From assembly GCA_963701965.1 (NCBI GenBank), contig OY969695.1:4928001-4992000 (forward strand): a stretch of 64,000 bases of DNA, in the 5' to 3' direction. Positions 1 through 64,000 of this stretch are shown piece by piece. This DNA is from an uncultured Gemmatimonadales bacterium. Its GTDB lineage: Bacteria; Gemmatimonadota; Gemmatimonadetes; Gemmatimonadales; Gemmatimonadaceae. The position numbers and the translations under genes are program-made. Numbering within the stretch: the first letter of the stretch is position 1; the number at the start of each line of letters is the position of its first letter. Below the pieces are notes generated by a model. The model ran no database searches. It was given only the letters and a program-made list of their open reading frames with translations, and had not been told where the DNA came from.

Positions 1-376
1 CCTCGGGGTGTTCGCCAGCATGGGTTTGCTGCTGAGCGCCGTCGGCATCTATGGCGTCGTCGCCTACGGCGTGCGGCAGCGCACGCGGGAGATGGGCATC
101 CGCATGGCGCTGGGCGCCAACACGCGGGCGATCTACCGTCTAGTCGTCGGTGAGGGCGTGGGGTATGCGGCGCTCGGCGTGATCGCCGGCGTGCCGGTCG
201 CGCTCGCGCTCACGCGCTTGATGCGCGGTCTCGTCTACGGCGTCTCGCCGACGGACCCGATCTCGTTCGCGCTCATTCCCACCGCGCTGGTGATCGTGGC
301 GACGGCTGCGAGCTGGATCCCGGCGCACCGCGCCGCGGCCATCGCACCCACGACCGCGCTAAATCACATCACATGA
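1..376 (+). CDS. ABC transporter permease (FtsX/ADOP-type), C-terminal fragment
   Basis: GIYGVVAYGVRQRTREMGIRMALGA and IPAHRAAAIAPTTAL are typical FtsX-like permease C-terminal motifs; runs off the left edge. Confidence 0.85.
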   Translation, partial: LGVFASMGLLLSAVGIYGVVAYGVRQRTREMGIRMALGANTRAIYRLVVGEGVGYAALGVIAGVPVALALTRLMRGLVYGVSPTDPISFALIPTALVIVATAASWIPAHRAAAIAPTTALNHIT

Positions 377-390
377 AGCGCGTAACTCTA

Positions 391-474
391 TACCCGGGAC
401 GAGACTCGAACTCGTAAGACCCAAAGGTCGGGGGATTTTGAGTCCCCTGCGTCTACCAATTCCGCCACCCGGGC
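391..474 (-). tRNA. tRNA-Leu (anticodon CAA), CCA not encoded
   Basis: Reverse complement GCCCGGGTGGCGGAATTGGTAGACGCAGGGGACT-CAA-AATCCCCCGACCTTTGGGTCTTACGAGTTCGAGTCTCGTCCCGGGTA: acceptor stem, D-loop TGGTA, long variable arm, T-loop GTTCGAG. Confidence 0.95.
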
Positions 475-714
475 AGGAGCAGAGGAGCAAAATATACGTG
501 GTTGGAGGAGCGGACGCAGTGGGCCTTCACCACCTGCGTCCCTTGGCCGATCTCGGTCGGTCGGCCCAGCGAAACCCGGGTGGCAACCCGGAGCGCGGCG
601 CGTGCGACAAAGAGATGCTGGGATACCACCGCGTGCCGCACTCGCCGGTGAAACCTCGATCGCCTGAATGTCGTTTAGGACGGTGGACCTCTATCTCAAA
701 CCACCCTGCGCACT

Positions 715-2217
715 GTGCGAACCATATCGTCCCACCTTATCTCTCTCTGTCTGCTCGCCGGTAACGCCGCGGCGCAGCTTCCCGCGTGGAACATCGATAC
801 ATTCCACGCCCCGCCCGACCGGCGTTGGGCGACGACGACGGTGCATGACGTGGACGCGGCGTACGTTCTGCTGCGGGACAATCATCCAGGCGCCGCGCGC
901 GAGCTCAACGATCTCGATTTTCAGCATCGGTTGACGCACGGACACGAGCTGGCACTCGAGCGTGCGCGGACCGTCACTTCCTATGAAGGGTACTCCGCCG
1001 TCCTCGCCGGCTTCGCGACCGCGATGGGTGACAAGCATATCTGGAGTCGTCCGACGTTCGTGGTCAACCTTCCGCGCTGGCCGCGGTTCATCGTCAGCAA
1101 GCGTGGTGACAGCTGGGTCGTGACCGACGCGGACCCGCCGCAGACATTGCTCGTTGGCGCGGTGTTGATCGGCTGCGACGGTCAGGACGTCGAAGCATTG
1201 GCACGCAACAATCTTGGCGGGTTTCGCGCGAACTGGGACATTGGGGCACAGCAAGCGCAATTCGCCCCATGGCTTCTCGTAGACGAAGGCAATCCCTTCA
1301 TCGTGCGTCCCACCGCGTGCGTGGTTGACACGAAAGGCCAACGCCAAACGATCACGCTCGAGTGGGTGCGGGTGAAACGCGAGCTGCTCTTGCCGCGGCT
1401 CAAGACTGCCGGCGGAGCGGGGAAGGCGGGCTACGGCGTGCGTCAGGTAGGAGCGGGCTATTGGATCGCCCTGCAGTCCTTGATGGGTACTCCAGCCATC
1501 GATGTAGTGAAAGCGGTCGACGCACAGAAGACGGCCTTGCGACAGGCGCCCTTCGTCGTGCTCGACGTGCGGGGCAACGGCGGCGGATCTTCACTGATGG
1601 AACGTGAGATCGCGGCGTCGCTCTTTGGTGCGCCTTACGTCGAAGGCCGCCTTGGGGCCGTGACGTCCCCCGCGTGCGGCGGGCCCGATGGGGCCTGGCG
1701 GGTCAGTCCGAGCAACATCGAACAGGTCGAATACTTTCTCCAATCCGCGGATGTGCGCCAGGGCGGGCCGGAGATCCGACAGGTCGTCGAAACGACGCTG
1801 CACGATTTGCGTGATGCCCAAGCGCACGGACGGGCGTTTTCGAGTGCCACGCACTGTGCCGGGGCGCCGCCCGCGCGGGTGGGGGCTCAACCGCCATCCG
1901 AGATGCACGGCCGTCTCCTGCTGCTGACGGACAACCTGTGTTTCAGCGCCTGCATCTCCCTGGCGGACGATTTCCGGCAGCTTGGTGCGTTTCACATCGG
2001 CCAGACCACGGATGCCGCCACGCGCTATGTGGACGTCCGCGAGCAGTACCTGCCGTCGGGTTATTCCCTGTTTTCTACGTTACAGTCCGTCGATCCCACT
2101 TCGCCCGCGCAGGTAGGCAACTTCAAACCGTCGGTAGCGTACAACGGCGACATCGATGATACGCCGACGCTGGAGAAGTGGGTCGTCGATAGCGCCGTTC
2201 GAGCGGCGAGTCGATAG
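715..2217 (+). CDS. Secreted S41-family peptidase
   Basis: Signal peptide; LDVRGNGGGS and LLTDNLCFSAC...HIGQTT motifs of S41 catalytic domains. Confidence 0.8.
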   Translation: MRTISSHLISLCLLAGNAAAQLPAWNIDTFHAPPDRRWATTTVHDVDAAYVLLRDNHPGAARELNDLDFQHRLTHGHELALERARTVTSYEGYSAVLAGFATAMGDKHIWSRPTFVVNLPRWPRFIVSKRGDSWVVTDADPPQTLLVGAVLIGCDGQDVEALARNNLGGFRANWDIGAQQAQFAPWLLVDEGNPFIVRPTACVVDTKGQRQTITLEWVRVKRELLLPRLKTAGGAGKAGYGVRQVGAGYWIALQSLMGTPAIDVVKAVDAQKTALRQAPFVVLDVRGNGGGSSLMEREIAASLFGAPYVEGRLGAVTSPACGGPDGAWRVSPSNIEQVEYFLQSADVRQGGPEIRQVVETTLHDLRDAQAHGRAFSSATHCAGAPPARVGAQPPSEMHGRLLLLTDNLCFSACISLADDFRQLGAFHIGQTTDAATRYVDVREQYLPSGYSLFSTLQSVDPTSPAQVGNFKPSVAYNGDIDDTPTLEKWVVDSAVRAASR

Positions 2218-2229
2218 CGCGGGTGGTTA

Positions 2230-2985
2230 TCAGTGCGACGCGCGCGGGAAGCGCGAGATCACCTTCCCGTGCTCGTCCAGGAAATCGAGCGATGCGTTGC
2301 CTGCCGAGTCGACGGCCATCCGGATGCGCGGCTTGCCGTTGCGGTCCATGAGCTGAACGGCCGCGTCGTCTTTCTTCGTCCGCCCGACGAAGACCCGGCG
2401 CGTCAGGTGTCCGAGCTCGGTGGCGTGCTGCTGGGCCATCGCTTTGAGCGCCGCCGTCTTGTCCGGCCCATCCTTCATTGACGCCGCGCTCACGTACTGA
2501 TGCGCGAATTCGGCGGTGAGCGGCGCGTTCGGCGAGTCCCAGACCTCCAGGGCCGACTCCTTTTCGTCGCCCTTCTGGTAGTGGCTCATGCCGATCGCTT
2601 CGTTTTGCCGGTAGTTGTCGAACCGGATCGTTGCGTCCGCGATATGTGAGCCGTCGGTGGACTTGCCTTGGTAGGTGAGGCCCCCGTCCTCATCGCCTTC
2701 ATCGTTGAAGAAGATCATGCCGGCGCCGTCCCGCTTGCCGTCACGGAATTTGAGCTCGACGCCGGCGACCGTGCCGCCCGGCATCCGATCGGTGTTGGAG
2801 ATCGCCAGCCGCAAATTCCCGTTCTTCTCCCGGATGTTGATTCGCTCGGCGTCGATCTCCGTGAACTTGGCGGGTGCCGGGGCCGGGCTCTTGGTGGCGA
2901 CGAATATCAACGCGCCGAATGCCAGGGTCGAGCAGCACGCGTAGGCCTTCAAGAGACGGATCTCGCGCTCGATCTTGCCATTCAT
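2230..2985 (-). CDS. Hypothetical protein with N-terminal membrane anchor
   Basis: ATG start with upstream GAG-rich RBS-like sequence, N-terminal hydrophobic segment, ordinary amino-acid composition; convergent with the S41 gene. Confidence 0.7.
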   Translation of the reverse strand: MNGKIEREIRLLKAYACCSTLAFGALIFVATKSPAPAPAKFTEIDAERINIREKNGNLRLAISNTDRMPGGTVAGVELKFRDGKRDGAGMIFFNDEGDEDGGLTYQGKSTDGSHIADATIRFDNYRQNEAIGMSHYQKGDEKESALEVWDSPNAPLTAEFAHQYVSAASMKDGPDKTAALKAMAQQHATELGHLTRRVFVGRTKKDDAAVQLMDRNGKPRIRMAVDSAGNASLDFLDEHGKVISRFPRASH

Positions 2986-3193
2986 AGTCGACTCTCTCGT
3001 GAGGGGTCCGGATTCCCAATTGTCCGGACATAATACTCAACTGGCCGCCGTGGCGCAGGGGGAGGACGGTCGGAACATCCGATTCCGGCTTTTAACACAA
3101 CGCAAACACCGCTCGGCGGGCGGACCACCGATATTCGTCGCCGCCCGCGCGTGACCGCCGCATACGTCCGATTTCCGCCGAATTCGTTACTAG

Positions 3194-3224
3194 CGTAGGG
3201 GCGCGGCCGTGCTCGCCGGTATGT
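3194..3224 (+). promoter_or_regulatory. Putative ECF sigma promoter (autoregulatory)
   Basis: CGTAGGGG-N12-CGCCGGTATGT, repeated with the same spacing at 3829-3859. Confidence 0.6.
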
Positions 3225-3255
3225 GACGTACGGCTCGTCTACCCCTGCTTCGCGA

Positions 3256-3822
3256 ATGACTCACGCCTGTGTAGCGGATCTGGACGTCGAACTCATCGCG
3301 CGCATCCGCGCCGGCGAAGAGGACGCCTTCGGGCAGCTCTTTCGCCGCTACTATAGACAGCTGTGTGCCTATGCGGCGCGCATCGATAGCGCCGGCGGAG
3401 CGGCCGAAGAGATCGTGCAGGAAGTGTTCTTCCGGATCTGGATGCACCGCGAGCGCCTGCAGCTCGTGGAGACCCTCGCCGGCTATCTCTACGCGATCAC
3501 CCGCAACGTCGCGCTCAATCGCGTGGCCCGGGCACGCACCGAGGGACGGTGGCGGGCCGGCGTCGAGCTCGACGTGCTCGATGTGCCCGTCGCATCGGCG
3601 GACGCCGATACCGCGATGCGTGAGACAGAGATGGCGATCGCCATCGACCGCGCCATCGGGCAGCTGTCGCCGCGGTGCCGGGAAGCGTTTCTGCTCCGGC
3701 GGCAGGGACACCTGAGCTACGCCGAGATCGCCCGACGGATGCAGACGACTCCGAAGACCGTGGAGAACCAGATCGCCAAAGCGCTGAGGCATTTGCGCAC
3801 GGCACTGGCCGACTGGCTCTAG
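3256..3822 (+). CDS. ECF sigma-70 factor (FecI-like), locus copy 1
   Basis: AEEIVQEVFFRIW region 2 and LSYAEIARRMQTTPKTVENQIAKAL region 4; start may be 3223 or 3256. Confidence 0.9.
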   Translation: MTHACVADLDVELIARIRAGEEDAFGQLFRRYYRQLCAYAARIDSAGGAAEEIVQEVFFRIWMHRERLQLVETLAGYLYAITRNVALNRVARARTEGRWRAGVELDVLDVPVASADADTAMRETEMAIAIDRAIGQLSPRCREAFLLRRQGHLSYAEIARRMQTTPKTVENQIAKALRHLRTALADWL

Positions 3823-3828
3823 CGCTGT

Positions 3829-3859
3829 CGTAGGGGTGTCGCACTCCGCGCCGGTATGT
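3829..3859 (+). promoter_or_regulatory. Putative ECF sigma promoter upstream of fecR-like gene
   Basis: Second copy of CGTAGGGG-N12-CGCCGGTATGT between the sigma stop and the FecR start. Confidence 0.6.
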
Positions 3860-3864
3860 ACGGC

Positions 3865-4938
3865 ATGGACTCGTCACCACCGTCGCGTTTCCGGCTCCTG
3901 ACGTCCGACCCTGATTGGGTGCTCGTCGAACGGTATTTCAGCGGCGAGAGCACGCCAGAGGAACGGCAGGCGATCGACGCCTGGGCCATGGCCGATCCCT
4001 CGCACGCGCGGCTCCTGGCGGGCATGCGGACCGTGTGGCGGGAGGCCGCCACGCCGTTGCCGGTCGTCGACGAAGCCGAGGCGTGGCGCGCGCTGCAGGA
4101 GCGATTGCGAGCGGCACCACTGCCGACGAAGCGCACGCGCATCCTTCCGGAGCATCCAGGGAGATCCTGGCGGGCAATGGCGGTCGCTGCCGGCCTCATC
4201 GCCGTGGGTATCGCGCTCACGGCCACTTGGCGGCGAGTGGAAACCGTGCGGTTGGCCGCTGCGCCACCGCGCATCTACGAGACGGCGCGTGGCGAGCGAT
4301 CGCAGGTGACGCTGGTCGATGGCACGCACGTGTGGCTCAACGTCGACAGTCGATTGGTCGTACCGGCGGCCTATGGGACGACGCGAGACGTGGCACTCAT
4401 CGGCGAGGCGTACTTCGTCGTACAGCACGACGCGCGCCGGCCGTTTCGTGTGCATGCGGGCACGGGGGTGATGGACGATCTCGGGACGGAGTTCGCCGTC
4501 CGCGCCTATCCGTCCGATACCAACACGGTCGTCATAGTCGCCGGGGGACGCGTCGGCATCCGACCCGCGGAGATCACGGCCAATCTCAGTGCCGCGCAAC
4601 TCGGCCGCGGGCAGATGGCGACGCTGGATCGGAGCGGGGCGGTCCAGGTGGTCGACCACGCGGATCTGGACACGTGGCTGGCATGGGTCGGCGGTCACCT
4701 CGCGTTCTCCGAGCGGCCCCTACGGGACGTACTGGGGGAGCTCGAACGGTGGTACGACATTCAATTCGCGGTCGACGACAGCACGCTTCTGACCGTCCCC
4801 ATCACGGCGGCGTTCACCTCGCAATCCGCGGACAATGCCATGGCGATCCTCGCCGGGACGCTCGGCGTGCCGTTCACGCGAGACGGGCGATACGTCCACA
4901 TCCACCACGCAGCCCAGCGCGGCGCGCTCAAGCCGTGA
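3865..4938 (+). CDS. FecR-family anti-sigma/transmembrane sensor, copy 1
   Basis: TM helix, then TARGERSQVTLVDGTHVWLN, GEAYFVVQHDARRPFRV, DLGTEFAV; start 3856 or 3865 (3856 lies inside the putative -10 box). Confidence 0.9.
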   Translation: MDSSPPSRFRLLTSDPDWVLVERYFSGESTPEERQAIDAWAMADPSHARLLAGMRTVWREAATPLPVVDEAEAWRALQERLRAAPLPTKRTRILPEHPGRSWRAMAVAAGLIAVGIALTATWRRVETVRLAAAPPRIYETARGERSQVTLVDGTHVWLNVDSRLVVPAAYGTTRDVALIGEAYFVVQHDARRPFRVHAGTGVMDDLGTEFAVRAYPSDTNTVVIVAGGRVGIRPAEITANLSAAQLGRGQMATLDRSGAVQVVDHADLDTWLAWVGGHLAFSERPLRDVLGELERWYDIQFAVDDSTLLTVPITAAFTSQSADNAMAILAGTLGVPFTRDGRYVHIHHAAQRGALKP

Positions 4939-7900
4939 CGCCATTCGTGTGGGTGGTCGCGGGTATGGTGACTGGGATCGGACCAGTCTATGGGCAGGTG
5001 GTGTCGCCGGACAGCGCCCCCAGTGCCCAGACGGCGCCCGCTCCGGCGCGCGCCCGCGCGCACACGCCGCCGCTGGAACGGCGGGTGACGCTCGATCTGC
5101 AGAACGTCACGCTGCGCGAGGCGCTGCACGAGATCGACCGGCAGGCGAAGCTGGGCCTGGCGTTCACGCCGCTCATCGTGCCGGTCGACCGGCGCATCTC
5201 GATTCAGGCCGACAGCGTGACAGTGGCCAACGCTCTGGAGCGCGTGCTGCAGGGAACCAATGTGCGCGCGGTGGTCACGACCAGCGAGACGGTCATGTTG
5301 GTCAAGGACCGGGATCTGCGGTCTTCGGCGACCGATACTGGTGGGTATGCCATGGTGCTGGCGCGCGTCACCGATGACACGACGTCGAGGCCGCTCGTTG
5401 GAGTAGTCGTCGCGGTCAAAGGCACGAGCAACCAGGAGACCACGACCGACAAAGGCTATACACTCTTGCGGCGCGTGCCATCCGGGCTGCAAGTCATCAC
5501 CGCACGTTTCCTCGGCTACACGCCCGAGGAACGCCGCGTCGTGGTGCCCGACACCGGGTATGTGAACGTCTCGTTTCAGCTCAAGATGGGCGCGGCTCAC
5601 CTCCAAGAGGTTGTCACGACGGCGACTGGCCCGCGACGTCGTTACGAGTTGGCCAACGACATCACGATCCTCGATGCGGACTCGATCGTTCGCAACGAAC
5701 CGATTTCGAGCGTCACACAGTTGCTCGACGGTCGCGTGCCCGGGCTGACCGTGCAGCATACATCGGGTGCGCCAGGCGATCCGAGTCGCCTCCGACTCCG
5801 CGGGGTCAGTAGTGCGCTCGAATCGAACGACCCAATCGTCATTGTCGACAACGTGCGGGTCTATGCCGCACAGTCCGACTCGTTGAGCGGGAATCTCGCA
5901 ACGCTCCACGATCAAAGAGGCGCGAGCCTCACTATTCCCGGCAGCGGTGCCGGCAATTTAGGGAGCGTGGTCGGAGCGACGTCCGGCGCCCCGTCACCGC
6001 TGGATCAGATCGACCCCGGGAGTATCGAAACGATCGAGGTGTTGAAGGGGCCATCCGCCGCCACCCTGTACGGGCCCGATGCCGCGAATGGCGTGATCGT
6101 CATTACGACCAAGAAGGGTCACGCGGGTCCGGCGCGTTGGACGGCCGACGCGTCGCGCGGGATGTCGTCGATCCCCGGGCAATATCCACTGGGGTACTAT
6201 CGATTTGGCGTCGGTACGCAAAGCGACAACGTAAAGCTCTGCCCGTTGAGCAGTTCCCAGTGCACGGCCGACAGCCTCGTGCGCTTTCAAGCGCTCAATC
6301 ACTCTCAGTACTCCATTCTCCGTGATGGGGTGACCAACACGGGGAACATTGGCGTCTCGGGCGGCAGCGAGGTGCTGACGTACGCCGTCAACGGGGGCAT
6401 TGACGACGAACAGGGTGTGGTCGGTATGCCACCGGCCGAGATGGCCCTCTATCGGTCGACGCACGCTGGCAATGATCCACTCGGTTGGATGGTTCATCCG
6501 GAACAGCTGTCGCGATGGAGTGCGACGTCGCGCCTGGCCGCACGGCTCAGCGATCGTGCTGATGTGTCGATATCGGTAATGTTGACGCACGAAAACCAGC
6601 AGCGATCGGATCTCGAGCGAGAGCTGGGCGCGCTCATGACGACGTACGTCGATACCAGAAATAACCGGTACTGGTCGGCCTCTGGTCAGGGGTTGAGTCC
6701 GGTGGCCGACCCCCTACCCGATCTGTCGCAGCGGGTGACGGACGATGCCACCAATTTCACGAACTCTGCCAGTTTCAATTGGCGACCGTTGAACTGGCTC
6801 ACTACGAGCGCCAGCGTGGGCCTCAACGTCATTAGTCGACAGGACGACGCGCTCGTTCCGCAGGGTGTGCAGGCCATTAGTTCGGACCCCGCACTGGGGT
6901 CCATCAATGCCGATAGCGCCGGCACCCTCACCACCGCGCACGGATCGACGACGCAGTCCACCGTCAACATGCAGGTCGAGGCCAACGTACCGCTGTTCGG
7001 CGGCCTCCGCATGCAACTCGCCACGGGAGCGAACTACAGCGCGTCGGCGGTCTCGACGATCACGACATCGGCGGTCGGCCTCCTGCCCGGCAGTAACTCC
7101 CTTGTGGGCGCCCAGACGATCGCGCTCGCTACGCAAGCATCGAACAACCAAACCAGTTACGGCTGGTACCTCGCGCCAGACTTCACGTACCGGCATTTCG
7201 TGATCAACACCGGTCTGCGTCTCGATCAAAGCACGTCGTTCGGCAAGAACGCCCATCAGCCGCTCTTCCCGAAGCTCGGTGTGTCGTGGCTCGTGTCCGA
7301 AGAGAAATTCTTTCCGTTCAAGAAGATCTTCGACGCGTTCCGCGCGCGCGCGACCTATGGGCAGGCTGGCGTCTGGCCGTCGCCACAGCAGCAGCTGCGC
7401 CTCTATCAAACGACCAATCCGTTCCTCGACGGCGGCTTCCAGCCGGCGATCCAGCTCGCGACCCTCGGTAACAGTCAACTGCGGCCGGAGCGGTCGGAGG
7501 AGTTCGAGGGTGGTGTCGACGCGGATCTATTGCACGACTGGGTGTCGATCGGATTCAGCGGATATCGGAAGATGCGCTACGATGCGATCATGAACGTGCC
7601 GATCGCGCCGTCCGTCTATGCCGGCCAGTCGATCGCCGAGAACATTGGGGAGATCCGCAATACGGGCGTCGAAGCGAGTCTGATCACGCAACTTCTTCGC
7701 ACCGACCCGGTCTCGTGGAATGTGGCGGTCAATCTCAGCCGCAACTACAACGTCGTCGTGCGCCTTGGTCCGGGTGTTCAGCCGTTCGGGACGGACGACG
7801 CGCGCGTCCAGGCCGGGTATCCCGTATTCAGTCGGTGGGCGCGGCCGATTCTGGCGTACACGGATGCGAACCATGATGGCATCATCGAGCCGGACGAGGT

Positions 7901-8408
7901 GCTGGTGGGTGACTCGCTGGTCTACATGGGAGCGAGCGATCCGAATTACACCATCGGTATGCACAGTCAGCTGTCCCTGCTTCGAGGCGCGGTGTCGGTG
8001 TCGGCCGACTTCGAGTACCAGGCGGGGCTGACGCAAGTCAACGGTCCGCTGGGGTCCGCCGGACAGTTGGTCTTCTCACCCGGTAGTAGTGACCCGCACG
8101 CACCGTTCTCCGAACAGGCGGCCGCCGCCGTCTTGAACGAGACGGATTATGGAGTCATTCAGCGTGTCAACGCGCTGCGCTTCCAAAGCCTTTCTATCGC
8201 CTACCACCTACCGAGGAAGTTCGCGCACTGGCTCACGCGAGCGGCGGACGTCTCGTTAGCACTCCAAGGGACAAATCTCGGACTGTTCACGAACTACAAA
8301 GGGAAGGACCCGGACGTGAACACGTACTCGACGGGCAATCAACTCATCGATGGCGGTGTCGTGCCGCAACCGCGCGTCTGGATCGTCAGAGTCAATGCCG
8401 CGTACTGA
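4935..8408 (+). CDS. SusC/RagA-family TonB-dependent transporter with N-terminal signalling domain, copy 1
   Basis: GTG overlapping the FecR stop; STN-like and carboxypeptidase-regulatory-like domains; IETIEVLKGPSAATLYGPDAANGVIVITTKKG plug signature; GNSQLRPERSEEFEGG; aromatic C-terminus. Confidence 0.9.
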   Translation: MTPFVWVVAGMVTGIGPVYGQVVSPDSAPSAQTAPAPARARAHTPPLERRVTLDLQNVTLREALHEIDRQAKLGLAFTPLIVPVDRRISIQADSVTVANALERVLQGTNVRAVVTTSETVMLVKDRDLRSSATDTGGYAMVLARVTDDTTSRPLVGVVVAVKGTSNQETTTDKGYTLLRRVPSGLQVITARFLGYTPEERRVVVPDTGYVNVSFQLKMGAAHLQEVVTTATGPRRRYELANDITILDADSIVRNEPISSVTQLLDGRVPGLTVQHTSGAPGDPSRLRLRGVSSALESNDPIVIVDNVRVYAAQSDSLSGNLATLHDQRGASLTIPGSGAGNLGSVVGATSGAPSPLDQIDPGSIETIEVLKGPSAATLYGPDAANGVIVITTKKGHAGPARWTADASRGMSSIPGQYPLGYYRFGVGTQSDNVKLCPLSSSQCTADSLVRFQALNHSQYSILRDGVTNTGNIGVSGGSEVLTYAVNGGIDDEQGVVGMPPAEMALYRSTHAGNDPLGWMVHPEQLSRWSATSRLAARLSDRADVSISVMLTHENQQRSDLERELGALMTTYVDTRNNRYWSASGQGLSPVADPLPDLSQRVTDDATNFTNSASFNWRPLNWLTTSASVGLNVISRQDDALVPQGVQAISSDPALGSINADSAGTLTTAHGSTTQSTVNMQVEANVPLFGGLRMQLATGANYSASAVSTITTSAVGLLPGSNSLVGAQTIALATQASNNQTSYGWYLAPDFTYRHFVINTGLRLDQSTSFGKNAHQPLFPKLGVSWLVSEEKFFPFKKIFDAFRARATYGQAGVWPSPQQQLRLYQTTNPFLDGGFQPAIQLATLGNSQLRPERSEEFEGGVDADLLHDWVSIGFSGYRKMRYDAIMNVPIAPSVYAGQSIAENIGEIRNTGVEASLITQLLRTDPVSWNVAVNLSRNYNVVVRLGPGVQPFGTDDARVQAGYPVFSRWARPILAYTDANHDGIIEPDEVLVGDSLVYMGASDPNYTIGMHSQLSLLRGAVSVSADFEYQAGLTQVNGPLGSAGQLVFSPGSSDPHAPFSEQAAAAVLNETDYGVIQRVNALRFQSLSIAYHLPRKFAHWLTRAADVSLALQGTNLGLFTNYKGKDPDVNTYSTGNQLIDGGVVPQPRVWIVRVNAAY

Positions 8409-9867
8409 GCTTGGTCTCATGGTGAGGATCGTCTGCGGCTTGCTGTTCGCAGGGCTGTCGGCATGCCAGGTTGCCTCCGATCCTCTCCCGGCGGGTGTCC
8501 CCGATCCCAACACGACGCACACCCCGTCGGGCGCCCAACAGGTCTACGAAGGCGCCCTGGCGACGTTGCGCACTGCCTTTGCCGGGCCGGACGATGCCTT
8601 CGTGCCGATCACCGCGTTGTTCACGGATGAGCTCCAAACTGGGGACGTCGGCGAGTTCTCGTTGATCACGCCGGGAACGTTGGTCGATAGCCGAACGCTG
8701 GCGGAGTACACCGGCACGGCCTCGGACAATGTCACGCCCGCCACCATTAGTGATCTCTATGGGTACCTGCAGAATACGCGTGCCGAGGCCCGACAAGCCC
8801 GGGGATACCTGCAGGCCTATGCGCCACAAGCGCCCAAGGCGCTGACCGGGCACATGTACGCGATCGAGGGCTATGCCGACCTGTTCCTCGCCGATCTGTT
8901 CTGCTCGGGCATCCCGCTTAGCACGGTCGATTTCGGGAAAGACTTCACGTACCAGCCCGGGTCGTCGACACAAGACGTGTATGAGCGAGCGATCACGTAC
9001 TTCGACTCCGCGCTGACGCTCGCTGTCGACAGCAACCGTATCCTCAATCTCGCGCGGATGGGGAAGGGGCGTGCGCTCCTGGCACTCGGTCAGTACGCCG
9101 AGGCCGCCGCCGCGGTGGCCCAGGTGCCCGACGGCTATCAATACGCGCTCCAGTTCAACGGAACGCCGACGCAGACAGCGGGCGGCGTGGTCGTGTCCAA
9201 CCAGAATTTCATGGTCCCGACCTTCGGTGCGCCCGGTGTTTATGGCCCCGGCGATGGAGGACTCACGATGGTCGATCGAGAGGGCGAGAACGGCCTCCCA
9301 TTTCTTTCGAGCGGTGATCCGCGCTCCGCAGGGACGGCGAATGGGCCGAACCAGTATGGGCTCCCAATGATCCGGCCGCTCACGTACGACATCGTCGGAG
9401 ACACCCCCGTCATCATGGCCAGCGGGATCGAGGCGCGTCTCATCGGCGCCGAAGCCGCGCTCCAAGCGGGCGGCGGCGGTTGGCTCACGACGTTGAACAC
9501 CCTGCGGACCGACGGCACGTTCACGACGCAACCGAATGGCACCGATCCGACTAAAACCGACACGGTGTGGAATGCCGGCGCCGGCGGCGTGACGGGACTG
9601 GCTCCGCTTCGTGACCCGGGCACCGCCGCAGCCCGCGTGACGATGCTGTTCACGGAACGGGCCTACTGGCTGTTTCTCACCGGACATCGGGAGGGCGACC
9701 TGCGTCGTCTCATCCGTCAATACGGTCTCTCGGAGACCCAGGTGTATCCGGTCGGGCCGTACACGGGAGCCTTCAATGCTTATGGCACCGCCGTGACCGC
9801 GCCCATTCCCGGCGCCGAGCGACTCAGCAATCCGCTGTTCAAGGGCTGCCGCAGCCGAGGAGCGTGA
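8395..9867 (+). CDS. SusD/RagB-like outer-membrane lipoprotein, copy 1
   Basis: Lipobox LSAC; ERAYWLFLTGHREGDLRRLIRQY SusD C-terminal motif; follows SusC; start 8395 or 8419. Confidence 0.85.
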   Translation: MPRTELGLMVRIVCGLLFAGLSACQVASDPLPAGVPDPNTTHTPSGAQQVYEGALATLRTAFAGPDDAFVPITALFTDELQTGDVGEFSLITPGTLVDSRTLAEYTGTASDNVTPATISDLYGYLQNTRAEARQARGYLQAYAPQAPKALTGHMYAIEGYADLFLADLFCSGIPLSTVDFGKDFTYQPGSSTQDVYERAITYFDSALTLAVDSNRILNLARMGKGRALLALGQYAEAAAAVAQVPDGYQYALQFNGTPTQTAGGVVVSNQNFMVPTFGAPGVYGPGDGGLTMVDREGENGLPFLSSGDPRSAGTANGPNQYGLPMIRPLTYDIVGDTPVIMASGIEARLIGAEAALQAGGGGWLTTLNTLRTDGTFTTQPNGTDPTKTDTVWNAGAGGVTGLAPLRDPGTAAARVTMLFTERAYWLFLTGHREGDLRRLIRQYGLSETQVYPVGPYTGAFNAYGTAVTAPIPGAERLSNPLFKGCRSRGA

Positions 9868-10913
9868 CCGCTATGACCTCGCGTGCTCTCTCGTCCGATC
9901 GCATGGTCGCCGTGCTCGCACTCGCCGTCGCAGCGTGTGCGACCGATACCCCATACGCGCCGCCACCAGTGACGGATCCCACAAAGCTCTACTGGTCACT
10001 CACGCTCAACCATCGCGCCGTGACGCTCTCCACGGTTGCGCCGTACGACACGATTCGTCTCGTCGCCACTCCGCGGACCATCAAGGGCCTGCCCATTGCC
10101 GGGCTTCCGGCGCCGACGTTCACATCGCTGGATCTGCAGAACGTACAGGTCAGCGCGACGGGGCTGGTGCACGTCATTGGCACCGGCACGCAGTTCACGG
10201 TGGTGGCGTCACTATCGATCGGCAACGACACGCATGCGGACACGGCGATCTTCAACGTCACCGATACGACGACCCCACCGGTCCTTAGCCGGTTCACGAT
10301 TCACCCGCCGCCGGGTGATAGCGCCAAGACAGCCTCCAACTTCCCAACGCTGATTCCCAGTGCGGGGATCGATGCCGCGGGGGACACCATCCAGAACCTC
10401 GCCACCTACTACTCGACGGCAGATTCGAGCGTGGCCACGATCGATCGCACCGGGGTGTTGAGTCCGGTACGACCCGGTCATGTGACGGTCTATGCGACGG
10501 CGACCGCGTATGGGATCACGAAGGCGGATACCCTGCCGTACACGATCGGCTATTCTCTCTTCGCGGTAATCCAGATCGCGGCGGAACCGAATGCTGCCGG
10601 GAAGATCGTCGGCATCTTTACGCCCAGCACGGTCTCCTTGGGTCCGGGTGCCACGGTGGTGTTCCAGAACCAGTCCGCGCCATCAACCGACGTCACGTTC
10701 GATGATCCGACGCACGTCATGCAGGATGACGCGGCCTGCGCCCAGCATGTGTGGTGGTGTGGGTCCGGCAACATTGCGGCATTCGCCAACGATCCCAGCG
10801 ACACGTCGGATACGAAGCAGCTTCGCATTCGCTCGATACCGGCTCCGGGCACCTACAAGTTCCACAGCACGATCTCCGGCGCCTCTGGGTCGGTCGTCGT
10901 CATGAAGCAGTAG
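9864..10913 (+). CDS. Lipoprotein with Ig-like repeats and C-terminal cupredoxin-like domain, copy 1
   Basis: Lipobox VAAC; YSTADSSVATIDRTGVL Big_2-like motif; FTPSTVSLGPGATVVFQN...PGTYKFHS plastocyanin-like pattern. Confidence 0.7.
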   Translation: MTAMTSRALSSDRMVAVLALAVAACATDTPYAPPPVTDPTKLYWSLTLNHRAVTLSTVAPYDTIRLVATPRTIKGLPIAGLPAPTFTSLDLQNVQVSATGLVHVIGTGTQFTVVASLSIGNDTHADTAIFNVTDTTTPPVLSRFTIHPPPGDSAKTASNFPTLIPSAGIDAAGDTIQNLATYYSTADSSVATIDRTGVLSPVRPGHVTVYATATAYGITKADTLPYTIGYSLFAVIQIAAEPNAAGKIVGIFTPSTVSLGPGATVVFQNQSAPSTDVTFDDPTHVMQDDAACAQHVWWCGSGNIAAFANDPSDTSDTKQLRIRSIPAPGTYKFHSTISGASGSVVVMKQ

Positions 10914-10914
10914 G

Positions 10915-12522
10915 ATGTCACTGAATCGACGCCGGTTTGTGGGGACTGGGGTTGCCGCCGCCGCCATGGTCGTTGCCCCCCGGCCTCTCGTGGCAATCCT
11001 CGATCGCGTGCCGGAGCCCGTCACCCCGGTGGAGGATCCGCAGGTCGCGGAGCTGGCCGCGCGCGGGCTGGAGAGCGCGCGCGGTGCCGGCGCGGTCTAC
11101 GCCGACGTCCGTCTGACGTACACCCGCACGCGGCGATTTCTAGAGATTAACGTCTCCGATGAAGAGGACATGGAAGTTGGGGTACGCGCGCTCGTGGACG
11201 GGTACTGGGGATTCGCCAGCGGACCGGTCTGGAGTCCGGACGAGATGGCGCGCCTCGGGCGTGAGGCCGTGCATCAAGCCAAGGTCAATACGCTCGGCAA
11301 GCCGCGTGACGTAGACCTCGCGTCAGTGCCCGTCGTGCAGAACGCGCACTGGACCACGCCAGTCCAGGTCGATCCGTTCGCGTTGTCTCCATTCGAGGTC
11401 CAAGACTATCTCGCCGCTCTCCGCATCTGGACCGAGCAGTACGGCGTCCAAGGCGCGGCGGGTCAGGCCTTCGCCATCGTCCAGGACGAGGTCTTCTCGT
11501 CGACGATCGGGAGTTATTGCACCCAGCGCCGATACTGGACGGAGGGGACGCTATCTGGCGAGGTGCACGTGGGAAACGAGCGGGGCGGGGTCTCTCTGCC
11601 GTGTCTCTCCCGGGCGGGCATGGGGTGGGAGCTCTTCACCGCCGACCGCATCCCGCGCGTGCGCGACCACTCCCTGCGTGACGAACTCCGCCTGCGCGCC
11701 GAGGAGTCCCGCGCGCTGCTCAAGCTGCCGCTCAAGCCGATCGATGTCGGACGATACGACGCCGCCGTCGACGCCACGAGTATGGCGCGGTTCGTCGATG
11801 CGACCCTCGGGCGCGCGACGGAGTTGGACCGCGCGCTCGGGTACGAAGCCAATGCGGGCGGCACGAGCTATCTGTCCGATCCGTCGGGGATGATCGGACA
11901 CTTTCAGGCCGGCGCTCCGCTCTTGACCGTGACGGCCAATCGATCGGAGCCCGGGGCCGCGGCGACGGTGCAGTGGGACGATGAGGGGGTGACGGCGGAC
12001 GACTTCCCGCTCGTGAAGAAGGGCGTGCTCACCGACTTCCAGACTACGCGGGAGAGTGCGGCCTGGCTCGCGGGCCCGTCGGCCGGTGCGCCGGCGCGCT
12101 CGCACGGGTGCGCCGACGCGCCATCGGCCATGTACGCGCCCATGACGCATATACCCAATCTCGTGATGGCCCCGGGGACGGCCGGGGACTTCGAAGCAAT
12201 GGTCAGCAGCGTCACCGACGGTCTGGCGATCACGGGGGCCAATCTCGAGATGGACTTCCAAGTGGCAACCGGGTTCGGGACGGGGACGGTCGTTGCCGTC
12301 AAGAACGGGAAGCGCGTGGCGCGCTTGTCGGGGGCGGGGTTCCTGTTCCGATCGACCGAGTTCTGGAAGTCGCTAATGGCGATTGGCGGTGAGACGGCGC
12401 TGCGCCGGGTGGGTGCCCCGGCGCTCAAGGGTGAGCCGCCGCAGGTGTGCTACCACAGCGTGACGGCGCCGCCCGCGGTCGTCAAAGGGCTCACGCTCAT
12501 CGACCCGTTGAGGAAAGCATGA
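10915..12522 (+). CDS. tldD: TldD-family protein with Tat signal, lacking HExxxH, copy 1
   Basis: NRRRFV twin-arginine; GAVYADVR, VGVRALVDGYWGFAS, ELDRALGYEAN, WDDEGV and KGEPPQ motifs. Confidence 0.85.
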   Translation: MSLNRRRFVGTGVAAAAMVVAPRPLVAILDRVPEPVTPVEDPQVAELAARGLESARGAGAVYADVRLTYTRTRRFLEINVSDEEDMEVGVRALVDGYWGFASGPVWSPDEMARLGREAVHQAKVNTLGKPRDVDLASVPVVQNAHWTTPVQVDPFALSPFEVQDYLAALRIWTEQYGVQGAAGQAFAIVQDEVFSSTIGSYCTQRRYWTEGTLSGEVHVGNERGGVSLPCLSRAGMGWELFTADRIPRVRDHSLRDELRLRAEESRALLKLPLKPIDVGRYDAAVDATSMARFVDATLGRATELDRALGYEANAGGTSYLSDPSGMIGHFQAGAPLLTVTANRSEPGAAATVQWDDEGVTADDFPLVKKGVLTDFQTTRESAAWLAGPSAGAPARSHGCADAPSAMYAPMTHIPNLVMAPGTAGDFEAMVSSVTDGLAITGANLEMDFQVATGFGTGTVVAVKNGKRVARLSGAGFLFRSTEFWKSLMAIGGETALRRVGAPALKGEPPQVCYHSVTAPPAVVKGLTLIDPLRKA

Positions 12523-13965
12523 GCCGGGGACGTGATCGACTGATTCGACTCGATGACGCGGAGCGCATCCTGTCTCGCGAGGAATGCGCGCGCATCGCGC
12601 GCCGGACCTTCGATTTCGCGCGGGGCGGGGGCGAGTCGCAGATCGAGATCTTCTCGTGGTGGAACGGCGAGCTGCGATGGGCGCGCAATCGCGTCGCGCT
12701 GGCCAGTGATCGCCGGGACATCCGGATCGCGGTGGGCCGGTTCGTCGGTGTGGGGCAAGGCCAGGCGACGACGAACCAACTCGACGATGAGTCGCTCGAG
12801 TCGGCGGTGCGGGCGGCGGAGCGGAATGCCCGGCACTGGCCAAATATTCTCCGCCGGCCAGTCTTGCTCCCGCCTATTCCGTTCGGCCGCGCCCCCGAAG
12901 GCGGCGATCTGGAGCGACGCGACGTATGCTGTGACGCCGGAGGTCCGGGGCGAGGTGGCGCGCACGCTGGTGGCGAAGGCGGAAGCCCAAGGGATGCAGT
13001 CCGCGGGGTACATCGAAATGCGCGCGGGCGCACGTACGCTGATGCACTCGGAGCGGATAGACACGCCGGCGCCGTGGGACATCCCCTACGCGGCGTGGAC
13101 GCAGGCGCAATGTTCGATGACGGTGCGCAGTCCGGACGGTACGGGGTCGGGTTGGGCGGGTCTTTCCGGCCATGACTGGGCGCGAATCGATAGCGACGGG
13201 CTGGCGCAGCGCGCGCTCGACAAGTGTCTCACCTCGCAACATCCGGTGACGCTCGAGCCCGGGCGCTACACGGTGATCCTCGAGCCGCAGGCCGTCGCCG
13301 ACTTGTGGGAGCTGGTCGTGGCCTCGATGCCGCGGCTGATCGCGGAAATGGGCCAGGGACCCTGGGCGTTGGCACCGGACGAGGCGCTCAACCTGTGGCG
13401 CACGAAACTGGGGCTCAAGGTCATGGACGAACGCATCACCGTGGACCATGACCCCACGGACCCGGAACTGGGCATCGTGCCAGAAGCGTGGATGGAGCCC
13501 GTACGATGGATCGATCGGGGCGTGCTGACGACGCTCGCGTACGATCGGGACTATGCACTGGCGAAGCTGGGGACCAATGCGCCACGGCGGGGGATGGTGG
13601 GGTACCGCATGAGCGGCGGCGAGACATCGATGGAGGAGATGATCCGCACCACCACGCGCGGATTGCTCGTCACCCGGCTCTCGAATGTGCGCCTGTTGGA
13701 TCAGACCAGTCTTCTGGCCACGGGGTTGACCCGGGATGGGCTGTGGCTGATCGAGCATGGGCAGATCTCGAAGGCCGTCAAGAATCTCCGTTTCACCGAA
13801 TCTCCGTTGTTCGCGTTCTCGAGCATCGAGCAGCTCGGGGTTCCGGTGCCGGTGTTCCGCCCGGTCAAGGACCCGTATGAGCAATTCGCGCCGTTGACCC
13901 CGGCGATCGTGCCGGCGCTCAAGGTGCGTGATTTCTCCTTCACGTCGACCATCAATGCGATTTAG
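12519..13965 (+). CDS. tldE: TldE/PmbA-family protein, copy 1 (apparent +1 frameshift near 12882)
   Basis: LEPGRYTVILEPQAV and TGLTRDGLWLIEHGQISKAVKNLRF; split over ORFs 12447..13175 and 12553..13965, colinear with intact copy 2. Confidence 0.8.
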
Positions 13966-15364
13966 TCGCGGCAGTCGCGACGGTGCTCGCGGCGATGATG
14001 TGTTGTCGTCATCCGGCCACCGCTCAGGCGCAAACGCGATTTCAATGGCCGGACACCAGTGTGGATCTCGCCCGGTACTCGAGCGTTGGGGAGTGCTCGG
14101 GCGCTGTCCGGCGCGTGCAGGCGGATGTGGACCGCCGTGAGGCGTTGACCATGGAGCGGGACACGCTACCGCCGGATCCGGGGCGCAGCCTTGCGCCGGC
14201 GCCGGCCGAGGTGACGGAGACGGCGATACGGTGTGCGGCACGCGTTACGCGACGCACCGTCGATCTGGTCGAATTCCGCTGGGCTATGCCCCTCCTGCTC
14301 GCGGCGGGCCGGGATAGCGATGTCGCGGTCTTGGTCGACCGGAAACTGGCGACGGTCCCAGCTACTGACGCGCGCGCGCGTGCCATCGTCGTCGACAGCG
14401 CGGTTGACATTACCTGGACGCGCGGCCGGTGCGTCTGGCGGCGGCCGAAACGTTTCTGGTGCGGCGGGCCCGTGGCGGCGCCGATCGCATCGAACGGCTC
14501 AAGACCTACGACAAGCTGCGCGACGTGAGTCATCAGGATGGCGACACGGCGCGCGCGCGCCGAGTGGCGCGCTGGGAGATCGGCGTGGCCGACTCCCTCA
14601 CCCCGGCGGAGCGCCAGTCGCAGGCCTACGCGGAGCTGGCCGCCGGCAATGGTGGCGACATGCTCATCTACGCGGCGGAAGAGGAGCTCACCGGTCTGGT
14701 GCCGCTCCTCGATAGCCTTCGGCATAGCACGGCGGCCTTCGCCACTTTGGAGTACGATCTTCTGCGTCGGGCCTCCGGCGGCCAGCCGGACAAGCTCTTG
14801 CCCATCGGACGACCGTCTCCGCCGCTCGCCGCTGATTGGTGGTTTCCGGCTGTCGCTGGAACCGTGCATTGGCCGACGCCGGGTCACGTGACGTTCGTCA
14901 GCTTTCTCACTTTCCCGCAGTGTGTGGGGCTATCCGAAGATAGCTACAGCGGCTCGTGCAATAGCGAGCTGGTGAGGCTGAGGCGGATCGCGCGCCGGTT
15001 TCCCGATGTCGACATCACGATCGTCGCGTCGACCCAGGGCGGATTCATGTACCTACCGCCCATGTCTCCCGCGGCCGAAGCCTCGTGGATCGCGCAATGG
15101 GTCGACGTGTTTCACGTGCCAAACTTGGTCGTAGCCGTTGACTCGACGCCGTTCTGGCGCCTCCCGGATCCCGACGGGCGCCGGATCAACAAGGACGTGC
15201 CGAGTATCGCCGTCTACCGCTACGGTCTCTGGCGACCCGAGCAGCAAGGCAGCCGCATGCTCGTTGACGAGAATGGCCTCATTGTCGACGTCCTGCATGT
15301 GAACGACGAGGATGCGCTCATGCAGTTCATTGACGTGCTCGTCCACCGCCCCCGTCCGAGTTGA
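13955..15364 (+). CDS. Secreted protein with C-terminal thioredoxin/TlpA-like domain, copy 1 (apparent frameshifts near 13976-14012 and 14410)
   Basis: Pieces 13983..14528 and 14429..15364 align end to end with intact copy 29105..30508. Confidence 0.7.
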
Positions 15365-15366
15365 TC

Positions 15367-18168
15367 ATGTGGCTGCGCGCATTGCTCTGCTACGGTGCCC
15401 TCGTGCCGCTCGGATTCACGCCGGCACCCGCCCTGCGGGATCCGGCCTTGACGGTGGGGACGCTGCCGAACGGGCTCCGGTACTACCTCCGTCCCAATCA
15501 CCAGCCGGCGCACCGGGTGGAACTGCGCCTCGTGGTCAATGCGGGCAGCGAATTGGAGGATCGCGACCAGCAAGGGTTCGCCCATTTCCTGGAGCACATG
15601 GCGTTCGAAGGCACCACGCATTTCCCCGGACATGCGTTGCTCGATTTCATCGAAACGAGCGGCATGCGGTTCGGCGCCGATCTGAACGCGATGACGACGC
15701 CGGACGAGACGATCTACACGCTGACATTACCCTCCGACGACCCGCACATCGTCGAACGGGGCCTCCAAGTACTGGAGGATTGGGCAGACGGGGGGATTCT
15801 CATCGACTCGGCCGCGGTCGTGGGGGAGCGCGGGATCATCATGGGGGAGTGGCGGACGCGCCTGCCGGATTCGGCGAGTCGCACGGTGCAGGCGCACTAC
15901 GACACGCTGTACTTGGGACATTCGCGCTACCGGTCGCGGAAGCCGATCGGGGATACGGCGCTCATCCAGCACGCGACGCCGGGACCGATCCGGCGCTTTT
16001 ATCGGGACTGGTATCGGCCCGAGCGCATGACGGTGGTGGTGGTCGGGGATGTCGATGCGTCGACGATGGCGCTTGAGATCCGCCAGCGGTTCGGGGGCAT
16101 TAAAGCGGCCGCGCCGGCGCGCCCGCGGCCGGCGGTAGGGCTGCCGTCGCGGTCCTCGCCGGAGATCGACGTGTATCGGGGGAAGGTGGAGCCCGGAGTG
16201 GAGCTGCAGTGGCCGCTGGCCCCGACGCCCGCTGACCCGCTGGCGGCGGTCAAGCAGCAGGTCATGCACGATCTACTTGCCTCCACCGTCTCGGCGCGCC
16301 TCTTGGACATCCGCACCCATCCCTCGCGTCCGTTCATTAGTGCTCAGTTGGATCAAGGGCGTCTGGTCCGCCCGATTGCCATCGAGGCGCTCTCGGTCAT
16401 CACGTGGCCGGATAGTCTGGAGCATGGATTGGACGCCGTGTACACGGTGCTCGAGGGCATCGCCCAACACGGCATCCCGGCGAGTGTGCTTGCCCACGAA
16501 AAGGCCGTGCTGTTGGCCCGCCTGGAGCACGCGGCATCGGGCGAGATGGGCCGGTCGTCGGCAGCCTATGCGGATGCGTACGTCGATCATGCCCTGACCG
16601 GCGACGGCTCGCTCTTGAGCGCGGCGCAGGAACTGGCCTATGCGCGGCCGATCCTAACTGCGCTGACCCCCGACGACCTGGCGCACGTCGTCCGGCAATG
16701 GCTGGATCCGGCGCGATCGCGCATCGTCGTCCGGCTGCCCCTCACCGCGCACGTCGCCACCCCCACCCGTACGCGGGTGCTCGCCCTGATCGATTCGCTG
16801 GCCCGCACGCCCCTGCCACCGGACAGCGACCGCGCGACGTCCGGCGGATCGCTGCTCGCGACCGCGCCGACCCCCGGGCACGTCGTGAGTGAGCAAAACG
16901 ATCACGCGGCCGGCATCACCGAATGGACGCTCTCCAATGGCGCCCGGGTGATCCTCAAACCGACGCAAAACGATCCGGACGACGTGCAGATGCGGGCCTG
17001 GAGTCCCGGCGGGTTCTCCCTGATGCCCGACTCGCTGTTTTTCACCCCGGGCCGGATGGTGGGGCGCGTGATGACCGACGTCGGCGGACTCGGGGCGACC
17101 ACGCACGATGCGCTGGAGCGCCAGCTCTCGACGACCGGACTGCGGGAGATGCGAGTCAACATCGGCTACGCCGATCAGACCATTCGGGTCGCTGGGTCGC
17201 CCAAAGAACTGGAGCTGCTCTTTCAAATGCTGCATCTCCAGCTCACCGCACCGCTCATCGACACCGCGGCGCTGTCGGGGTGGAAGAGCCTGGCCAAGTG
17301 GCAGTTGACGGGGACGTCGATCGACGACCAGCTCAGTCGGCAGCTCGCCCTGAACGACCCCCGGTTGCAGCCGGTGTCGACGAGCCTCGCCGAGCTGGCG
17401 ACGGTCGACAATCTCATGGCCGCCTATCGGAACCGCTTCGGGAACCCCGCGGGGTTCACGTTCACCATCGTCGGCGCCGTGAGTCCGGAGGAAGCGCGCC
17501 CGTTGGTGGAACGGTACCTGGCCAGCCTGCCGGGGACGGGGACCACCGAGCAGCCGAAAGCGACTCGTGAGCACTTCGTGTCGCTCAACCGGGTGAAGGC
17601 GATCCTCCACGAGACGGAGCCGGAGAAGGCGGTGACGTTTCTCGTGTTCGACGGCCTGTTCCCGCCGGCGCCGCAAGACTACCTGCGGGAGCGCCAGCGC
17701 CTCTCGGCGCTGACGTATGTGCTGGACGAGCGGTTGCGCACGCGACTCCGGCAGGAATTGAGTGGCACGTACTCGCCGTTCACCACCAGTGAGACGTACG
17801 CGTTGCCGGAGGAACGCTACCGGGTGCTGGTGGCATTCGACGCGGCGCCGGCGCGGATGTATGAGTTGAACTGGGCCCTGATGCAGGTGGTGGACTCGCT
17901 GCGGACGCACGGGGTGAGCGAGGCCGAGGCGACGCGGGCGGCGACGGTGCAGCGGCGGCAGTTGGAGACGCGGCTCCAGGACAACAATTACTGGATGGGG
18001 ACGATCGGAACGTATGTCCGTCTGGGGATCCCGCTGGACGCGGTCCCGGCGCCGTACGGCGATCATGCGGTGACGGCGGAGGAGATCGGGGAGGCAGCCC
18101 AGCGCTATCTCCCCGCCAATGCGTATTACCGCCTCACCCTCGTGCCCAAGGACTCTACCGCATCGTAG
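15367..18168 (+). CDS. M16-family (PqqL/pitrilysin-like) zinc protease, copy 1
   Basis: Signal peptide; GTLPNGLRYY, AHFLEHMAF (HxxEH), FYRDWYRP, EWTLSNGARV; four-domain length. Confidence 0.92.
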   Translation: MWLRALLCYGALVPLGFTPAPALRDPALTVGTLPNGLRYYLRPNHQPAHRVELRLVVNAGSELEDRDQQGFAHFLEHMAFEGTTHFPGHALLDFIETSGMRFGADLNAMTTPDETIYTLTLPSDDPHIVERGLQVLEDWADGGILIDSAAVVGERGIIMGEWRTRLPDSASRTVQAHYDTLYLGHSRYRSRKPIGDTALIQHATPGPIRRFYRDWYRPERMTVVVVGDVDASTMALEIRQRFGGIKAAAPARPRPAVGLPSRSSPEIDVYRGKVEPGVELQWPLAPTPADPLAAVKQQVMHDLLASTVSARLLDIRTHPSRPFISAQLDQGRLVRPIAIEALSVITWPDSLEHGLDAVYTVLEGIAQHGIPASVLAHEKAVLLARLEHAASGEMGRSSAAYADAYVDHALTGDGSLLSAAQELAYARPILTALTPDDLAHVVRQWLDPARSRIVVRLPLTAHVATPTRTRVLALIDSLARTPLPPDSDRATSGGSLLATAPTPGHVVSEQNDHAAGITEWTLSNGARVILKPTQNDPDDVQMRAWSPGGFSLMPDSLFFTPGRMVGRVMTDVGGLGATTHDALERQLSTTGLREMRVNIGYADQTIRVAGSPKELELLFQMLHLQLTAPLIDTAALSGWKSLAKWQLTGTSIDDQLSRQLALNDPRLQPVSTSLAELATVDNLMAAYRNRFGNPAGFTFTIVGAVSPEEARPLVERYLASLPGTGTTEQPKATREHFVSLNRVKAILHETEPEKAVTFLVFDGLFPPAPQDYLRERQRLSALTYVLDERLRTRLRQELSGTYSPFTTSETYALPEERYRVLVAFDAAPARMYELNWALMQVVDSLRTHGVSEAEATRAATVQRRQLETRLQDNNYWMGTIGTYVRLGIPLDAVPAPYGDHAVTAEEIGEAAQRYLPANAYYRLTLVPKDSTAS

Positions 18169-18197
18169 TAGAGGAAACGGACTTCGTGTTGGTCTAT
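18169..18197 (+). promoter_or_regulatory. Putative ECF promoter upstream of second sigma gene
   Basis: TAGAGG(AAAC)-N17-GTCTAT, closely matching 41381-41409. Confidence 0.5.
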
Positions 18198-18276
18198 TCC
18201 TAGGGGTATCAGATCATCACGGCAGGCAACGGCCTCGAGTATTGACAGCATTGGTACCGTTGCTTACAGATCTGTC

Positions 18277-18909
18277 GTGAAGGTTCCGATACCGAAGACG
18301 TCCCACCACGACACGGTCACTGGGCCGGCCCTGCGGCTGGAGTTGCCATCAGGCGAATCCGGCGGAGACGCGGAGCGACTGTCGCGCATCCGCGCAGGAG
18401 ACGTGGCGGCATTCGAGGCCGTCGTTCGTGCGCATGCGCCAGGGTTGGTGGCCTTCGCCTATAGGTACGTGCGGTCTCGCGAGCTCGCGGCCGATCTCGC
18501 CCAGGACGTATTTGCCCAGATATGGGAGCGACGGGAGTCGCTGGACGTCCGCGGGTCGATCCGCGCGTATCTCTACGGAGCCGTACGCAACCGCGCGCTC
18601 AACGCGATCCGGCGCGATTCGCTACTGTCCCGCTGGCGGGACACCGAGTCGACACGCGACCCGGCCGATGGGCGCGCGGCGCCGTCGGCGGACCGCCCGC
18701 TGGAGGAAGCCGAGCTGTTGACGGCCCTGCACGCGGCCCTGGCGTCGCTGCCGCCGCGCACGCGTGAGGTGGCGCGGCTCCGCTGGCAGGAAGAGATGAG
18801 CTACGCCGAGATCGCGACCGTCATGGAGATCACCGTGTCGACGGTGAGCAATCAACTGCTCCGCGCCGCGAAACGCATGCGGGCCCTCCTCGCCGGAGTC
18901 TGGCCCTAG
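18277..18909 (+). CDS. ECF sigma-70 factor (FecI-like), copy 2
   Basis: AADLAQDVFAQIW and MSYAEIATVMEITVSTVSNQLLRA; start uncertain. Confidence 0.9.
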   Translation: MKVPIPKTSHHDTVTGPALRLELPSGESGGDAERLSRIRAGDVAAFEAVVRAHAPGLVAFAYRYVRSRELAADLAQDVFAQIWERRESLDVRGSIRAYLYGAVRNRALNAIRRDSLLSRWRDTESTRDPADGRAAPSADRPLEEAELLTALHAALASLPPRTREVARLRWQEEMSYAEIATVMEITVSTVSNQLLRAAKRMRALLAGVWP

Positions 18910-18921
18910 CACATCCGCGGA

Positions 18922-18949
18922 TAGTGAAGTTCTCGGGGTCGCGTGTCTC
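18922..18949 (+). promoter_or_regulatory. Putative ECF promoter upstream of second fecR-like gene
   Basis: TAGTGA-N17-GTCTC at the same distance from the start codon as in copy 1. Confidence 0.4.
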
Positions 18950-18955
18950 ATTGAC

Positions 18956-20059
18956 GTGGACAACGAAACCCCGGACCTGAGCGACCTACCGCTCGACGTC
19001 TTCGAGCGATTCCTCGCCGGTGAGTGTACGCCGGATGAAATAGCCCGCGTGCGGACGTGGGCCGCTGGTGTCACCGGCCATGCCAATGCCGCCCATCGGA
19101 TGCGCGAGGGAATTCGGTCACTCGACGCCGAAGCGCCGGCCGCCCTCAATGTCGACGCATTCCTCTCCGGGCTGCGCACCCGACTCAATTTGGCCCCGGC
19201 CCATCGGCGCGCGGCGCCTCGGTCGCGCACCTGGACGGGAGCCCCTGGCATCGCCACGCCACAACGGACCGGCTGGCGCATCGTACGAATGGCGGCCAGT
19301 GTCGCCGCCATCGGCCTTGGTGCGCTGACGGTGTGGCGCGCGGGCTGGGTCGGACCGACGCAACCGGTCCGCAATGTCGACAGTGCGCGCGGGAGTCGCA
19401 CCACCCTCACCCTGCGGGATGGGACGCGCATCGTGCTGGGGCCGGCGACGCATCTCGAGGTGCCGGAGGACTTCGGCCGCGCGACGCGAGAGGTCACGCT
19501 TTCCGGAGAGGCGCTGTTCACGGTCGTTCACGATCCTCGGCGGCCCTTCGCCGTCAAGACCCCGCGCATGACGACGCGCGATGTCGGGACGACGTTCGCC
19601 GTACGCGCGTACGCCGACGATGCCTACGAGCGCGTCGCAGTGGTCGAGGGAGCGGTCCAGGTGGCTGGCGCATCGCTCGCGGCGCACGACGTCGCGTTGG
19701 TCGACACATCCCGGCGTGTCACCATCGAGCGGGGGACTGATGTGGCGCCGTACCTGGCGTGGACACAGGCCACGCTGGTGTTTCGAGGGACCCCGTTCCG
19801 CGAGGCTGTTCGCGAGGTGGCGCGCACGCTCGATCTCGACGTGACCATCGCCGATTCGACCATCGGTCGGCAGCTCATCACCGGGTCGTTTGGCAATCAG
19901 TCCGTGGACGAGATTCTCGAGGCCATCACGCGGGTGGCGGGCGCGCACTTCGAACGGAAAGGCCGCGTCGTCGTGATTCGGCGCGGGGTGATGCCGGTCA
20001 GCCGACATGAGTCGCCGCGGAATGTGGAGCGGGTTACCATGAATGGACGCGGGTCATGA
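18956..20059 (+). CDS. FecR-family anti-sigma/transmembrane sensor, copy 2
   Basis: SARGSRTTLTLRDGTRIVLG, GEALFTVVHDPRRPFAV, DVGTTFAV. Confidence 0.9.
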   Translation: MDNETPDLSDLPLDVFERFLAGECTPDEIARVRTWAAGVTGHANAAHRMREGIRSLDAEAPAALNVDAFLSGLRTRLNLAPAHRRAAPRSRTWTGAPGIATPQRTGWRIVRMAASVAAIGLGALTVWRAGWVGPTQPVRNVDSARGSRTTLTLRDGTRIVLGPATHLEVPEDFGRATREVTLSGEALFTVVHDPRRPFAVKTPRMTTRDVGTTFAVRAYADDAYERVAVVEGAVQVAGASLAAHDVALVDTSRRVTIERGTDVAPYLAWTQATLVFRGTPFREAVREVARTLDLDVTIADSTIGRQLITGSFGNQSVDEILEAITRVAGAHFERKGRVVVIRRGVMPVSRHESPRNVERVTMNGRGS

Positions 20060-23000
20060 GGTGGATTGGCACAGGCGGCGCGCTCATCGCGGCGTCGATC
20101 GCCTCGCAGTCGGCGCCCGCCCGAGCACAAGTCGTCCCGTCGTCGCTCGCGACGAGTGGGCAGCAGTGGCACCAGAACACCGACGTGCTCGCGAGGCGCA
20201 TCGCGCTCAAACTGGACCACGTAGCGCTGGCGGCGGCCCTGGATACGATCGCCTCCCGGGCGCACGCCCGCGTGGTCTATAGCTGGAGTGTGGTGCCGGT
20301 TTCGCAGACGGTGTCCTTGGTGGCGGACGCCATCACCGTGGAGGACGCGTTGACGCTCGTGCTGCGTCGGACCGGCGTGAAAGCCGTCGCCGGCACGAGC
20401 GAGACGATCATGCTGGTGAAGGACGAGGATCCCCGCTCCAGCAGCCCGGACACCGGAGCGCACGCGGAGGTGCTGGTGCGCGTGATGAACGATACGACGA
20501 CGCAACCGCTTGCGGGCGCCGTCGTGGGGCTCAAGGGGACCGACAAGCAAGAGATCACCGACGATCGGGGGTATGCCGCTCTCCTGCGCGTCCCGGCGGG
20601 ACTCCGGGTGATTACGGTGCGCTACCTCGGCTACACGCCCGATGAACGACGCATCGTCGCGCCTGACACCGGCTTCGTGACCGTCACCTTCGCGCTCAAG
20701 ATGGGAGCGGCGCACCTCCAGGAGATCGTCACGACCGCGACTGGCCCGCGCCGTCGCTACGAGCTGTCGAATGACATCACGATCCTGAATGCCGACTCGA
20801 TCGTCCGCAACGAACCGATCTCGAACGTCACCCAGATTCTCGATGGTCGTGTCCCCGGTCTGACGGTCCAGCATACATCGGGCGCGCCGGGCGATCCGAG
20901 CCGCTTGCGCCTCCGCGGGGTCAGTAGTGCGCTCGAGTCGAATGACCCAATCGTCATCGTCGATAACGTGCGGGTCTATGCCGCGCAGTCCGACTCGTTG
21001 AGCGGGAACCTCGCGGCTCTCCACAGTGCGGTGCTGCCGGGCATTCTCGGCATCCCCGGCGCCGCTAATACGAGTGTCGGGTCGACAGCCGGGGCCCCGT
21101 CGCCGCTCGATCAGATCGACCCAGGGAGCATCGAGACCATCGAGGTGCTGAAGGGACCTTCCGCCGCCACGCTGTATGGTCCCGATGCCGCAAATGGCGT
21201 CATCGTCATCACAACGAAGAAGGGTCACGCGGGTCCCGCGCGTTGGACGGCTGATGCGTCGCACGGGACATCGTCGATCCCCGGACAATATCCCGTGGGG
21301 TACTATCGGTTCGGCGTCGGCTCGGCAACCGATGACGTCAGGCTTTGTCCGTTGAGCGACCCCAGTTGCACGGCCGATAGTCTTGTGCGTTTCCAAGCGC
21401 TCAACCATTCCCAGTACTCCATTCTCCGGAGTGGCGTGACGAACACTGGGAACGTCGGTGTCTCGGGCGGCAGCGAGGCGCTGACGTACGCCGTCAACGG
21501 GAGTATTGACGACGAACAAGGGGTGGTGAACATGCCACCGTCCGAGATGGCTCTCTACCGGTCCATGCACGATGGCGATCAGCCACTCGGGTGGATGATC
21601 CATCCCGAGCAGCTGTCGCGATGGAGCGCCACGTCTCGCCTGGCTGCGAAGCTGAGCGATCGTGCCGATGTGTCGCTCTCGGTGATGTTGACGCACGAAA
21701 ACCAACAGCGATCCGATCTCGAGAGCGAACTGGCCCCGCTCATGACCACCTACATCGATCGCAAGAACAACCTGTACTGGCAGGCCAATGGGTCAGGATT
21801 GAGTCCGGTGAGCGACCCCCTGGCAGATGCGTCGCAGCGCGTCACCGACGATGCCACGAATTTCACGAACTCCGCCAGTTTCAGTTGGCGTCCGTTGAAC
21901 TGGCTCACGACTAGTGCCAGTGTGGGGCTCAACGTCATCAGTCGGCAGGATGACGCCCTGGTTCCACAGGGTGTGCAGGCAATCAATACGAACAACGAGC
22001 AAACGAACGCCGACAGCGGCGGCACGCTCACCACCGCGCACGGATCAACAACGCAAACCACGGTCAACATGCAGGTCGAGGGTAATGTGCCGCTGTTCGG
22101 CGGCCTCCGCATGCAGTTGGCCACGGGAGCGAATTACAGCGCTGCGGCGGTATCAACTATTACGACATCGGCGATCGGTCTCCTCCCGGGCAGCAACTCG
22201 CTCGTGGGCGCGCAGGCCATCAGGTTGGCCACGCAAGCCTCGAACAACCAAACCAGTTACGGCTGGTACCTGGCGCCGGACTTCATGTACCGGCACTTCG
22301 TCATCAATACCGGTCTGCGCCTCGATCAGAGTACATTGTTCGGCAAGAACGCCCATCAGCCGCTCTTCCCGAAGCTTGGCGTGTCGTGGCTCCTCTCCGA
22401 AGAGCGGTTCTTTCCGTTCAAGAAACTGTTCGACGCCTTCCGCGTGCGCGGGGCGTACGGGCAGGCGGGCGTCTGGCCGTCGCCACAGCAACAACTGCGC
22501 CTCTACCAGTCATTCAATCCGTTCCTCGACGGTGGCTTCCAGTCAGCGACCCAGCTCACCACCATTGGCAACAGTCAACTACGGCCGGAGCGGTCGGAGG
22601 AGTTCGAGGGCGGTGTCGACGCCGACCTGCTTCACGACTGGGTGTCGGTCGAATTCAGTGGCTATCGAAAGATGCGCTATGACGCGATCCTGAACGTGCC
22701 GGTCGCGCCGTCTGTGTTCGCCAACCAGTCGATCGCCGAAAACATTGGGGAGATCCGCAACACCGGCGTCGAAGCGACTCTAATCACGCAGCTCCTTCGC
22801 ACCGATCCGGTCTCGTGGAACGTGGCGGTCAATCTGAGCCGTAACTACAACGTGGTCGTGCGACTCGGTCCGGGCGTCCTGCCATTCGGCACGGACGACG
22901 CGCGCGTTCAGGCCGGATATCCGCTCTTCAGTCGGTTTGCGCGGCCCATCCTGGCGTACACGGATGCGAATCACGACGGCATCATCGAGCCGGACGAGGT

Positions 23001-23508
23001 GCTCGTCGGTGACTCGCTGGTCTATATGGGCGCGAGCGATCCGAGCTACACCGTCGGGATGCACAGCCAGATGTCCTTTTTTCGAGGCGCGGTGTCCGTG
23101 TCGGCCGACTTCGAGTACCAGGCCGGCCTGACGCAGCTCAACGGACCGCTGGGATCGGCTGGACAGTTGGTGTTCTCGCCGGGGAGCAGTGACCCGCACG
23201 CGCCGTTCTCGGAGCAGGCGGCCGCCGCTGTGTTGAACGAGACGGACTATGGAGCCATTCAGCGCGTGAGCACGTTCCGATTCCAGAGCCTCTCGGTCGC
23301 CTACCACCTCCCGAGGACAGTCGCGCGCTGGCTCATGCGAGCGGCGGATGTGTCGGTGGCGCTCCAGGGCACGAATCTCGGGTTGTTCACGAACTACAAG
23401 GGAAAGGACCCAGACGTGAACACGTACTCGACGGGCAATCAACTCATCAATGGCGGTGTCGTGCCGCAACCGCGCGTGTGGATCGTCAGAGTCAATGCGG
23501 CGTACTGA
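20056..23508 (+). CDS. SusC/RagA-family TonB-dependent transporter, copy 2
   Basis: Signal peptide, STN-like domain, same plug signature as copy 1. Confidence 0.9.
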   Translation: MRWIGTGGALIAASIASQSAPARAQVVPSSLATSGQQWHQNTDVLARRIALKLDHVALAAALDTIASRAHARVVYSWSVVPVSQTVSLVADAITVEDALTLVLRRTGVKAVAGTSETIMLVKDEDPRSSSPDTGAHAEVLVRVMNDTTTQPLAGAVVGLKGTDKQEITDDRGYAALLRVPAGLRVITVRYLGYTPDERRIVAPDTGFVTVTFALKMGAAHLQEIVTTATGPRRRYELSNDITILNADSIVRNEPISNVTQILDGRVPGLTVQHTSGAPGDPSRLRLRGVSSALESNDPIVIVDNVRVYAAQSDSLSGNLAALHSAVLPGILGIPGAANTSVGSTAGAPSPLDQIDPGSIETIEVLKGPSAATLYGPDAANGVIVITTKKGHAGPARWTADASHGTSSIPGQYPVGYYRFGVGSATDDVRLCPLSDPSCTADSLVRFQALNHSQYSILRSGVTNTGNVGVSGGSEALTYAVNGSIDDEQGVVNMPPSEMALYRSMHDGDQPLGWMIHPEQLSRWSATSRLAAKLSDRADVSLSVMLTHENQQRSDLESELAPLMTTYIDRKNNLYWQANGSGLSPVSDPLADASQRVTDDATNFTNSASFSWRPLNWLTTSASVGLNVISRQDDALVPQGVQAINTNNEQTNADSGGTLTTAHGSTTQTTVNMQVEGNVPLFGGLRMQLATGANYSAAAVSTITTSAIGLLPGSNSLVGAQAIRLATQASNNQTSYGWYLAPDFMYRHFVINTGLRLDQSTLFGKNAHQPLFPKLGVSWLLSEERFFPFKKLFDAFRVRGAYGQAGVWPSPQQQLRLYQSFNPFLDGGFQSATQLTTIGNSQLRPERSEEFEGGVDADLLHDWVSVEFSGYRKMRYDAILNVPVAPSVFANQSIAENIGEIRNTGVEATLITQLLRTDPVSWNVAVNLSRNYNVVVRLGPGVLPFGTDDARVQAGYPLFSRFARPILAYTDANHDGIIEPDEVLVGDSLVYMGASDPSYTVGMHSQMSFFRGAVSVSADFEYQAGLTQLNGPLGSAGQLVFSPGSSDPHAPFSEQAAAAVLNETDYGAIQRVSTFRFQSLSVAYHLPRTVARWLMRAADVSVALQGTNLGLFTNYKGKDPDVNTYSTGNQLINGGVVPQPRVWIVRVNAAY

Positions 23509-24997
23509 GCGCCAGGTGTCGACGATACGCGTCGCCTCGCCTGCCGTGCAGATCATCGTGCGGCTCGTCTACGGATCGCTGTTCGCCGGCCTGGCGGCGT
23601 GTCAGGTCGCCACCGATCCGCTCCCGGCCGGTGTCCCCGATCCCAGCACGACGCGCACTCCGTCGGGTGCGCAAGACGTCTACGAAGGTGCTCTGGCCAC
23701 GCTGCGCAACGCCTTTGCGGGCGCGGGAGATGCGTTCGTGCCGACCACCGGGTTGCTCACCGATGAACTCGAAACAGGTGACATTGGCGAGCTGTCGTTG
23801 ATCACACCGGGAACGGTGGTCGACAGCCGAATCTTGCCAGAGTACACGGGCACGGGCACGGACAACGTCACCCCCAGCACGATCGTCGAAATCTATGGTC
23901 TCTTGCAGAATACGCGCGCCGAGGCTCGACAAGCCCGTGGGTACCTCCATGCCTATGCGCCGCAAGCGCCCAAGGCGCTGACTGGGCATATGTATGCCGT
24001 CGAAGGCTATGCCGACGTGTTCCTCGCCGACCTATTCTGCTCGGGCGTCCCACTCAGCACGCTCGATTTCGGCAAGGATTTCACGTACCAGCCCGGATCG
24101 TCGACGCAAGATGTGTATGAGCGCGCGGTCACGTACTTCGACTCCGCGCTGACGCTGGTCGCCGACAGCAACCGTATTCTCAATCTGGCGCGGATGGGGA
24201 AGGGACGGGCCCTCCTGGCGCTTGGTCAGTACGCTCAGGCCGCCGCCGCGGTCGCCCAAGTGCCCGACGGCTACCAGTACGCGCTGCAGTTCAATGGGAC
24301 GGCTACATCAACTAGTGGCGGCGCCCCCATGTCCAACCAGAACTTCGTGACCCCGACCTTCAATGCTGGCTATGCCCCTGGAATCGGAGGGCTCACGATG
24401 GTGGATCGAGAAGGCGGAAACGGTCTTCCCTTTCTCTCGAGGGGCGATCCGCGCTCCGTAGGGACGGCGAACGGGTTCAACGACTTCGGGGTCCCAATGT
24501 TCCGACCGCTGATGTACGACATCACCGGAGACAGCCCGGTGATCATGGCCAGCGGGATCGAAGCGCGACTGATCGCCGCCGAGGCGGCGCTCCAAGCGGG
24601 TGGCAACGGTTGGCTGACGACGTTGAACACCCTGCGGACCGACGGCACGCTTGCGACGCAGCCGGATGGCACCGATCCGACCAAGACCGACACGGTATGG
24701 AATGCCGGCAGCGGCGGCGTCGCGGGACTGGCGCCGCTCCGTGATCCGGGCACCGTGCCCGCCCGCGTGACGATGCTGTTCACGGAACGCGCCTACTGGT
24801 TGTTTCTCACGGGCCATCGTCAGGGCGATCTGCGCCGTCTCATTCGGCAGTACGGTCGCGCCGAGACGCTGGTGTATCCGGTCGGAGCGTACACGGGGGC
24901 CTTCGACGCCTATGGCACTGACGTGACCGCACCCATTCCCGGCGCCGAGCGGCTCAGCAATCCGCTGTTCAAGGGCTGCCGCAGCCGAGGAGCCTGA
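23495..24997 (+). CDS. SusD/RagB-like lipoprotein, copy 2
   Basis: Lipobox LAAC; ERAYWLFLTGHRQGDLRRL; start uncertain. Confidence 0.85.
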   Translation: MRRTERQVSTIRVASPAVQIIVRLVYGSLFAGLAACQVATDPLPAGVPDPSTTRTPSGAQDVYEGALATLRNAFAGAGDAFVPTTGLLTDELETGDIGELSLITPGTVVDSRILPEYTGTGTDNVTPSTIVEIYGLLQNTRAEARQARGYLHAYAPQAPKALTGHMYAVEGYADVFLADLFCSGVPLSTLDFGKDFTYQPGSSTQDVYERAVTYFDSALTLVADSNRILNLARMGKGRALLALGQYAQAAAAVAQVPDGYQYALQFNGTATSTSGGAPMSNQNFVTPTFNAGYAPGIGGLTMVDREGGNGLPFLSRGDPRSVGTANGFNDFGVPMFRPLMYDITGDSPVIMASGIEARLIAAEAALQAGGNGWLTTLNTLRTDGTLATQPDGTDPTKTDTVWNAGSGGVAGLAPLRDPGTVPARVTMLFTERAYWLFLTGHRQGDLRRLIRQYGRAETLVYPVGAYTGAFDAYGTDVTAPIPGAERLSNPLFKGCRSRGA

Positions 24998-25002
24998 CTG
25001 CC

Positions 25003-26044
25003 ATGGCCTGGCGTCCGCCGTCACCCAATCACCTGGTCGCGATGCTTGCGCTCACCGTCGCGGCGTGCGCGACCGATACGCCGTATGCGCCGCCACCGGT
25101 GACGGATCCCACGAAACTCTACTGGTCACTGACGCTCAATCATCGGGCCGTCTTGCTTTCAACGGTGGCGCCGTACGACACCATTCGACTGGTCGCCACG
25201 CCGCGGACCATCAAGGGCGTTCCCATCGCGGGGCTTCCGGCGCCCACGTTCACGTCGCTTGACCTGCAGAACGTGCAAGTCAGCACCACGGGGCTGGTAC
25301 ACGCCATTGGCACGGGCACGCAATTCACCGTGGTCGTGTCAATGTCGGTCGGCAATGACACGCATGCGGACACGGCGATCATCAATGTCACCGACACGAC
25401 GCCGCCACCCGTGCTCAGCCGGTTCACGATTCATCCGGGATCCGGAGACAGCGCGAAGACGGCCGCCGATATCGAAGTGTCCATTCCCGGGGTGGGGATC
25501 GATCCCGTCGGAGACACCATCCAGAATCTCTCCATCTACTACGCGACCGCAGATTCCAACGTCGCGAACATCAGTCGCGCCGGGGTGCTGACACCGAACC
25601 GACCAGGTCATGTGACGGTGTATGCGACGACGACGGCGTACGGGATCACGAAGGTGGATACGCTGCCGTACACGATCGGGTATTCCATCTTCGCCGGGAT
25701 CCAAATCGCAGCGGAGCCCAACGCCGCCGGCAAAACCGTCGGCGTGTTTACGCCGAGCAGTGTTCTCGTCGGTCCGGGGGCCACCATCATTTTCGAGAAT
25801 CTGTCCGGTCCACTCACGGACGTCACGTTCAATGATCCGACGCACGTCATGCAGAGATGACGCCGCCTGCGCCGAGCATGTGTGGTGGTGTGGCTCCGGC
25901 AACATTCCGGCGTTCGCCAACGATCCCACCGACACGACCGGTTCGAAGCAGGATCGCATTCGCGTATTCCCCGTCCCGGGCACGTACAAGTTCCACAGCA
26001 CGATCTCCGGATCCTCCGGCTCGGTCGTCGTGATGAAACAATGA
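25003..26044 (+). CDS. Ig/cupredoxin-like lipoprotein, copy 2 (apparent +1 frameshift at ~25855)
   Basis: CAGAGATGA vs CAGGATGA in copy 1; C-terminus continues in ORF 25622..26044. Confidence 0.7.
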
Positions 26045-27673
26045 GTGCGCATTCGATGGACTCGTTCCTCACACGGCGTGGTTTCCTCAGAACCAGCGCC
26101 ATGGCGGCGGCGGTGGCCGCGGTGCCCAGCCGTATCGTGCGAGGAGTCCCCGAGGCGAGAGCTATTCCACCGATCGAGGATCCACGCACCGCCGAGTTGG
26201 CCGCGCGCGGGCTCGAGAGCGCGCGCGGCACCGGCGCGGGCTACGCCGACGTCCGTCTGACTCACACCCGGACGCGACGATTCCAAGCGATCGTCGTCGA
26301 GGACGAGGAGGACATGGAGGTCGGCGTACGCGCGCTCGTGGACGGGTACTGGGGATTCGCCAGCGGACCCGTGTGGAGCCCGGACGAGATGGCGCGCCTC
26401 GGTCGCGAGGCCGTGCATCAAGCCAAAGTCAATACCCTCGGCAAGCCGCGCAATGTGACCCTAGCGTCGGCGGCGGTCGTGCAGAGCGCGCACTGGGCCA
26501 CACCGGTCCAGATCGATCCGTTTGGGTTGTCGCCATTCGAGATTCAGGACTATCTCGCCGCCATGCAGATCTGGACCGAGGAGTACGGCATTCAGGGGGT
26601 GGTCAGTCAGATGTACGCCGTCGTCCAGGATGTAGCCTTCTCGTCGACGATCGGGAGCTATTGCACACAGCGCCGATACTGGACGGAGGGGACGTTGTCT
26701 GGCGCGGTGCGCGTCGGCAACGAGCGGGGCGGGGTCTCGCTGGCGTGCCTTTCGCGGGCGGGTATGGGGTGGGAGCTGTTCACCGCCGATCGCATCCCGC
26801 GCGTGCGCGATCACGCCTTGCGCGACGAGGTCCGCCTCCGCGCGGAGGAGGCGCGCGCGCTCCTTCGCCTGCCGCTCAAGCCCATCAATGTCGGGCGCTA
26901 CGATGCCGCCGTCGACGCCACGAGCATGGCGCGAGTAGTCAATGCGACGCTCGGTCGCGCCACCGAGTTGGACCGTGCACTCGGGTACGAAGCCAATGCG
27001 GGCGGCACCAGCTATCTGTCGGATCCATTGGGGATGATCGGACACTACCAGGCCGGCGCTCCCCTGTTGACCGTGACGGGCAATCGATCGGAATCCGGTG
27101 GGGCCGCTACGGTGCGGTGGGACGACGAGGGGGTGGCCCCGGACGATTTCTTGCTCGTCAAGAACGGCGTCCTCACCGACTTCCAGACCACGCGCGAAAG
27201 CGCGACATGGATGGGCGGGTCAGCCGTCGGCGACCGGTGCCCACGCGCGGTCACACGGGTGTGCCAATGCGCCCTCGGCGGTGTACGCCGCCATGACCCA
27301 CACGCCAAACCTCGTCATGGCGCCGGGGGCGTCCGGGGACTTCGAGACAATGGTCAGTAGCGTGACCAATGGTCTGGCCATCTCGGGGGCCAATCTCGAG
27401 ATGGACTTTCAAGTGGCAACCGGGTTCGGGACGGGGACGGTCGTTGCCGTCAAGCAGGGGAAGCGGGTGGCGCGCTTATCGGGTGCGGGGTTCCTGTTCC
27501 GATCGACCGAGTTCTGGAAATCACTCGTGGCGATCGGCGGCGAGACGTCGCTGCGCCGGGTGGGCCTGGCAGCGCAGAAGGGTGAGCCGCCGCAGCTGTG
27601 TTATCACAGCGTCACGGCGCCGCCCGCGGTCGTCAAGGGGCTCACGCTCATCGACCCGTTGAGGAAAGCATGA
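26041..27673 (+). CDS. tldD: TldD-family protein with Tat signal, copy 2 (apparent +1 frameshift at ~27213)
   Basis: TRRGFL twin-arginine; colinear with copy 1; C-terminus in ORF 27098..27673. Confidence 0.8.
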
Positions 27674-29115
27674 GCCGGGGACGTGATCGATTGATTCGAC
27701 TCAATGACGCGGATCGGATCCTGTCTCGCGAGGAATGCGCGCGCATCGCCCGCCGGACCTTCGATTTCGCGCGCGGCGGCGGAGAGTGCCGCATCGGGAT
27801 CTTCTCGTGGTGGAACGGTGAGCTGCGGTGGGCGCGCAATCGCGTGGCGCTGGCCAGTGATCGCCGGGACATCCGGATCGAGGTCGGCCGGTTCGTCGGC
27901 GTGGGGCAAGGCCAGGCGACGACGAACCAGCTCGACAATGAGTCGCTCGAGTCCGCGGTGCGGGCCGCGGAGCGGAACGCCCGGCACTTTCCACTCATTC
28001 TGCGTCGCCCAATGCTGCTCCCGCCCATTCCCGTGGCCGCGCCCCCGCAGACAGCGATCTGGAGCGACGCGACGTATGCCGTGACGCCGGAAGTGCGGGG
28101 CGAGGTGGCGCGGACGCTGGTGGCGAACGCGGAAGCGAAGGGGATGCAGTCGGCGGGGTACATCGAAATGCGCGCGGGCGCGCAGACGCTCCTGAGCTCG
28201 GAGCGGATGGACGCGCCGGCGCCGTGGGACGTCCCCTACGCGGCGTGGACACAGGCGCAATGCTCAATGACGGTGCGGAGCCCGGACGGTACGGGGTCGG
28301 GCTGGGCGGGTCTTTCGGGCCATGACTGGGCGCGGATCGATGGCGCCGGGCTGGCGCAGCGTGCGCTCGACAAGTGTCTCACCTCGCAGCATCCGGTGAC
28401 GCTCGAACCCGGGCGGTACACGGTGATCCTGGAGCCGCAGGCCGTCGCCGATTTGTGGGAGCTGGTCGTGGACTCTATGCCGCGGGTTATCGCGGAGATG
28501 GGCCAGGGGCCCTGGGCGTTGGCGCCGGACGAGGCGCTCAACCTGTGGCGCACGAAACTGGGGCTCAAGGTCATGGACGAACGCATCACGGTGGACCACG
28601 ACCCGGCGGACCCGGAACTGGGTATCGTGCCCTCGGCGTGGATGGAGCCCGTGCGCTGGATCGATCGCGGCGTGCTGACGACGCTCGCGTACGATCGGGA
28701 CTATGCGCTGGCGAACTTGAAAACCAACGCGCCACGGCGGGGGATGGTGGGGTACCGCATGAGTGGCGGCGAGACCTCGATGGAGGAGATGATTCGGACC
28801 ACCACGCGCGGATTGCTCGTCACCCGGCTCTCGAATGTGCGACTGTTGGATCAGACCAGTCTTCTGGCCACGGGGTTGACCCGGGATGGGCTGTGGTTGA
28901 TCGAGCATGGCCAGATCTCGAAGGCCGTCAAGAATCTGCGCTTCACCGAATCTCCGTTGTTCGCGTTCTCGAGCATCGAGCAGCTTGGGGTTCCGGTGCC
29001 GGTGTTCCGCCCGGTCAAGGACCCGTATGAGCAATTCGCGCCGTTGACCCCGGCGATCGTGCCGGCGCTCAAGGTGCGCGACTTCTCCTTCACGTCGACG
29101 ATCGATGCGATATAA
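27670..29115 (+). CDS. tldE: TldE/PmbA-family protein, copy 2 (intact)
   Basis: ATGA overlap with the tldD stop; TldE-like motifs; no signal peptide. Confidence 0.85.
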   Translation: MSRGRDRLIRLNDADRILSREECARIARRTFDFARGGGECRIGIFSWWNGELRWARNRVALASDRRDIRIEVGRFVGVGQGQATTNQLDNESLESAVRAAERNARHFPLILRRPMLLPPIPVAAPPQTAIWSDATYAVTPEVRGEVARTLVANAEAKGMQSAGYIEMRAGAQTLLSSERMDAPAPWDVPYAAWTQAQCSMTVRSPDGTGSGWAGLSGHDWARIDGAGLAQRALDKCLTSQHPVTLEPGRYTVILEPQAVADLWELVVDSMPRVIAEMGQGPWALAPDEALNLWRTKLGLKVMDERITVDHDPADPELGIVPSAWMEPVRWIDRGVLTTLAYDRDYALANLKTNAPRRGMVGYRMSGGETSMEEMIRTTTRGLLVTRLSNVRLLDQTSLLATGLTRDGLWLIEHGQISKAVKNLRFTESPLFAFSSIEQLGVPVPVFRPVKDPYEQFAPLTPAIVPALKVRDFSFTSTIDAI

Positions 29116-30508
29116 CCGCGGCGGCGGCACGGCCCTCGCGGCGATGAGTGCCATTATTACAGCCAGTGCTCAGGGACAGACGCGATTTCAGTGGCCGGAC
29201 ACGAGCGTGGATGTCGCGCGCTACTCCAGCGTTGGTGAATGCCTGGGTGCCGTTCGACGCGTTCAGGCCAACGTGGAGCGCAATGAGGCATTGACCGTCG
29301 CGCGGGACACCATACCGCGAGACCCGGCACGCAGCCTTCAGCCGGCCCCGGCCGTGGTGACTGAGACGGCGACCCGGTGTGCGGCCCACATCTCGCCACG
29401 CACCGTCGATCTGGCCGAGTTCCGCTGGACCATCCCGCTCTTGCTGGCAGCCGGCCGGGATAGCGATGTCGCGGTCTTGATCGAGCGGAAACTGGCGCTG
29501 GTCCCCCCCACGGACGCGCGGGTGCGCGAGAGCGTCGTCGACAGCGCGGTTGATCTCTATCTGGACGCGCGGCCGGTGCGTCTGGCGGCGGCCGAAACGT
29601 TTCTGGTGCGGCGGGCCCGTGGCGGCGCGGATCGTATCGAACGCCTCAAGACGTACGACAAGCTGCGTAACGTGAGTCATCAGGATGGCGATACGGCACG
29701 CGCGCGGCGCGTCGCGCGCTGGGTGATCGGCGTGGCCGACTCCCTCACCCCGGTGGAGCGCCAGTCGCAGGCCTACGCGGAGCTGGACGTCGGGAATGGT
29801 GGCGACCTGCTGATCTACGCCGCGGAAGAGGAGCTGACGGGCCTGACCCCGCTGCTCGATAGCCTTCGCCACAGTACCGCGGCGTTCGCGGCCCTCGAAA
29901 ACGATCTCCTGCGTCGGGCGTCAGGCGGCCAGCCGGACAAGCTCCTGCCCATCGGACGACCCTCTCCGCCGCTCGCCGCTGATTGGTGGTTTCCGGCTGT
30001 CGCGGGGACCGTGCATCGGCCGACGCCGGGTCGGGTGACGTTCGTCAGCTTTCTCACTTTCCCGCAGTGTGTGGGGTTGTCCGAAGATAGCTACAGCGGC
30101 TCGTGTAATAGTGAACTGGTACGGCTCCGGCGACTCGCGCGTCGGTTTCCCAATGTCGACATCACGATCGTCGCGTCGACCCAAGGCGGCTTCATGTATC
30201 TGCCGCCAATGGCGCCGGCCGCCGAGGCCTCCTGGATCGCGCAGTGGGTCGACGTGTTTCATGTGCCGAACGTGGTCGTGGCCGTCGACTCGACGCCGTT
30301 CTGGCGTCTCCCGGATCCGGACGGGCGGCGGATCAACAAGGACGTGCCAGGTCTTGTGGTCCACCGGTACGGTCTCTGGCGACCGGAGCAGTCCGGTCGG
30401 ATGCTCGTCGACGAAAATGGCCTCATTGTCGACGTCCTGCATGTGAACGACGAGGACGAGTTGATGCAGTTCATTGACGCGCTGGTTCATCGCCACCGTA
30501 CGAGCTGA
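29105..30508 (+). CDS. Secreted protein with C-terminal thioredoxin/TlpA-like domain, copy 2 (intact)
   Basis: Signal peptide; IGRPSPPL...GRVTFVSF...C-x11-C-NSELVRL...MLVDENGLIV pattern. Confidence 0.75.
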   Translation: MRYNRGGGTALAAMSAIITASAQGQTRFQWPDTSVDVARYSSVGECLGAVRRVQANVERNEALTVARDTIPRDPARSLQPAPAVVTETATRCAAHISPRTVDLAEFRWTIPLLLAAGRDSDVAVLIERKLALVPPTDARVRESVVDSAVDLYLDARPVRLAAAETFLVRRARGGADRIERLKTYDKLRNVSHQDGDTARARRVARWVIGVADSLTPVERQSQAYAELDVGNGGDLLIYAAEEELTGLTPLLDSLRHSTAAFAALENDLLRRASGGQPDKLLPIGRPSPPLAADWWFPAVAGTVHRPTPGRVTFVSFLTFPQCVGLSEDSYSGSCNSELVRLRRLARRFPNVDITIVASTQGGFMYLPPMAPAAEASWIAQWVDVFHVPNVVVAVDSTPFWRLPDPDGRRINKDVPGLVVHRYGLWRPEQSGRMLVDENGLIVDVLHVNDEDELMQFIDALVHRHRTS

Positions 30509-30510
30509 TC

Positions 30511-33314
30511 ATGTACTTGCGCGCGTTGTTCCAGTACGGTGCCCTCGTGTCGCTCGGATTCATGTCGGCGCCCGCATCGCGGGATCCGGCGCTGACGGTT
30601 GGCACGCTGCCGAACGGGCTCCGATACTACCTGCGCCCCAACCACCTACCGGCGCACCGGGTGGAGCTGCGTCTCGTAGTCAATGCGGGCAGTGAGCTGG
30701 AAGATCGCGACCAGCAAGGGTTCGCGCACTTCCTCGAGCACATGGCGTTCGAAGGCACGACGCATTTCCCGGGGCATGCGTTGCTCGATTTCATCGAGAC
30801 GAGCGGGATGCGATTCGGGGCCGATCTGAACGCAATGACCACGCCGGACGAGACGATCTACACGCTGACGCTGCCGTCGGATGACCCGCACATCGTCGAG
30901 CGAGGCTTCCAAGTGCTGGAGGATTGGGCGGGGGGCGGGATCCTCATCGACTCGGCCGCCGTCGTTGGGGAGCGCGGGATCATCATGGGGGAGTGGCGCT
31001 CCCGATTACCGGATTCGGCCAGCCGGACCGTGCAGGCGCACTACGACACGCTGTATTTGGGCCATTCGCGCTATCTGTCGCGGAAGCCGATCGGGGATAC
31101 GGCGCTTATCCAACACGCCACGCCGGGGCCGATCCGGCGTTTTTATCGGGACTGGTACCGGCCCGAGCGCATGACCGTCGTGGTCGTGGGCAATGTCGAT
31201 GCGTCGGCTATAGAGCGGGAGATCCGTCAGAACTTCGGTGGCATTAAGGCGGCCGCGCCGGCGCGTCAACCGCCGGCGGTGGGGCTCCCATCGCGGCCAT
31301 CGCCCGAGATCGACGTGTATCGAGGGAAGGTGGAGCCCGAGGTGGAGCTGCAGTGGCCGCTGGCCACGACGCCCCCGGACGCGCTGGCTGCGGTCAAGCA
31401 GCAGATCCTACATGACATCATCGCCTCCACCGTCACGACGCGCCTCCTCGATATCCGCACCCACCCCTCACGCCCGTTCATTAGCGCTGATTTGGATCAA
31501 GGGCGCCTCATCCGCCCGATCGCCATCGAGGCGCTCTCGGTCATCACGTGGCCTGATAGTCTGGAGCGCGGCTTCGGGGCCGTGTACACGGTGCTAGAGG
31601 GCATCGCCCAACACGGCATCCCGGCGGCCAGTCTCGCCCACGAGAAGGCGGTGCTCCTGGCGCGCCTGGAGCACGCGGCATCGGGCGAGATGGGCCGGTC
31701 GTCGGCCGCCTATGCGGACGCCTACGTCGATCATGCGCTGACTGGCGAGGGATCGCTCCTGAGCGCCGCGCAAGAGCTGGGCTATGCGCGGCCGGTCCTG
31801 GCCGCGCTGACCCCCGACGACCTGGCGCACGTCGTCCGCCAATGGCTGGATCCCGCGCGATCGCGCCTCGTCATCCGGCTGCCGCTGACGGCGCACGTGG
31901 CCACCCCGACCCGGGCCCGGATGCTCGCCCTGATCGACTCGCTCGCCCGCACGCCGCTCCCGCCTGATAGCGATCGCGCCGCCTCCGGCGGACCGCTGCT
32001 CGCGACCCAGCCGACGCCGGGGCGGATCGTCGGGGAGCGATACGATAGCGCGGCGGGGATCACCGAGTGGACGCTGTCCAACGGCGCCCGGGTGATCCTC
32101 AAACCGACGCAAAACGATCCGGACGACGTGCAGATGCGGGCCTGGAGTCCCGGCGGGTTCTCCCTGATGCCCGACTCGCTGTTCTTCACCCCGGGCCGGA
32201 TGGTCGGGACGCGTGATGACGGACGTTGGGGGACTCGGCGCGACGACGCACAATGTGCTGGAGCGCCAGCTCTCCACGACCGGGCTGCGCGACATGCGAG
32301 TCAACATCGGCTACGCCGATCAGACCATCCGGGTCGCTGGCTCGCCCAAGGAACTGGAGCTGCTCTTCCAGAATGCTGCACCTCCAGCTCACCGCACCGC
32401 TCATCGACACCGCAGCGCTGTCGGGGTGGAAGAGTCTGGCCAAGTGGCAGTTGACGGGGACGTCGATCGACGACCAGCTGAGTCGGCAGCTCGCCCTGAA
32501 CGATCCCCGGTTGCAGCCGGTGTCGACGAGCATCGCCGAGCTGGCCACGGTCGCCAATCTCATGGCTGCCTATCGGAACCGCTTCGGGAACCCGGCGGGG
32601 TTCACGTTCACCATCGTCGGCGCGGTGAGCCCAGAGGAAGCGCGCCCGTTGGTGGAACGGTACGTGGCCAGCCTGCCAGGCACGGGGACGACCGAGCCCG
32701 CGAAAGCCACGCATGAGCACTACGTGTCGCTCAACCGGGTGAAGGAGATCCTCCACGAGACGGAGCCGGAGAAGGCGGTGACGTTCCTGGTGTTCGACGG
32801 CCTGTTCCCGCCGGCGCCGCAAGACTACCTGCGGGAGCGGCAGCGGCTCTCGGCGCTGACCCATGTGTTGGACGAGCGGTTGCGCACGAGACTCCGGCAA
32901 GAGTTGAGCGGCACGTACTCGCCGTTCACCACCAGCGAGACGTACGCGTTGCCGGAGGAGCGGTACCGGGTGCTGATCGCGTTCGACGCGGCACCGGCGC
33001 GGATGTATGAGTTGAACTGGGCCATGATGCAGGTGGTGGACTCGCTGCGGACGCACGGGGTGAGCGAGGCCGAAGCGACGCGGGCGGCGACGGTGCAGCG
33101 GCGGCAGCTGGAGACGCGGCTCCAGGACAACAATTACTGGATGGGGACGATCGGAACGTATGTCCGTCTGGGGATCCCGCTGGACGCGGTCCCGGCGCCG
33201 TACGGCGATCATGCGGTGACCGCGGAGGAGATCCGCGAGGCCGCCCAGCACTATCTCCCCGCCGATGCCTATTACCGCCTCACCCTCGTGCCCGCGGACT
33301 CCACCTCGCAATAG
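30511..33314 (+). CDS. M16-family zinc protease, copy 2 (apparent +1 frameshifts at ~32209 and ~32372)
   Basis: HFLEH motif; three consecutive ORF pieces rebuild a protein colinear with copy 1. Confidence 0.85.
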
Positions 33315-33387
33315 GGGTATCGCGCCCCTCGCGAGTCATCATCACGGGGACGATCAGCGGTCCCCGTTATCCCACTCTCCGAGGCCC

Positions 33388-33786
33388 ATGGTGCGCTCCA
33401 CTCTCATTCCTCTCGCCGCGCTGTCTCTGTCGCTCGCCGCTTGCGCCACCGGCTCGCACGGGTCGGCGGCCGACCCCGCTCCCGCTCCCGCCGCGACGTC
33501 CAGCGATCAGTCGCAGCTCACGAGTGGCGAGATCACGGCCGCCAACCTGCCGACCGCGTACGACCTGGTCGATCGCCTGCGCCGCCCATGGCTGCGACGC
33601 GATGCGACAACGGGCGGGGACGTCGTGGTCTACCAGGACGACCGGAATATCGGGACGGCCGAAAAGCTGCGCGACATCCCCGCCGCCACTGTAAGCGCGA
33701 TGCGCTATCTGGCGAACGCCAATGCCGTCCGGCGCTACGGGAATGACGTCAAAGGTGGCGTCATCGTCGTCGTCGTTCGACGGTGA
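33388..33786 (+). CDS. Small lipoprotein resembling a stand-alone TonB-receptor plug-like domain
   Basis: Lipobox LAAC; TAYDLVDRLRRPWL...LRDIPAATVSAMRYL...RYG...GGVIVV resembles plug-domain motifs. Confidence 0.6.
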   Translation: MVRSTLIPLAALSLSLAACATGSHGSAADPAPAPAATSSDQSQLTSGEITAANLPTAYDLVDRLRRPWLRRDATTGGDVVVYQDDRNIGTAEKLRDIPAATVSAMRYLANANAVRRYGNDVKGGVIVVVVRR

Positions 33787-33800
33787 GGGCAGGGTTGATC

Positions 33801-34799
33801 ATGCAATCCCGGAGCCGTGACGGTCTCCTCGAGGCCGCGGCACGGCTCCGTTCCGAAGTCGCCAAACGGATCGTGGGGCAGGAGCGGGTGGTCGAGGAAG
33901 TGCTCATGGCGATGTTGGCGGGGGGGCACGCGCTCCTCGTCGGCGTCCCGGGGCTGGCCAAGACGCTCATGATTCACTCGATCGCGGAAGCCATGCGCCT
34001 CGACTTCCGGCGGATCCAGTTCACGCCGGACTTGGTCCCCTCGGACATCACCGGCACGGAGATCCTCGAAGAGGACGCGAGTGGCACTCGCTCGTTCCGC
34101 TTCGTCCGGGGCCCGGTATTCGCCAATATCGTCCTGGCCGACGAGATCAACCGCACGCCCCCCCGCACGCAGGCCGCGCTGCTCGAGGCCATGCAGGAAC
34201 GCCGTGTGACCGCGGCCGGGGAGACGATGCCGCTCCCGCGGCCGTTCTTCGTCCTGGCGACCCAAAACCCGATCGAGCAAGAGGGGACCTACCCGCTGCC
34301 CGAGGCGCAGCTCGACCGGTTCCTGTTCGACATCCGGATCGGGTATCCGACGCGGGCCGAAGAGGTGGGGATCCTGCGCGCGACCACGGCGGTCGACACG
34401 ACGGAGCTCAAACCCGTCCTGGACGCCGAGGAGACGCTCGCCCTGCAGCTAGCGGTGCGCCAGATCCCGGCGGCGGATCCGGCGCTCGAATATGCGGCCT
34501 CGCTGGCGAGGGCCACGCGGCCGGATGATCCCGAGGCACCGCCCATTGTCAAGAAGCATGTGCGATGGGGCGCCGGGCCGAGAGCCGGACAAGCACTCAT
34601 CCTCGGCGCCAAAGCCCACGCGCTGCTGCAGGGGCGCCATGCGGTCTCACCCGAAGACATTCGTCGGGTGGTACATCCGGTGCTGCGGCATCGCGTACTG
34701 GTCAACTTCGCGGCCGAAGCGGAGGGTGTCACCACCGAACAGGTCGTGACCGCGCTGTTGGCGCACGTGCCACCGCCGTCGAGCGGCCTGTCGCTCTAG
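33801..34799 (+). CDS. moxR: MoxR-family AAA+ ATPase
   Basis: GVPGLAKT, RIQFTPDLVPSDITG, LADEINR, ATQNPIEQEGTYPLPEAQLDRF. Confidence 0.95.
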   Translation: MQSRSRDGLLEAAARLRSEVAKRIVGQERVVEEVLMAMLAGGHALLVGVPGLAKTLMIHSIAEAMRLDFRRIQFTPDLVPSDITGTEILEEDASGTRSFRFVRGPVFANIVLADEINRTPPRTQAALLEAMQERRVTAAGETMPLPRPFFVLATQNPIEQEGTYPLPEAQLDRFLFDIRIGYPTRAEEVGILRATTAVDTTELKPVLDAEETLALQLAVRQIPAADPALEYAASLARATRPDDPEAPPIVKKHVRWGAGPRAGQALILGAKAHALLQGRHAVSPEDIRRVVHPVLRHRVLVNFAAEAEGVTTEQVVTALLAHVPPPSSGLSL

Positions 34800-34812
34800 C
34801 GGCGCGCCGGGC

Positions 34813-35703
34813 ATGTCGTACGCGACGTTCGCGCCGGTGCTGGATGCGATTCGCGGGCTGAGTTGGCCCGCGCGACGGCGGGCCAAGAGCGCCATGGCCG
34901 GGCCGCACATCTCGCGGACCCGGGGAACGACCGCGGAGGTCATCGAGTACCGCCCGTACCGCCAAGGGGACGACCCCAAGCGCATCGACTGGAAACTGGT
35001 TGCGCGTACCGATCGCGTGTACATCCGCCTCTCGGAGGAGCGGACGATCGTTCCGACGATGGTGGTGCTCGACGCCAGTGCCTCAATGGCGTTTCCGGCA
35101 CCGGCAAACGACAAGTGGGAGTTTGCCCGGATCCTGGGGATCGGACTCGCGGAGACCGCGCGCAGAAACGGGGATCCGGTCGGGATGATGGTGGTGCACG
35201 CGGATGGCACGCGCAGCGTGCCACCGCGATCCCGGCGGACGGTGCTGGAGGAGATGATGCACGCGGTCGCCATCGATCCCGCGGGATCGAGTCCCTTGCA
35301 CCCCGCGGTGACCGCGGCCACGCGGCACTGCGCGCGCCTCGTGATCATCGCCGACTTTCTGGGTGACGCGGACTCGGTCATCACGGCGGCCCGTGGGTTC
35401 CTGGCCGGGGGCGGGGACGTATACGCCGTGCACGTCGTGGACGGCGCGGAACTGGATCCGGATCCCAAGCATCGACTGCTCACCGATCCGGAGTTGCCGG
35501 ACCTGCGCCGGCCCATGCCGCCCCGGGCACGCGCCGAGTATATCCGGCGGTTTGCCGAGTGGCGCGATACGCTGGCGGCGGAGTGGAGGCATGCCGGGGC
35601 CACGTACACGATGGTTGTCCCTGGCGCCGAACCCATTCGTGGGACGATCCGCCGGCTCATCACGCCCGCCATCTCATCCGGCGCTGCGCGCATCCGCCCC
35701 TGA
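34813..35703 (+). CDS. DUF58-family protein
   Basis: EYRPYRQGDDPKRIDWK and VLDASASM; follows moxR. Confidence 0.9.
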   Translation: MSYATFAPVLDAIRGLSWPARRRAKSAMAGPHISRTRGTTAEVIEYRPYRQGDDPKRIDWKLVARTDRVYIRLSEERTIVPTMVVLDASASMAFPAPANDKWEFARILGIGLAETARRNGDPVGMMVVHADGTRSVPPRSRRTVLEEMMHAVAIDPAGSSPLHPAVTAATRHCARLVIIADFLGDADSVITAARGFLAGGGDVYAVHVVDGAELDPDPKHRLLTDPELPDLRRPMPPRARAEYIRRFAEWRDTLAAEWRHAGATYTMVVPGAEPIRGTIRRLITPAISSGAARIRP

Positions 35704-36959
35704 CGTTCCTCGCCCCGGTCTTCTTCGTCGCCGGTCTCGGCGTCGCCGCGCTGGCGTTGGCGCTGCACTTCATCGTCACGCGCCAGCCGACGTCCAGTGT
35801 GTTTCCCACTGTGCGATTCGTACCGATCGACTCGGTGCGGATCACGACGATCGCGGCCCCGGAAGACCTGCTAGTGCTCCTGGTGCGGGCGCTGACCGCG
35901 ATCCTGATCGGCGCGGCTCTGGCGCGACCTATTGTGACGCCCTCGCGGCGCCCGGTCGCCCGGATCGTCCTCGCCAATGCGTCGAGCGCGACCCGGAACA
36001 TCGCGGAGCTGCGCGACTCCGTGCGGGCGCTCCTCGCTCCTGGCGACGTGCTGGTGCCGTTCGACAGCGCCGCGCACGCCATACGGCGTGCGGCGGCGGA
36101 TTCGGCGCCGAGGCTCACGCAGTCGGACCGTGATGGTCGCCTGTCGCCGGCGCTGATCGCAGCGCTGCGCGCCGCGTCCGCGATCCGGCATGAGGCCGAC
36201 TCGATCGAGCTGATCATTGTCTCGCCGCTGCTCGCTCGGGAGATCGATGGGGCAACGGCCGGGATTCGGGCGCTGTGGCCGGGTCGCGTGCGCCTCGTGC
36301 GCGTGGCGGCGGATCGCGACTCCAGCGGAATGTCCCAAGGGCTGACCGTCATCGCTGACGGCAATGACGCGGTGCGGGTCGCGGCCGTGGCGGCAGGGAT
36401 GGCGACGACGGACACCGGTGTCCGCATCGCGCGGGGAGTCGCGGTGGCGAGTGATAGTGTGTGGGCCGCCCAAGGCCGGCGGACACTCGTGCGATGGCCC
36501 GTGCGCGATGCGCCGCCGGGCTGGGTGTCGCGGCGCGTCGTGGACACCGTGGGTGCGGTCGTCGCCGGAGAGGCGGCGCTCGTCTTCCCGTTCGAGCGGC
36601 GGTGGCGGCCAAACCCGACGATGCGCGTGGTCGCGCGCTGGGTGGACGGGGAGCCGGCCGCCATCGAGCAACGCGTTGGTCTGGGGTGCATGCGGGATGT
36701 TGCGATTCCCGTGCCGACGCGGGGGGATCTGGTGCTGCGGCCGGCCTTTGGTCGCTTTCTCCGCGCGCTCGCCGCGCCCTGTCGCGCCGCGTCGCGCGGG
36801 CTCACCGTGGGGCCGGAGCAGCTCGGGTTGCTCAGCGGCGGCGGAAGACTGGCGGCGAGCCGCACGATTCCCGCGCCCGACGTGGTGGCGACGCCGCTCG
36901 TGCCCTGGCTCCTGGCTGCAGCACTCTTCATGGCCTTGCTGGAGATCTTCATCCGGTGA
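35700..36959 (+). CDS. BatA-domain membrane protein
   Basis: xTFLAPVFF...LHF...VFPTVRF...LLVRAL...ALARP N-terminal double-TM pattern; apparent CTG start. Confidence 0.75.
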   Translation: MTFLAPVFFVAGLGVAALALALHFIVTRQPTSSVFPTVRFVPIDSVRITTIAAPEDLLVLLVRALTAILIGAALARPIVTPSRRPVARIVLANASSATRNIAELRDSVRALLAPGDVLVPFDSAAHAIRRAAADSAPRLTQSDRDGRLSPALIAALRAASAIRHEADSIELIIVSPLLAREIDGATAGIRALWPGRVRLVRVAADRDSSGMSQGLTVIADGNDAVRVAAVAAGMATTDTGVRIARGVAVASDSVWAAQGRRTLVRWPVRDAPPGWVSRRVVDTVGAVVAGEAALVFPFERRWRPNPTMRVVARWVDGEPAAIEQRVGLGCMRDVAIPVPTRGDLVLRPAFGRFLRALAAPCRAASRGLTVGPEQLGLLSGGGRLAASRTIPAPDVVATPLVPWLLAAALFMALLEIFIR

Positions 36960-38874
36960 CGCTCGCGGGTCGCGTGCGGCGAGCGCGCCAGCGGCTCGTG
37001 GGCGCCGTGCTCGTGGCGGCCGTGCTCTGGCCGTCTCGGGCGCGATCGTCGTCATCCTCGTCGCCGCCAGCGCGAACGCGATGGGGTGGCCTATCCCATC
37101 CGACGGGATCGTCCCGATCGCCGTCGGGGCGGCACTGGTGGCGGCCGCCGTCGTCCTGTGGCGCGGGCGCGCCGCGCGGTCGGTCGAGCGCGTCGCGCTG
37201 TGGATCGAGGAGCGAGATCCGCGACTCCAGTATGCGCTCATCACGGGGATCGACGCGGGGCTCGCGCCGGTCGACCAACACGCCGAGCTCCATGCGGCGG
37301 CCGACAAGGCGGATATCGAAGGCGTCGTTGGGCGCGCGGCAAGGCGTCTGCTCGCGCGCGCCGGCGCGGCATGCGTGCTGTCGCTGATTGCCTTAGGTCT
37401 CGCGTGGCCCCGCGCCCTGTTCAAGGCCACGTCGGCGCGTCGCCCGACGACGGGCGCCGAGATCGCCAACAGACTCACCAGGGTCACGGCGCGCGTCGTG
37501 CCTCCGGCGTACAGCCGATTGCCCGACCACACGATCGCCGAACCGAGCAATGTCGAGGCACTGATCGGAAGCGCCGTCATGCTGACGGGGAGGGGGACGG
37601 CCGACGGCGTGATGGCCAACGTAGACGGTTTGTCCAAGGACGCTCAGGCCGACCATGGCGGGTGGACCATTGGGGTCACCATGCCCAAGGCCCCCGCGGT
37701 CCTCGAACTGCGCGACCGGAATTTCAAGCGCCTGGTGGCGCTACAGCCGGTCGTGGACTCGGCGCCCGTCGTGAAACTCGCCCTGCCGCTGCACGACACC
37801 ACGTATCAGACCGTGCCCAGAGGGAAGCTCGCCGTGGAGGCCGGGCTCACCGACGACGTCGGGCTCGCGTACGGGTACGTCGAGTACATGCTATCGACCG
37901 GCTCGGAAGAGAACTTCGAGACCGAGCAGGTCACTGGGCGAAAGGTCGCCTACGACAATGCGCGACAGGGAACACTCCGCGAGTCGATCGATCTCGACAC
38001 ATTAGGGCTCAAACCCGGCAGTGTCCTCCATATTCGTGTCGTGGCGTTCGACTACAACAATGTGACCGGGCCGGGGAAGGGCGTCTCGGAGACGCGCACC
38101 CTCCGCATCGCCGAGCCGGTCGACTCGGCGTCGATCAACGCGGCGCCGCCGTTGCCCATCGACTCAATGTGGATCAGCCAGCGGCTGCTGAACATGAAGA
38201 CCGACACCCTGATCCAGCATCGGCGCGTGCTCCAGCAGCCAGCCCTCGTGCACACGTCGACTGCGTACAGCAACGCGCAGGAGGACATCCGGCAACGCGC
38301 ATTGCTGGTCATCGCCGAGCTCGAGGACAACGGCGTGGGAGGTTCCTTCGCGACCGATGCCAGCAAGATGCTGCGCACTGCCGTGGACCTCATGTGGACG
38401 GCCCGCGAGGACCTCGCCGTGACGCACCCCGACTCGGCCATGCCGCCCATGAAGAAGATCCTGGCGATTCTCGACGAGTTGCGCCTCGCGCACCGGTACT
38501 ACCTGCGCGGACTCCTGCGACCCGTCGCCGTCAACACCGAACGCGTGCGCATGACCGGGAAGGACAGCGTCGCCATCGGCACCCGCACTGCAAGAATGCC
38601 AATCGGCAATGTAAACGCATCCCTGGCGGCCCGCATCGCCGCGGCGGCGGCACTGGCGCACCGCACGCCCGCCGCGGCCGCCGACTCGCTCACCTTCATT
38701 CGCGTGGCCGCGCTGTCGACCGCGCCAACCGTCGGGAACGCGCTGGGCCTGGCGATCGATCGGCTGCGCCGGGGCGAAGCGGCCGACAGCGCGTTGACTC
38801 AGGTGCGGCGTGCGCTCGCGCCGCGGGCGAGCGTCGTCGGCGCCCGAGCGCCGTGGGGCGGCGTCGTCCCATGA
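36956..38874 (+). CDS. Membrane-anchored protein of the MoxR operon, DUF4175-like (apparent -1 frameshift at ~37030)
   Basis: GTGA overlap start; TM helices; VVPPAYSRLP, DSAPVV, DDVGL and GPGKGVSETR motifs. Confidence 0.65.
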
Positions 38875-39482
38875 GTCAGTTCGTGTTCGCCACCGCGGAG
38901 TATGCCTCGGGTGACTGGGAAAGCGCGCCGTCGCTTCCCGAAGCGGTCATCAATGCCGTGGCCAAGTACACGACGATTGACGTCGCGCCCGTCGGTGTGG
39001 TGGTCAAGATCTCGTCCCAAGATCTGTTCAATTACCCGTTCGTGTGGTTGACCGGGCATCTCCCGGTGCGATTCACGGATCAGGAGCGGCGAAACATCAA
39101 GCGGTTCGTGGAACGCGGCGGGCTGATCATGATCGACGACCACAATCACGACATCACGGGCGTGTTCCACAAGACCGCCACCGAGGAGATCGAGCGCATG
39201 TTCGGCAAGATGACCCGGTTGCCGAAGACGCATGAGCTCTATCGCTGCTTCTTCGAGTTCCCGGACGGTCCGCCGAACACGCACCACGAGCTCAATGGGT
39301 ATGGCGACGACCTGCTGCACGCGTACCTCGACGCGGTACTCGTGCGCGATCGCATTGGGCTTATCTACAGCAGCAAAGACTACAGCTCCGAATGGAACTT
39401 CCACGCGGAGACGAAAAAGTTCATGCAGCAGGATCCCACGAAGTTCGCGGTGAATCTGATCGTATATGCGCTCACGCGCTGA
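38871..39482 (+). CDS. DUF4159-family protein
   Basis: SGDW, YPFVWLTGH, FVERGGLIMIDD, SKDYSSEW, FAVNLIVYALT. Confidence 0.85.
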   Translation: MSQFVFATAEYASGDWESAPSLPEAVINAVAKYTTIDVAPVGVVVKISSQDLFNYPFVWLTGHLPVRFTDQERRNIKRFVERGGLIMIDDHNHDITGVFHKTATEEIERMFGKMTRLPKTHELYRCFFEFPDGPPNTHHELNGYGDDLLHAYLDAVLVRDRIGLIYSSKDYSSEWNFHAETKKFMQQDPTKFAVNLIVYALTR

Positions 39483-40725
39483 GCACCTCCTGCGAATCGT
39501 GGCGATCGGGACGCTCGCCTGGTATCTCGCCTACGTGCTGCGGGAGCGCCGGCGGGGTGTCGACGAGGCGGCCGCGTCGGCCGGCCTGCATGCAGCGCTC
39601 GCGCGCTGGAGCACCGTGACGGCCCCCGCGCGGGTGCACGTCGACTTGGCGCACCCGCCCGATGGACAGGAACGCGACTGGCTCGCGGCCTTGGGCGGTG
39701 CCGGTACGGAAGTCGGGTGGAGTGGGACGACGCTGGCGCCGACGGCCATCGAGGAGGAGCCCCGGGCGGACCCGGCGCGGAGCGTTGACGTCGGAGTGGC
39801 GGCGCCGCAGGGCGCGATGGTGACGCTCTCCGATACGCTCGGCGTGCTTGACAGCGCGCGAGCCAGCGCCACGGGCGTGTCAGCGCATGTGCCGGGATCT
39901 CCTCCCAGGGTCGACGTCCGGGTAGGACCCGTCGTCGCCCGCGCCGCGCTGCACGATTCGCTTGCGCTACGGGAACTACTCGTGCTGGGCGCCGCGACCT
40001 GGGAGACCAAGTTCACCGTGGCAGCGCTCGAGGAACGCGGCTGGAAAGTCGACGCGCAGGTCGCGCTCTCGCCGAAACGTACGGTGCGCCAAGGAGCGAT
40101 TCCCGAGATCGACACGGCGCGATATTCGGCGGTGCTGGCGATCGACAGCACGGCGGTCCCGTACCGGGACCGCATCGTGCGCTTCGTACGCTCCGGTGGG
40201 GGCCTGGTGCTGTGGTCGCAAGCGGCAACGGCGTTCGCGGCGATCGCGCCAGGGCTGGGTGGGACGCTAGTAGAAGATGATGGGGCGGCTCCAGCCGACA
40301 GCGCTCCCCGCCGCGCGGTCGGTCTGATGCCCATCGTGGGACTGGCATCGGACGACGTGGTCACCGAGCGCCGAGGCGATTTGGTGAGCGTCGCGGCCCG
40401 ACGGGTTGGCTTGGGCCGAGTGATCGAGACCGGCTATACGACGTCCTGGCAATGGCGGATGGCAGGCGGAGACGATGCGCCCGACCGGCATCGGGCCTGG
40501 CTGGCCGGTCTCGTAGCCGGCGTGGCGTACACGGGTCGGTCGGCCATCGCGGCGGCGCCCACGGACGTCGCGCCCCTCGCCTCGCTCATCGATCACCTCG
40601 GCCCGGCGTCGATCGGCCACGGTGGGATGGATACTCCCGACCATCTGGCGTGGTGGGTGCTTGGGATCCTCGCCGTAGCGCTCGTGGTCGAGTGGGCATC
40701 GCGACGCATGCGTGGCGTGAAATAA
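39466..40725 (+). CDS. Hypothetical membrane protein of the MoxR operon
   Basis: N- and C-terminal TM helices; WETKF, FVRSGGGLVL and EWASRRMRG motifs typical of these operons. Confidence 0.7.
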   Translation: MRSRAEHLLRIVAIGTLAWYLAYVLRERRRGVDEAAASAGLHAALARWSTVTAPARVHVDLAHPPDGQERDWLAALGGAGTEVGWSGTTLAPTAIEEEPRADPARSVDVGVAAPQGAMVTLSDTLGVLDSARASATGVSAHVPGSPPRVDVRVGPVVARAALHDSLALRELLVLGAATWETKFTVAALEERGWKVDAQVALSPKRTVRQGAIPEIDTARYSAVLAIDSTAVPYRDRIVRFVRSGGGLVLWSQAATAFAAIAPGLGGTLVEDDGAAPADSAPRRAVGLMPIVGLASDDVVTERRGDLVSVAARRVGLGRVIETGYTTSWQWRMAGGDDAPDRHRAWLAGLVAGVAYTGRSAIAAAPTDVAPLASLIDHLGPASIGHGGMDTPDHLAWWVLGILAVALVVEWASRRMRGVK

Positions 40726-40749
40726 ATGCCTGGTCGCATCATACAGGAT

Positions 40750-41376
40750 ATGAGCGCCGACTCTCCCGTCCTGCAAGGCAGGCATGTTCGCCTCGAGCCG
40801 CTCGAGCGTCGTCACGTGGACGGCCTGGTCGCCGCCTCGACCGGCGATCCGAGCTTCTACCGCTGGAGTCCTGTGCCATCTGGCGTGGATCAGGCGACGA
40901 TCTACGTCGACGCCGCCCTGAACCAGCGGAGCGCCGGCACTGGACTCCCATTCGCCATCATCCGCGCGAGCGATGATGTCGTCATCGGCTGCTCGCGCTT
41001 CTTCGAGATCGAGCGCTGGGCCTGGCCGGAGGGGCATCCGTCCCATCGCCGGAACGGACCGGATGCCTGTGAGATCGGATACACGTGGTTCACGCACTCG
41101 GCAATCCGGACCGGCGCCAACACCGAGGCGAAATTCCTCATGTTGACGTACGCGTTCGAGACGTGGCGCGTCCTCAGGGTCTGTTTCCATACGGACGTCC
41201 GGAACGAACGCTCCCGCGCGGCACTCGAGCGCATTGGCGGACGCTTCGAGGGGATCCTGCGTTCGCATCGGATGGCGGCGGACTACATCGCGCGCGATTC
41301 GGCGCGATTCTCGATCGTGGCGTCGGAGTGGGCGGCGGTCAAGGAGCGACTGGAAGGGCTGATGCGCGCGCAGTAG
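40750..41376 (+). CDS. GNAT acetyltransferase (RimJ/RimL-like)
   Basis: EIGYTW, RTGANTEAKFLMLTYAFE, NERSRAALERIGGRFEGILR. Confidence 0.9.
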   Translation: MSADSPVLQGRHVRLEPLERRHVDGLVAASTGDPSFYRWSPVPSGVDQATIYVDAALNQRSAGTGLPFAIIRASDDVVIGCSRFFEIERWAWPEGHPSHRRNGPDACEIGYTWFTHSAIRTGANTEAKFLMLTYAFETWRVLRVCFHTDVRNERSRAALERIGGRFEGILRSHRMAADYIARDSARFSIVASEWAAVKERLEGLMRAQ

Positions 41377-41380
41377 CAAA

Positions 41381-41409
41381 TAGGGGAAACCGGCCCGTCG
41401 TCGGTCTAT
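41381..41409 (+). promoter_or_regulatory. Putative ECF promoter upstream of the P450 gene
   Basis: TAGGGG(AAAC)-N17-GTCTAT, ending 6 nt before the GTG. Confidence 0.5.
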
Positions 41410-41415
41410 CCATAC

Positions 41416-42804
41416 GTGCCTCGCCTCACGCTGTCATCGTCCGCCGTCCGCCGCGCGCTGCCCCCGCGGGCGCGGCAGCGATACCCCGGTGAGTTTCTCG
41501 CGCTCCTGGCCAGCGATCACCTGGCCCTGTTTCGCCGCCTGTCGGAGCGGCACGACGTGGCGCGCACCTGTATCGGTCCGCAGCGGCTCGCGCTCCTCAG
41601 CCATCCCGACGACATCCAGCGGCTGCTGGTGACCGACCAGCGGGCGTTCGCCAAAGGGCGGGCGCTCGATCGGGTCAAGCTGTTGCTCGGCGAAGGACTG
41701 CTGACCAACGAGGGCGCGAGCCATCTCCGCCAGCGCCGACTCATCCAGCCCGCGTTCCATCGCGAACGCATCGCGGGCTACGGCGCGATCATGGCTGACT
41801 ACGCCGCGCGGACGACGACCAGTTGGCGGGACGGCGCGGCCCTCGACGTACACGAGGCGATGATGACGCTCACGCGCGACATCGCCGGGAAAACGCTGTT
41901 CGATCTCGACGTCGGCAATGATCCGGGGGGCGTCAGTGACGCTATTACGCTCTCGCTCCGCCTCTATCGGTGGGCCGTGCTGCCGTTCGGCGAGCTCACG
42001 GAGTACATGCCGCTGCCCTTTGTGCGACGCGTGCAACGGGCGCGGGCCCGACTCAATGACTGGCTCGCGGCCACGATCCAGGAGCGGCGCCGCGCGCAGG
42101 TGGATCGCGGCGACCTCCTCTCCATGCTGATCCGGACCCGCGACGAGGAGACCGACAGCGAAGGCATGACGGACAAGCAACTCCGCGACGAGGTCGTGAC
42201 GTTGTTCGTCGCGGGACACGAGACCACGGCGGTCGCGCTGAGCTGGACGTGGTACCTGCTGTCGCAACATCCGGCGGTCGAGGCCACGCTGCACGCGGAG
42301 CTCGACCGGGTGCTGGGCGGTGCCCGGCCCGGAGTGGACGACGTTCCCCGGCTGCCGTACACCCGAATGGTGCTGGCCGAGGCGTTCCGCCTCTATCCGC
42401 CCGCCTGGATCATGGAACGGCGGGCGCTGCGCGATGTGGAGTTTCAGGGATACCGGATCCCCGCCGGCTCCCTCGTGTTCGCCAGCCAGTACCTCGTGCA
42501 CCGCGACCGCCGCTGGTATGAGCAGCCGGATCGGTTCGATCCGGAACGCTGGCGTCCCGAGCGCGCCGGATCGCGCCCCAAGTTCTCGTACTTTCCTTTT
42601 GGCGGCGGCACGCGCGTCTGCGTCGGAGAGCAGTTCGCGTGGATGGAAGGCATCCTGATCCTGGCCACGATCGCCCAGCAGTGGCGCCTCCGCCACGAGC
42701 CAGGCCACGAAGTGGCGCTCGAACCCCTGGTCACGCTCCGCCCGAAATACGGCATGCGCATGATTTTGAACCGGCGGCTACCCGCCGCTCCAGCCTATCG
42801 ATAA
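41416..42804 (+). CDS. Cytochrome P450
   Basis: AGHETT I-helix, EAFR (ExxR), FDPERW, FGGGTRVCVG heme-Cys motif. Confidence 0.95.
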   Translation: MPRLTLSSSAVRRALPPRARQRYPGEFLALLASDHLALFRRLSERHDVARTCIGPQRLALLSHPDDIQRLLVTDQRAFAKGRALDRVKLLLGEGLLTNEGASHLRQRRLIQPAFHRERIAGYGAIMADYAARTTTSWRDGAALDVHEAMMTLTRDIAGKTLFDLDVGNDPGGVSDAITLSLRLYRWAVLPFGELTEYMPLPFVRRVQRARARLNDWLAATIQERRRAQVDRGDLLSMLIRTRDEETDSEGMTDKQLRDEVVTLFVAGHETTAVALSWTWYLLSQHPAVEATLHAELDRVLGGARPGVDDVPRLPYTRMVLAEAFRLYPPAWIMERRALRDVEFQGYRIPAGSLVFASQYLVHRDRRWYEQPDRFDPERWRPERAGSRPKFSYFPFGGGTRVCVGEQFAWMEGILILATIAQQWRLRHEPGHEVALEPLVTLRPKYGMRMILNRRLPAAPAYR

Positions 42805-42832
42805 GACTAGGATCAAGCTCAACAATCCCGCC

Positions 42833-43405
42833 TTAGCCTTCTTGCACCGTGCGCCACGCATCGACTAGTCCGCGGGGCTTGAGTTGCGCGACCAATGCGT
42901 GTTGGTCGAGCGTGTCGCCGAGCTCGCGTACCATTGCTCGAAGATCGCGTGGGTGCTTGTCGGACCCTCCGTCTCGCCAATACTCGAGCTTCCGAATGAT
43001 CACGTATTCCGGCGGAGCGACCCATACGCGCTCGTCACCGACGGAGATGCTCGTGCGCCGTGCGAAAGCCCAGTCATGCAGGGGATCGACTCCGGCTGGA
43101 TAGATGTCGGCTTTGAGGGCCGTCGCGACGTGGATCACGTTGAAATGACCATGCGCGGGCCGGCGCGCTTCGTCGGCTATCACCTCGACCGCCCGCACAT
43201 AGAACGCATCGGGATCGAACGCACCGGCGAAACGCGTCGAGTCCCGAGGCGACAACGTGATCACGAGATCAATGTCGTTGGTGAGTCGCGGTTCGCCGTA
43301 GATGGTGGCGGCGACGGCGCCCGTCACCATGTACGTCAGGCCGAGGGCGTTGAGCGGGGCGACGAAGAGCCCGATGAGGTCCGGCGATCCCTCAGGTGAC
43401 GGCAC
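42833..43405 (-). CDS. Nucleotidyltransferase, MenT1-like putative toxin
   Basis: YMVTGAVAATIYGEPRLTNDIDLVI (G...R.T.D.D motif), IIRKL and KHPRDL. Confidence 0.7.
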   Translation of the reverse strand: MPSPEGSPDLIGLFVAPLNALGLTYMVTGAVAATIYGEPRLTNDIDLVITLSPRDSTRFAGAFDPDAFYVRAVEVIADEARRPAHGHFNVIHVATALKADIYPAGVDPLHDWAFARRTSISVGDERVWVAPPEYVIIRKLEYWRDGGSDKHPRDLRAMVRELGDTLDQHALVAQLKPRGLVDAWRTVQEG

Positions 43406-43595
43406 GGAGGAAGATCTGTCGGACGCGCTCCTCGACTTCCGTGTCGCTCAAACCGGGTTCGCGAAGGCGCACACCGGCCTTGACCAGCGCCCACGCCGTT
43501 TCGCGGAGCTGATGCGCGACCGCGAGTTTCTGCCCGGGTGAAAGAGCATATCCCCGAGACGAGGCGCGATGTCCTGAATCCCCTGCATCTACCAT
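43392..43595 (-). CDS. Small helical protein (67 aa), MenA1-like putative antitoxin
   Basis: SPGQKLAVAHQLRETAWALVKAGVRLREPGLSDTEVEERVRQIF; overlaps the start of the NTase gene; start uncertain. Confidence 0.55.
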   Translation of the reverse strand: MVDAGDSGHRASSRGYALSPGQKLAVAHQLRETAWALVKAGVRLREPGLSDTEVEERVRQIFLRAVT

Positions 43596-43679
43596 ATTGT
43601 TGGGCGGCCCGGCCAGGAGCAGACGACAAAACATAACCCGGCGTTTGACTTGTCGCCGCGCGCGTGATGAGATTGCGCG

Positions 43680-46310
43680 GTGACAATCGCCGCTGATGTC
43701 GACCCGGTCGAGCTGCTGCTCGGTCTGCTGGAGTCCGTCGTCAGAGAGCGCCACCCCGAGGCCGCCGCGGCGCTCCGCGGCGAAGAGGCCGGCGGACGGC
43801 GGGACCCGCGCACGATCGGACGGGTGCTGCAGGCCCAGGGACAGTGGTTCCATCTGCTCGCCCTCGCCGAACAGTACACCGCCTTTCGGGCGCGACGTCA
43901 CGCCGAGGCGAGTGGCACCTTCACTCGCGTGATAAAGGAAGCCAAAGACCGCGGCGTGTCGCGCGAGACCGTCGAAGCCTGCGTGGCCGCGCTCCATATC
44001 GTTCCCGTGATCACCGCGCACCCGACCGAGGCCCGCCGCGTGACCGTGCTGGAAAAGCACCGGCGCATTTACGCCGCGCTCGAAGACATCTGCGAACGGC
44101 GCTGGGCGCCGGCGGAGCAAGCCAAACGCATCGACGCACTCCGCAACGAAATCGATCTCCTGTGGCTCACCGGCGAGCTCAAGCTGCAGAAGCCCACCGT
44201 CCAACAGGAGATCGACTGGGGCCTCTACTTCTTTGGGGAAACGCTGTTCGATACCGTGTCCGTGCTCCAGGACCGTCTCGCCGACGCCGTGCGCGAACAG
44301 TATCCCGACGCCGCGCCGCGCAGTGCGATGTTCCTGGAGTTCGGCTCGTGGGTGGGCGGCGACCGCGATGGGAATCCATTCGTCACCGTCGACCTCACCC
44401 GACACGCCGTCCGCGAAAACCGGCTGGCCAGCCTCCGGCGCTACGAGCAGCGCCTGACCGCGCTCCGTGGCCTACTCAGCATCTCGCAGGAGGTCTTGAG
44501 TCTCCCGTTCTGGTTCCAGCGCGCCCTCGTCCACGCGCTGGCCCAGAGCGGCGACGCCGCGCGGATCGCGGAGCGGAACCCGAACGAGCTCTTTCGCCAG
44601 TACATCTCGTTCATGCTGCGGCGCATCGCCTCGACCATCGCCCACGCCGAACGCGGATGGTCGGACACCGCCACCCCGCGGTACGAGTCCTCCGATGAGC
44701 TGCTGTCCGACCTGGGCGTCATTCAGCGCGCCCTCGAAGAGGCGCGATCAGAGGCGTTGGCCCGGTCGCTCGTGCGTCCCATCCGCCGCGAAGTCGAGGT
44801 GTTCCGGTTCTCTACGGCGCGCCTCGATCTCCGCGAGCACGCATCCCGCATCGCGAGCGCGGTGGAGGCCATCGCCGGGACGCTGCCAGCCGGAGCCAAC
44901 CGGCGACAGTGGTTGCTCGCCAAGCTGGCGACGCCACGCCCGGCAGGCGCGCCGTCGCCCACCGCCGACGCCACCCTGGGCGTCTTCACGCTCGTTCGCG
45001 AGCTGCGCGACACGGTCGACCGACACGCCTTCGGCAGCTACATCATCTCGGGCACGAGCGGCGCCGACGACCTCCTGCACGCCTATCTCCTGGCCAAGGA
45101 GGCCGGTCTCTACTCCGACGCCCTGGCCGTGGAACGGTGCACCCTGCCCATCGTGCCGCTGTTCGAGACGATCGCCGACCTCCGCGCCGCGCCCGCGATC
45201 ATGCGCGAGATCCTCGCCGTGCCGCTCGTGCGCCGCAGCGTCCGCGGTGGCTCTCAGGAAGTCATGATCGGGTACTCCGACTCCAACAAAGACGGCGGAT
45301 TTCTGACGGCGACGTGGGAGCTCAGCAAAGCGCAATCCAAGCTCACGCGCGTCGGCCAGGAGGCGGGCATCCCGATCTCGTTCTTCCACGGCCGCGGCGG
45401 CTCGGTCGGGCGCGGCGGCGCGCCGACCGGCCGTGCGATCTCGGCCCAGCCGGCTGGGTCGATCGGGTCCACCGTGCGCCTCACGGAACAGGGCGAGGTG
45501 GTGTCATTCAAATACGGCACGCGGGACGCGGCGCTCTATCAGCTGGAGCTTCTCTCCGCGAGCGTGCTCGGACACATGCTGGGTCGGGGCATGGAAGAGC
45601 CGACGTCCGAGTTCGCCGAGGCAATGGAGGCCCTGTCGGGAGCGGCGTTTGCCGCCTACCGGGGCCTCGTCGAGCACCCGGCATTCTTCCATTACTACAG
45701 CGCCGCCTCGCCGATCGAAGAGCTCGCCTGGCTCAACCTGGGCTCCCGGCCAGCGCGCCGGTCCAACGCCCGGGCGCTCACCGATCTCCGGGCCATCCCG
45801 TGGGTCTTCGCCTGGCTCCAGAACCGACACTGCGTGCCGGGCTGGTACGCCATCGGGAGCGCCGTCGGCGCGTTTTTGCAGATCCGCGGCGCCCGGGGCG
45901 AGGCGCTCCTGGGCCGGATGTTCGCCGGGTTTCCGGTGTTTCAACTGATCCTGGACGAGGCCGAAAAGACGCTTTTGCAAGTCAATGTGCCGTTGATGCG
46001 CGCCTACGCCGATCTCGTCGAGGACGACGGTGAGCGCCGGGCGATTTTGACGCTCATCGAGACGGAGCTGGCACGCACAATCGAGGGTATCCTGCGGATC
46101 ACGGGCGAGCGCGAGATCGCCGAACGGTTCCCGCGACTCCGCGAGCGCATCGCCCGGCGCCGGGCCATGCTCGATCGCGTGGCGCGGGAGCAGATCGAGC
46201 TCCTCCGCCTGGTCCGCCATACCGCCGATCCCGACCAGCGCAACGCGTACCTCTCGGCGCTGCTCAATTCGATCAACTGTATCGCCGCGGGTTTCGGGAC
46301 GACTGGATAG
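43680..46310 (+). CDS. ppc: Phosphoenolpyruvate carboxylase
   Basis: VITAHPTE, GGDRDGNP, QEVMIGYSDSNKDGG, FHGRGGSVGRGG, LRAIPWVF. Confidence 0.97.
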   Translation: MTIAADVDPVELLLGLLESVVRERHPEAAAALRGEEAGGRRDPRTIGRVLQAQGQWFHLLALAEQYTAFRARRHAEASGTFTRVIKEAKDRGVSRETVEACVAALHIVPVITAHPTEARRVTVLEKHRRIYAALEDICERRWAPAEQAKRIDALRNEIDLLWLTGELKLQKPTVQQEIDWGLYFFGETLFDTVSVLQDRLADAVREQYPDAAPRSAMFLEFGSWVGGDRDGNPFVTVDLTRHAVRENRLASLRRYEQRLTALRGLLSISQEVLSLPFWFQRALVHALAQSGDAARIAERNPNELFRQYISFMLRRIASTIAHAERGWSDTATPRYESSDELLSDLGVIQRALEEARSEALARSLVRPIRREVEVFRFSTARLDLREHASRIASAVEAIAGTLPAGANRRQWLLAKLATPRPAGAPSPTADATLGVFTLVRELRDTVDRHAFGSYIISGTSGADDLLHAYLLAKEAGLYSDALAVERCTLPIVPLFETIADLRAAPAIMREILAVPLVRRSVRGGSQEVMIGYSDSNKDGGFLTATWELSKAQSKLTRVGQEAGIPISFFHGRGGSVGRGGAPTGRAISAQPAGSIGSTVRLTEQGEVVSFKYGTRDAALYQLELLSASVLGHMLGRGMEEPTSEFAEAMEALSGAAFAAYRGLVEHPAFFHYYSAASPIEELAWLNLGSRPARRSNARALTDLRAIPWVFAWLQNRHCVPGWYAIGSAVGAFLQIRGARGEALLGRMFAGFPVFQLILDEAEKTLLQVNVPLMRAYADLVEDDGERRAILTLIETELARTIEGILRITGEREIAERFPRLRERIARRRAMLDRVAREQIELLRLVRHTADPDQRNAYLSALLNSINCIAAGFGTTG

Positions 46311-46356
46311 CTCGTACATTCCCGGCGCCCTTCGACCGGAACTTTCGGACTCCCCC

Positions 46357-47844
46357 ATGCCCCTCACGATCGCCGTCCGCCGCGCCGAGCTCGGCGCCAA
46401 TACCCCCCTCCTCGTCGTCGCGCTCCCACCCGACGCCACGCTGTCACCGCCCCTGACGGCGCTCGACGGCGCGCTTGGCGGCGCCCTTGGCCGCACCCTC
46501 GCCCGCAAGGACTTTCGCGGGGGTCGCGACGAAGCGCTGCACCTGACCGGATCGGCCAATGGACCCCAGCGGGTGTTGCTGGTCGGTCTCGGCAAGGAGA
46601 AGAACCGCGCTTTGGCCCTGCGGCGCGCGGCCACGTTGGCCGGACGCCGCGCGCACGGCATGGGCGTCGGCAGCGTGTCGTGGTTCGCCAATGCCATGAC
46701 CGAAGCGGAGATCGAACAGGTCGCCGTCGGGCTTCAGCTGGGTGCCTGGGAATACACGGATCTCAAGACTCCGCCTCCGGAGGACGAGCGCCGCGCGCCC
46801 TTGTCCAATGTGACGATCTTGCTCGGCGATCCCCAGATCACCATCGCCGACGCCGAACGCGCCGTCGCGGCGGCGCGCGCCATTGGCGATGGCTACGACA
46901 TCGCGCGCCGCGCGTCGATGATGCCGGGCAACCTGTGTACGCCGGACTACTTCGCGGACACCGCGCGGGCGATCGGCCGCCGGCACGGACTGGAAGTGGT
47001 CGTCCTCGGCCGGGCGGAGATGGAATCGCTGGCAATGGGATCGTTCCTGAGCGTTGCCCAGGGCACCACGCAGGATCCCAAGCTCATCGTGATCCAGTAC
47101 CGGGGCGCTCCCGAGACAGAGAAACCGATTGCCCTGGTGGGGAAGGGCCTGTGCTTCGATAGCGGCGGGATCTCCATCAAGCCCGCCCAAGGCATGGAGT
47201 TCATGAAGTTCGACATGTGCGGCGCCGCGGGCGTGCTCGGCGCGATGGAAGCCATCGCCGGTCTCAAGCTCGAGCTGAACGTCGTCGGATTGATCGGCAC
47301 CACCACCAACATGCCGTCCGGCGAAGCCGTCAAACCCGGCGACGTCGTCAAAGCGGCGTCCGGCAAGTCGATCGAGGTGATCAACACCGATGCCGAGGGA
47401 CGCCTGGTCCTGGCCAATGTCCTGCACTACGCCAAGCGCTACGACCCGGTGGCGATCGTCAATGCCGCCACGCTGACGGGCGCCTGTGTCATCGCCCTGG
47501 GGCACATCGCGACCGGCGTGTTCGGCACCGACCAGTCGCTGGTCGACGAGGTGCTGGCCGCGGGCACGCGGTCCGCGGAACGCGGCTGGGCCCTCCCGCT
47601 GTGGGATGAGTATCACGACCAGATCAAATCGGACGTGGCCGATCTCAAGAACACCGGCGGACGCCCGGCCGGCGCGATCACCGCGGCCAAGTTCCTCCAG
47701 GCGTTCGTGGAAGGGGTGCCCTGGGTCCATCTCGACATCGCCGGCACTGCGTATTCGGAATCGGATCTCACGGTGATACCAAAGGGCCCGACCGGGGTAC
47801 CAGTCGGCATGTTTGTCGAGTTCGCCCGCGCGAGGGTTCACTGA
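46357..47844 (+). CDS. pepA: Leucyl aminopeptidase (M17)
   Basis: VGKGLCFDSGGISIK, MKFDMCG, NTDAEGRL, WVHLDIAG. Confidence 0.95.
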   Translation: MPLTIAVRRAELGANTPLLVVALPPDATLSPPLTALDGALGGALGRTLARKDFRGGRDEALHLTGSANGPQRVLLVGLGKEKNRALALRRAATLAGRRAHGMGVGSVSWFANAMTEAEIEQVAVGLQLGAWEYTDLKTPPPEDERRAPLSNVTILLGDPQITIADAERAVAAARAIGDGYDIARRASMMPGNLCTPDYFADTARAIGRRHGLEVVVLGRAEMESLAMGSFLSVAQGTTQDPKLIVIQYRGAPETEKPIALVGKGLCFDSGGISIKPAQGMEFMKFDMCGAAGVLGAMEAIAGLKLELNVVGLIGTTTNMPSGEAVKPGDVVKAASGKSIEVINTDAEGRLVLANVLHYAKRYDPVAIVNAATLTGACVIALGHIATGVFGTDQSLVDEVLAAGTRSAERGWALPLWDEYHDQIKSDVADLKNTGGRPAGAITAAKFLQAFVEGVPWVHLDIAGTAYSESDLTVIPKGPTGVPVGMFVEFARARVH

Positions 47845-49812
47845 GCAGCCTCGCGCGACGCTGGTGGGCGGTGCTCGGCCTCGGCCTGATAGCCGGGGCC
47901 GTTTGTTACGCGCCCGTCTGCGCGGCGCAGCAACCCCCGGAAAGCGTCCCGCCGCCGTCGCAGCCCCCGCCGCCGCTCGACACAGGCGGGGTCGATACCT
48001 CGGGCGTCGCCCGCGGCGCGCACGCCGACTCGATCAAAGCGCTGTATCACCCGGACACGACGCGCTCCCGGGCGCCCCTGGCCCACGCGCCGGTCCCGCA
48101 GCTCCTGGAGCCGGGCGAGAACTACCGGTGGGATCGCGCCCAACTCCAATCGATGGGCATCCAGACGATGGCCGATCTCCTGTCCCGCGTCCCGGGGTTT
48201 ACCGGCTTCGCGGCGGGATGGATCTCGACACCGATGAACGGCGCCTATCTCGGCGACATCGCCCGCGTGCGCGTGTTCTACGACGGAATCGAGCTGGACG
48301 CGCTCAACAATCGACTGCGCGGCAATCAAGACTTGGCCACGATCCAACTGTGGACGCTCGAGGAAGTCACGGTCGAGCGGGGTGCATCGGAACTGCGCGT
48401 GTATTGCCGTAGCTGGCGCGCCAACCGCGTGACCCCCTACTCGCAAGCCGACGTGCTCACGGGCAACGAGTCGACGAATCTCTACCGCGCCTACTACGGC
48501 CAACGGTTCGGATCGGGTGAAGCCGTGCAGGTCGGCGCTACCCAATTCAACAACACCGGGCAGTTCGGCGGCGGCGGCTCGGAGTCGTCGATCATGGTGC
48601 GTTTGGGCTACGCGTCCGGCGGCTGGTCGATCAATGGATTCGCGATGCGCACGACGCGGGGAATGGACCAACTCCAGTCGTCGGATCCGTTTCTTCCGAC
48701 CACGTTCATCCCCGACCTCGAATCCCAGCGCACGGACGCGTATTTCCGCGTGGCCTACGGCGATCCCGACCACGGACGGCCGTGGTTCCAGGCGATCGCG
48801 TCGTCGATGGCGTTCAAGAATACGAGCCCCATCGGGACCCAGCAGCTGGTGACCGATACCACGCAGCTCTTCGTCGCGCCCACGGCGACGCAACGCATCG
48901 ACAGCGTCAGCTCGGAGTCGCAGTACGTGCTCTCCGGCGGCATGACGCTGCTCGGGCTCCACCTCAGTGCCGCGGACCGGTATCGCGTGTTCGGGAGCAT
49001 CGCGAACTACAACACGGGCGAGCTGCGCGCGAGCTTCGACAATCCGGTCCTCGGTGCCTCGTTCTTCGTGCAGCTCAATGGGTTCACCGACGGCCGGGCC
49101 GACACGTCGGCGGTGGCCTCACTGGCCCCGACGCTGTTCGACGAAGAGGAGCTCACCGTGCGATTCTCGCCGCTGCCCTTCGTGCGATTTGTCGGTACCG
49201 CGAGCCGGTGGACGCCGAAGAACCTGGTCACGAATCCCGAGCCCACGTCGACGACGGCGCGGCTGGAAGCGGGCCTCCGACTGCACCAGGGGCTGTGGCT
49301 CACGGGTGGTGTCATCCGCCAGCAGGATACCACGGTGGAGGCGGCGCCCACGGTCTACGACACCACGATGCAAGTCGCGCGCATCGGCCCGTCGACGGGC
49401 ATCGTGGCCTCGCTCCGCGGACGGCTGTGGCGTTCGATCTACGTCGACATGAGCGGCATCGACTGGAACAGCGCCCAGCCATACCGGCCACAGTACGAGG
49501 GGCGCGCCGAAGCGTATTTCCAGACCGAATGGTTGTCGCATTTCCCGCGACACACGTTCGCCATCAAGGCCGGGGGGGCGTTCGACTACCGGAGCGCGAC
49601 CATCTTTCCGGCGACGTCGGCGCCCAATGGCGCGTTCTATACGGTCGGCGACACCCGCGTGTACACCCTGCTGGCCGAGATTCGCATCCTCCAAGGCACG
49701 CTGACGTGGCAACTCCGAAATGCCAGCGGGTACCCGTACTTCCTCGTGCCCGGATACCAGAATGCCGCGGCAGGTCAATATCTATGGGTTGCGCTGGTCC
49801 TTCTGGAATTGA
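47841..49812 (+). CDS. Outer-membrane beta-barrel protein with TonB-receptor plug-like domain (apparent +1 frameshift at ~49761)
   Basis: Signal peptide; MADLLSRVPG...RVFYDGIE...LEEVTVERG plug-like; removing one A gives C-terminus MPRQVNIYGLRWSFWN*; start 47841 (CTG) or 47871. Confidence 0.7.
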
Positions 49813-49837
49813 CAAGGTCGTTGTGCCGTCATAACTT
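49809..49837 (+). promoter_or_regulatory. Sigma-70 promoter for the yicC-gmk-rpoZ operon
   Basis: TTGACA-N17-TAACTT directly upstream of yicC. Confidence 0.65.
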
Positions 49838-49843
49838 AGCCGC

Positions 49844-50737
49844 TTGGCTACTGTACGGAGCATGACCGGGTTCGGCTCGGCGGACGGTATGGTAGGGCGA
49901 GTCCGCGTGAGCGTCGAAGTACGCACCGTGAATCATCGGTTCTTCAACCCGGCCATCAAGCTCCCGCCCGCCTTCGCGGCCTGGGAAGGCGATGTGCGCG
50001 AAGCGTTGCGATCGGCGATTGCCCGCGGCCATGTCAGCGTCTCCGTGCGAACGCATCGTGACATCGCGGATTCGAGCGGCGGCGTAGATGAAAGTCGATT
50101 CGCGGCTTACGCCGCTCATCTCAAAGCCCTGCGCGACCGGTATGCGCTCGGCGGAGAGGTCGACGTCGCCACGGTGCTGCGGATGCCTGACGTCCTGGTC
50201 AGCGCGGCGTCGGATCTCGATCAGCCCGGCGGAACGGCGGAGGAGTTGGTCACCATTCTCGGGCGCGCCATCGAGGCCCTGACCGCCATGCGGGAGGCGG
50301 AGGGGGCCCGGCTGGCCAGTTACCTCACGGACCGGGTGGCGATCATTGGGGCAGCGGTAGACCGTTTGGCGGCTCGGGCCCCGGCACGGGTCATCGAACA
50401 GCACGCCCGATTACGTGCGGCTGTCGTGGCGTTGACCGACGGCGTCGCGGTCGATCCCCAGCGCCTGGCGCAGGAAATCGCGATTCTGGCGGACCGGATA
50501 GACGTGAGTGAAGAGCTGGACCGGTTTCAGGCCCACATCGCCGCGTTCCGGGATGCGCTCGGGGGGAGCCGGGATAACGACGGGGTGGGGAAGAAACTCG
50601 GGTTCCTGGTGCAGGAGCTTTTGCGTGAAGCGAACACGACCGGAAGCAAAGCCAACGATGCGGCCATGATGCACGACGTCGTGTTGATCAAGGAAGAGTT
50701 GGAACGGATCCGGGAGCAAGTGGACAACCTGGAATGA
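49844..50737 (+). CDS. yicC: YicC/YloC-family endoribonuclease
   Basis: RSMTGFG, EVRTVNHRF, GKKLGFLVQELLREANTTGSKA, REQVDNLE. Confidence 0.93.
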   Translation: MATVRSMTGFGSADGMVGRVRVSVEVRTVNHRFFNPAIKLPPAFAAWEGDVREALRSAIARGHVSVSVRTHRDIADSSGGVDESRFAAYAAHLKALRDRYALGGEVDVATVLRMPDVLVSAASDLDQPGGTAEELVTILGRAIEALTAMREAEGARLASYLTDRVAIIGAAVDRLAARAPARVIEQHARLRAAVVALTDGVAVDPQRLAQEIAILADRIDVSEELDRFQAHIAAFRDALGGSRDNDGVGKKLGFLVQELLREANTTGSKANDAAMMHDVVLIKEELERIREQVDNLE

Positions 50738-51378
50738 CGCCTTTTCCGGTGATTCTGTCGTCGCCCTCGGGCGGCGGAAAGACGACTATCCGCAAGGAGT
50801 TGCTGGCGTCGCGACCGGACGTCGGCTACTCGGTCTCGGCGACGACCCGGCGGCCCAGGGCAGCGGAGGTCGACGGGCGCGATTACTATTTCCTGACCGT
50901 CGGCGAGTTCATCGCCAGCCGGGACCGTGGCGAGTTCGCGGAGTCAGCGGAGGTCCACGGGAAGTTGTACGGCACGCTGCGGCGCGAAGTGGACCGGGTG
51001 CTGCAGGCCGGACGCCACGTGATCATGGACATCGACGTGCAGGGGGCGGCGCAGTTCGTCAAGTCGTACCCGCAGTCGGTGTTGATTTTTCTTTTGCCGC
51101 CGTCGGCGGACACGCTGTTGACGCGGCTCGAGGCACGGAAGACCGAAGACCGGTCCGATCTGATCGTGCGGCTGAACGATGCGCGCCGGGAGTTGGGTGC
51201 CGTCGGCCAGTATCATTATCTGGTTGTGAACGGCGATCTGGGACGGGCCGTGCGACAAGTGTCGGCGATCATCGAGGCCGAGTCGGCGCGGTTGGATCGG
51301 ATGCCGGATGTGGTGTCCGGCGTGGAACAGTTGATGGGCGGACTGGATCAAGAGATCGTGCGCCTCGGCGCACCTTGA
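50734..51378 (+). CDS. gmk: Guanylate kinase
   Basis: SSPSGGGKTT, SVSATTRRPR, EVDGRDYYF, DIDVQGA. Confidence 0.96.
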   Translation: MTPFPVILSSPSGGGKTTIRKELLASRPDVGYSVSATTRRPRAAEVDGRDYYFLTVGEFIASRDRGEFAESAEVHGKLYGTLRREVDRVLQAGRHVIMDIDVQGAAQFVKSYPQSVLIFLLPPSADTLLTRLEARKTEDRSDLIVRLNDARRELGAVGQYHYLVVNGDLGRAVRQVSAIIEAESARLDRMPDVVSGVEQLMGGLDQEIVRLGAP

Positions 51379-51389
51379 GGGGAGTATTG

Positions 51390-51599
51390 ATGCGAGTGTT
51401 CACACCTGGGGAAGTGGCGGCGCACGCGACGAACAAGTACCTCGGCGTGCTGGTGGCGGCGAAGTACGCGCGCGGCCTCAACGAGTTTCCGCGCGATCGC
51501 TCGTTGACGCGCGAGAAGAAACTGACCACGCGTTCGCTGGAAGAGCTGTCGGGCGGCACGATCGAGTATCGCGTCGTACCGCGCCGTCGCCCCGAGTAG
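51390..51599 (+). CDS. rpoZ: RNA polymerase omega subunit
   Basis: NKYLGVLVAAKYAR motif; gmk-rpoZ-coaBC synteny; GGAG RBS. Confidence 0.88.
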   Translation: MRVFTPGEVAAHATNKYLGVLVAAKYARGLNEFPRDRSLTREKKLTTRSLEELSGGTIEYRVVPRRRPE

Positions 51600-51621
51600 G
51601 TCTCCGGGACGAAGGCCCGCC

Positions 51622-52827
51622 GTGCGGCCATTCGCGCAGCGCCGGGTGTTGCTCGGCGTCACCGGCGGGATCGCGAGCTACAAGTCGGTGACCCTGGCCC
51701 GGCTCCTGACGACAGCGGGCGCCGAGGTCGACATCGTGCAAACGCGCGCCGCCATGGAGTTCGTCGGCGCGGTCACGTTCGAGGCGGTCACGGGGCGCTC
51801 CGTGTACTCGGAGCTGATCGCGTCCGGGCATGCGCTCGATCACATCCGGTTGGCGCGGGCGGCCCACGCGATCGTCATTGCGCCGGCGACGGCGGATTTC
51901 ATCGCCCGCGCGGTCATGGGGCGGGCCGATGATCTCCTGAGCGCGGCGCTGCTGGCGGCCGACGCACCCGTGCTCATTGTGCCGGCGATGAACGATCGCA
52001 TGTGGGCGCATGGCCAGACCGTACGCAACGTCGCGCATCTGCGCGAGCTGGGGTACGGGATCGTAGACCCGGAGACGGGGCCGTTGGCCGTCGGTGAAGG
52101 ATCGGGGCCCGGGCGCATGCCGGAGCCGGAGACGATCTTCGCGCACGTGGGACGGCTGCTCGATGGGGACGGTGTGCTGCGCGGCCGGCGGGTCGTGGTC
52201 ACGGCCGGGGCGACCCGGGAGCCGATCGATCCCGTGCGGTTCATCTCCAATCACAGCTCCGGTCGTATGGGCGTCGCGGTCGCGGCTGCCGCCTGGCGCC
52301 GCGGGGCGGACGTCACACTCATCGCCGGACCGCTCGCGGTGGCGCCGCCGGTTGGCGCGACCGTTGTCTCCGTCGGCACGGCGGCCGAGATGCGGGACGC
52401 CGTGGCGGCGGCGTTGCCGGAGGCCGACGTGCTGATCATGGCCGCGGCGCCCGCGGACTTTCGGCCCGCGACGGTCGCCGACCAGAAGATCAAGAAAGAC
52501 CGGGCGCCGTCGACGCTCGCGTTGGAGCCGACTGACGATATCCTCCTAGCGACCCAGGAGTCCCGCGCGCCCGGAGCTATCATCGTCGGGTTCGCCCTGG
52601 AGACGCAGGCGGCTGTTGCCGGCGGGCGGGACAAGCTGCGGCGCAAAGACCTGGATCTCGTCGTCGTCAATGACGCGACCGAGCCGGGAGCGGGGTTTGC
52701 CGTGGAGACCAATCGCGTCACGCTCGTCGCCGAGGGTGAGCCGGACCAAGTCCTGCCGCTCTTGCCCAAGTCGGAGGTCGCCGACGCGATTCTCGATCGC
52801 GTCGAAGGTCTCCTGCGTGGACGCTAA
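51622..52827 (+). CDS. coaBC: Phosphopantothenoylcysteine decarboxylase/ligase
   Basis: GVTGGIASYK, PAMNDRMW, TAGATREPIDPVRFISNHSSGRMG, VGFALET. Confidence 0.97.
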   Translation: MRPFAQRRVLLGVTGGIASYKSVTLARLLTTAGAEVDIVQTRAAMEFVGAVTFEAVTGRSVYSELIASGHALDHIRLARAAHAIVIAPATADFIARAVMGRADDLLSAALLAADAPVLIVPAMNDRMWAHGQTVRNVAHLRELGYGIVDPETGPLAVGEGSGPGRMPEPETIFAHVGRLLDGDGVLRGRRVVVTAGATREPIDPVRFISNHSSGRMGVAVAAAAWRRGADVTLIAGPLAVAPPVGATVVSVGTAAEMRDAVAAALPEADVLIMAAAPADFRPATVADQKIKKDRAPSTLALEPTDDILLATQESRAPGAIIVGFALETQAAVAGGRDKLRRKDLDLVVVNDATEPGAGFAVETNRVTLVAEGEPDQVLPLLPKSEVADAILDRVEGLLRGR

Positions 52828-54019
52828 GGAGCTGCTGCGCCGCTATCTCGAGCAGCGGCGCGACATGGGGGAGAGCGAGCTGGTGCTCGACGGCATGGCC
52901 GTCGACGAGGTCATGCGCCTCGTTGGTGCCGAACCGACCGGCGCACGCGCTTCGCGCGGCGCCCCCGCGCCGGCTACGCCGGCAGCCCCCAGCCCGGCGG
53001 CTACTGGCCGTGAGGCAGCAACGGGCCGTGAGGCAGCAACGGGCCGTGAGGCAGCGACGGGGCAAGACGCGACGACGGACCGCGAAGCGGCATCGGCTCG
53101 CGAAACGGCAGGAGGCCGCGAGACGGGGGCCGCCGGCGAAATGCCGCCGCGCCGCGAAGCGGGCGCGGAGCGTGAACCTGTGACGGCGCAGGAGGCAGCG
53201 TCTAGCCCGAAAGCAGCGGGAGACCGCGACGCCGCGCGAGCGGCGCGCCAAGCGGGCACGCGGGATGCCGGGGGGCATGCGGAGGGAGCACGTGCGGGCG
53301 ACCGCGCGGCCGACGGTGGCGGGTCGCGCGAAGCGCGCCCGCCGTTCAGCGCGGAGCGCCCGGCGGACGTGCCAAAGTCAGTCGAACCCGTCCCGGGCCC
53401 GTCGATCGTCATCGGCCGCGCCGGCTCCGAGCTCTTCGCGGGCCCACTCGGCGCGCTCGACTCGCTCGACGCGATCGCCGCCCACGCCGCGGCCTGCACG
53501 CGCTGTTCGCTGTCCCAGACCGCGACCAACTGTGTGCCGGGCGAGGGCAGCGCCACGGCGAAACTGATGTGCGTCGGCGAGGCCCCAGGCGAGCAGGAGG
53601 ACTTGACCGGCCGCCCCTTCGTCGGCAGAGCCGGACAGTTGCTCACCAAGATCCTGGCCGCGATCAACTTGGCGCGCGAGGACGTCTTCATCTGCAACGT
53701 CCTGAAGCACCGCCCCCCCGGCAACCGCAACCCACTCCCTACCGAGGTCGCGGCCTGCAGCCCGTATCTGATCCGTCAGATCGAGCTCATTCGCCCCAGG
53801 GTGATCGTCGCATTCGGTACTTTTGCCGCCCAAACGCTCCTGGAAACGAAGCTCCCGATCGGCCGGTTGCGCGGAACGGTCCACCGGTACTACGGTGTGC
53901 CCCTGATCGTCACGTACCATCCTGCCGCGCTCCTGCGCAACCCCAATTGGAAGCGCCCTACCTGGGACGACGTTCAACATGCCCGCCGCCTCCTCGACCG
54001 CACCGGTGACGGGACGTGA
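52817..54019 (+). CDS. Family-4 uracil-DNA glycosylase with long low-complexity N-terminal linker
   Basis: CTRC, VGEAPGEQED...PFVGRAG, NVLKHRPPGNR, TYHPAALLR. Confidence 0.9.
   Translation: MDAKELLRRYLEQRRDMGESELVLDGMAVDEVMRLVGAEPTGARASRGAPAPATPAAPSPAATGREAATGREAATGREAATGQDATTDREAASARETAGGRETGAAGEMPPRREAGAEREPVTAQEAASSPKAAGDRDAARAARQAGTRDAGGHAEGARAGDRAADGGGSREARPPFSAERPADVPKSVEPVPGPSIVIGRAGSELFAGPLGALDSLDAIAAHAAACTRCSLSQTATNCVPGEGSATAKLMCVGEAPGEQEDLTGRPFVGRAGQLLTKILAAINLAREDVFICNVLKHRPPGNRNPLPTEVAACSPYLIRQIELIRPRVIVAFGTFAAQTLLETKLPIGRLRGTVHRYYGVPLIVTYHPAALLRNPNWKRPTWDDVQHARRLLDRTGDGT
53003..53236 (+). repeat. In-frame 18-bp tandem repeat (TGREAA-like hexapeptide), three near-perfect and about ten degenerate units
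   Basis: AC(T/G)GGCCGTGAGGCAGC(A/G) at 53003, 53021 and 53039, then decaying units in register. Confidence 0.8.
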
Positions 54020-55385
54020 CCCGTTCGCCGACCGGCAACCCCCTTACTCCGAGGATGCGGAGCAGGCGGTGCTGGCGGCGATGATGATCGACACGGACGC
54101 CGTAATGCGCGCGTCCGAGGTCCTGACCGACGCGATGTTCCACCGGCCGGCGCACCGGCGGCTGTTCCGCGCCATGATCGCCATCGCCGAGCGCGGCGCC
54201 GTGATCGACCCGCTCACGCTCTCGGATGAATTGGAGCGCCGCGGCGAGCTCGACGGAGCGGGCGGCAAGGACTACATCTCCCGGCTCGTCGACGCCGTGC
54301 CCACCGCGGCCAACGTCGAGTACCACGCCCGGATCGTACGGGAGAAGGCGCAACTGCGCCGCCTGATCGAGGTCTCGACCTCGATCGTTCAGGAAGCATT
54401 CGAGGCCCGTCTCTCCGCCGGCGAACTACTCGACGACGCCGAGCACAAGATCCTGCAATTGAGTCAGGATCGGGGGAGCGTCGGGTTCACCCGGGTCAAA
54501 GAGCTCTTGTGGCCCGCGATCGAGCGAATCGAAGACCAGCAGAAACGCGGCGGCGCCCTCACCGGCGTGCCCTCTGGTTTCCACGACCTCGATGATATGA
54601 CGGCCGGCTTCCAGCCATCCGACCTCATCATCGTGGCCGCCCGCCCGGCGATGGGCAAGACATCGCTGGTGCTCAACATCGCCCAACACGTCGGCATCGA
54701 GAAGAACATTCCGGTCGCGTTCTTCTCTCTGGAAATGAGCAAGGACTCGCTCGTGCAGCGCCTCTTGACCAGCGAGGCGCGCATCGACGCCCAGCTCGTC
54801 CGCAAGGCGATGCTCAAGGACGAGCACTTCTCGCGTCTCGCCCGCGCGGCCGGCGTCATCAGCCCGGCCCCGATCTACATCAATGACTCCGCGTCCCTCA
54901 CGCTGCTGGAGATGCGGTCGCGGGCGCGCCGGCTCAAAGTCGATAGCGGCATCGGCCTGATCGTCGTCGACTACCTCCAGCTGATCAACGGCCCATCGGC
55001 CGAAAACCGCCAGCAGGAGATCAGCCAGATCTCGCGCTCGCTCAAAGCTTTGGCGAAAGAGTTGAACGTGCCCGTCCTCGCCTTGTCGCAGCTCTCGCGC
55101 GCGCCCGAGCAACGCGGCGCCGACTCCAAGCGCCCCCAGTTGTCCGACCTCCGCGAGTCCGGCGCGATCGAGCAGGATGCCGACCTGGTGCTCTTCATCT
55201 ATCGCCCCGAAGTCTACGGCGAGACGAAGGACAAGGATGGGAACTCGCTCGAGGGCACGGCCGAGATCATCATCGGCAAGCAGCGCAACGGCCCGATCGG
55301 CACGGTGAACCTCTATTTCCGAAAGAGCTATACCCGGTTCGAGAGCATGTCGAGCCGGCCGGCGTCGTCGTCCGGCGTGTTGTGA
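53979..55385 (+). CDS. dnaB: Replicative DNA helicase
   Basis: PPYSEDAEQAVL, AARPAMGKT, VDYLQL, LSQLSR, LRESGAIEQDAD, KQRNGP; no intein. Confidence 0.97.
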   Translation: MPAASSTAPVTGRDPFADRQPPYSEDAEQAVLAAMMIDTDAVMRASEVLTDAMFHRPAHRRLFRAMIAIAERGAVIDPLTLSDELERRGELDGAGGKDYISRLVDAVPTAANVEYHARIVREKAQLRRLIEVSTSIVQEAFEARLSAGELLDDAEHKILQLSQDRGSVGFTRVKELLWPAIERIEDQQKRGGALTGVPSGFHDLDDMTAGFQPSDLIIVAARPAMGKTSLVLNIAQHVGIEKNIPVAFFSLEMSKDSLVQRLLTSEARIDAQLVRKAMLKDEHFSRLARAAGVISPAPIYINDSASLTLLEMRSRARRLKVDSGIGLIVVDYLQLINGPSAENRQQEISQISRSLKALAKELNVPVLALSQLSRAPEQRGADSKRPQLSDLRESGAIEQDADLVLFIYRPEVYGETKDKDGNSLEGTAEIIIGKQRNGPIGTVNLYFRKSYTRFESMSSRPASSSGVL

Positions 55386-56743
55386 CCAAGCTCAAAACGG
55401 CCTTCCGCTGCAGCGAGTGCGGTGCCGAGCACGCCAAGTGGGGCGGCAAGTGCGAAGTCTGCGGCGAGTGGAACACGATCGTCGAGGAGCCGGCGGCCGC
55501 TCGCGCCCCGGCGCGGCGATCCACCCCCGGCACCGCCCGTCCCGCGGCGCGACTTCGCGACGTTTCGGCGGCCGACACGGCGCGGTGGCGCACGGGGCTC
55601 GACGAGTTCGACTTCGTGCTGGGCGGCGGCATCGTGCCGGGATCGATGGTGCTGGTCGGTGGAGAACCCGGCATCGGCAAGTCGACGCTGCTCCTCCAGA
55701 TGGCGGCGCGCCTCGAGGAGCGCGGGCGGCCCGCGTTGTACGTCTCTGGTGAAGAGTCCCCGGCCCAGGTCCGATTGCGCGCCGATCGCCTGGGCGCATC
55801 CGCTGGCGACGTGCGCCTGGTCAGCGAGACGAACCTGGAAAACGTGCTGGCCACCGCGTCGGCCGCCGACCGCGGAGGCGTGCTCGTCGTCGACTCGATC
55901 CAGACGGTCTACACGTCGGACCTGGAAGGAGCGCCTGGAAACGTCGGCCAGGTCCGCGAGTGCGCGGCGCGCCTCATGCGGTTCGCGAAGGACAGCGGGA
56001 CCGCCGTCGTCGTCGTCGGACACGTGACCAAGGGCGGCGGCATCGCCGGCCCCAAGACCCTCGAGCACATCGTCGACACCGTCCTGTATTTCGAGGGCGA
56101 GAGCACGCTCGATCACCGCCTGCTGCGCGCCACCAAAAACCGGTTTGGGGGCGTCGACGAGATCGGCGTCTTTCGGATGACCGAGACCGGCTTGGCCGGC
56201 GTCGCCAATCCCTCGGAGCTCTTTCTCGGTGACCGCCTGGCCAGCGCGTCCGGCACGGCGATCACCGCGCTCATCGAGGGCACGCGCCCCGTGCTCGTGG
56301 AGATCCAAGCCCTCGCGGCGAAAGCCGGCTTTGGGACACCGCAGCGGGTCAGCACGGGACTCGATGGCCGCCGTCTCGCGCTGCTGCTCGCCGTGCTCGA
56401 TAAGCGCGCCGGATTGTCATTCGCCGCGCTCGATGTGTTCGTGAACGTCGTGGGCGGGATGCGTCTTATCGAGCCCGCGGGCGACTTGGCCGTCACGGCC
56501 GCGTTGGCGTCCAGCGTCTATGATCGTGCGTTGCCGCCGGACGCCGTGTTCATCGGCGAGGTCGGGCTGGGTGGTGAAGTGCGACCCGTGTCGCAGATGG
56601 AGCGCCGGCTGGCGGAAGCGGCGAAAATGGGCTGTGCGCGGGCATTCGTGGCCGAGCGCGCGGTTCCCGCGCGGCCGGTGGTGGGGATGCAGGCGGTGGG
56701 CGTGCCGACGCTCGCCGCGCTCTGCGAACGTCTCTTCGCGTGA
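55382..56743 (+). CDS. radA: DNA repair protein RadA/Sms
   Basis: CSECG...CEVCGEW zinc finger, GEPGIGKST, KNRFG. Confidence 0.97.
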   Translation: MTKLKTAFRCSECGAEHAKWGGKCEVCGEWNTIVEEPAAARAPARRSTPGTARPAARLRDVSAADTARWRTGLDEFDFVLGGGIVPGSMVLVGGEPGIGKSTLLLQMAARLEERGRPALYVSGEESPAQVRLRADRLGASAGDVRLVSETNLENVLATASAADRGGVLVVDSIQTVYTSDLEGAPGNVGQVRECAARLMRFAKDSGTAVVVVGHVTKGGGIAGPKTLEHIVDTVLYFEGESTLDHRLLRATKNRFGGVDEIGVFRMTETGLAGVANPSELFLGDRLASASGTAITALIEGTRPVLVEIQALAAKAGFGTPQRVSTGLDGRRLALLLAVLDKRAGLSFAALDVFVNVVGGMRLIEPAGDLAVTAALASSVYDRALPPDAVFIGEVGLGGEVRPVSQMERRLAEAAKMGCARAFVAERAVPARPVVGMQAVGVPTLAALCERLFA

Positions 56744-57429
56744 GCGCCGACGTTGGCGTCATCGTTGTCGCCGCCGGTTCCGGCTCGCGCGTCGGCAGCG
56801 GCGAGTTGAAGCAGTTTCGCTGGGTCGCCGGCAAGCCCATGCTGTTGCACAGCGTGCACTTGTTCCAGGCGCGGGCGGACGTGGGGATGGTCGTGTGCGT
56901 ATTGCCACGGTCGGCCGTCGGCGATCCGCCGCCCTGGATCTTTCAATCCGACACCGACCGGCTGCTCCTGTCCGTCGGCGGGAAGGAAAGACAGGACTCG
57001 GTGGCGAACGGCTTGGAGGATCTGGCAAGCGAGCTCGACATCGTGGTGATTCACGACGCAGCCCGGCCGCTGGTGACCGATGCCGTCGTGGGCCGGGTGA
57101 TCGACGAGGCGCGGGCCGGACGCTGTGCGATCGCGGCGCTGCCCGTCGTCGACACGCTCAAGGAGGTCGATGCCGGCGGCGTGATCGCGCGCACCGTCTC
57201 CCGCGATCGGCTGTGGCGCGCCCAGACCCCGCAGGCCTTCCCGCGCGCGGTCCTGGTGCGCGCGCACGCCGAGGCGCGCGCGCGGGGTGTGCGGGCCACG
57301 GATGACGCGGCGCTTTGCGAGGCACTGGGGATTCCCGTCGTGGTGGTGCGCGGCACGGAGCGGGCGATGAAGATCACCGAAGAGAGCGACTTCGCCCGCG
57401 CCGACGCCATCGGCATGCTCCAGGAGTAG
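56740..57429 (+). CDS. ispD: 2-C-methyl-D-erythritol 4-phosphate cytidylyltransferase
   Basis: AAGSGSR, KQF, IHDAARP, AQTPQAF, TDDA, KIT. Confidence 0.95.
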   Translation: MSADVGVIVVAAGSGSRVGSGELKQFRWVAGKPMLLHSVHLFQARADVGMVVCVLPRSAVGDPPPWIFQSDTDRLLLSVGGKERQDSVANGLEDLASELDIVVIHDAARPLVTDAVVGRVIDEARAGRCAIAALPVVDTLKEVDAGGVIARTVSRDRLWRAQTPQAFPRAVLVRAHAEARARGVRATDDAALCEALGIPVVVVRGTERAMKITEESDFARADAIGMLQE

Positions 57430-57434
57430 GCGAG

Positions 57435-58100
57435 GTGGAACCGCGCGCCGTTCCGTTCTGGTCCCCCGCCGAGATCGAGATCGCCATCAGTGGGACGATC
57501 GCGCACCTGCGTGCCGGCGGTGTGCTGGCCTATCCGACGGAGACCGTGTACGGGTTCGGGGGGCAGGCCGACCAGATCGGCGTCGACGCGCTGGCGACAT
57601 TCAAGGGTCGCGCCCCCGGCAAACCGTTCTTGCTTCTCATTAGTGGCAGCGCCATGCTGGCCCGCATCGGGCTGCATCTCCCCGCGAACGCCGCGGCGCT
57701 GGCCGCCCGGCACTGGCCCGGTCCGCTCACGCTCGTGTTGCCGGGTGGAGAGCGCCGCGTGCCGGATCGATTGCGCGGGCCGGAAGGCGGCGTCGCGGTG
57801 CGTTGGACCCCGCACCCGGGTCTCACGCGCCTCATCGCCGCGTATGGCGAGCCGATCACCTCGACGAGCGCCAACCGGCCGGGGGTACCGCCCGCCTCGT
57901 CCGCCGGAGAGATTGTTAAGGAGTGGAGCGATACGATGGCGCGCGGCGTGCTCCGCGTGTTGGACGGCGGTATCCTGCGCGCTTCGGCGCCGTCGACCGT
58001 GGTCGACTGCACGGGGCGGCATCCCCGGGTGATTCGCCCGGGCGCGATTCCGGCGGCCGCCTTGCGGGAGAGCGTGCCCGATCTGATCGGTGATGCCTAG
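57435..58100 (+). CDS. tsaC: L-threonylcarbamoyladenylate synthase (Sua5/YrdC)
   Basis: YPTETVYG, KGR, WPGPLT, STSAN, PSTVVD, RPGAI. Confidence 0.93.
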   Translation: MEPRAVPFWSPAEIEIAISGTIAHLRAGGVLAYPTETVYGFGGQADQIGVDALATFKGRAPGKPFLLLISGSAMLARIGLHLPANAAALAARHWPGPLTLVLPGGERRVPDRLRGPEGGVAVRWTPHPGLTRLIAAYGEPITSTSANRPGVPPASSAGEIVKEWSDTMARGVLRVLDGGILRASAPSTVVDCTGRHPRVIRPGAIPAAALRESVPDLIGDA

Positions 58101-58113
58101 GGCCTAAGGGAAC

Positions 58114-58575
58114 ATGAAGATCCTGTTCGTGTGCACCGGAAATACGTGTCGGAGTCCGCTGGCGGCGGCGATCGCGCGCCGGGTGGCGCGCGATCGGGGA
58201 ATCATCGCTGACACCATCGAGAGCGCGGGCACGAGCGCCTGGGATGGGCAGCCCGCATCGGATGGCGCGCTCCTCGTCGGGATCGAACGGGAGCTCGATC
58301 TGAGCGGCCATCGGTCGCGCACACTGACGCCGGCGTTGGTCGAGGCCCAGGACATCATCCTCACCATGGGTCCGCACCACCGCGAGCACGTCGAAGCAAT
58401 GGGGGGAGCGGGGAAGACGTTTCTGCTCTCGCAGTATGCCTCGCACGGCGCCAACGTGAATCCCATCAGCGATCCGTTCGGCGGCGAGCTCACGACCTAT
58501 CGCGCGACCGCTGAGGAGTTGGAGCAGGCCGTCCGGAAAGTTGTCGACCGGTTGGCCGCGGAGCGCGCGCGCTGA
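58114..58575 (+). CDS. Low-molecular-weight protein Arg/Tyr phosphatase
   Basis: ILFVCTGNTCRS P-loop and ISDPFGG. Confidence 0.93.
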   Translation: MKILFVCTGNTCRSPLAAAIARRVARDRGIIADTIESAGTSAWDGQPASDGALLVGIERELDLSGHRSRTLTPALVEAQDIILTMGPHHREHVEAMGGAGKTFLLSQYASHGANVNPISDPFGGELTTYRATAEELEQAVRKVVDRLAAERAR

Positions 58576-59387
58576 TCTCCGCGCCGCGGCGATTGGTGCT
58601 GTTGGGCCATCCGGTGGCCCACTCGCTGTCGCCACTCTTTCAATCGGCGGCGCTGCGCGCCGCCGGGCTCGACGTGACGTACGAGGCCGTCAATGTGCCG
58701 CCCGACCGGCTGGCGGAAGCGCTCGCCGGTCTCGTCGCCGAGCGGGCCGGCGGTAACGTCACGGTACCGCACAAGGAAGCCGTGGCGCGTGTATGCCAGC
58801 GCCTGACGCCATTGGCCGAGCGGATCGGCGCCGTGAATGTGTTCTGGGTCGAGGACGGCGCGCTGTGGGGCGACAACACGGACGCGGGCGGGTTTGCCGC
58901 GGCCGTCGCTTCCTTGGGCTGCGCGACCCCTGGCTCAGGCGACCGCGTCGCGGTCCTGGGCGCCGGCGGTGCCGCCGCCGCGGTGCTCGCGGCCGTCGGC
59001 CAGTGGCCCGGCGCACTCGCCAGCGTCTACAACCGCACGCCGGCCCGCGCGCTTGCCCTCTGCGCGCGCGCCGGTGCGCACGCGCGCGCGGTCGTGTCCG
59101 TCGACGATGCCCTAGCCGGCGCGCGCTTGGTCGTCAACGCCACGACGGTTGGATTACGCGATGACGCCCAACCAGTAGACGTCGCGCGTTTGCCCGCCGG
59201 CGCCAATGTCATCGATCTGGTATATCGCCCGGGCGGCACCGCATGGGTGCGCGCCGCGCGGGCACGCGGGCATCGGGCCATCGACGGTCTGCCGATGCTC
59301 ATCGAACAGGGCGCGCTGGCCTTCGAGCGCTGGTTCGGCGTGCCCCCGGATCGCGACGCAATGTGGCGCGCCGTCGCCGCGCGCTGA
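58572..59387 (+). CDS. aroE: Shikimate dehydrogenase
   Basis: GHPVAHSLSP, NVTVPHK, GDNTD, LGAGGAA, VNAT, DLVY, MLIEQG; start 58572 (CTG) or 58593. Confidence 0.93.
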   Translation: MISAPRRLVLLGHPVAHSLSPLFQSAALRAAGLDVTYEAVNVPPDRLAEALAGLVAERAGGNVTVPHKEAVARVCQRLTPLAERIGAVNVFWVEDGALWGDNTDAGGFAAAVASLGCATPGSGDRVAVLGAGGAAAAVLAAVGQWPGALASVYNRTPARALALCARAGAHARAVVSVDDALAGARLVVNATTVGLRDDAQPVDVARLPAGANVIDLVYRPGGTAWVRAARARGHRAIDGLPMLIEQGALAFERWFGVPPDRDAMWRAVAAR

Positions 59388-59569
59388 TAAAAGGCGCCCC
59401 GCGGCATAAGCTCAGCCGTGCCCCGTGGGATGCGAGGGCGGTGTTACGGGGGCGTGGAGATCTGCGCGCGACCAAGGCATTTTTCGCCGCGCGGGTTGCC
59501 GGATTCCGGACCCCCAGTAGCAAACGCGATACATTACACGGCGTCCCACCCCTAAGGAGCGTCACACGC

Positions 59570-60583
59570 ATGACCATCCGAGTCGGCATAAACGGCTTCG
59601 GCCGGATCGGCCGGCAGGTCCTTCGCGCGGCGAAACAGCAAGGCGTCGCTGACCTGCAGTTCGTGGCCGTCAACGACCTGACCGATACGAACACTCTCGC
59701 CCATCTCTTCAAGTACGACTCCGTGCATCGCACCTACCAGGGTGTGGTGGAAGCGGAGCCCAATGCCGTCTGCATCGACGGCGATCGTATTCGCATTTTG
59801 TCGGAGAAGGACCCCGGCCGCTTGCCGTGGCGGGAGTTGAACGTCGACGTGGTCCTCGAATCGACGGGCCGTTTCACGAATGCATCCGATGCCCGCAAGC
59901 ACATCAATGCCGGCGCCCGCAAGGTGATCATCTCGGCGCCGGCGAAAGGCGAGGATCTCACGGTGGTGATGGGCGTGAACCACCAAGGCTACGACGGCGC
60001 GAAGCACCGCATCGTGTCCAACGCCTCGTGCACGACCAACTGTCTCGTGCCGATGGTGAAAGTCGTGCGTGACGCTTTTGGGTTTCGGCACGGCCACATG
60101 GTCACGATCCACAGCTACACCAATGATCAGGTGATGCTCGACTTTCCGCATAAGGATCTGCGCCGCGCCCGCGCCGGCGCGCTCTCAATGATCCCGACCA
60201 CGACCGGCGCCGCCAAGGCGACGGGACTGGTGATTCCCGAAGTCAAAGGCAAAATCGACGGCATCTCGATTCGCGTGCCGACGCCGGATGTCTCACTCGT
60301 GGAGCTGACGGCCGAGGTCGAAAAACCCACCACGATCGAGGCCGTGAACGCCGCGTTCCGTGCCGCGTCGGAGGCCGGGCCGCTGGAGGGGTTTCTCGCC
60401 TATTCCGACGTCGAGCTGGTGTCCAGCGACTATATCGGCGACCCGCACTCGTGCACGCTCGATGCCAAGAGCACGAACGTCGTCGACGGCACGCTGGTCA
60501 AGCTGTCGGGGTGGTACGACAACGAGTGGGGATACGCGTCGCGCTGCGTCGATCTCCTGCGCTTCATCGGCGCGCGCTTGTGA
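59570..60583 (+). CDS. gap: Glyceraldehyde-3-phosphate dehydrogenase
   Basis: GINGFGRIGR, SNASCTTNC, WYDNEWGY; AAGGAG RBS. Confidence 0.98.
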   Translation: MTIRVGINGFGRIGRQVLRAAKQQGVADLQFVAVNDLTDTNTLAHLFKYDSVHRTYQGVVEAEPNAVCIDGDRIRILSEKDPGRLPWRELNVDVVLESTGRFTNASDARKHINAGARKVIISAPAKGEDLTVVMGVNHQGYDGAKHRIVSNASCTTNCLVPMVKVVRDAFGFRHGHMVTIHSYTNDQVMLDFPHKDLRRARAGALSMIPTTTGAAKATGLVIPEVKGKIDGISIRVPTPDVSLVELTAEVEKPTTIEAVNAAFRAASEAGPLEGFLAYSDVELVSSDYIGDPHSCTLDAKSTNVVDGTLVKLSGWYDNEWGYASRCVDLLRFIGARL

Positions 60584-60849
60584 GTGAGACGCGTGGGGCG
60601 CCGACCCGGGCCAATCGCTTCCTCGATCTCATCGCCACCGCCCTCGTCGCCGCCGGCGTCATCGCCTACGGCTACGGCCTCGTCGGCATGAATCAGCTGG
60701 CCCACCACGGGATCGCGCATCCGACCGGCAACCTGCAGTCGAACGAGTGGATCATCCACTACCGGGCCGCGTATATCGGGCTGCGCGTCGCGATCACGGG
60801 CATCGTCGTCGCGATCCTGTCGTTCGCCATTCATGCGCGGCGCCGCTGA
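60580..60849 (+). CDS. Small two-TM hypothetical protein
   Basis: GTGA overlap with gap and TGATG overlap with pgk; two hydrophobic segments. Confidence 0.65.
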   Translation: MSETRGAPTRANRFLDLIATALVAAGVIAYGYGLVGMNQLAHHGIAHPTGNLQSNEWIIHYRAAYIGLRVAITGIVVAILSFAIHARRR

Positions 60850-62031
60850 TGGCCAAAGCCAGCCTCCGGTCCTTGACCGACGCCCAGCTCCGCGGCAAGC
60901 GCGCGCTGGTGCGCGTGGACTTCAACGTCCCGCTCGACGCCCGCCGGCACATCACCGACGATACCCGCATGCGGGCCGCCGTCCCGACGATCGAGTACCT
61001 GTTGTCGCGCGGGGCGCGCGTCGTACTGCTGTCGCACTTCGGCCGCCCCAAGGGGAAACCCGAGCCCCAGTTCTCGTTGGCGCCGGTCGCCCGTCACCTC
61101 AATGACCTGTTGCCCCAGAAAGTCGCGTTCTCCGACAGCCTGGATCTCGCCGCGCTCGCGCGGTCGACCGCGCCGCTCGTCCTGGTCGAGAATACGCGCT
61201 TCTTTCCGGGCGAAGAGAAAAACGACGACGCGCTGGCCCGCCAGTTCGCCCAGCTCGGCGATCTGTTTGTGAACAATGCGTTCGGCGCGGCCCACCGCGC
61301 CCACGCGTCGACCGAAGGCGTGGCGCACCATCTCCACCCGGCCGTCGCCGGGCTGCTCATGGAGCGCGAGCTGGACTATCTGGGTCGCGCCCTCGACCGG
61401 CCCGACCGTCCCTTTGTCTCCATCCTCGGCGGCGCCAAGATCTCGGGGAAGATCGACGTGCTCGAGGCGCTCTTGCCGAAGGTCGACGGGATGTTGGTCG
61501 GCGGCGCCATGGCCTCCACGTTTTTTCGCGCCATGGGACTGGAGACCGGCACCTCGCTCGTCGAGCCGGACCGGGTGGAGATGGCCCAGACCCTGTTGGA
61601 ACGCTGGGGCCCGCGCCTCACATTGCCGCACGACGTGATGGTCGCGCCGTCGCTCGAATGCGCCGGCCACGGCCCACGTCGTGAAGCGGGACGCCATTCC
61701 CAAGAACGAAGCGGTCTACGACATCGGTCCCGCGTCAATGGCCTCGTTCAGCCGGGCGATTCTGTCGGCGCGCACCGTGTTGTGGAACGGCCCGATGGGC
61801 GTGTTCGAGAAATCCCCATTCGACGCCGGGACCAACGCCATCGCCGAAGCCATGGCCACGGCCACGGCGCACGGCGTGACGACGATCGTCGGCGGCGGGG
61901 ATTCGGCGGCGGCGGTGGCGCAAGCCGGTCTCGATACCCAAATGACCCACGTCTCGACCGGCGGCGGCGCTTCGCTCGAGTATCTCGAAGGCAAGGTGCT
62001 GCCCGGTGTGGCGGCGCTCGACGACGCGTGA
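60849..62031 (+). CDS. pgk: Phosphoglycerate kinase (apparent +1 frameshift at ~61657)
   Basis: [22 protein letters not shown] in one frame; [27 protein letters not shown] in ORF 61681..62031. Confidence 0.93.
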
Positions 62032-62783
62032 GCGCGCAGCGGATCCTGGCCGCCAACTGGAAGATGCACCTGGGCCCGCAAGCGGCCCTGGCGTATATGC
62101 AGGTATTTCTCGAGGCGTATCCGGCGCCGCTTCCGGGGCGCACGGTCGTCTTTGCACCGCCCGCCGCCTCGCTGTCGGCTGTCGCCAATGCCGTCCGCGG
62201 GCGCAGCGATCTCACAGTTGGAGCGCAGAACATTCACTGGGAGGAGAAAGGCGCGCTCACTGGTGAGATGTCGGGCCTGATCGCACGCGAGGCCGGCGCC
62301 GCGATCGCGCTCGTGGGACATTCGGAGCGCCGGAGGAAATTCGGGGAAACCGACGCCGACACGGCGCGCAAGTGCGCGGCGGCGGTCCGCGTTGGCCTCA
62401 CGCCAATGCTGTGCGTCGGCGAGACGGACGATGAGCGCCAGGTCGGGCGGACGTCGGACGTCGTCGCCCGACAACTGCGGGCCGGGTTGTCCGAGTTGTC
62501 GCCCGACGCCATCCGACACGCAATGGTCGCCTACGAGCCCGTCTGGGCCATTGGCACCGGGCGCAACGCGACGCCGGAAGACGCCGCGCTCGTCCACGCC
62601 TTCTTGCGCACGGTGCTCGCCGAGCTGGTCGGCGAACACGCCCTGGGGATCCCGATTTTATACGGCGGCAGCGTGTCGACGGCGAACTGTCGGACCTTGC
62701 TATCGGCAGATAACGTCGACGGACTCCTCGTGGGAGGGGCCAGCCTCGACCCGATCGGGTGGGCCGAGATCGCCCGCACTTGA
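62028..62783 (+). CDS. tpiA: Triosephosphate isomerase
   Basis: [37 protein letters not shown]. Confidence 0.97.
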
Positions 62784-62851
62784 CGTCCGATCGCAAGTCA
62801 ATGCATTATTGGAAGTTAGCTTAAACCCAGGCCTCTTGATTCGGACGGCGT

Positions 62852-63232
62852 GTGTACACGGTACTCCTGGTCCTGCTCCTACTCGACAGTGCGGTGCTCG
62901 TCGCGGCGGTTCTGCTGCAGAGCGGAAAGGGCGGCGGCGTGGCCGCCAGCTTTGGCGGCGTCAGCTCGTCGACTGATGCGTTCATCGGCACGCGGCAAGC
63001 CGGCAACCTGCTGACCAAGATGAGTTGGTGGACCGGCGGGATCTTTCTCGGCCTGGCCTTCGTGCTCCAAGTGATGTCGACCCGCGGCCGCGCGCCCTCA
63101 TCGGTGTTGGACAAGACCTTCGCCCGTCCGCCCGCGTCGGCGCCCGCGCCGCAAAACGCGCCGTCGAGCGCGGTGCCGTTGCAGTCCGCTCCGCCCGCGG
63201 CCCCTGTGCCTGGGACGGTGCCGAAGAAGTGA
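62852..63232 (+). CDS. secG: Preprotein translocase subunit SecG
   Basis: [17 protein letters not shown]...GNLLTK; tpiA-secG synteny. Confidence 0.92.
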
Positions 63233-64000
63233 GCAGCACGCCGGGGTTTCTGCTGTTGGAGGACGGATCAGTCTACGGCGGACGGCTGCGAACCGGTGCG
63301 CCTGACGCGGTGGCCGAGGTCGTGTTCACGACGAACATGACGGGATACCAAGAGGTGTTCACCGACCCTTCGTATCGCGGCCAGATCGTCGTGATGACGG
63401 CGCCGCAGATCGGGAACTACGGCGTGAACGCGGAAGATCCCGAATCGGCGCAACCGCAGATTTCCGGCGTGGTCGTACGCGAGCTCTCACCGACGTACTC
63501 GAACTGGCGGGCGACTGGTTCACTTGCCGACTGGTTAGCCGAGTCGCAAGTGCCTGTGCTGAGCGATGTTGACACAAGAAAGCTCACGCGGCACTTGAGG
63601 TCGCACGGGGTGATGCGCGGCGTGATTGGCGCTGGTGACCACCCGACGCCGGCGCTGGCGGCGGCGATCAAGGGCAGCCCTTCGATGGAGGGGCTCGACC
63701 TGGCGACCGTGGTGTCGACGCGCGCGCCCTACGTGTGGGGCGACCCACTCGCACCGCTCCACGTGGTCGCCTACGACTATGGGATCAAGCGCAATATTCT
63801 GCGGCTGCTGGACGCGCACGGCTGCCGCATTACGATCGTCCCGGCCGGGACGCCCGCGGCCGAGGTGTTGGCCATGGAGCCCGATGGGGTCTTCCTGTCC
63901 AATGGCCCCGGTGATCCGGCGGCGGTCGACTACGCCTCCAAGACGATCCGCGACATCGGCGATACGGGCATGCCGATATTCGGGATTTGCCTGGGCCACC
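63229..64000 (+). CDS. carA: Carbamoyl-phosphate synthase small subunit (partial, runs off right edge)
   Basis: Manual translation from GTG 63229: [56 protein letters not shown]. Confidence 0.95.

What the first reader, a model, noticed from the sequence alone, without database searches (positions are those of the whole stretch)
18277..20420. Duplicated locus with a swapped signalling cassette (sigma + FecR + SusC signalling domain)
Seen: the two sigmas, two FecRs and the N-terminal STN-like domains of SusC are only distantly similar, while similarity rises from TSET(V/I)MLVKD (~5280 vs ~20395) and is high from the plug onward. Known: the transporter's N-terminal domain contacts its cognate FecR, which controls its cognate sigma. 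Inference: the three interacting parts were replaced or diverged as a unit, insulating two signalling channels that drive near-identical effector operons.
Basis: partly seen in the sequence, partly recalled or inferred. Interest (0 to 1): 0.7.

Follow-up and report, generated by a model that had tools for sequence, protein, structure and literature searches.

The report
Swappable signalling cassettes on uptake operons
Two neighbouring copies of a nutrient-uptake operon share about 85% of their DNA but carry control modules (a predicted promoter, a sigma factor, its membrane partner and the transporter's signalling tip) of separate ancestry, a mix-and-match pattern that recurs in related Gemmatimonadaceae genomes and likely lets each copy switch itself on independently.

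Summary
Two tandem nine-gene loci (sigma, FecR, SusC, SusD, Ig-like lipoprotein, TldD-like, PmbA-like, unknown, M16 peptidase) align at 85% DNA identity from 5280/20395 to the M16 stops, while sigma, FecR and STN are only 34-39% alike.

Trees show replacement, not fast divergence. An A+B clade is rejected for sigma, FecR and STN, and each cassette has closer relatives in other genomes; the transporter bodies are sisters. The breakpoint falls at about 20377-20395.

Patchy silent-site identity points to later gene conversion of the bodies.

The pattern is family-wide. STN follows sigma/FecR, not the barrel (16 of 17 pairs versus 1 of 39), and close cassettes almost never share a genome. Two relatives carry 67 and 120 FecR genes.

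Insulation is inferred, not tested. Direction of transfer and substrate are open. The TldD-like proteins lack their metal ligands. Verdict: a new variant of known cell-surface signalling.

The parts
3196..3221 (+). A-type ECF promoter-like motif TAGGGG-N14-CCGGTA before sigma A (predicted autoregulation)
   Evidence: one of only 2 exact matches in the genome
3223..3822 (+). ECF sigma A (start may be the ATG at 3259)
   Evidence: Pfam Sigma70_r2/r4_2; TIGR02985 above cut-off
3831..3856 (+). second A-type promoter-like motif, in the sigma-FecR gap
   Evidence: same place in L024, L043, L053, L055, L060
3862..4938 (+). FecR-type anti-sigma A
   Evidence: Pfam FecR + FecR_C
4935..8408 (+). SusC A: STN ~5073-5306, CarboxypepD_reg ~5349-5579, then plug and barrel; GTG start overlaps the FecR stop
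   Evidence: Pfam, TIGR04056 above cut-off, coordinates
8350..9867 (+). SusD-like lipoprotein A
   Evidence: 84% to SusD B, whose model matches SusD/RagB
9864..10913 (+). Ig-like lipoprotein A
   Evidence: weak Pfam Big_2
10915..12522 (+). TldD-like protein A lacking HExxGH and the Cys ligand; twin-arginine-like N-terminus
12447..13965 (+). PmbA/TldE-like A, one-base frameshift near 12880
13960..15364 (+). conserved protein of unknown function, copy A, frameshifted (start approximate)
   Evidence: no Pfam or NCBIfam hit
15361..18168 (+). M16 peptidase A, HxxEH intact
18201..18222 (+). remnant of the sequence that follows M16 in copy B (TAGGGGTATC..ATCATCACGG); marks the 3' end of the duplicated tract
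   Evidence: exactly 2 matches in the genome, here and at 33312
18242..18270 (+). TTGACA-N17-TACAGA before sigma B; possible housekeeping priming promoter
   Evidence: TTGACA conserved in L046; not called by the sigma-70 consensus scan
18277..18909 (+). ECF sigma B
   Evidence: 64% to L046, 34% to sigma A
18922..18947 (+). B-type promoter-like motif TAGTGA-N14-CGTGTC in the sigma-FecR gap
   Evidence: TAGCAA-N14-TGTGTC at the same place in L046; weak alone (4 genome matches, 0.76 expected)
18956..20059 (+). FecR-type anti-sigma B
   Evidence: 54-59% to L046/L032, 35% to FecR A
20056..20376 (+). SusC B signal peptide and B-type STN core (20188-20376)
   Evidence: STN core 64% to L046, 39% to A; B+L046 bootstrap 99
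20377..20395 (+). inferred recombination breakpoint, just before the TSETIMLVK stretch at the end of the STN
   Evidence: blastn start
20395..23508 (+). SusC B from the STN end on: CarboxypepD_reg (20464-20694, 62% to A), plug and barrel (90% to A)
23450..24997 (+). SusD-like lipoprotein B
   Evidence: AlphaFold model matches SusD/RagB, Foldseek E 7e-10
25003..26045 (+). Ig-like lipoprotein B, frameshift near 25854
26045..27673 (+). TldD-like B without metal ligands, frameshift near 27212 (start approximate)
27598..29115 (+). PmbA/TldE-like B
29105..30508 (+). conserved protein of unknown function, copy B
30511..33314 (+). M16 peptidase B, HxxEH intact, frameshifts near 32204 and 32370
33312..33347 (+). 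TAGGGG-N14-CGAGTC promoter-like tail before the lipoprotein-MoxR genes

Best explanation
The two loci are recombinants in which sister transporter-peptidase bodies sit behind two signalling cassettes of separate ancestry (predicted ECF promoter + sigma + FecR + STN), joined at the end of the STN, and this likely gives each locus its own positive-feedback channel. SHOWN: separate ancestry, the breakpoint, cassette-specific motifs before FecR, and recurrence across the family. INFERRED from FecA/PupB/Bacteroides work: substrate passing through a SusC barrel signals through its STN to the cognate FecR, which releases its sigma; the sigma then transcribes FecR to M16 from the promoter in the sigma-FecR gap. 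FecR and SusC overlap by 4 bases, so no intergenic space is left for a separate SusC promoter. All four specificity contacts (STN-FecR, FecR-sigma, sigma with -35 and with -10) lie in one contiguous ~2.1 kb block, so a crossover at the STN end moves a complete working address onto a new body, whereas a crossover inside the block would mismatch partners. INFERRED history: an old duplication with cassette capture, then repeated gene conversion of plug-to-M16 that stops short of the cassette. Most likely cargo, weakly inferred: peptides or proteins, cut by the M16 peptidase, with the metal-less TldD/PmbA pair acting as a binder.
For: AU rejection of A+B for sigma, STN and FecR; body sisterhood at support 100; B+L046 rejected for the body, p=0.0016. 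Breakpoint scan. STN >=58% identical in 16 of 17 pairs sharing a cassette, against 1 of 39 pairs sharing only a barrel; the 39 form 9 clusters. Reciprocal cases: own-genome locus O3 (G000 C1:3.234 Mb) vs L026 has sigma 62, STN 78, barrel 23; L115 vs L048 has sigma 71, STN 72, barrel 30. The A motif occurs exactly twice in 5.1 Mb, both in cassette A (0.10 expected), and twice in each of five other A-type loci, including L060, which was not used to derive it. Close sigmas lie in the same genome in 1 of 17 pairs, close barrels in 26 of 44 (Fisher 1.3e-4, pairs not independent). Conversion: four-fold identity 63-87% differs among body segments (chi2 59.9, df 7), and the longest identical run is 112 bp against a maximum of 98 in 300 shuffles. 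Literature passages read: PupA/PupB chimeras separate transport from signalling (PMC9249621); 10 of 10 cognate and 0 of 20 non-cognate periplasmic pairs interacted in B. thetaiotaomicron (PMC2709373).
Against: No binding, promoter or expression test was done. Sigma, FecR and STN are physically adjacent, so linkage alone predicts that they travel together. Identity thresholds (58, 45, 68%) were chosen after viewing the tables. Trees used LG+G4 on 25-27 hand-picked loci, with fast searches for FecR and body. The B motif rests on two sequences. The direction of transfer is unresolved. The CarboxypepD_reg tree does not reject B+L046 (p=0.20). Frameshifts in both bodies could mean decay. PMC2709373 also reports 4 non-cognate sigma/anti-sigma contacts and one promoter-level cross-talk.
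Confidence: 0.7

Rival explanations
1. Neutral by-product: the mosaic is real, but breakpoints gather after the STN only because homologous recombination and conversion stop where similarity ends; insulation was not selected and cross-talk may be substantial.
For: The cassette parts are contiguous. CarboxypepD_reg identity among same-barrel pairs ranges from 34 to 92%, so breakpoints wander downstream of the STN. Frameshifts hit both bodies.
Against: It does not explain why the first junctions keep STN with FecR instead of falling at the FecR/SusC gene boundary (1 of 39), nor why close cassettes avoid sharing a genome while close barrels do not. dN/dS stays low in the body genes.
Confidence: 0.2
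2. The whole locus duplicated, and sigma, FecR and STN then diverged quickly in place under selection for orthogonality.
For: The copies are adjacent, and CarboxypepD_reg shows intermediate identity.
Against: A+B is rejected for all three parts. Each has 54-77% identical relatives in other genomes. Silent sites in the cassette are at background.
Confidence: 0.03
3. A programmed, recombinase-driven shufflon like B. thetaiotaomicron BT1032-53 switches bodies under cassettes within a population.
For: The breakpoint lies at a comparable place, behind the anti-sigma contact domain (bioRxiv 10.1101/521070, passages).
Against: No PF00589 integrase lies in the window; the nearest G000 match is at C1:5035409. 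Both copies are full-length with their own cassette, and breakpoints vary between pairs.
Confidence: 0.04
4. Assembly artefact: a chimera of two strains' loci.
For: The assembly has indel-like errors (PGK is also split) and 4.2% contamination.
Against: It is a single 5.1 Mb contig. 15% divergence dominated by silent changes is too much for a repeat error. The same pattern appears between neighbours in G211 (L116/117, L123-126, L145/146).
Confidence: 0.03

Closest known systems
ECF sigma/anti-sigma/SusC trans-envelope signalling of Bacteroides thetaiotaomicron PULs (PMC2709373; passages and section 15 read)
   Same: TIGR02985-type sigma, FecR, SusC with an N-terminal signalling domain, SusD; many parallel systems per genome; a likely housekeeping promoter for the sigma plus a sigma-dependent promoter downstream.
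   Different: Gemmatimonadaceae rather than Bacteroidota. No CAZyme hit among the locus genes; a fixed TldD-like/PmbA-like/unknown/M16 cargo instead. Cassette A has its motif before the sigma too. The passages read do not describe cassette exchange between loci.
BT1032-53 SusC shufflon (bioRxiv 10.1101/521070; also 10.1101/2025.06.24.661248; passages read)
   Same: Natural recombination inside susC joins a signalling 5' end to different bodies.
   Different: There, one sigma/anti-sigma pair, 5'-truncated spare susC genes and a tyrosine recombinase give phase variation. Here every locus keeps its own full cassette, no recombinase is near, and the exchange is evolutionary.
FecIRA / PupIRB cell-surface signalling and the PupA/PupB chimeras (review PMC9249621 and PMC11637429; passages read)
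   Same: STN-FecR C-terminal contact; the signalling domain is portable between barrels.
   Different: Those chimeras were engineered and concern iron carriers; here the chimeras are natural and recurrent, and include the sigma, anti-sigma and promoter motif.
TldD/TldE metalloprotease (PDB 5NJ5)
   Same: Same fold (Foldseek E 1.7e-32, TM 0.71) and a TldD+PmbA gene pair.
   Different: HExxGH is absent in 61 of 61 aligned members and the Cys ligand is absent in the profile; twin-arginine-like N-terminus; inside an uptake operon.
Protease-associated import systems (FusA/FusC, YddB/PqqL) and RagAB peptide uptake (recalled; RagAB appears among the fold hits)
   Same: A TonB-dependent transporter encoded with an M16 peptidase.
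   Different: SusC/SusD-type transporter with cell-surface signalling; substrate not tested.

Membership tests
FecIRA-type / Bacteroidota trans-envelope signalling | ECF sigma of the FecI-like/Bacteroidetes type | tested here: met
   TIGR02985 137 and 134 bits vs cut-off 126.4
FecIRA-type / Bacteroidota trans-envelope signalling | adjacent FecR with FecR and FecR_C domains | tested here: met
FecIRA-type / Bacteroidota trans-envelope signalling | TonB-dependent transporter with an N-terminal STN domain | tested here: met
   A: Pfam STN above cut-off. B: no Pfam STN hit, but aligns with A at 39% and with L046 at 64%
FecIRA-type / Bacteroidota trans-envelope signalling | cognate-specific STN-FecR and FecR-sigma binding | not tested
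   no complex prediction or experiment obtained
FecIRA-type / Bacteroidota trans-envelope signalling | sigma-dependent promoter driving anti-sigma and transporter | tested here: inconclusive
   conserved cassette-specific motifs at the expected place; activity untested
SusC/SusD pair | SusC/RagA family transporter followed by a SusD-fold lipoprotein | tested here: met
   TIGR04056 383 and 377 bits vs 368; SusD fold by Foldseek, though no Pfam, NCBIfam or PDB sequence hit
Polysaccharide utilisation locus | carbohydrate-active enzymes in the locus | tested here: not met
   no CAZyme family among the locus proteins; one conserved gene remains unannotated
Tyrosine-recombinase SusC shufflon | recombinase within the locus | tested here: not met
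Tyrosine-recombinase SusC shufflon | 5'-truncated spare susC genes under one sigma | tested here: not met
   both copies are full-length with their own sigma and FecR
TldD/TldE metalloprotease | TldD fold | tested here: met
TldD/TldE metalloprotease | HExxGH metal motif and C-terminal Cys ligand | tested here: not met
   0 of 61 keep HExxGH; alignment to 5NJ5
M16 peptidase | HxxEH zinc motif | tested here: met
   A, B and 16 of 17 relatives
ECF group ECF240 | match to the group's profile | not testable with these tools
   no ECF-group library available; PMC7826278 passages never mention Gemmatimonad

The most novel reading that the evidence does not exclude
Gemmatimonadaceae expand one uptake-operon type to as many as 120 loci by combinatorial assembly: a pool of mutually orthogonal promoter-sigma-FecR-STN 'address' cassettes, older than the genera, is kept at about one copy per lineage per genome and is repeatedly re-coupled at the STN end to freshly duplicated or converted SusCD-pseudoTldD/PmbA-M16 bodies. 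That would be a natural library of dozens of orthogonal outer-membrane-to-promoter channels, whose sigma-promoter and STN-FecR codes can be read from sequence.
Probability: 0.45. Interest if true: 0.75.

Novelty: new variant of a known kind. Interest (0 to 1): 0.55.

Why it matters
How paralogous signalling systems gain specificity after duplication is a standing question. This locus shows a shortcut: capture an already orthogonal cassette instead of co-evolving three interfaces. The A/B pair is a ready test, with two addresses on bodies whose barrels are 90% identical and with predicted promoter sequences. Relatives with 67 and 120 FecR genes offer a large natural set for learning STN-FecR and sigma-promoter codes and for building orthogonal biosensors. 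The parts and their portability are already known from Pseudomonas and Bacteroides, which caps the surprise.

Tried and rejected
Sequencing runs: none was listed, so the junction and the frameshifts could not be checked against reads. The metagenome scan with SusC B found no relative. No complex prediction was obtained, and the ESM Atlas did not answer for the unknown gene. Sequence searches of PDB with single TldD and SusD proteins and with the SusD profile found nothing usable; folds were needed. The treekit mixture-model run ended in a script error and was replaced by IQ-TREE LG+G4. Support labels printed are shifted along the path to taxon A by re-rooting; the values quoted come from the unrooted trees. 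I considered that the shared body descends from the B lineage (L046 appears as sister of A+B), but AU tests do not separate this from an L024 sister for either half of SusC (p 0.11-0.68); for SusD, A+B+L031 is rejected at p=0.039 and A+B+L024 is not. The sigma-70 consensus scan did not call the TTGACA site. The 1497-aa ORF from 3915 is an upstream extension; SusC A most likely starts at 4935. Look-ups of earlier findings by place gave nothing. Literature: 8 searches listed no paper on these Gemmatimonadota loci or on natural exchange of whole sigma-FecR-STN cassettes. Only top listings were seen, the library omits most subscription papers, and no supplements were read.
Full report
What is there. 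The window is G000:C1:4928001-4992000 of a one-contig 5.1 Mb genome. The 78 best loci for its TldD-like family carry Gemmatimonadota record titles, mostly Gemmatimonadaceae, so I take it for a member of that family. It holds two tandem nine-gene loci, A (3223-18168) and B (18277-33314): ECF sigma, FecR, SusC, SusD, Ig-like lipoprotein, TldD-like, PmbA-like, unknown protein, M16 peptidase. SusC passes TIGR04056 and both sigmas pass TIGR02985. SusD was identified by fold only.

Observation. One alignment spans 5280-18159 vs 20395-33305 at 85.1%. Sigma and FecR are 37% and 35% identical, with four-fold sites at background (0.44 and 0.41 vs 0.38). STN core is 39%, CarboxypepD_reg 62% and plug+barrel 90%. 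The profile is a staircase, not a smooth slope.

Sample. I searched 41, 301, 401 and 401 genomes of relatives. Close SusC bodies were found in 6 of 300, FecR B relatives in 3 of 400 and FecR A relatives in 5 of 400; these searches scored only 2-5 candidates per genome. I fetched 132 stretches (L021-L152) and added own-genome loci. Of 132 SusC units, 117 had an upstream FecR and were analysed, 99 of them with a sigma. G211 has 120 FecR matches and G181 has 67; I sampled 42 stretches of G211 and 2 of G181. Most complete loci show the same gene order.

Replacement, not fast divergence. Sigma A's nearest relatives are L024, L043, L053 and L055 (76-61%); sigma B's is L046 (64%). The partner copy ranks 35th and 64th of 98. 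FecR and STN behave the same way, whereas for CarboxypepD_reg, body, SusD, TldD and M16 the partner ranks first. In IQ-TREE LG+G4 trees of 25-27 hand-picked loci, B+L046 has support 100, 99 and 95 (sigma, STN, FecR), A+L024 has 99, 96 and 95, and A+B has 100 for the body. AU tests reject A+B for sigma (p=3e-5), STN (0.007) and FecR (6e-66), and reject B+L046 for the body (0.0016) but not for CarboxypepD_reg (0.20). Informative sites place B's switch at 20376/20377.

The cassette includes a promoter motif. TAGGGG-N14-CCGGTA stands before sigma A (3196) and before FecR A (3831). These are its only two exact matches in the genome (0.10 expected), and it occurs twice in each of L024, L043, L053, L055 and L060. 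I derived it from the first four plus A, so only L060 is an independent check. B has TAGTGA-N14-CGTGTC at the same place and L046 has TAGCAA-N14-TGTGTC. With two examples and 4 genome matches (0.76 expected), the B motif is weaker. Neither motif occurs in the other locus. A TTGACA hexamer precedes sigma B and is conserved in L046. It fits the housekeeping-priming model of PMC2709373 (section 15 read), but the consensus scan did not call it. That these motifs are promoters is inference from position and conservation.

Family-wide pattern. With thresholds chosen after viewing the data, STN is >=58% identical in 16 of 17 pairs that share sigma and FecR, including 4 of 5 whose barrels are <=45% alike. 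It reaches that level in only 1 of 39 pairs that share a barrel but not a sigma; those 39 form 9 clusters. CarboxypepD_reg identity in them ranges from 34 to 92%, so that domain goes with either side. Partial correlations agree: STN-FecR_C 0.37, STN-sigma 0.33, STN-barrel 0.14. Neighbouring G211 loci repeat the window's pattern, with four-fold identity 19-36% in sigma and 57-73% in the body. Close sigmas share a genome in 1 of 17 pairs, close barrels in 26 of 44; these pairs are not independent, and G211 was only partly sampled.

History. A sequence found only twice in the genome follows both M16 stops (18201 and 33312), so the copied tract ran slightly past M16. In G268 an A-type cassette and body sit directly before the same lipoprotein-MoxR-DUF58 genes that follow locus B (L043/L044), while G005's B-type locus (L046, overlapping L031 by 141 identical bases) has other flanks. 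This leans towards an incoming B cassette. However, L021 occupies the same position with a third cassette, and trees do not settle the direction. Four-fold identity varies among body segments from 63% to 87% (chi2 59.9, df 7) and is lowest in CarboxypepD_reg, and a 112-bp identical run exceeds all 300 shuffles. I read this as an old duplication followed by repeated conversion of the body.

Mechanism. From FecA/PupB/FoxA and Bacteroides work (passages of PMC9249621, PMC11637429, PMC2709373), substrate transit signals through STN to the cognate FecR and frees the sigma. Here the predicted target is the promoter before FecR, which would drive the whole body, so each locus would be a self-amplifying loop. 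Giving a duplicated body a different cassette would let it be induced only through its own transporter. Differences between SusC A and B cluster in a plug insertion and several short stretches; that these face the substrate is a guess, as no SusC model was made. Cargo is probably peptide or protein: no CAZyme hit, an intact M16 motif, and a TldD-fold protein that lacks HExxGH in 61 of 61 aligned members, whereas two other TldD genes in this genome keep it.

Caveats. One-base indels break PmbA and the unknown gene in A, and Ig, TldD and M16 in B; none falls in sigma, FecR, SusC or SusD. PGK in the same window is also split, so assembly error is likely but unproven. Binding, promoter activity and substrate are untested.

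Known versus new. The portability of signalling domains (engineered PupA/PupB), cognate specificity, and a recombinase-driven SusC shufflon (bioRxiv 10.1101/521070, passages) are known. Recurrent natural exchange of complete promoter-sigma-FecR-STN cassettes in large Gemmatimonadaceae arrays was not seen in 8 searches (listings only). An earlier AI note (e1-2973035) describes the same operon type and the dead protease in another genome; the part shown does not mention cassette exchange. Verdict: real, a new variant of a known kind, interest 0.55.

Noticed in passing
G000 C1:3234301-3239164 (own genome, outside the window): A second cassette exchange: this sigma/FecR/STN is close to L026's (62/70-80/78%) while the transporter body is unrelated (barrel 23%); L088 shares both cassette and body with it.
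   Followed up: partly
G211 C1-C13; G181 C1-C29: 120 and 67 FecR matches, many spaced 12-20 kb apart; the sampled G211 stretches are tandem arrays of this same operon type.
   Followed up: partly
window 10915-12522 and 26045-27673: TldD-like proteins lack all metal ligands and have twin-arginine-like N-termini (weak Pfam TAT_signal, below cut-off), suggesting an exported, non-catalytic TldD/PmbA pair.
   Followed up: partly
window 60747-62783: PGK is frameshifted: its N-terminal part runs into the TIM frame and its C-terminal part lies in ORF 61681-62031; likely an assembly indel rather than a PGK-TIM fusion.
   Followed up: partly
window 42-127: A ~76-86 bp element with four 77-83% similar copies elsewhere in the genome; identity unknown.
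   Followed up: no
window 715-2217: S41-like peptidase with a 76% identical paralogue at G000 C1:2202666-2204121 that appears frameshifted.
   Followed up: no
window 33265-39482: Lipoprotein-MoxR-DUF58-DUF4159 genes follow the M16 gene here and in L043/L044 (L021 reaches only into MoxR); a TAGGGG promoter-like motif precedes the lipoprotein here and in L043, so these genes may belong to a sigma regulon.
   Followed up: partly
window 2230-2985 (-): Unknown protein with three paralogues at G000 C1:3.32-3.34 Mb, next to a sigma-SusC-SusD locus that lacks FecR.
   Followed up: no
sigma-FecR gaps of loci L021-L152: TAGGGG-like hexamers are strongly enriched in the 50 bp after sigma stops (47 hits vs about 5 per bin), followed by varied -10-like boxes: a family-wide promoter code.
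   Followed up: partly
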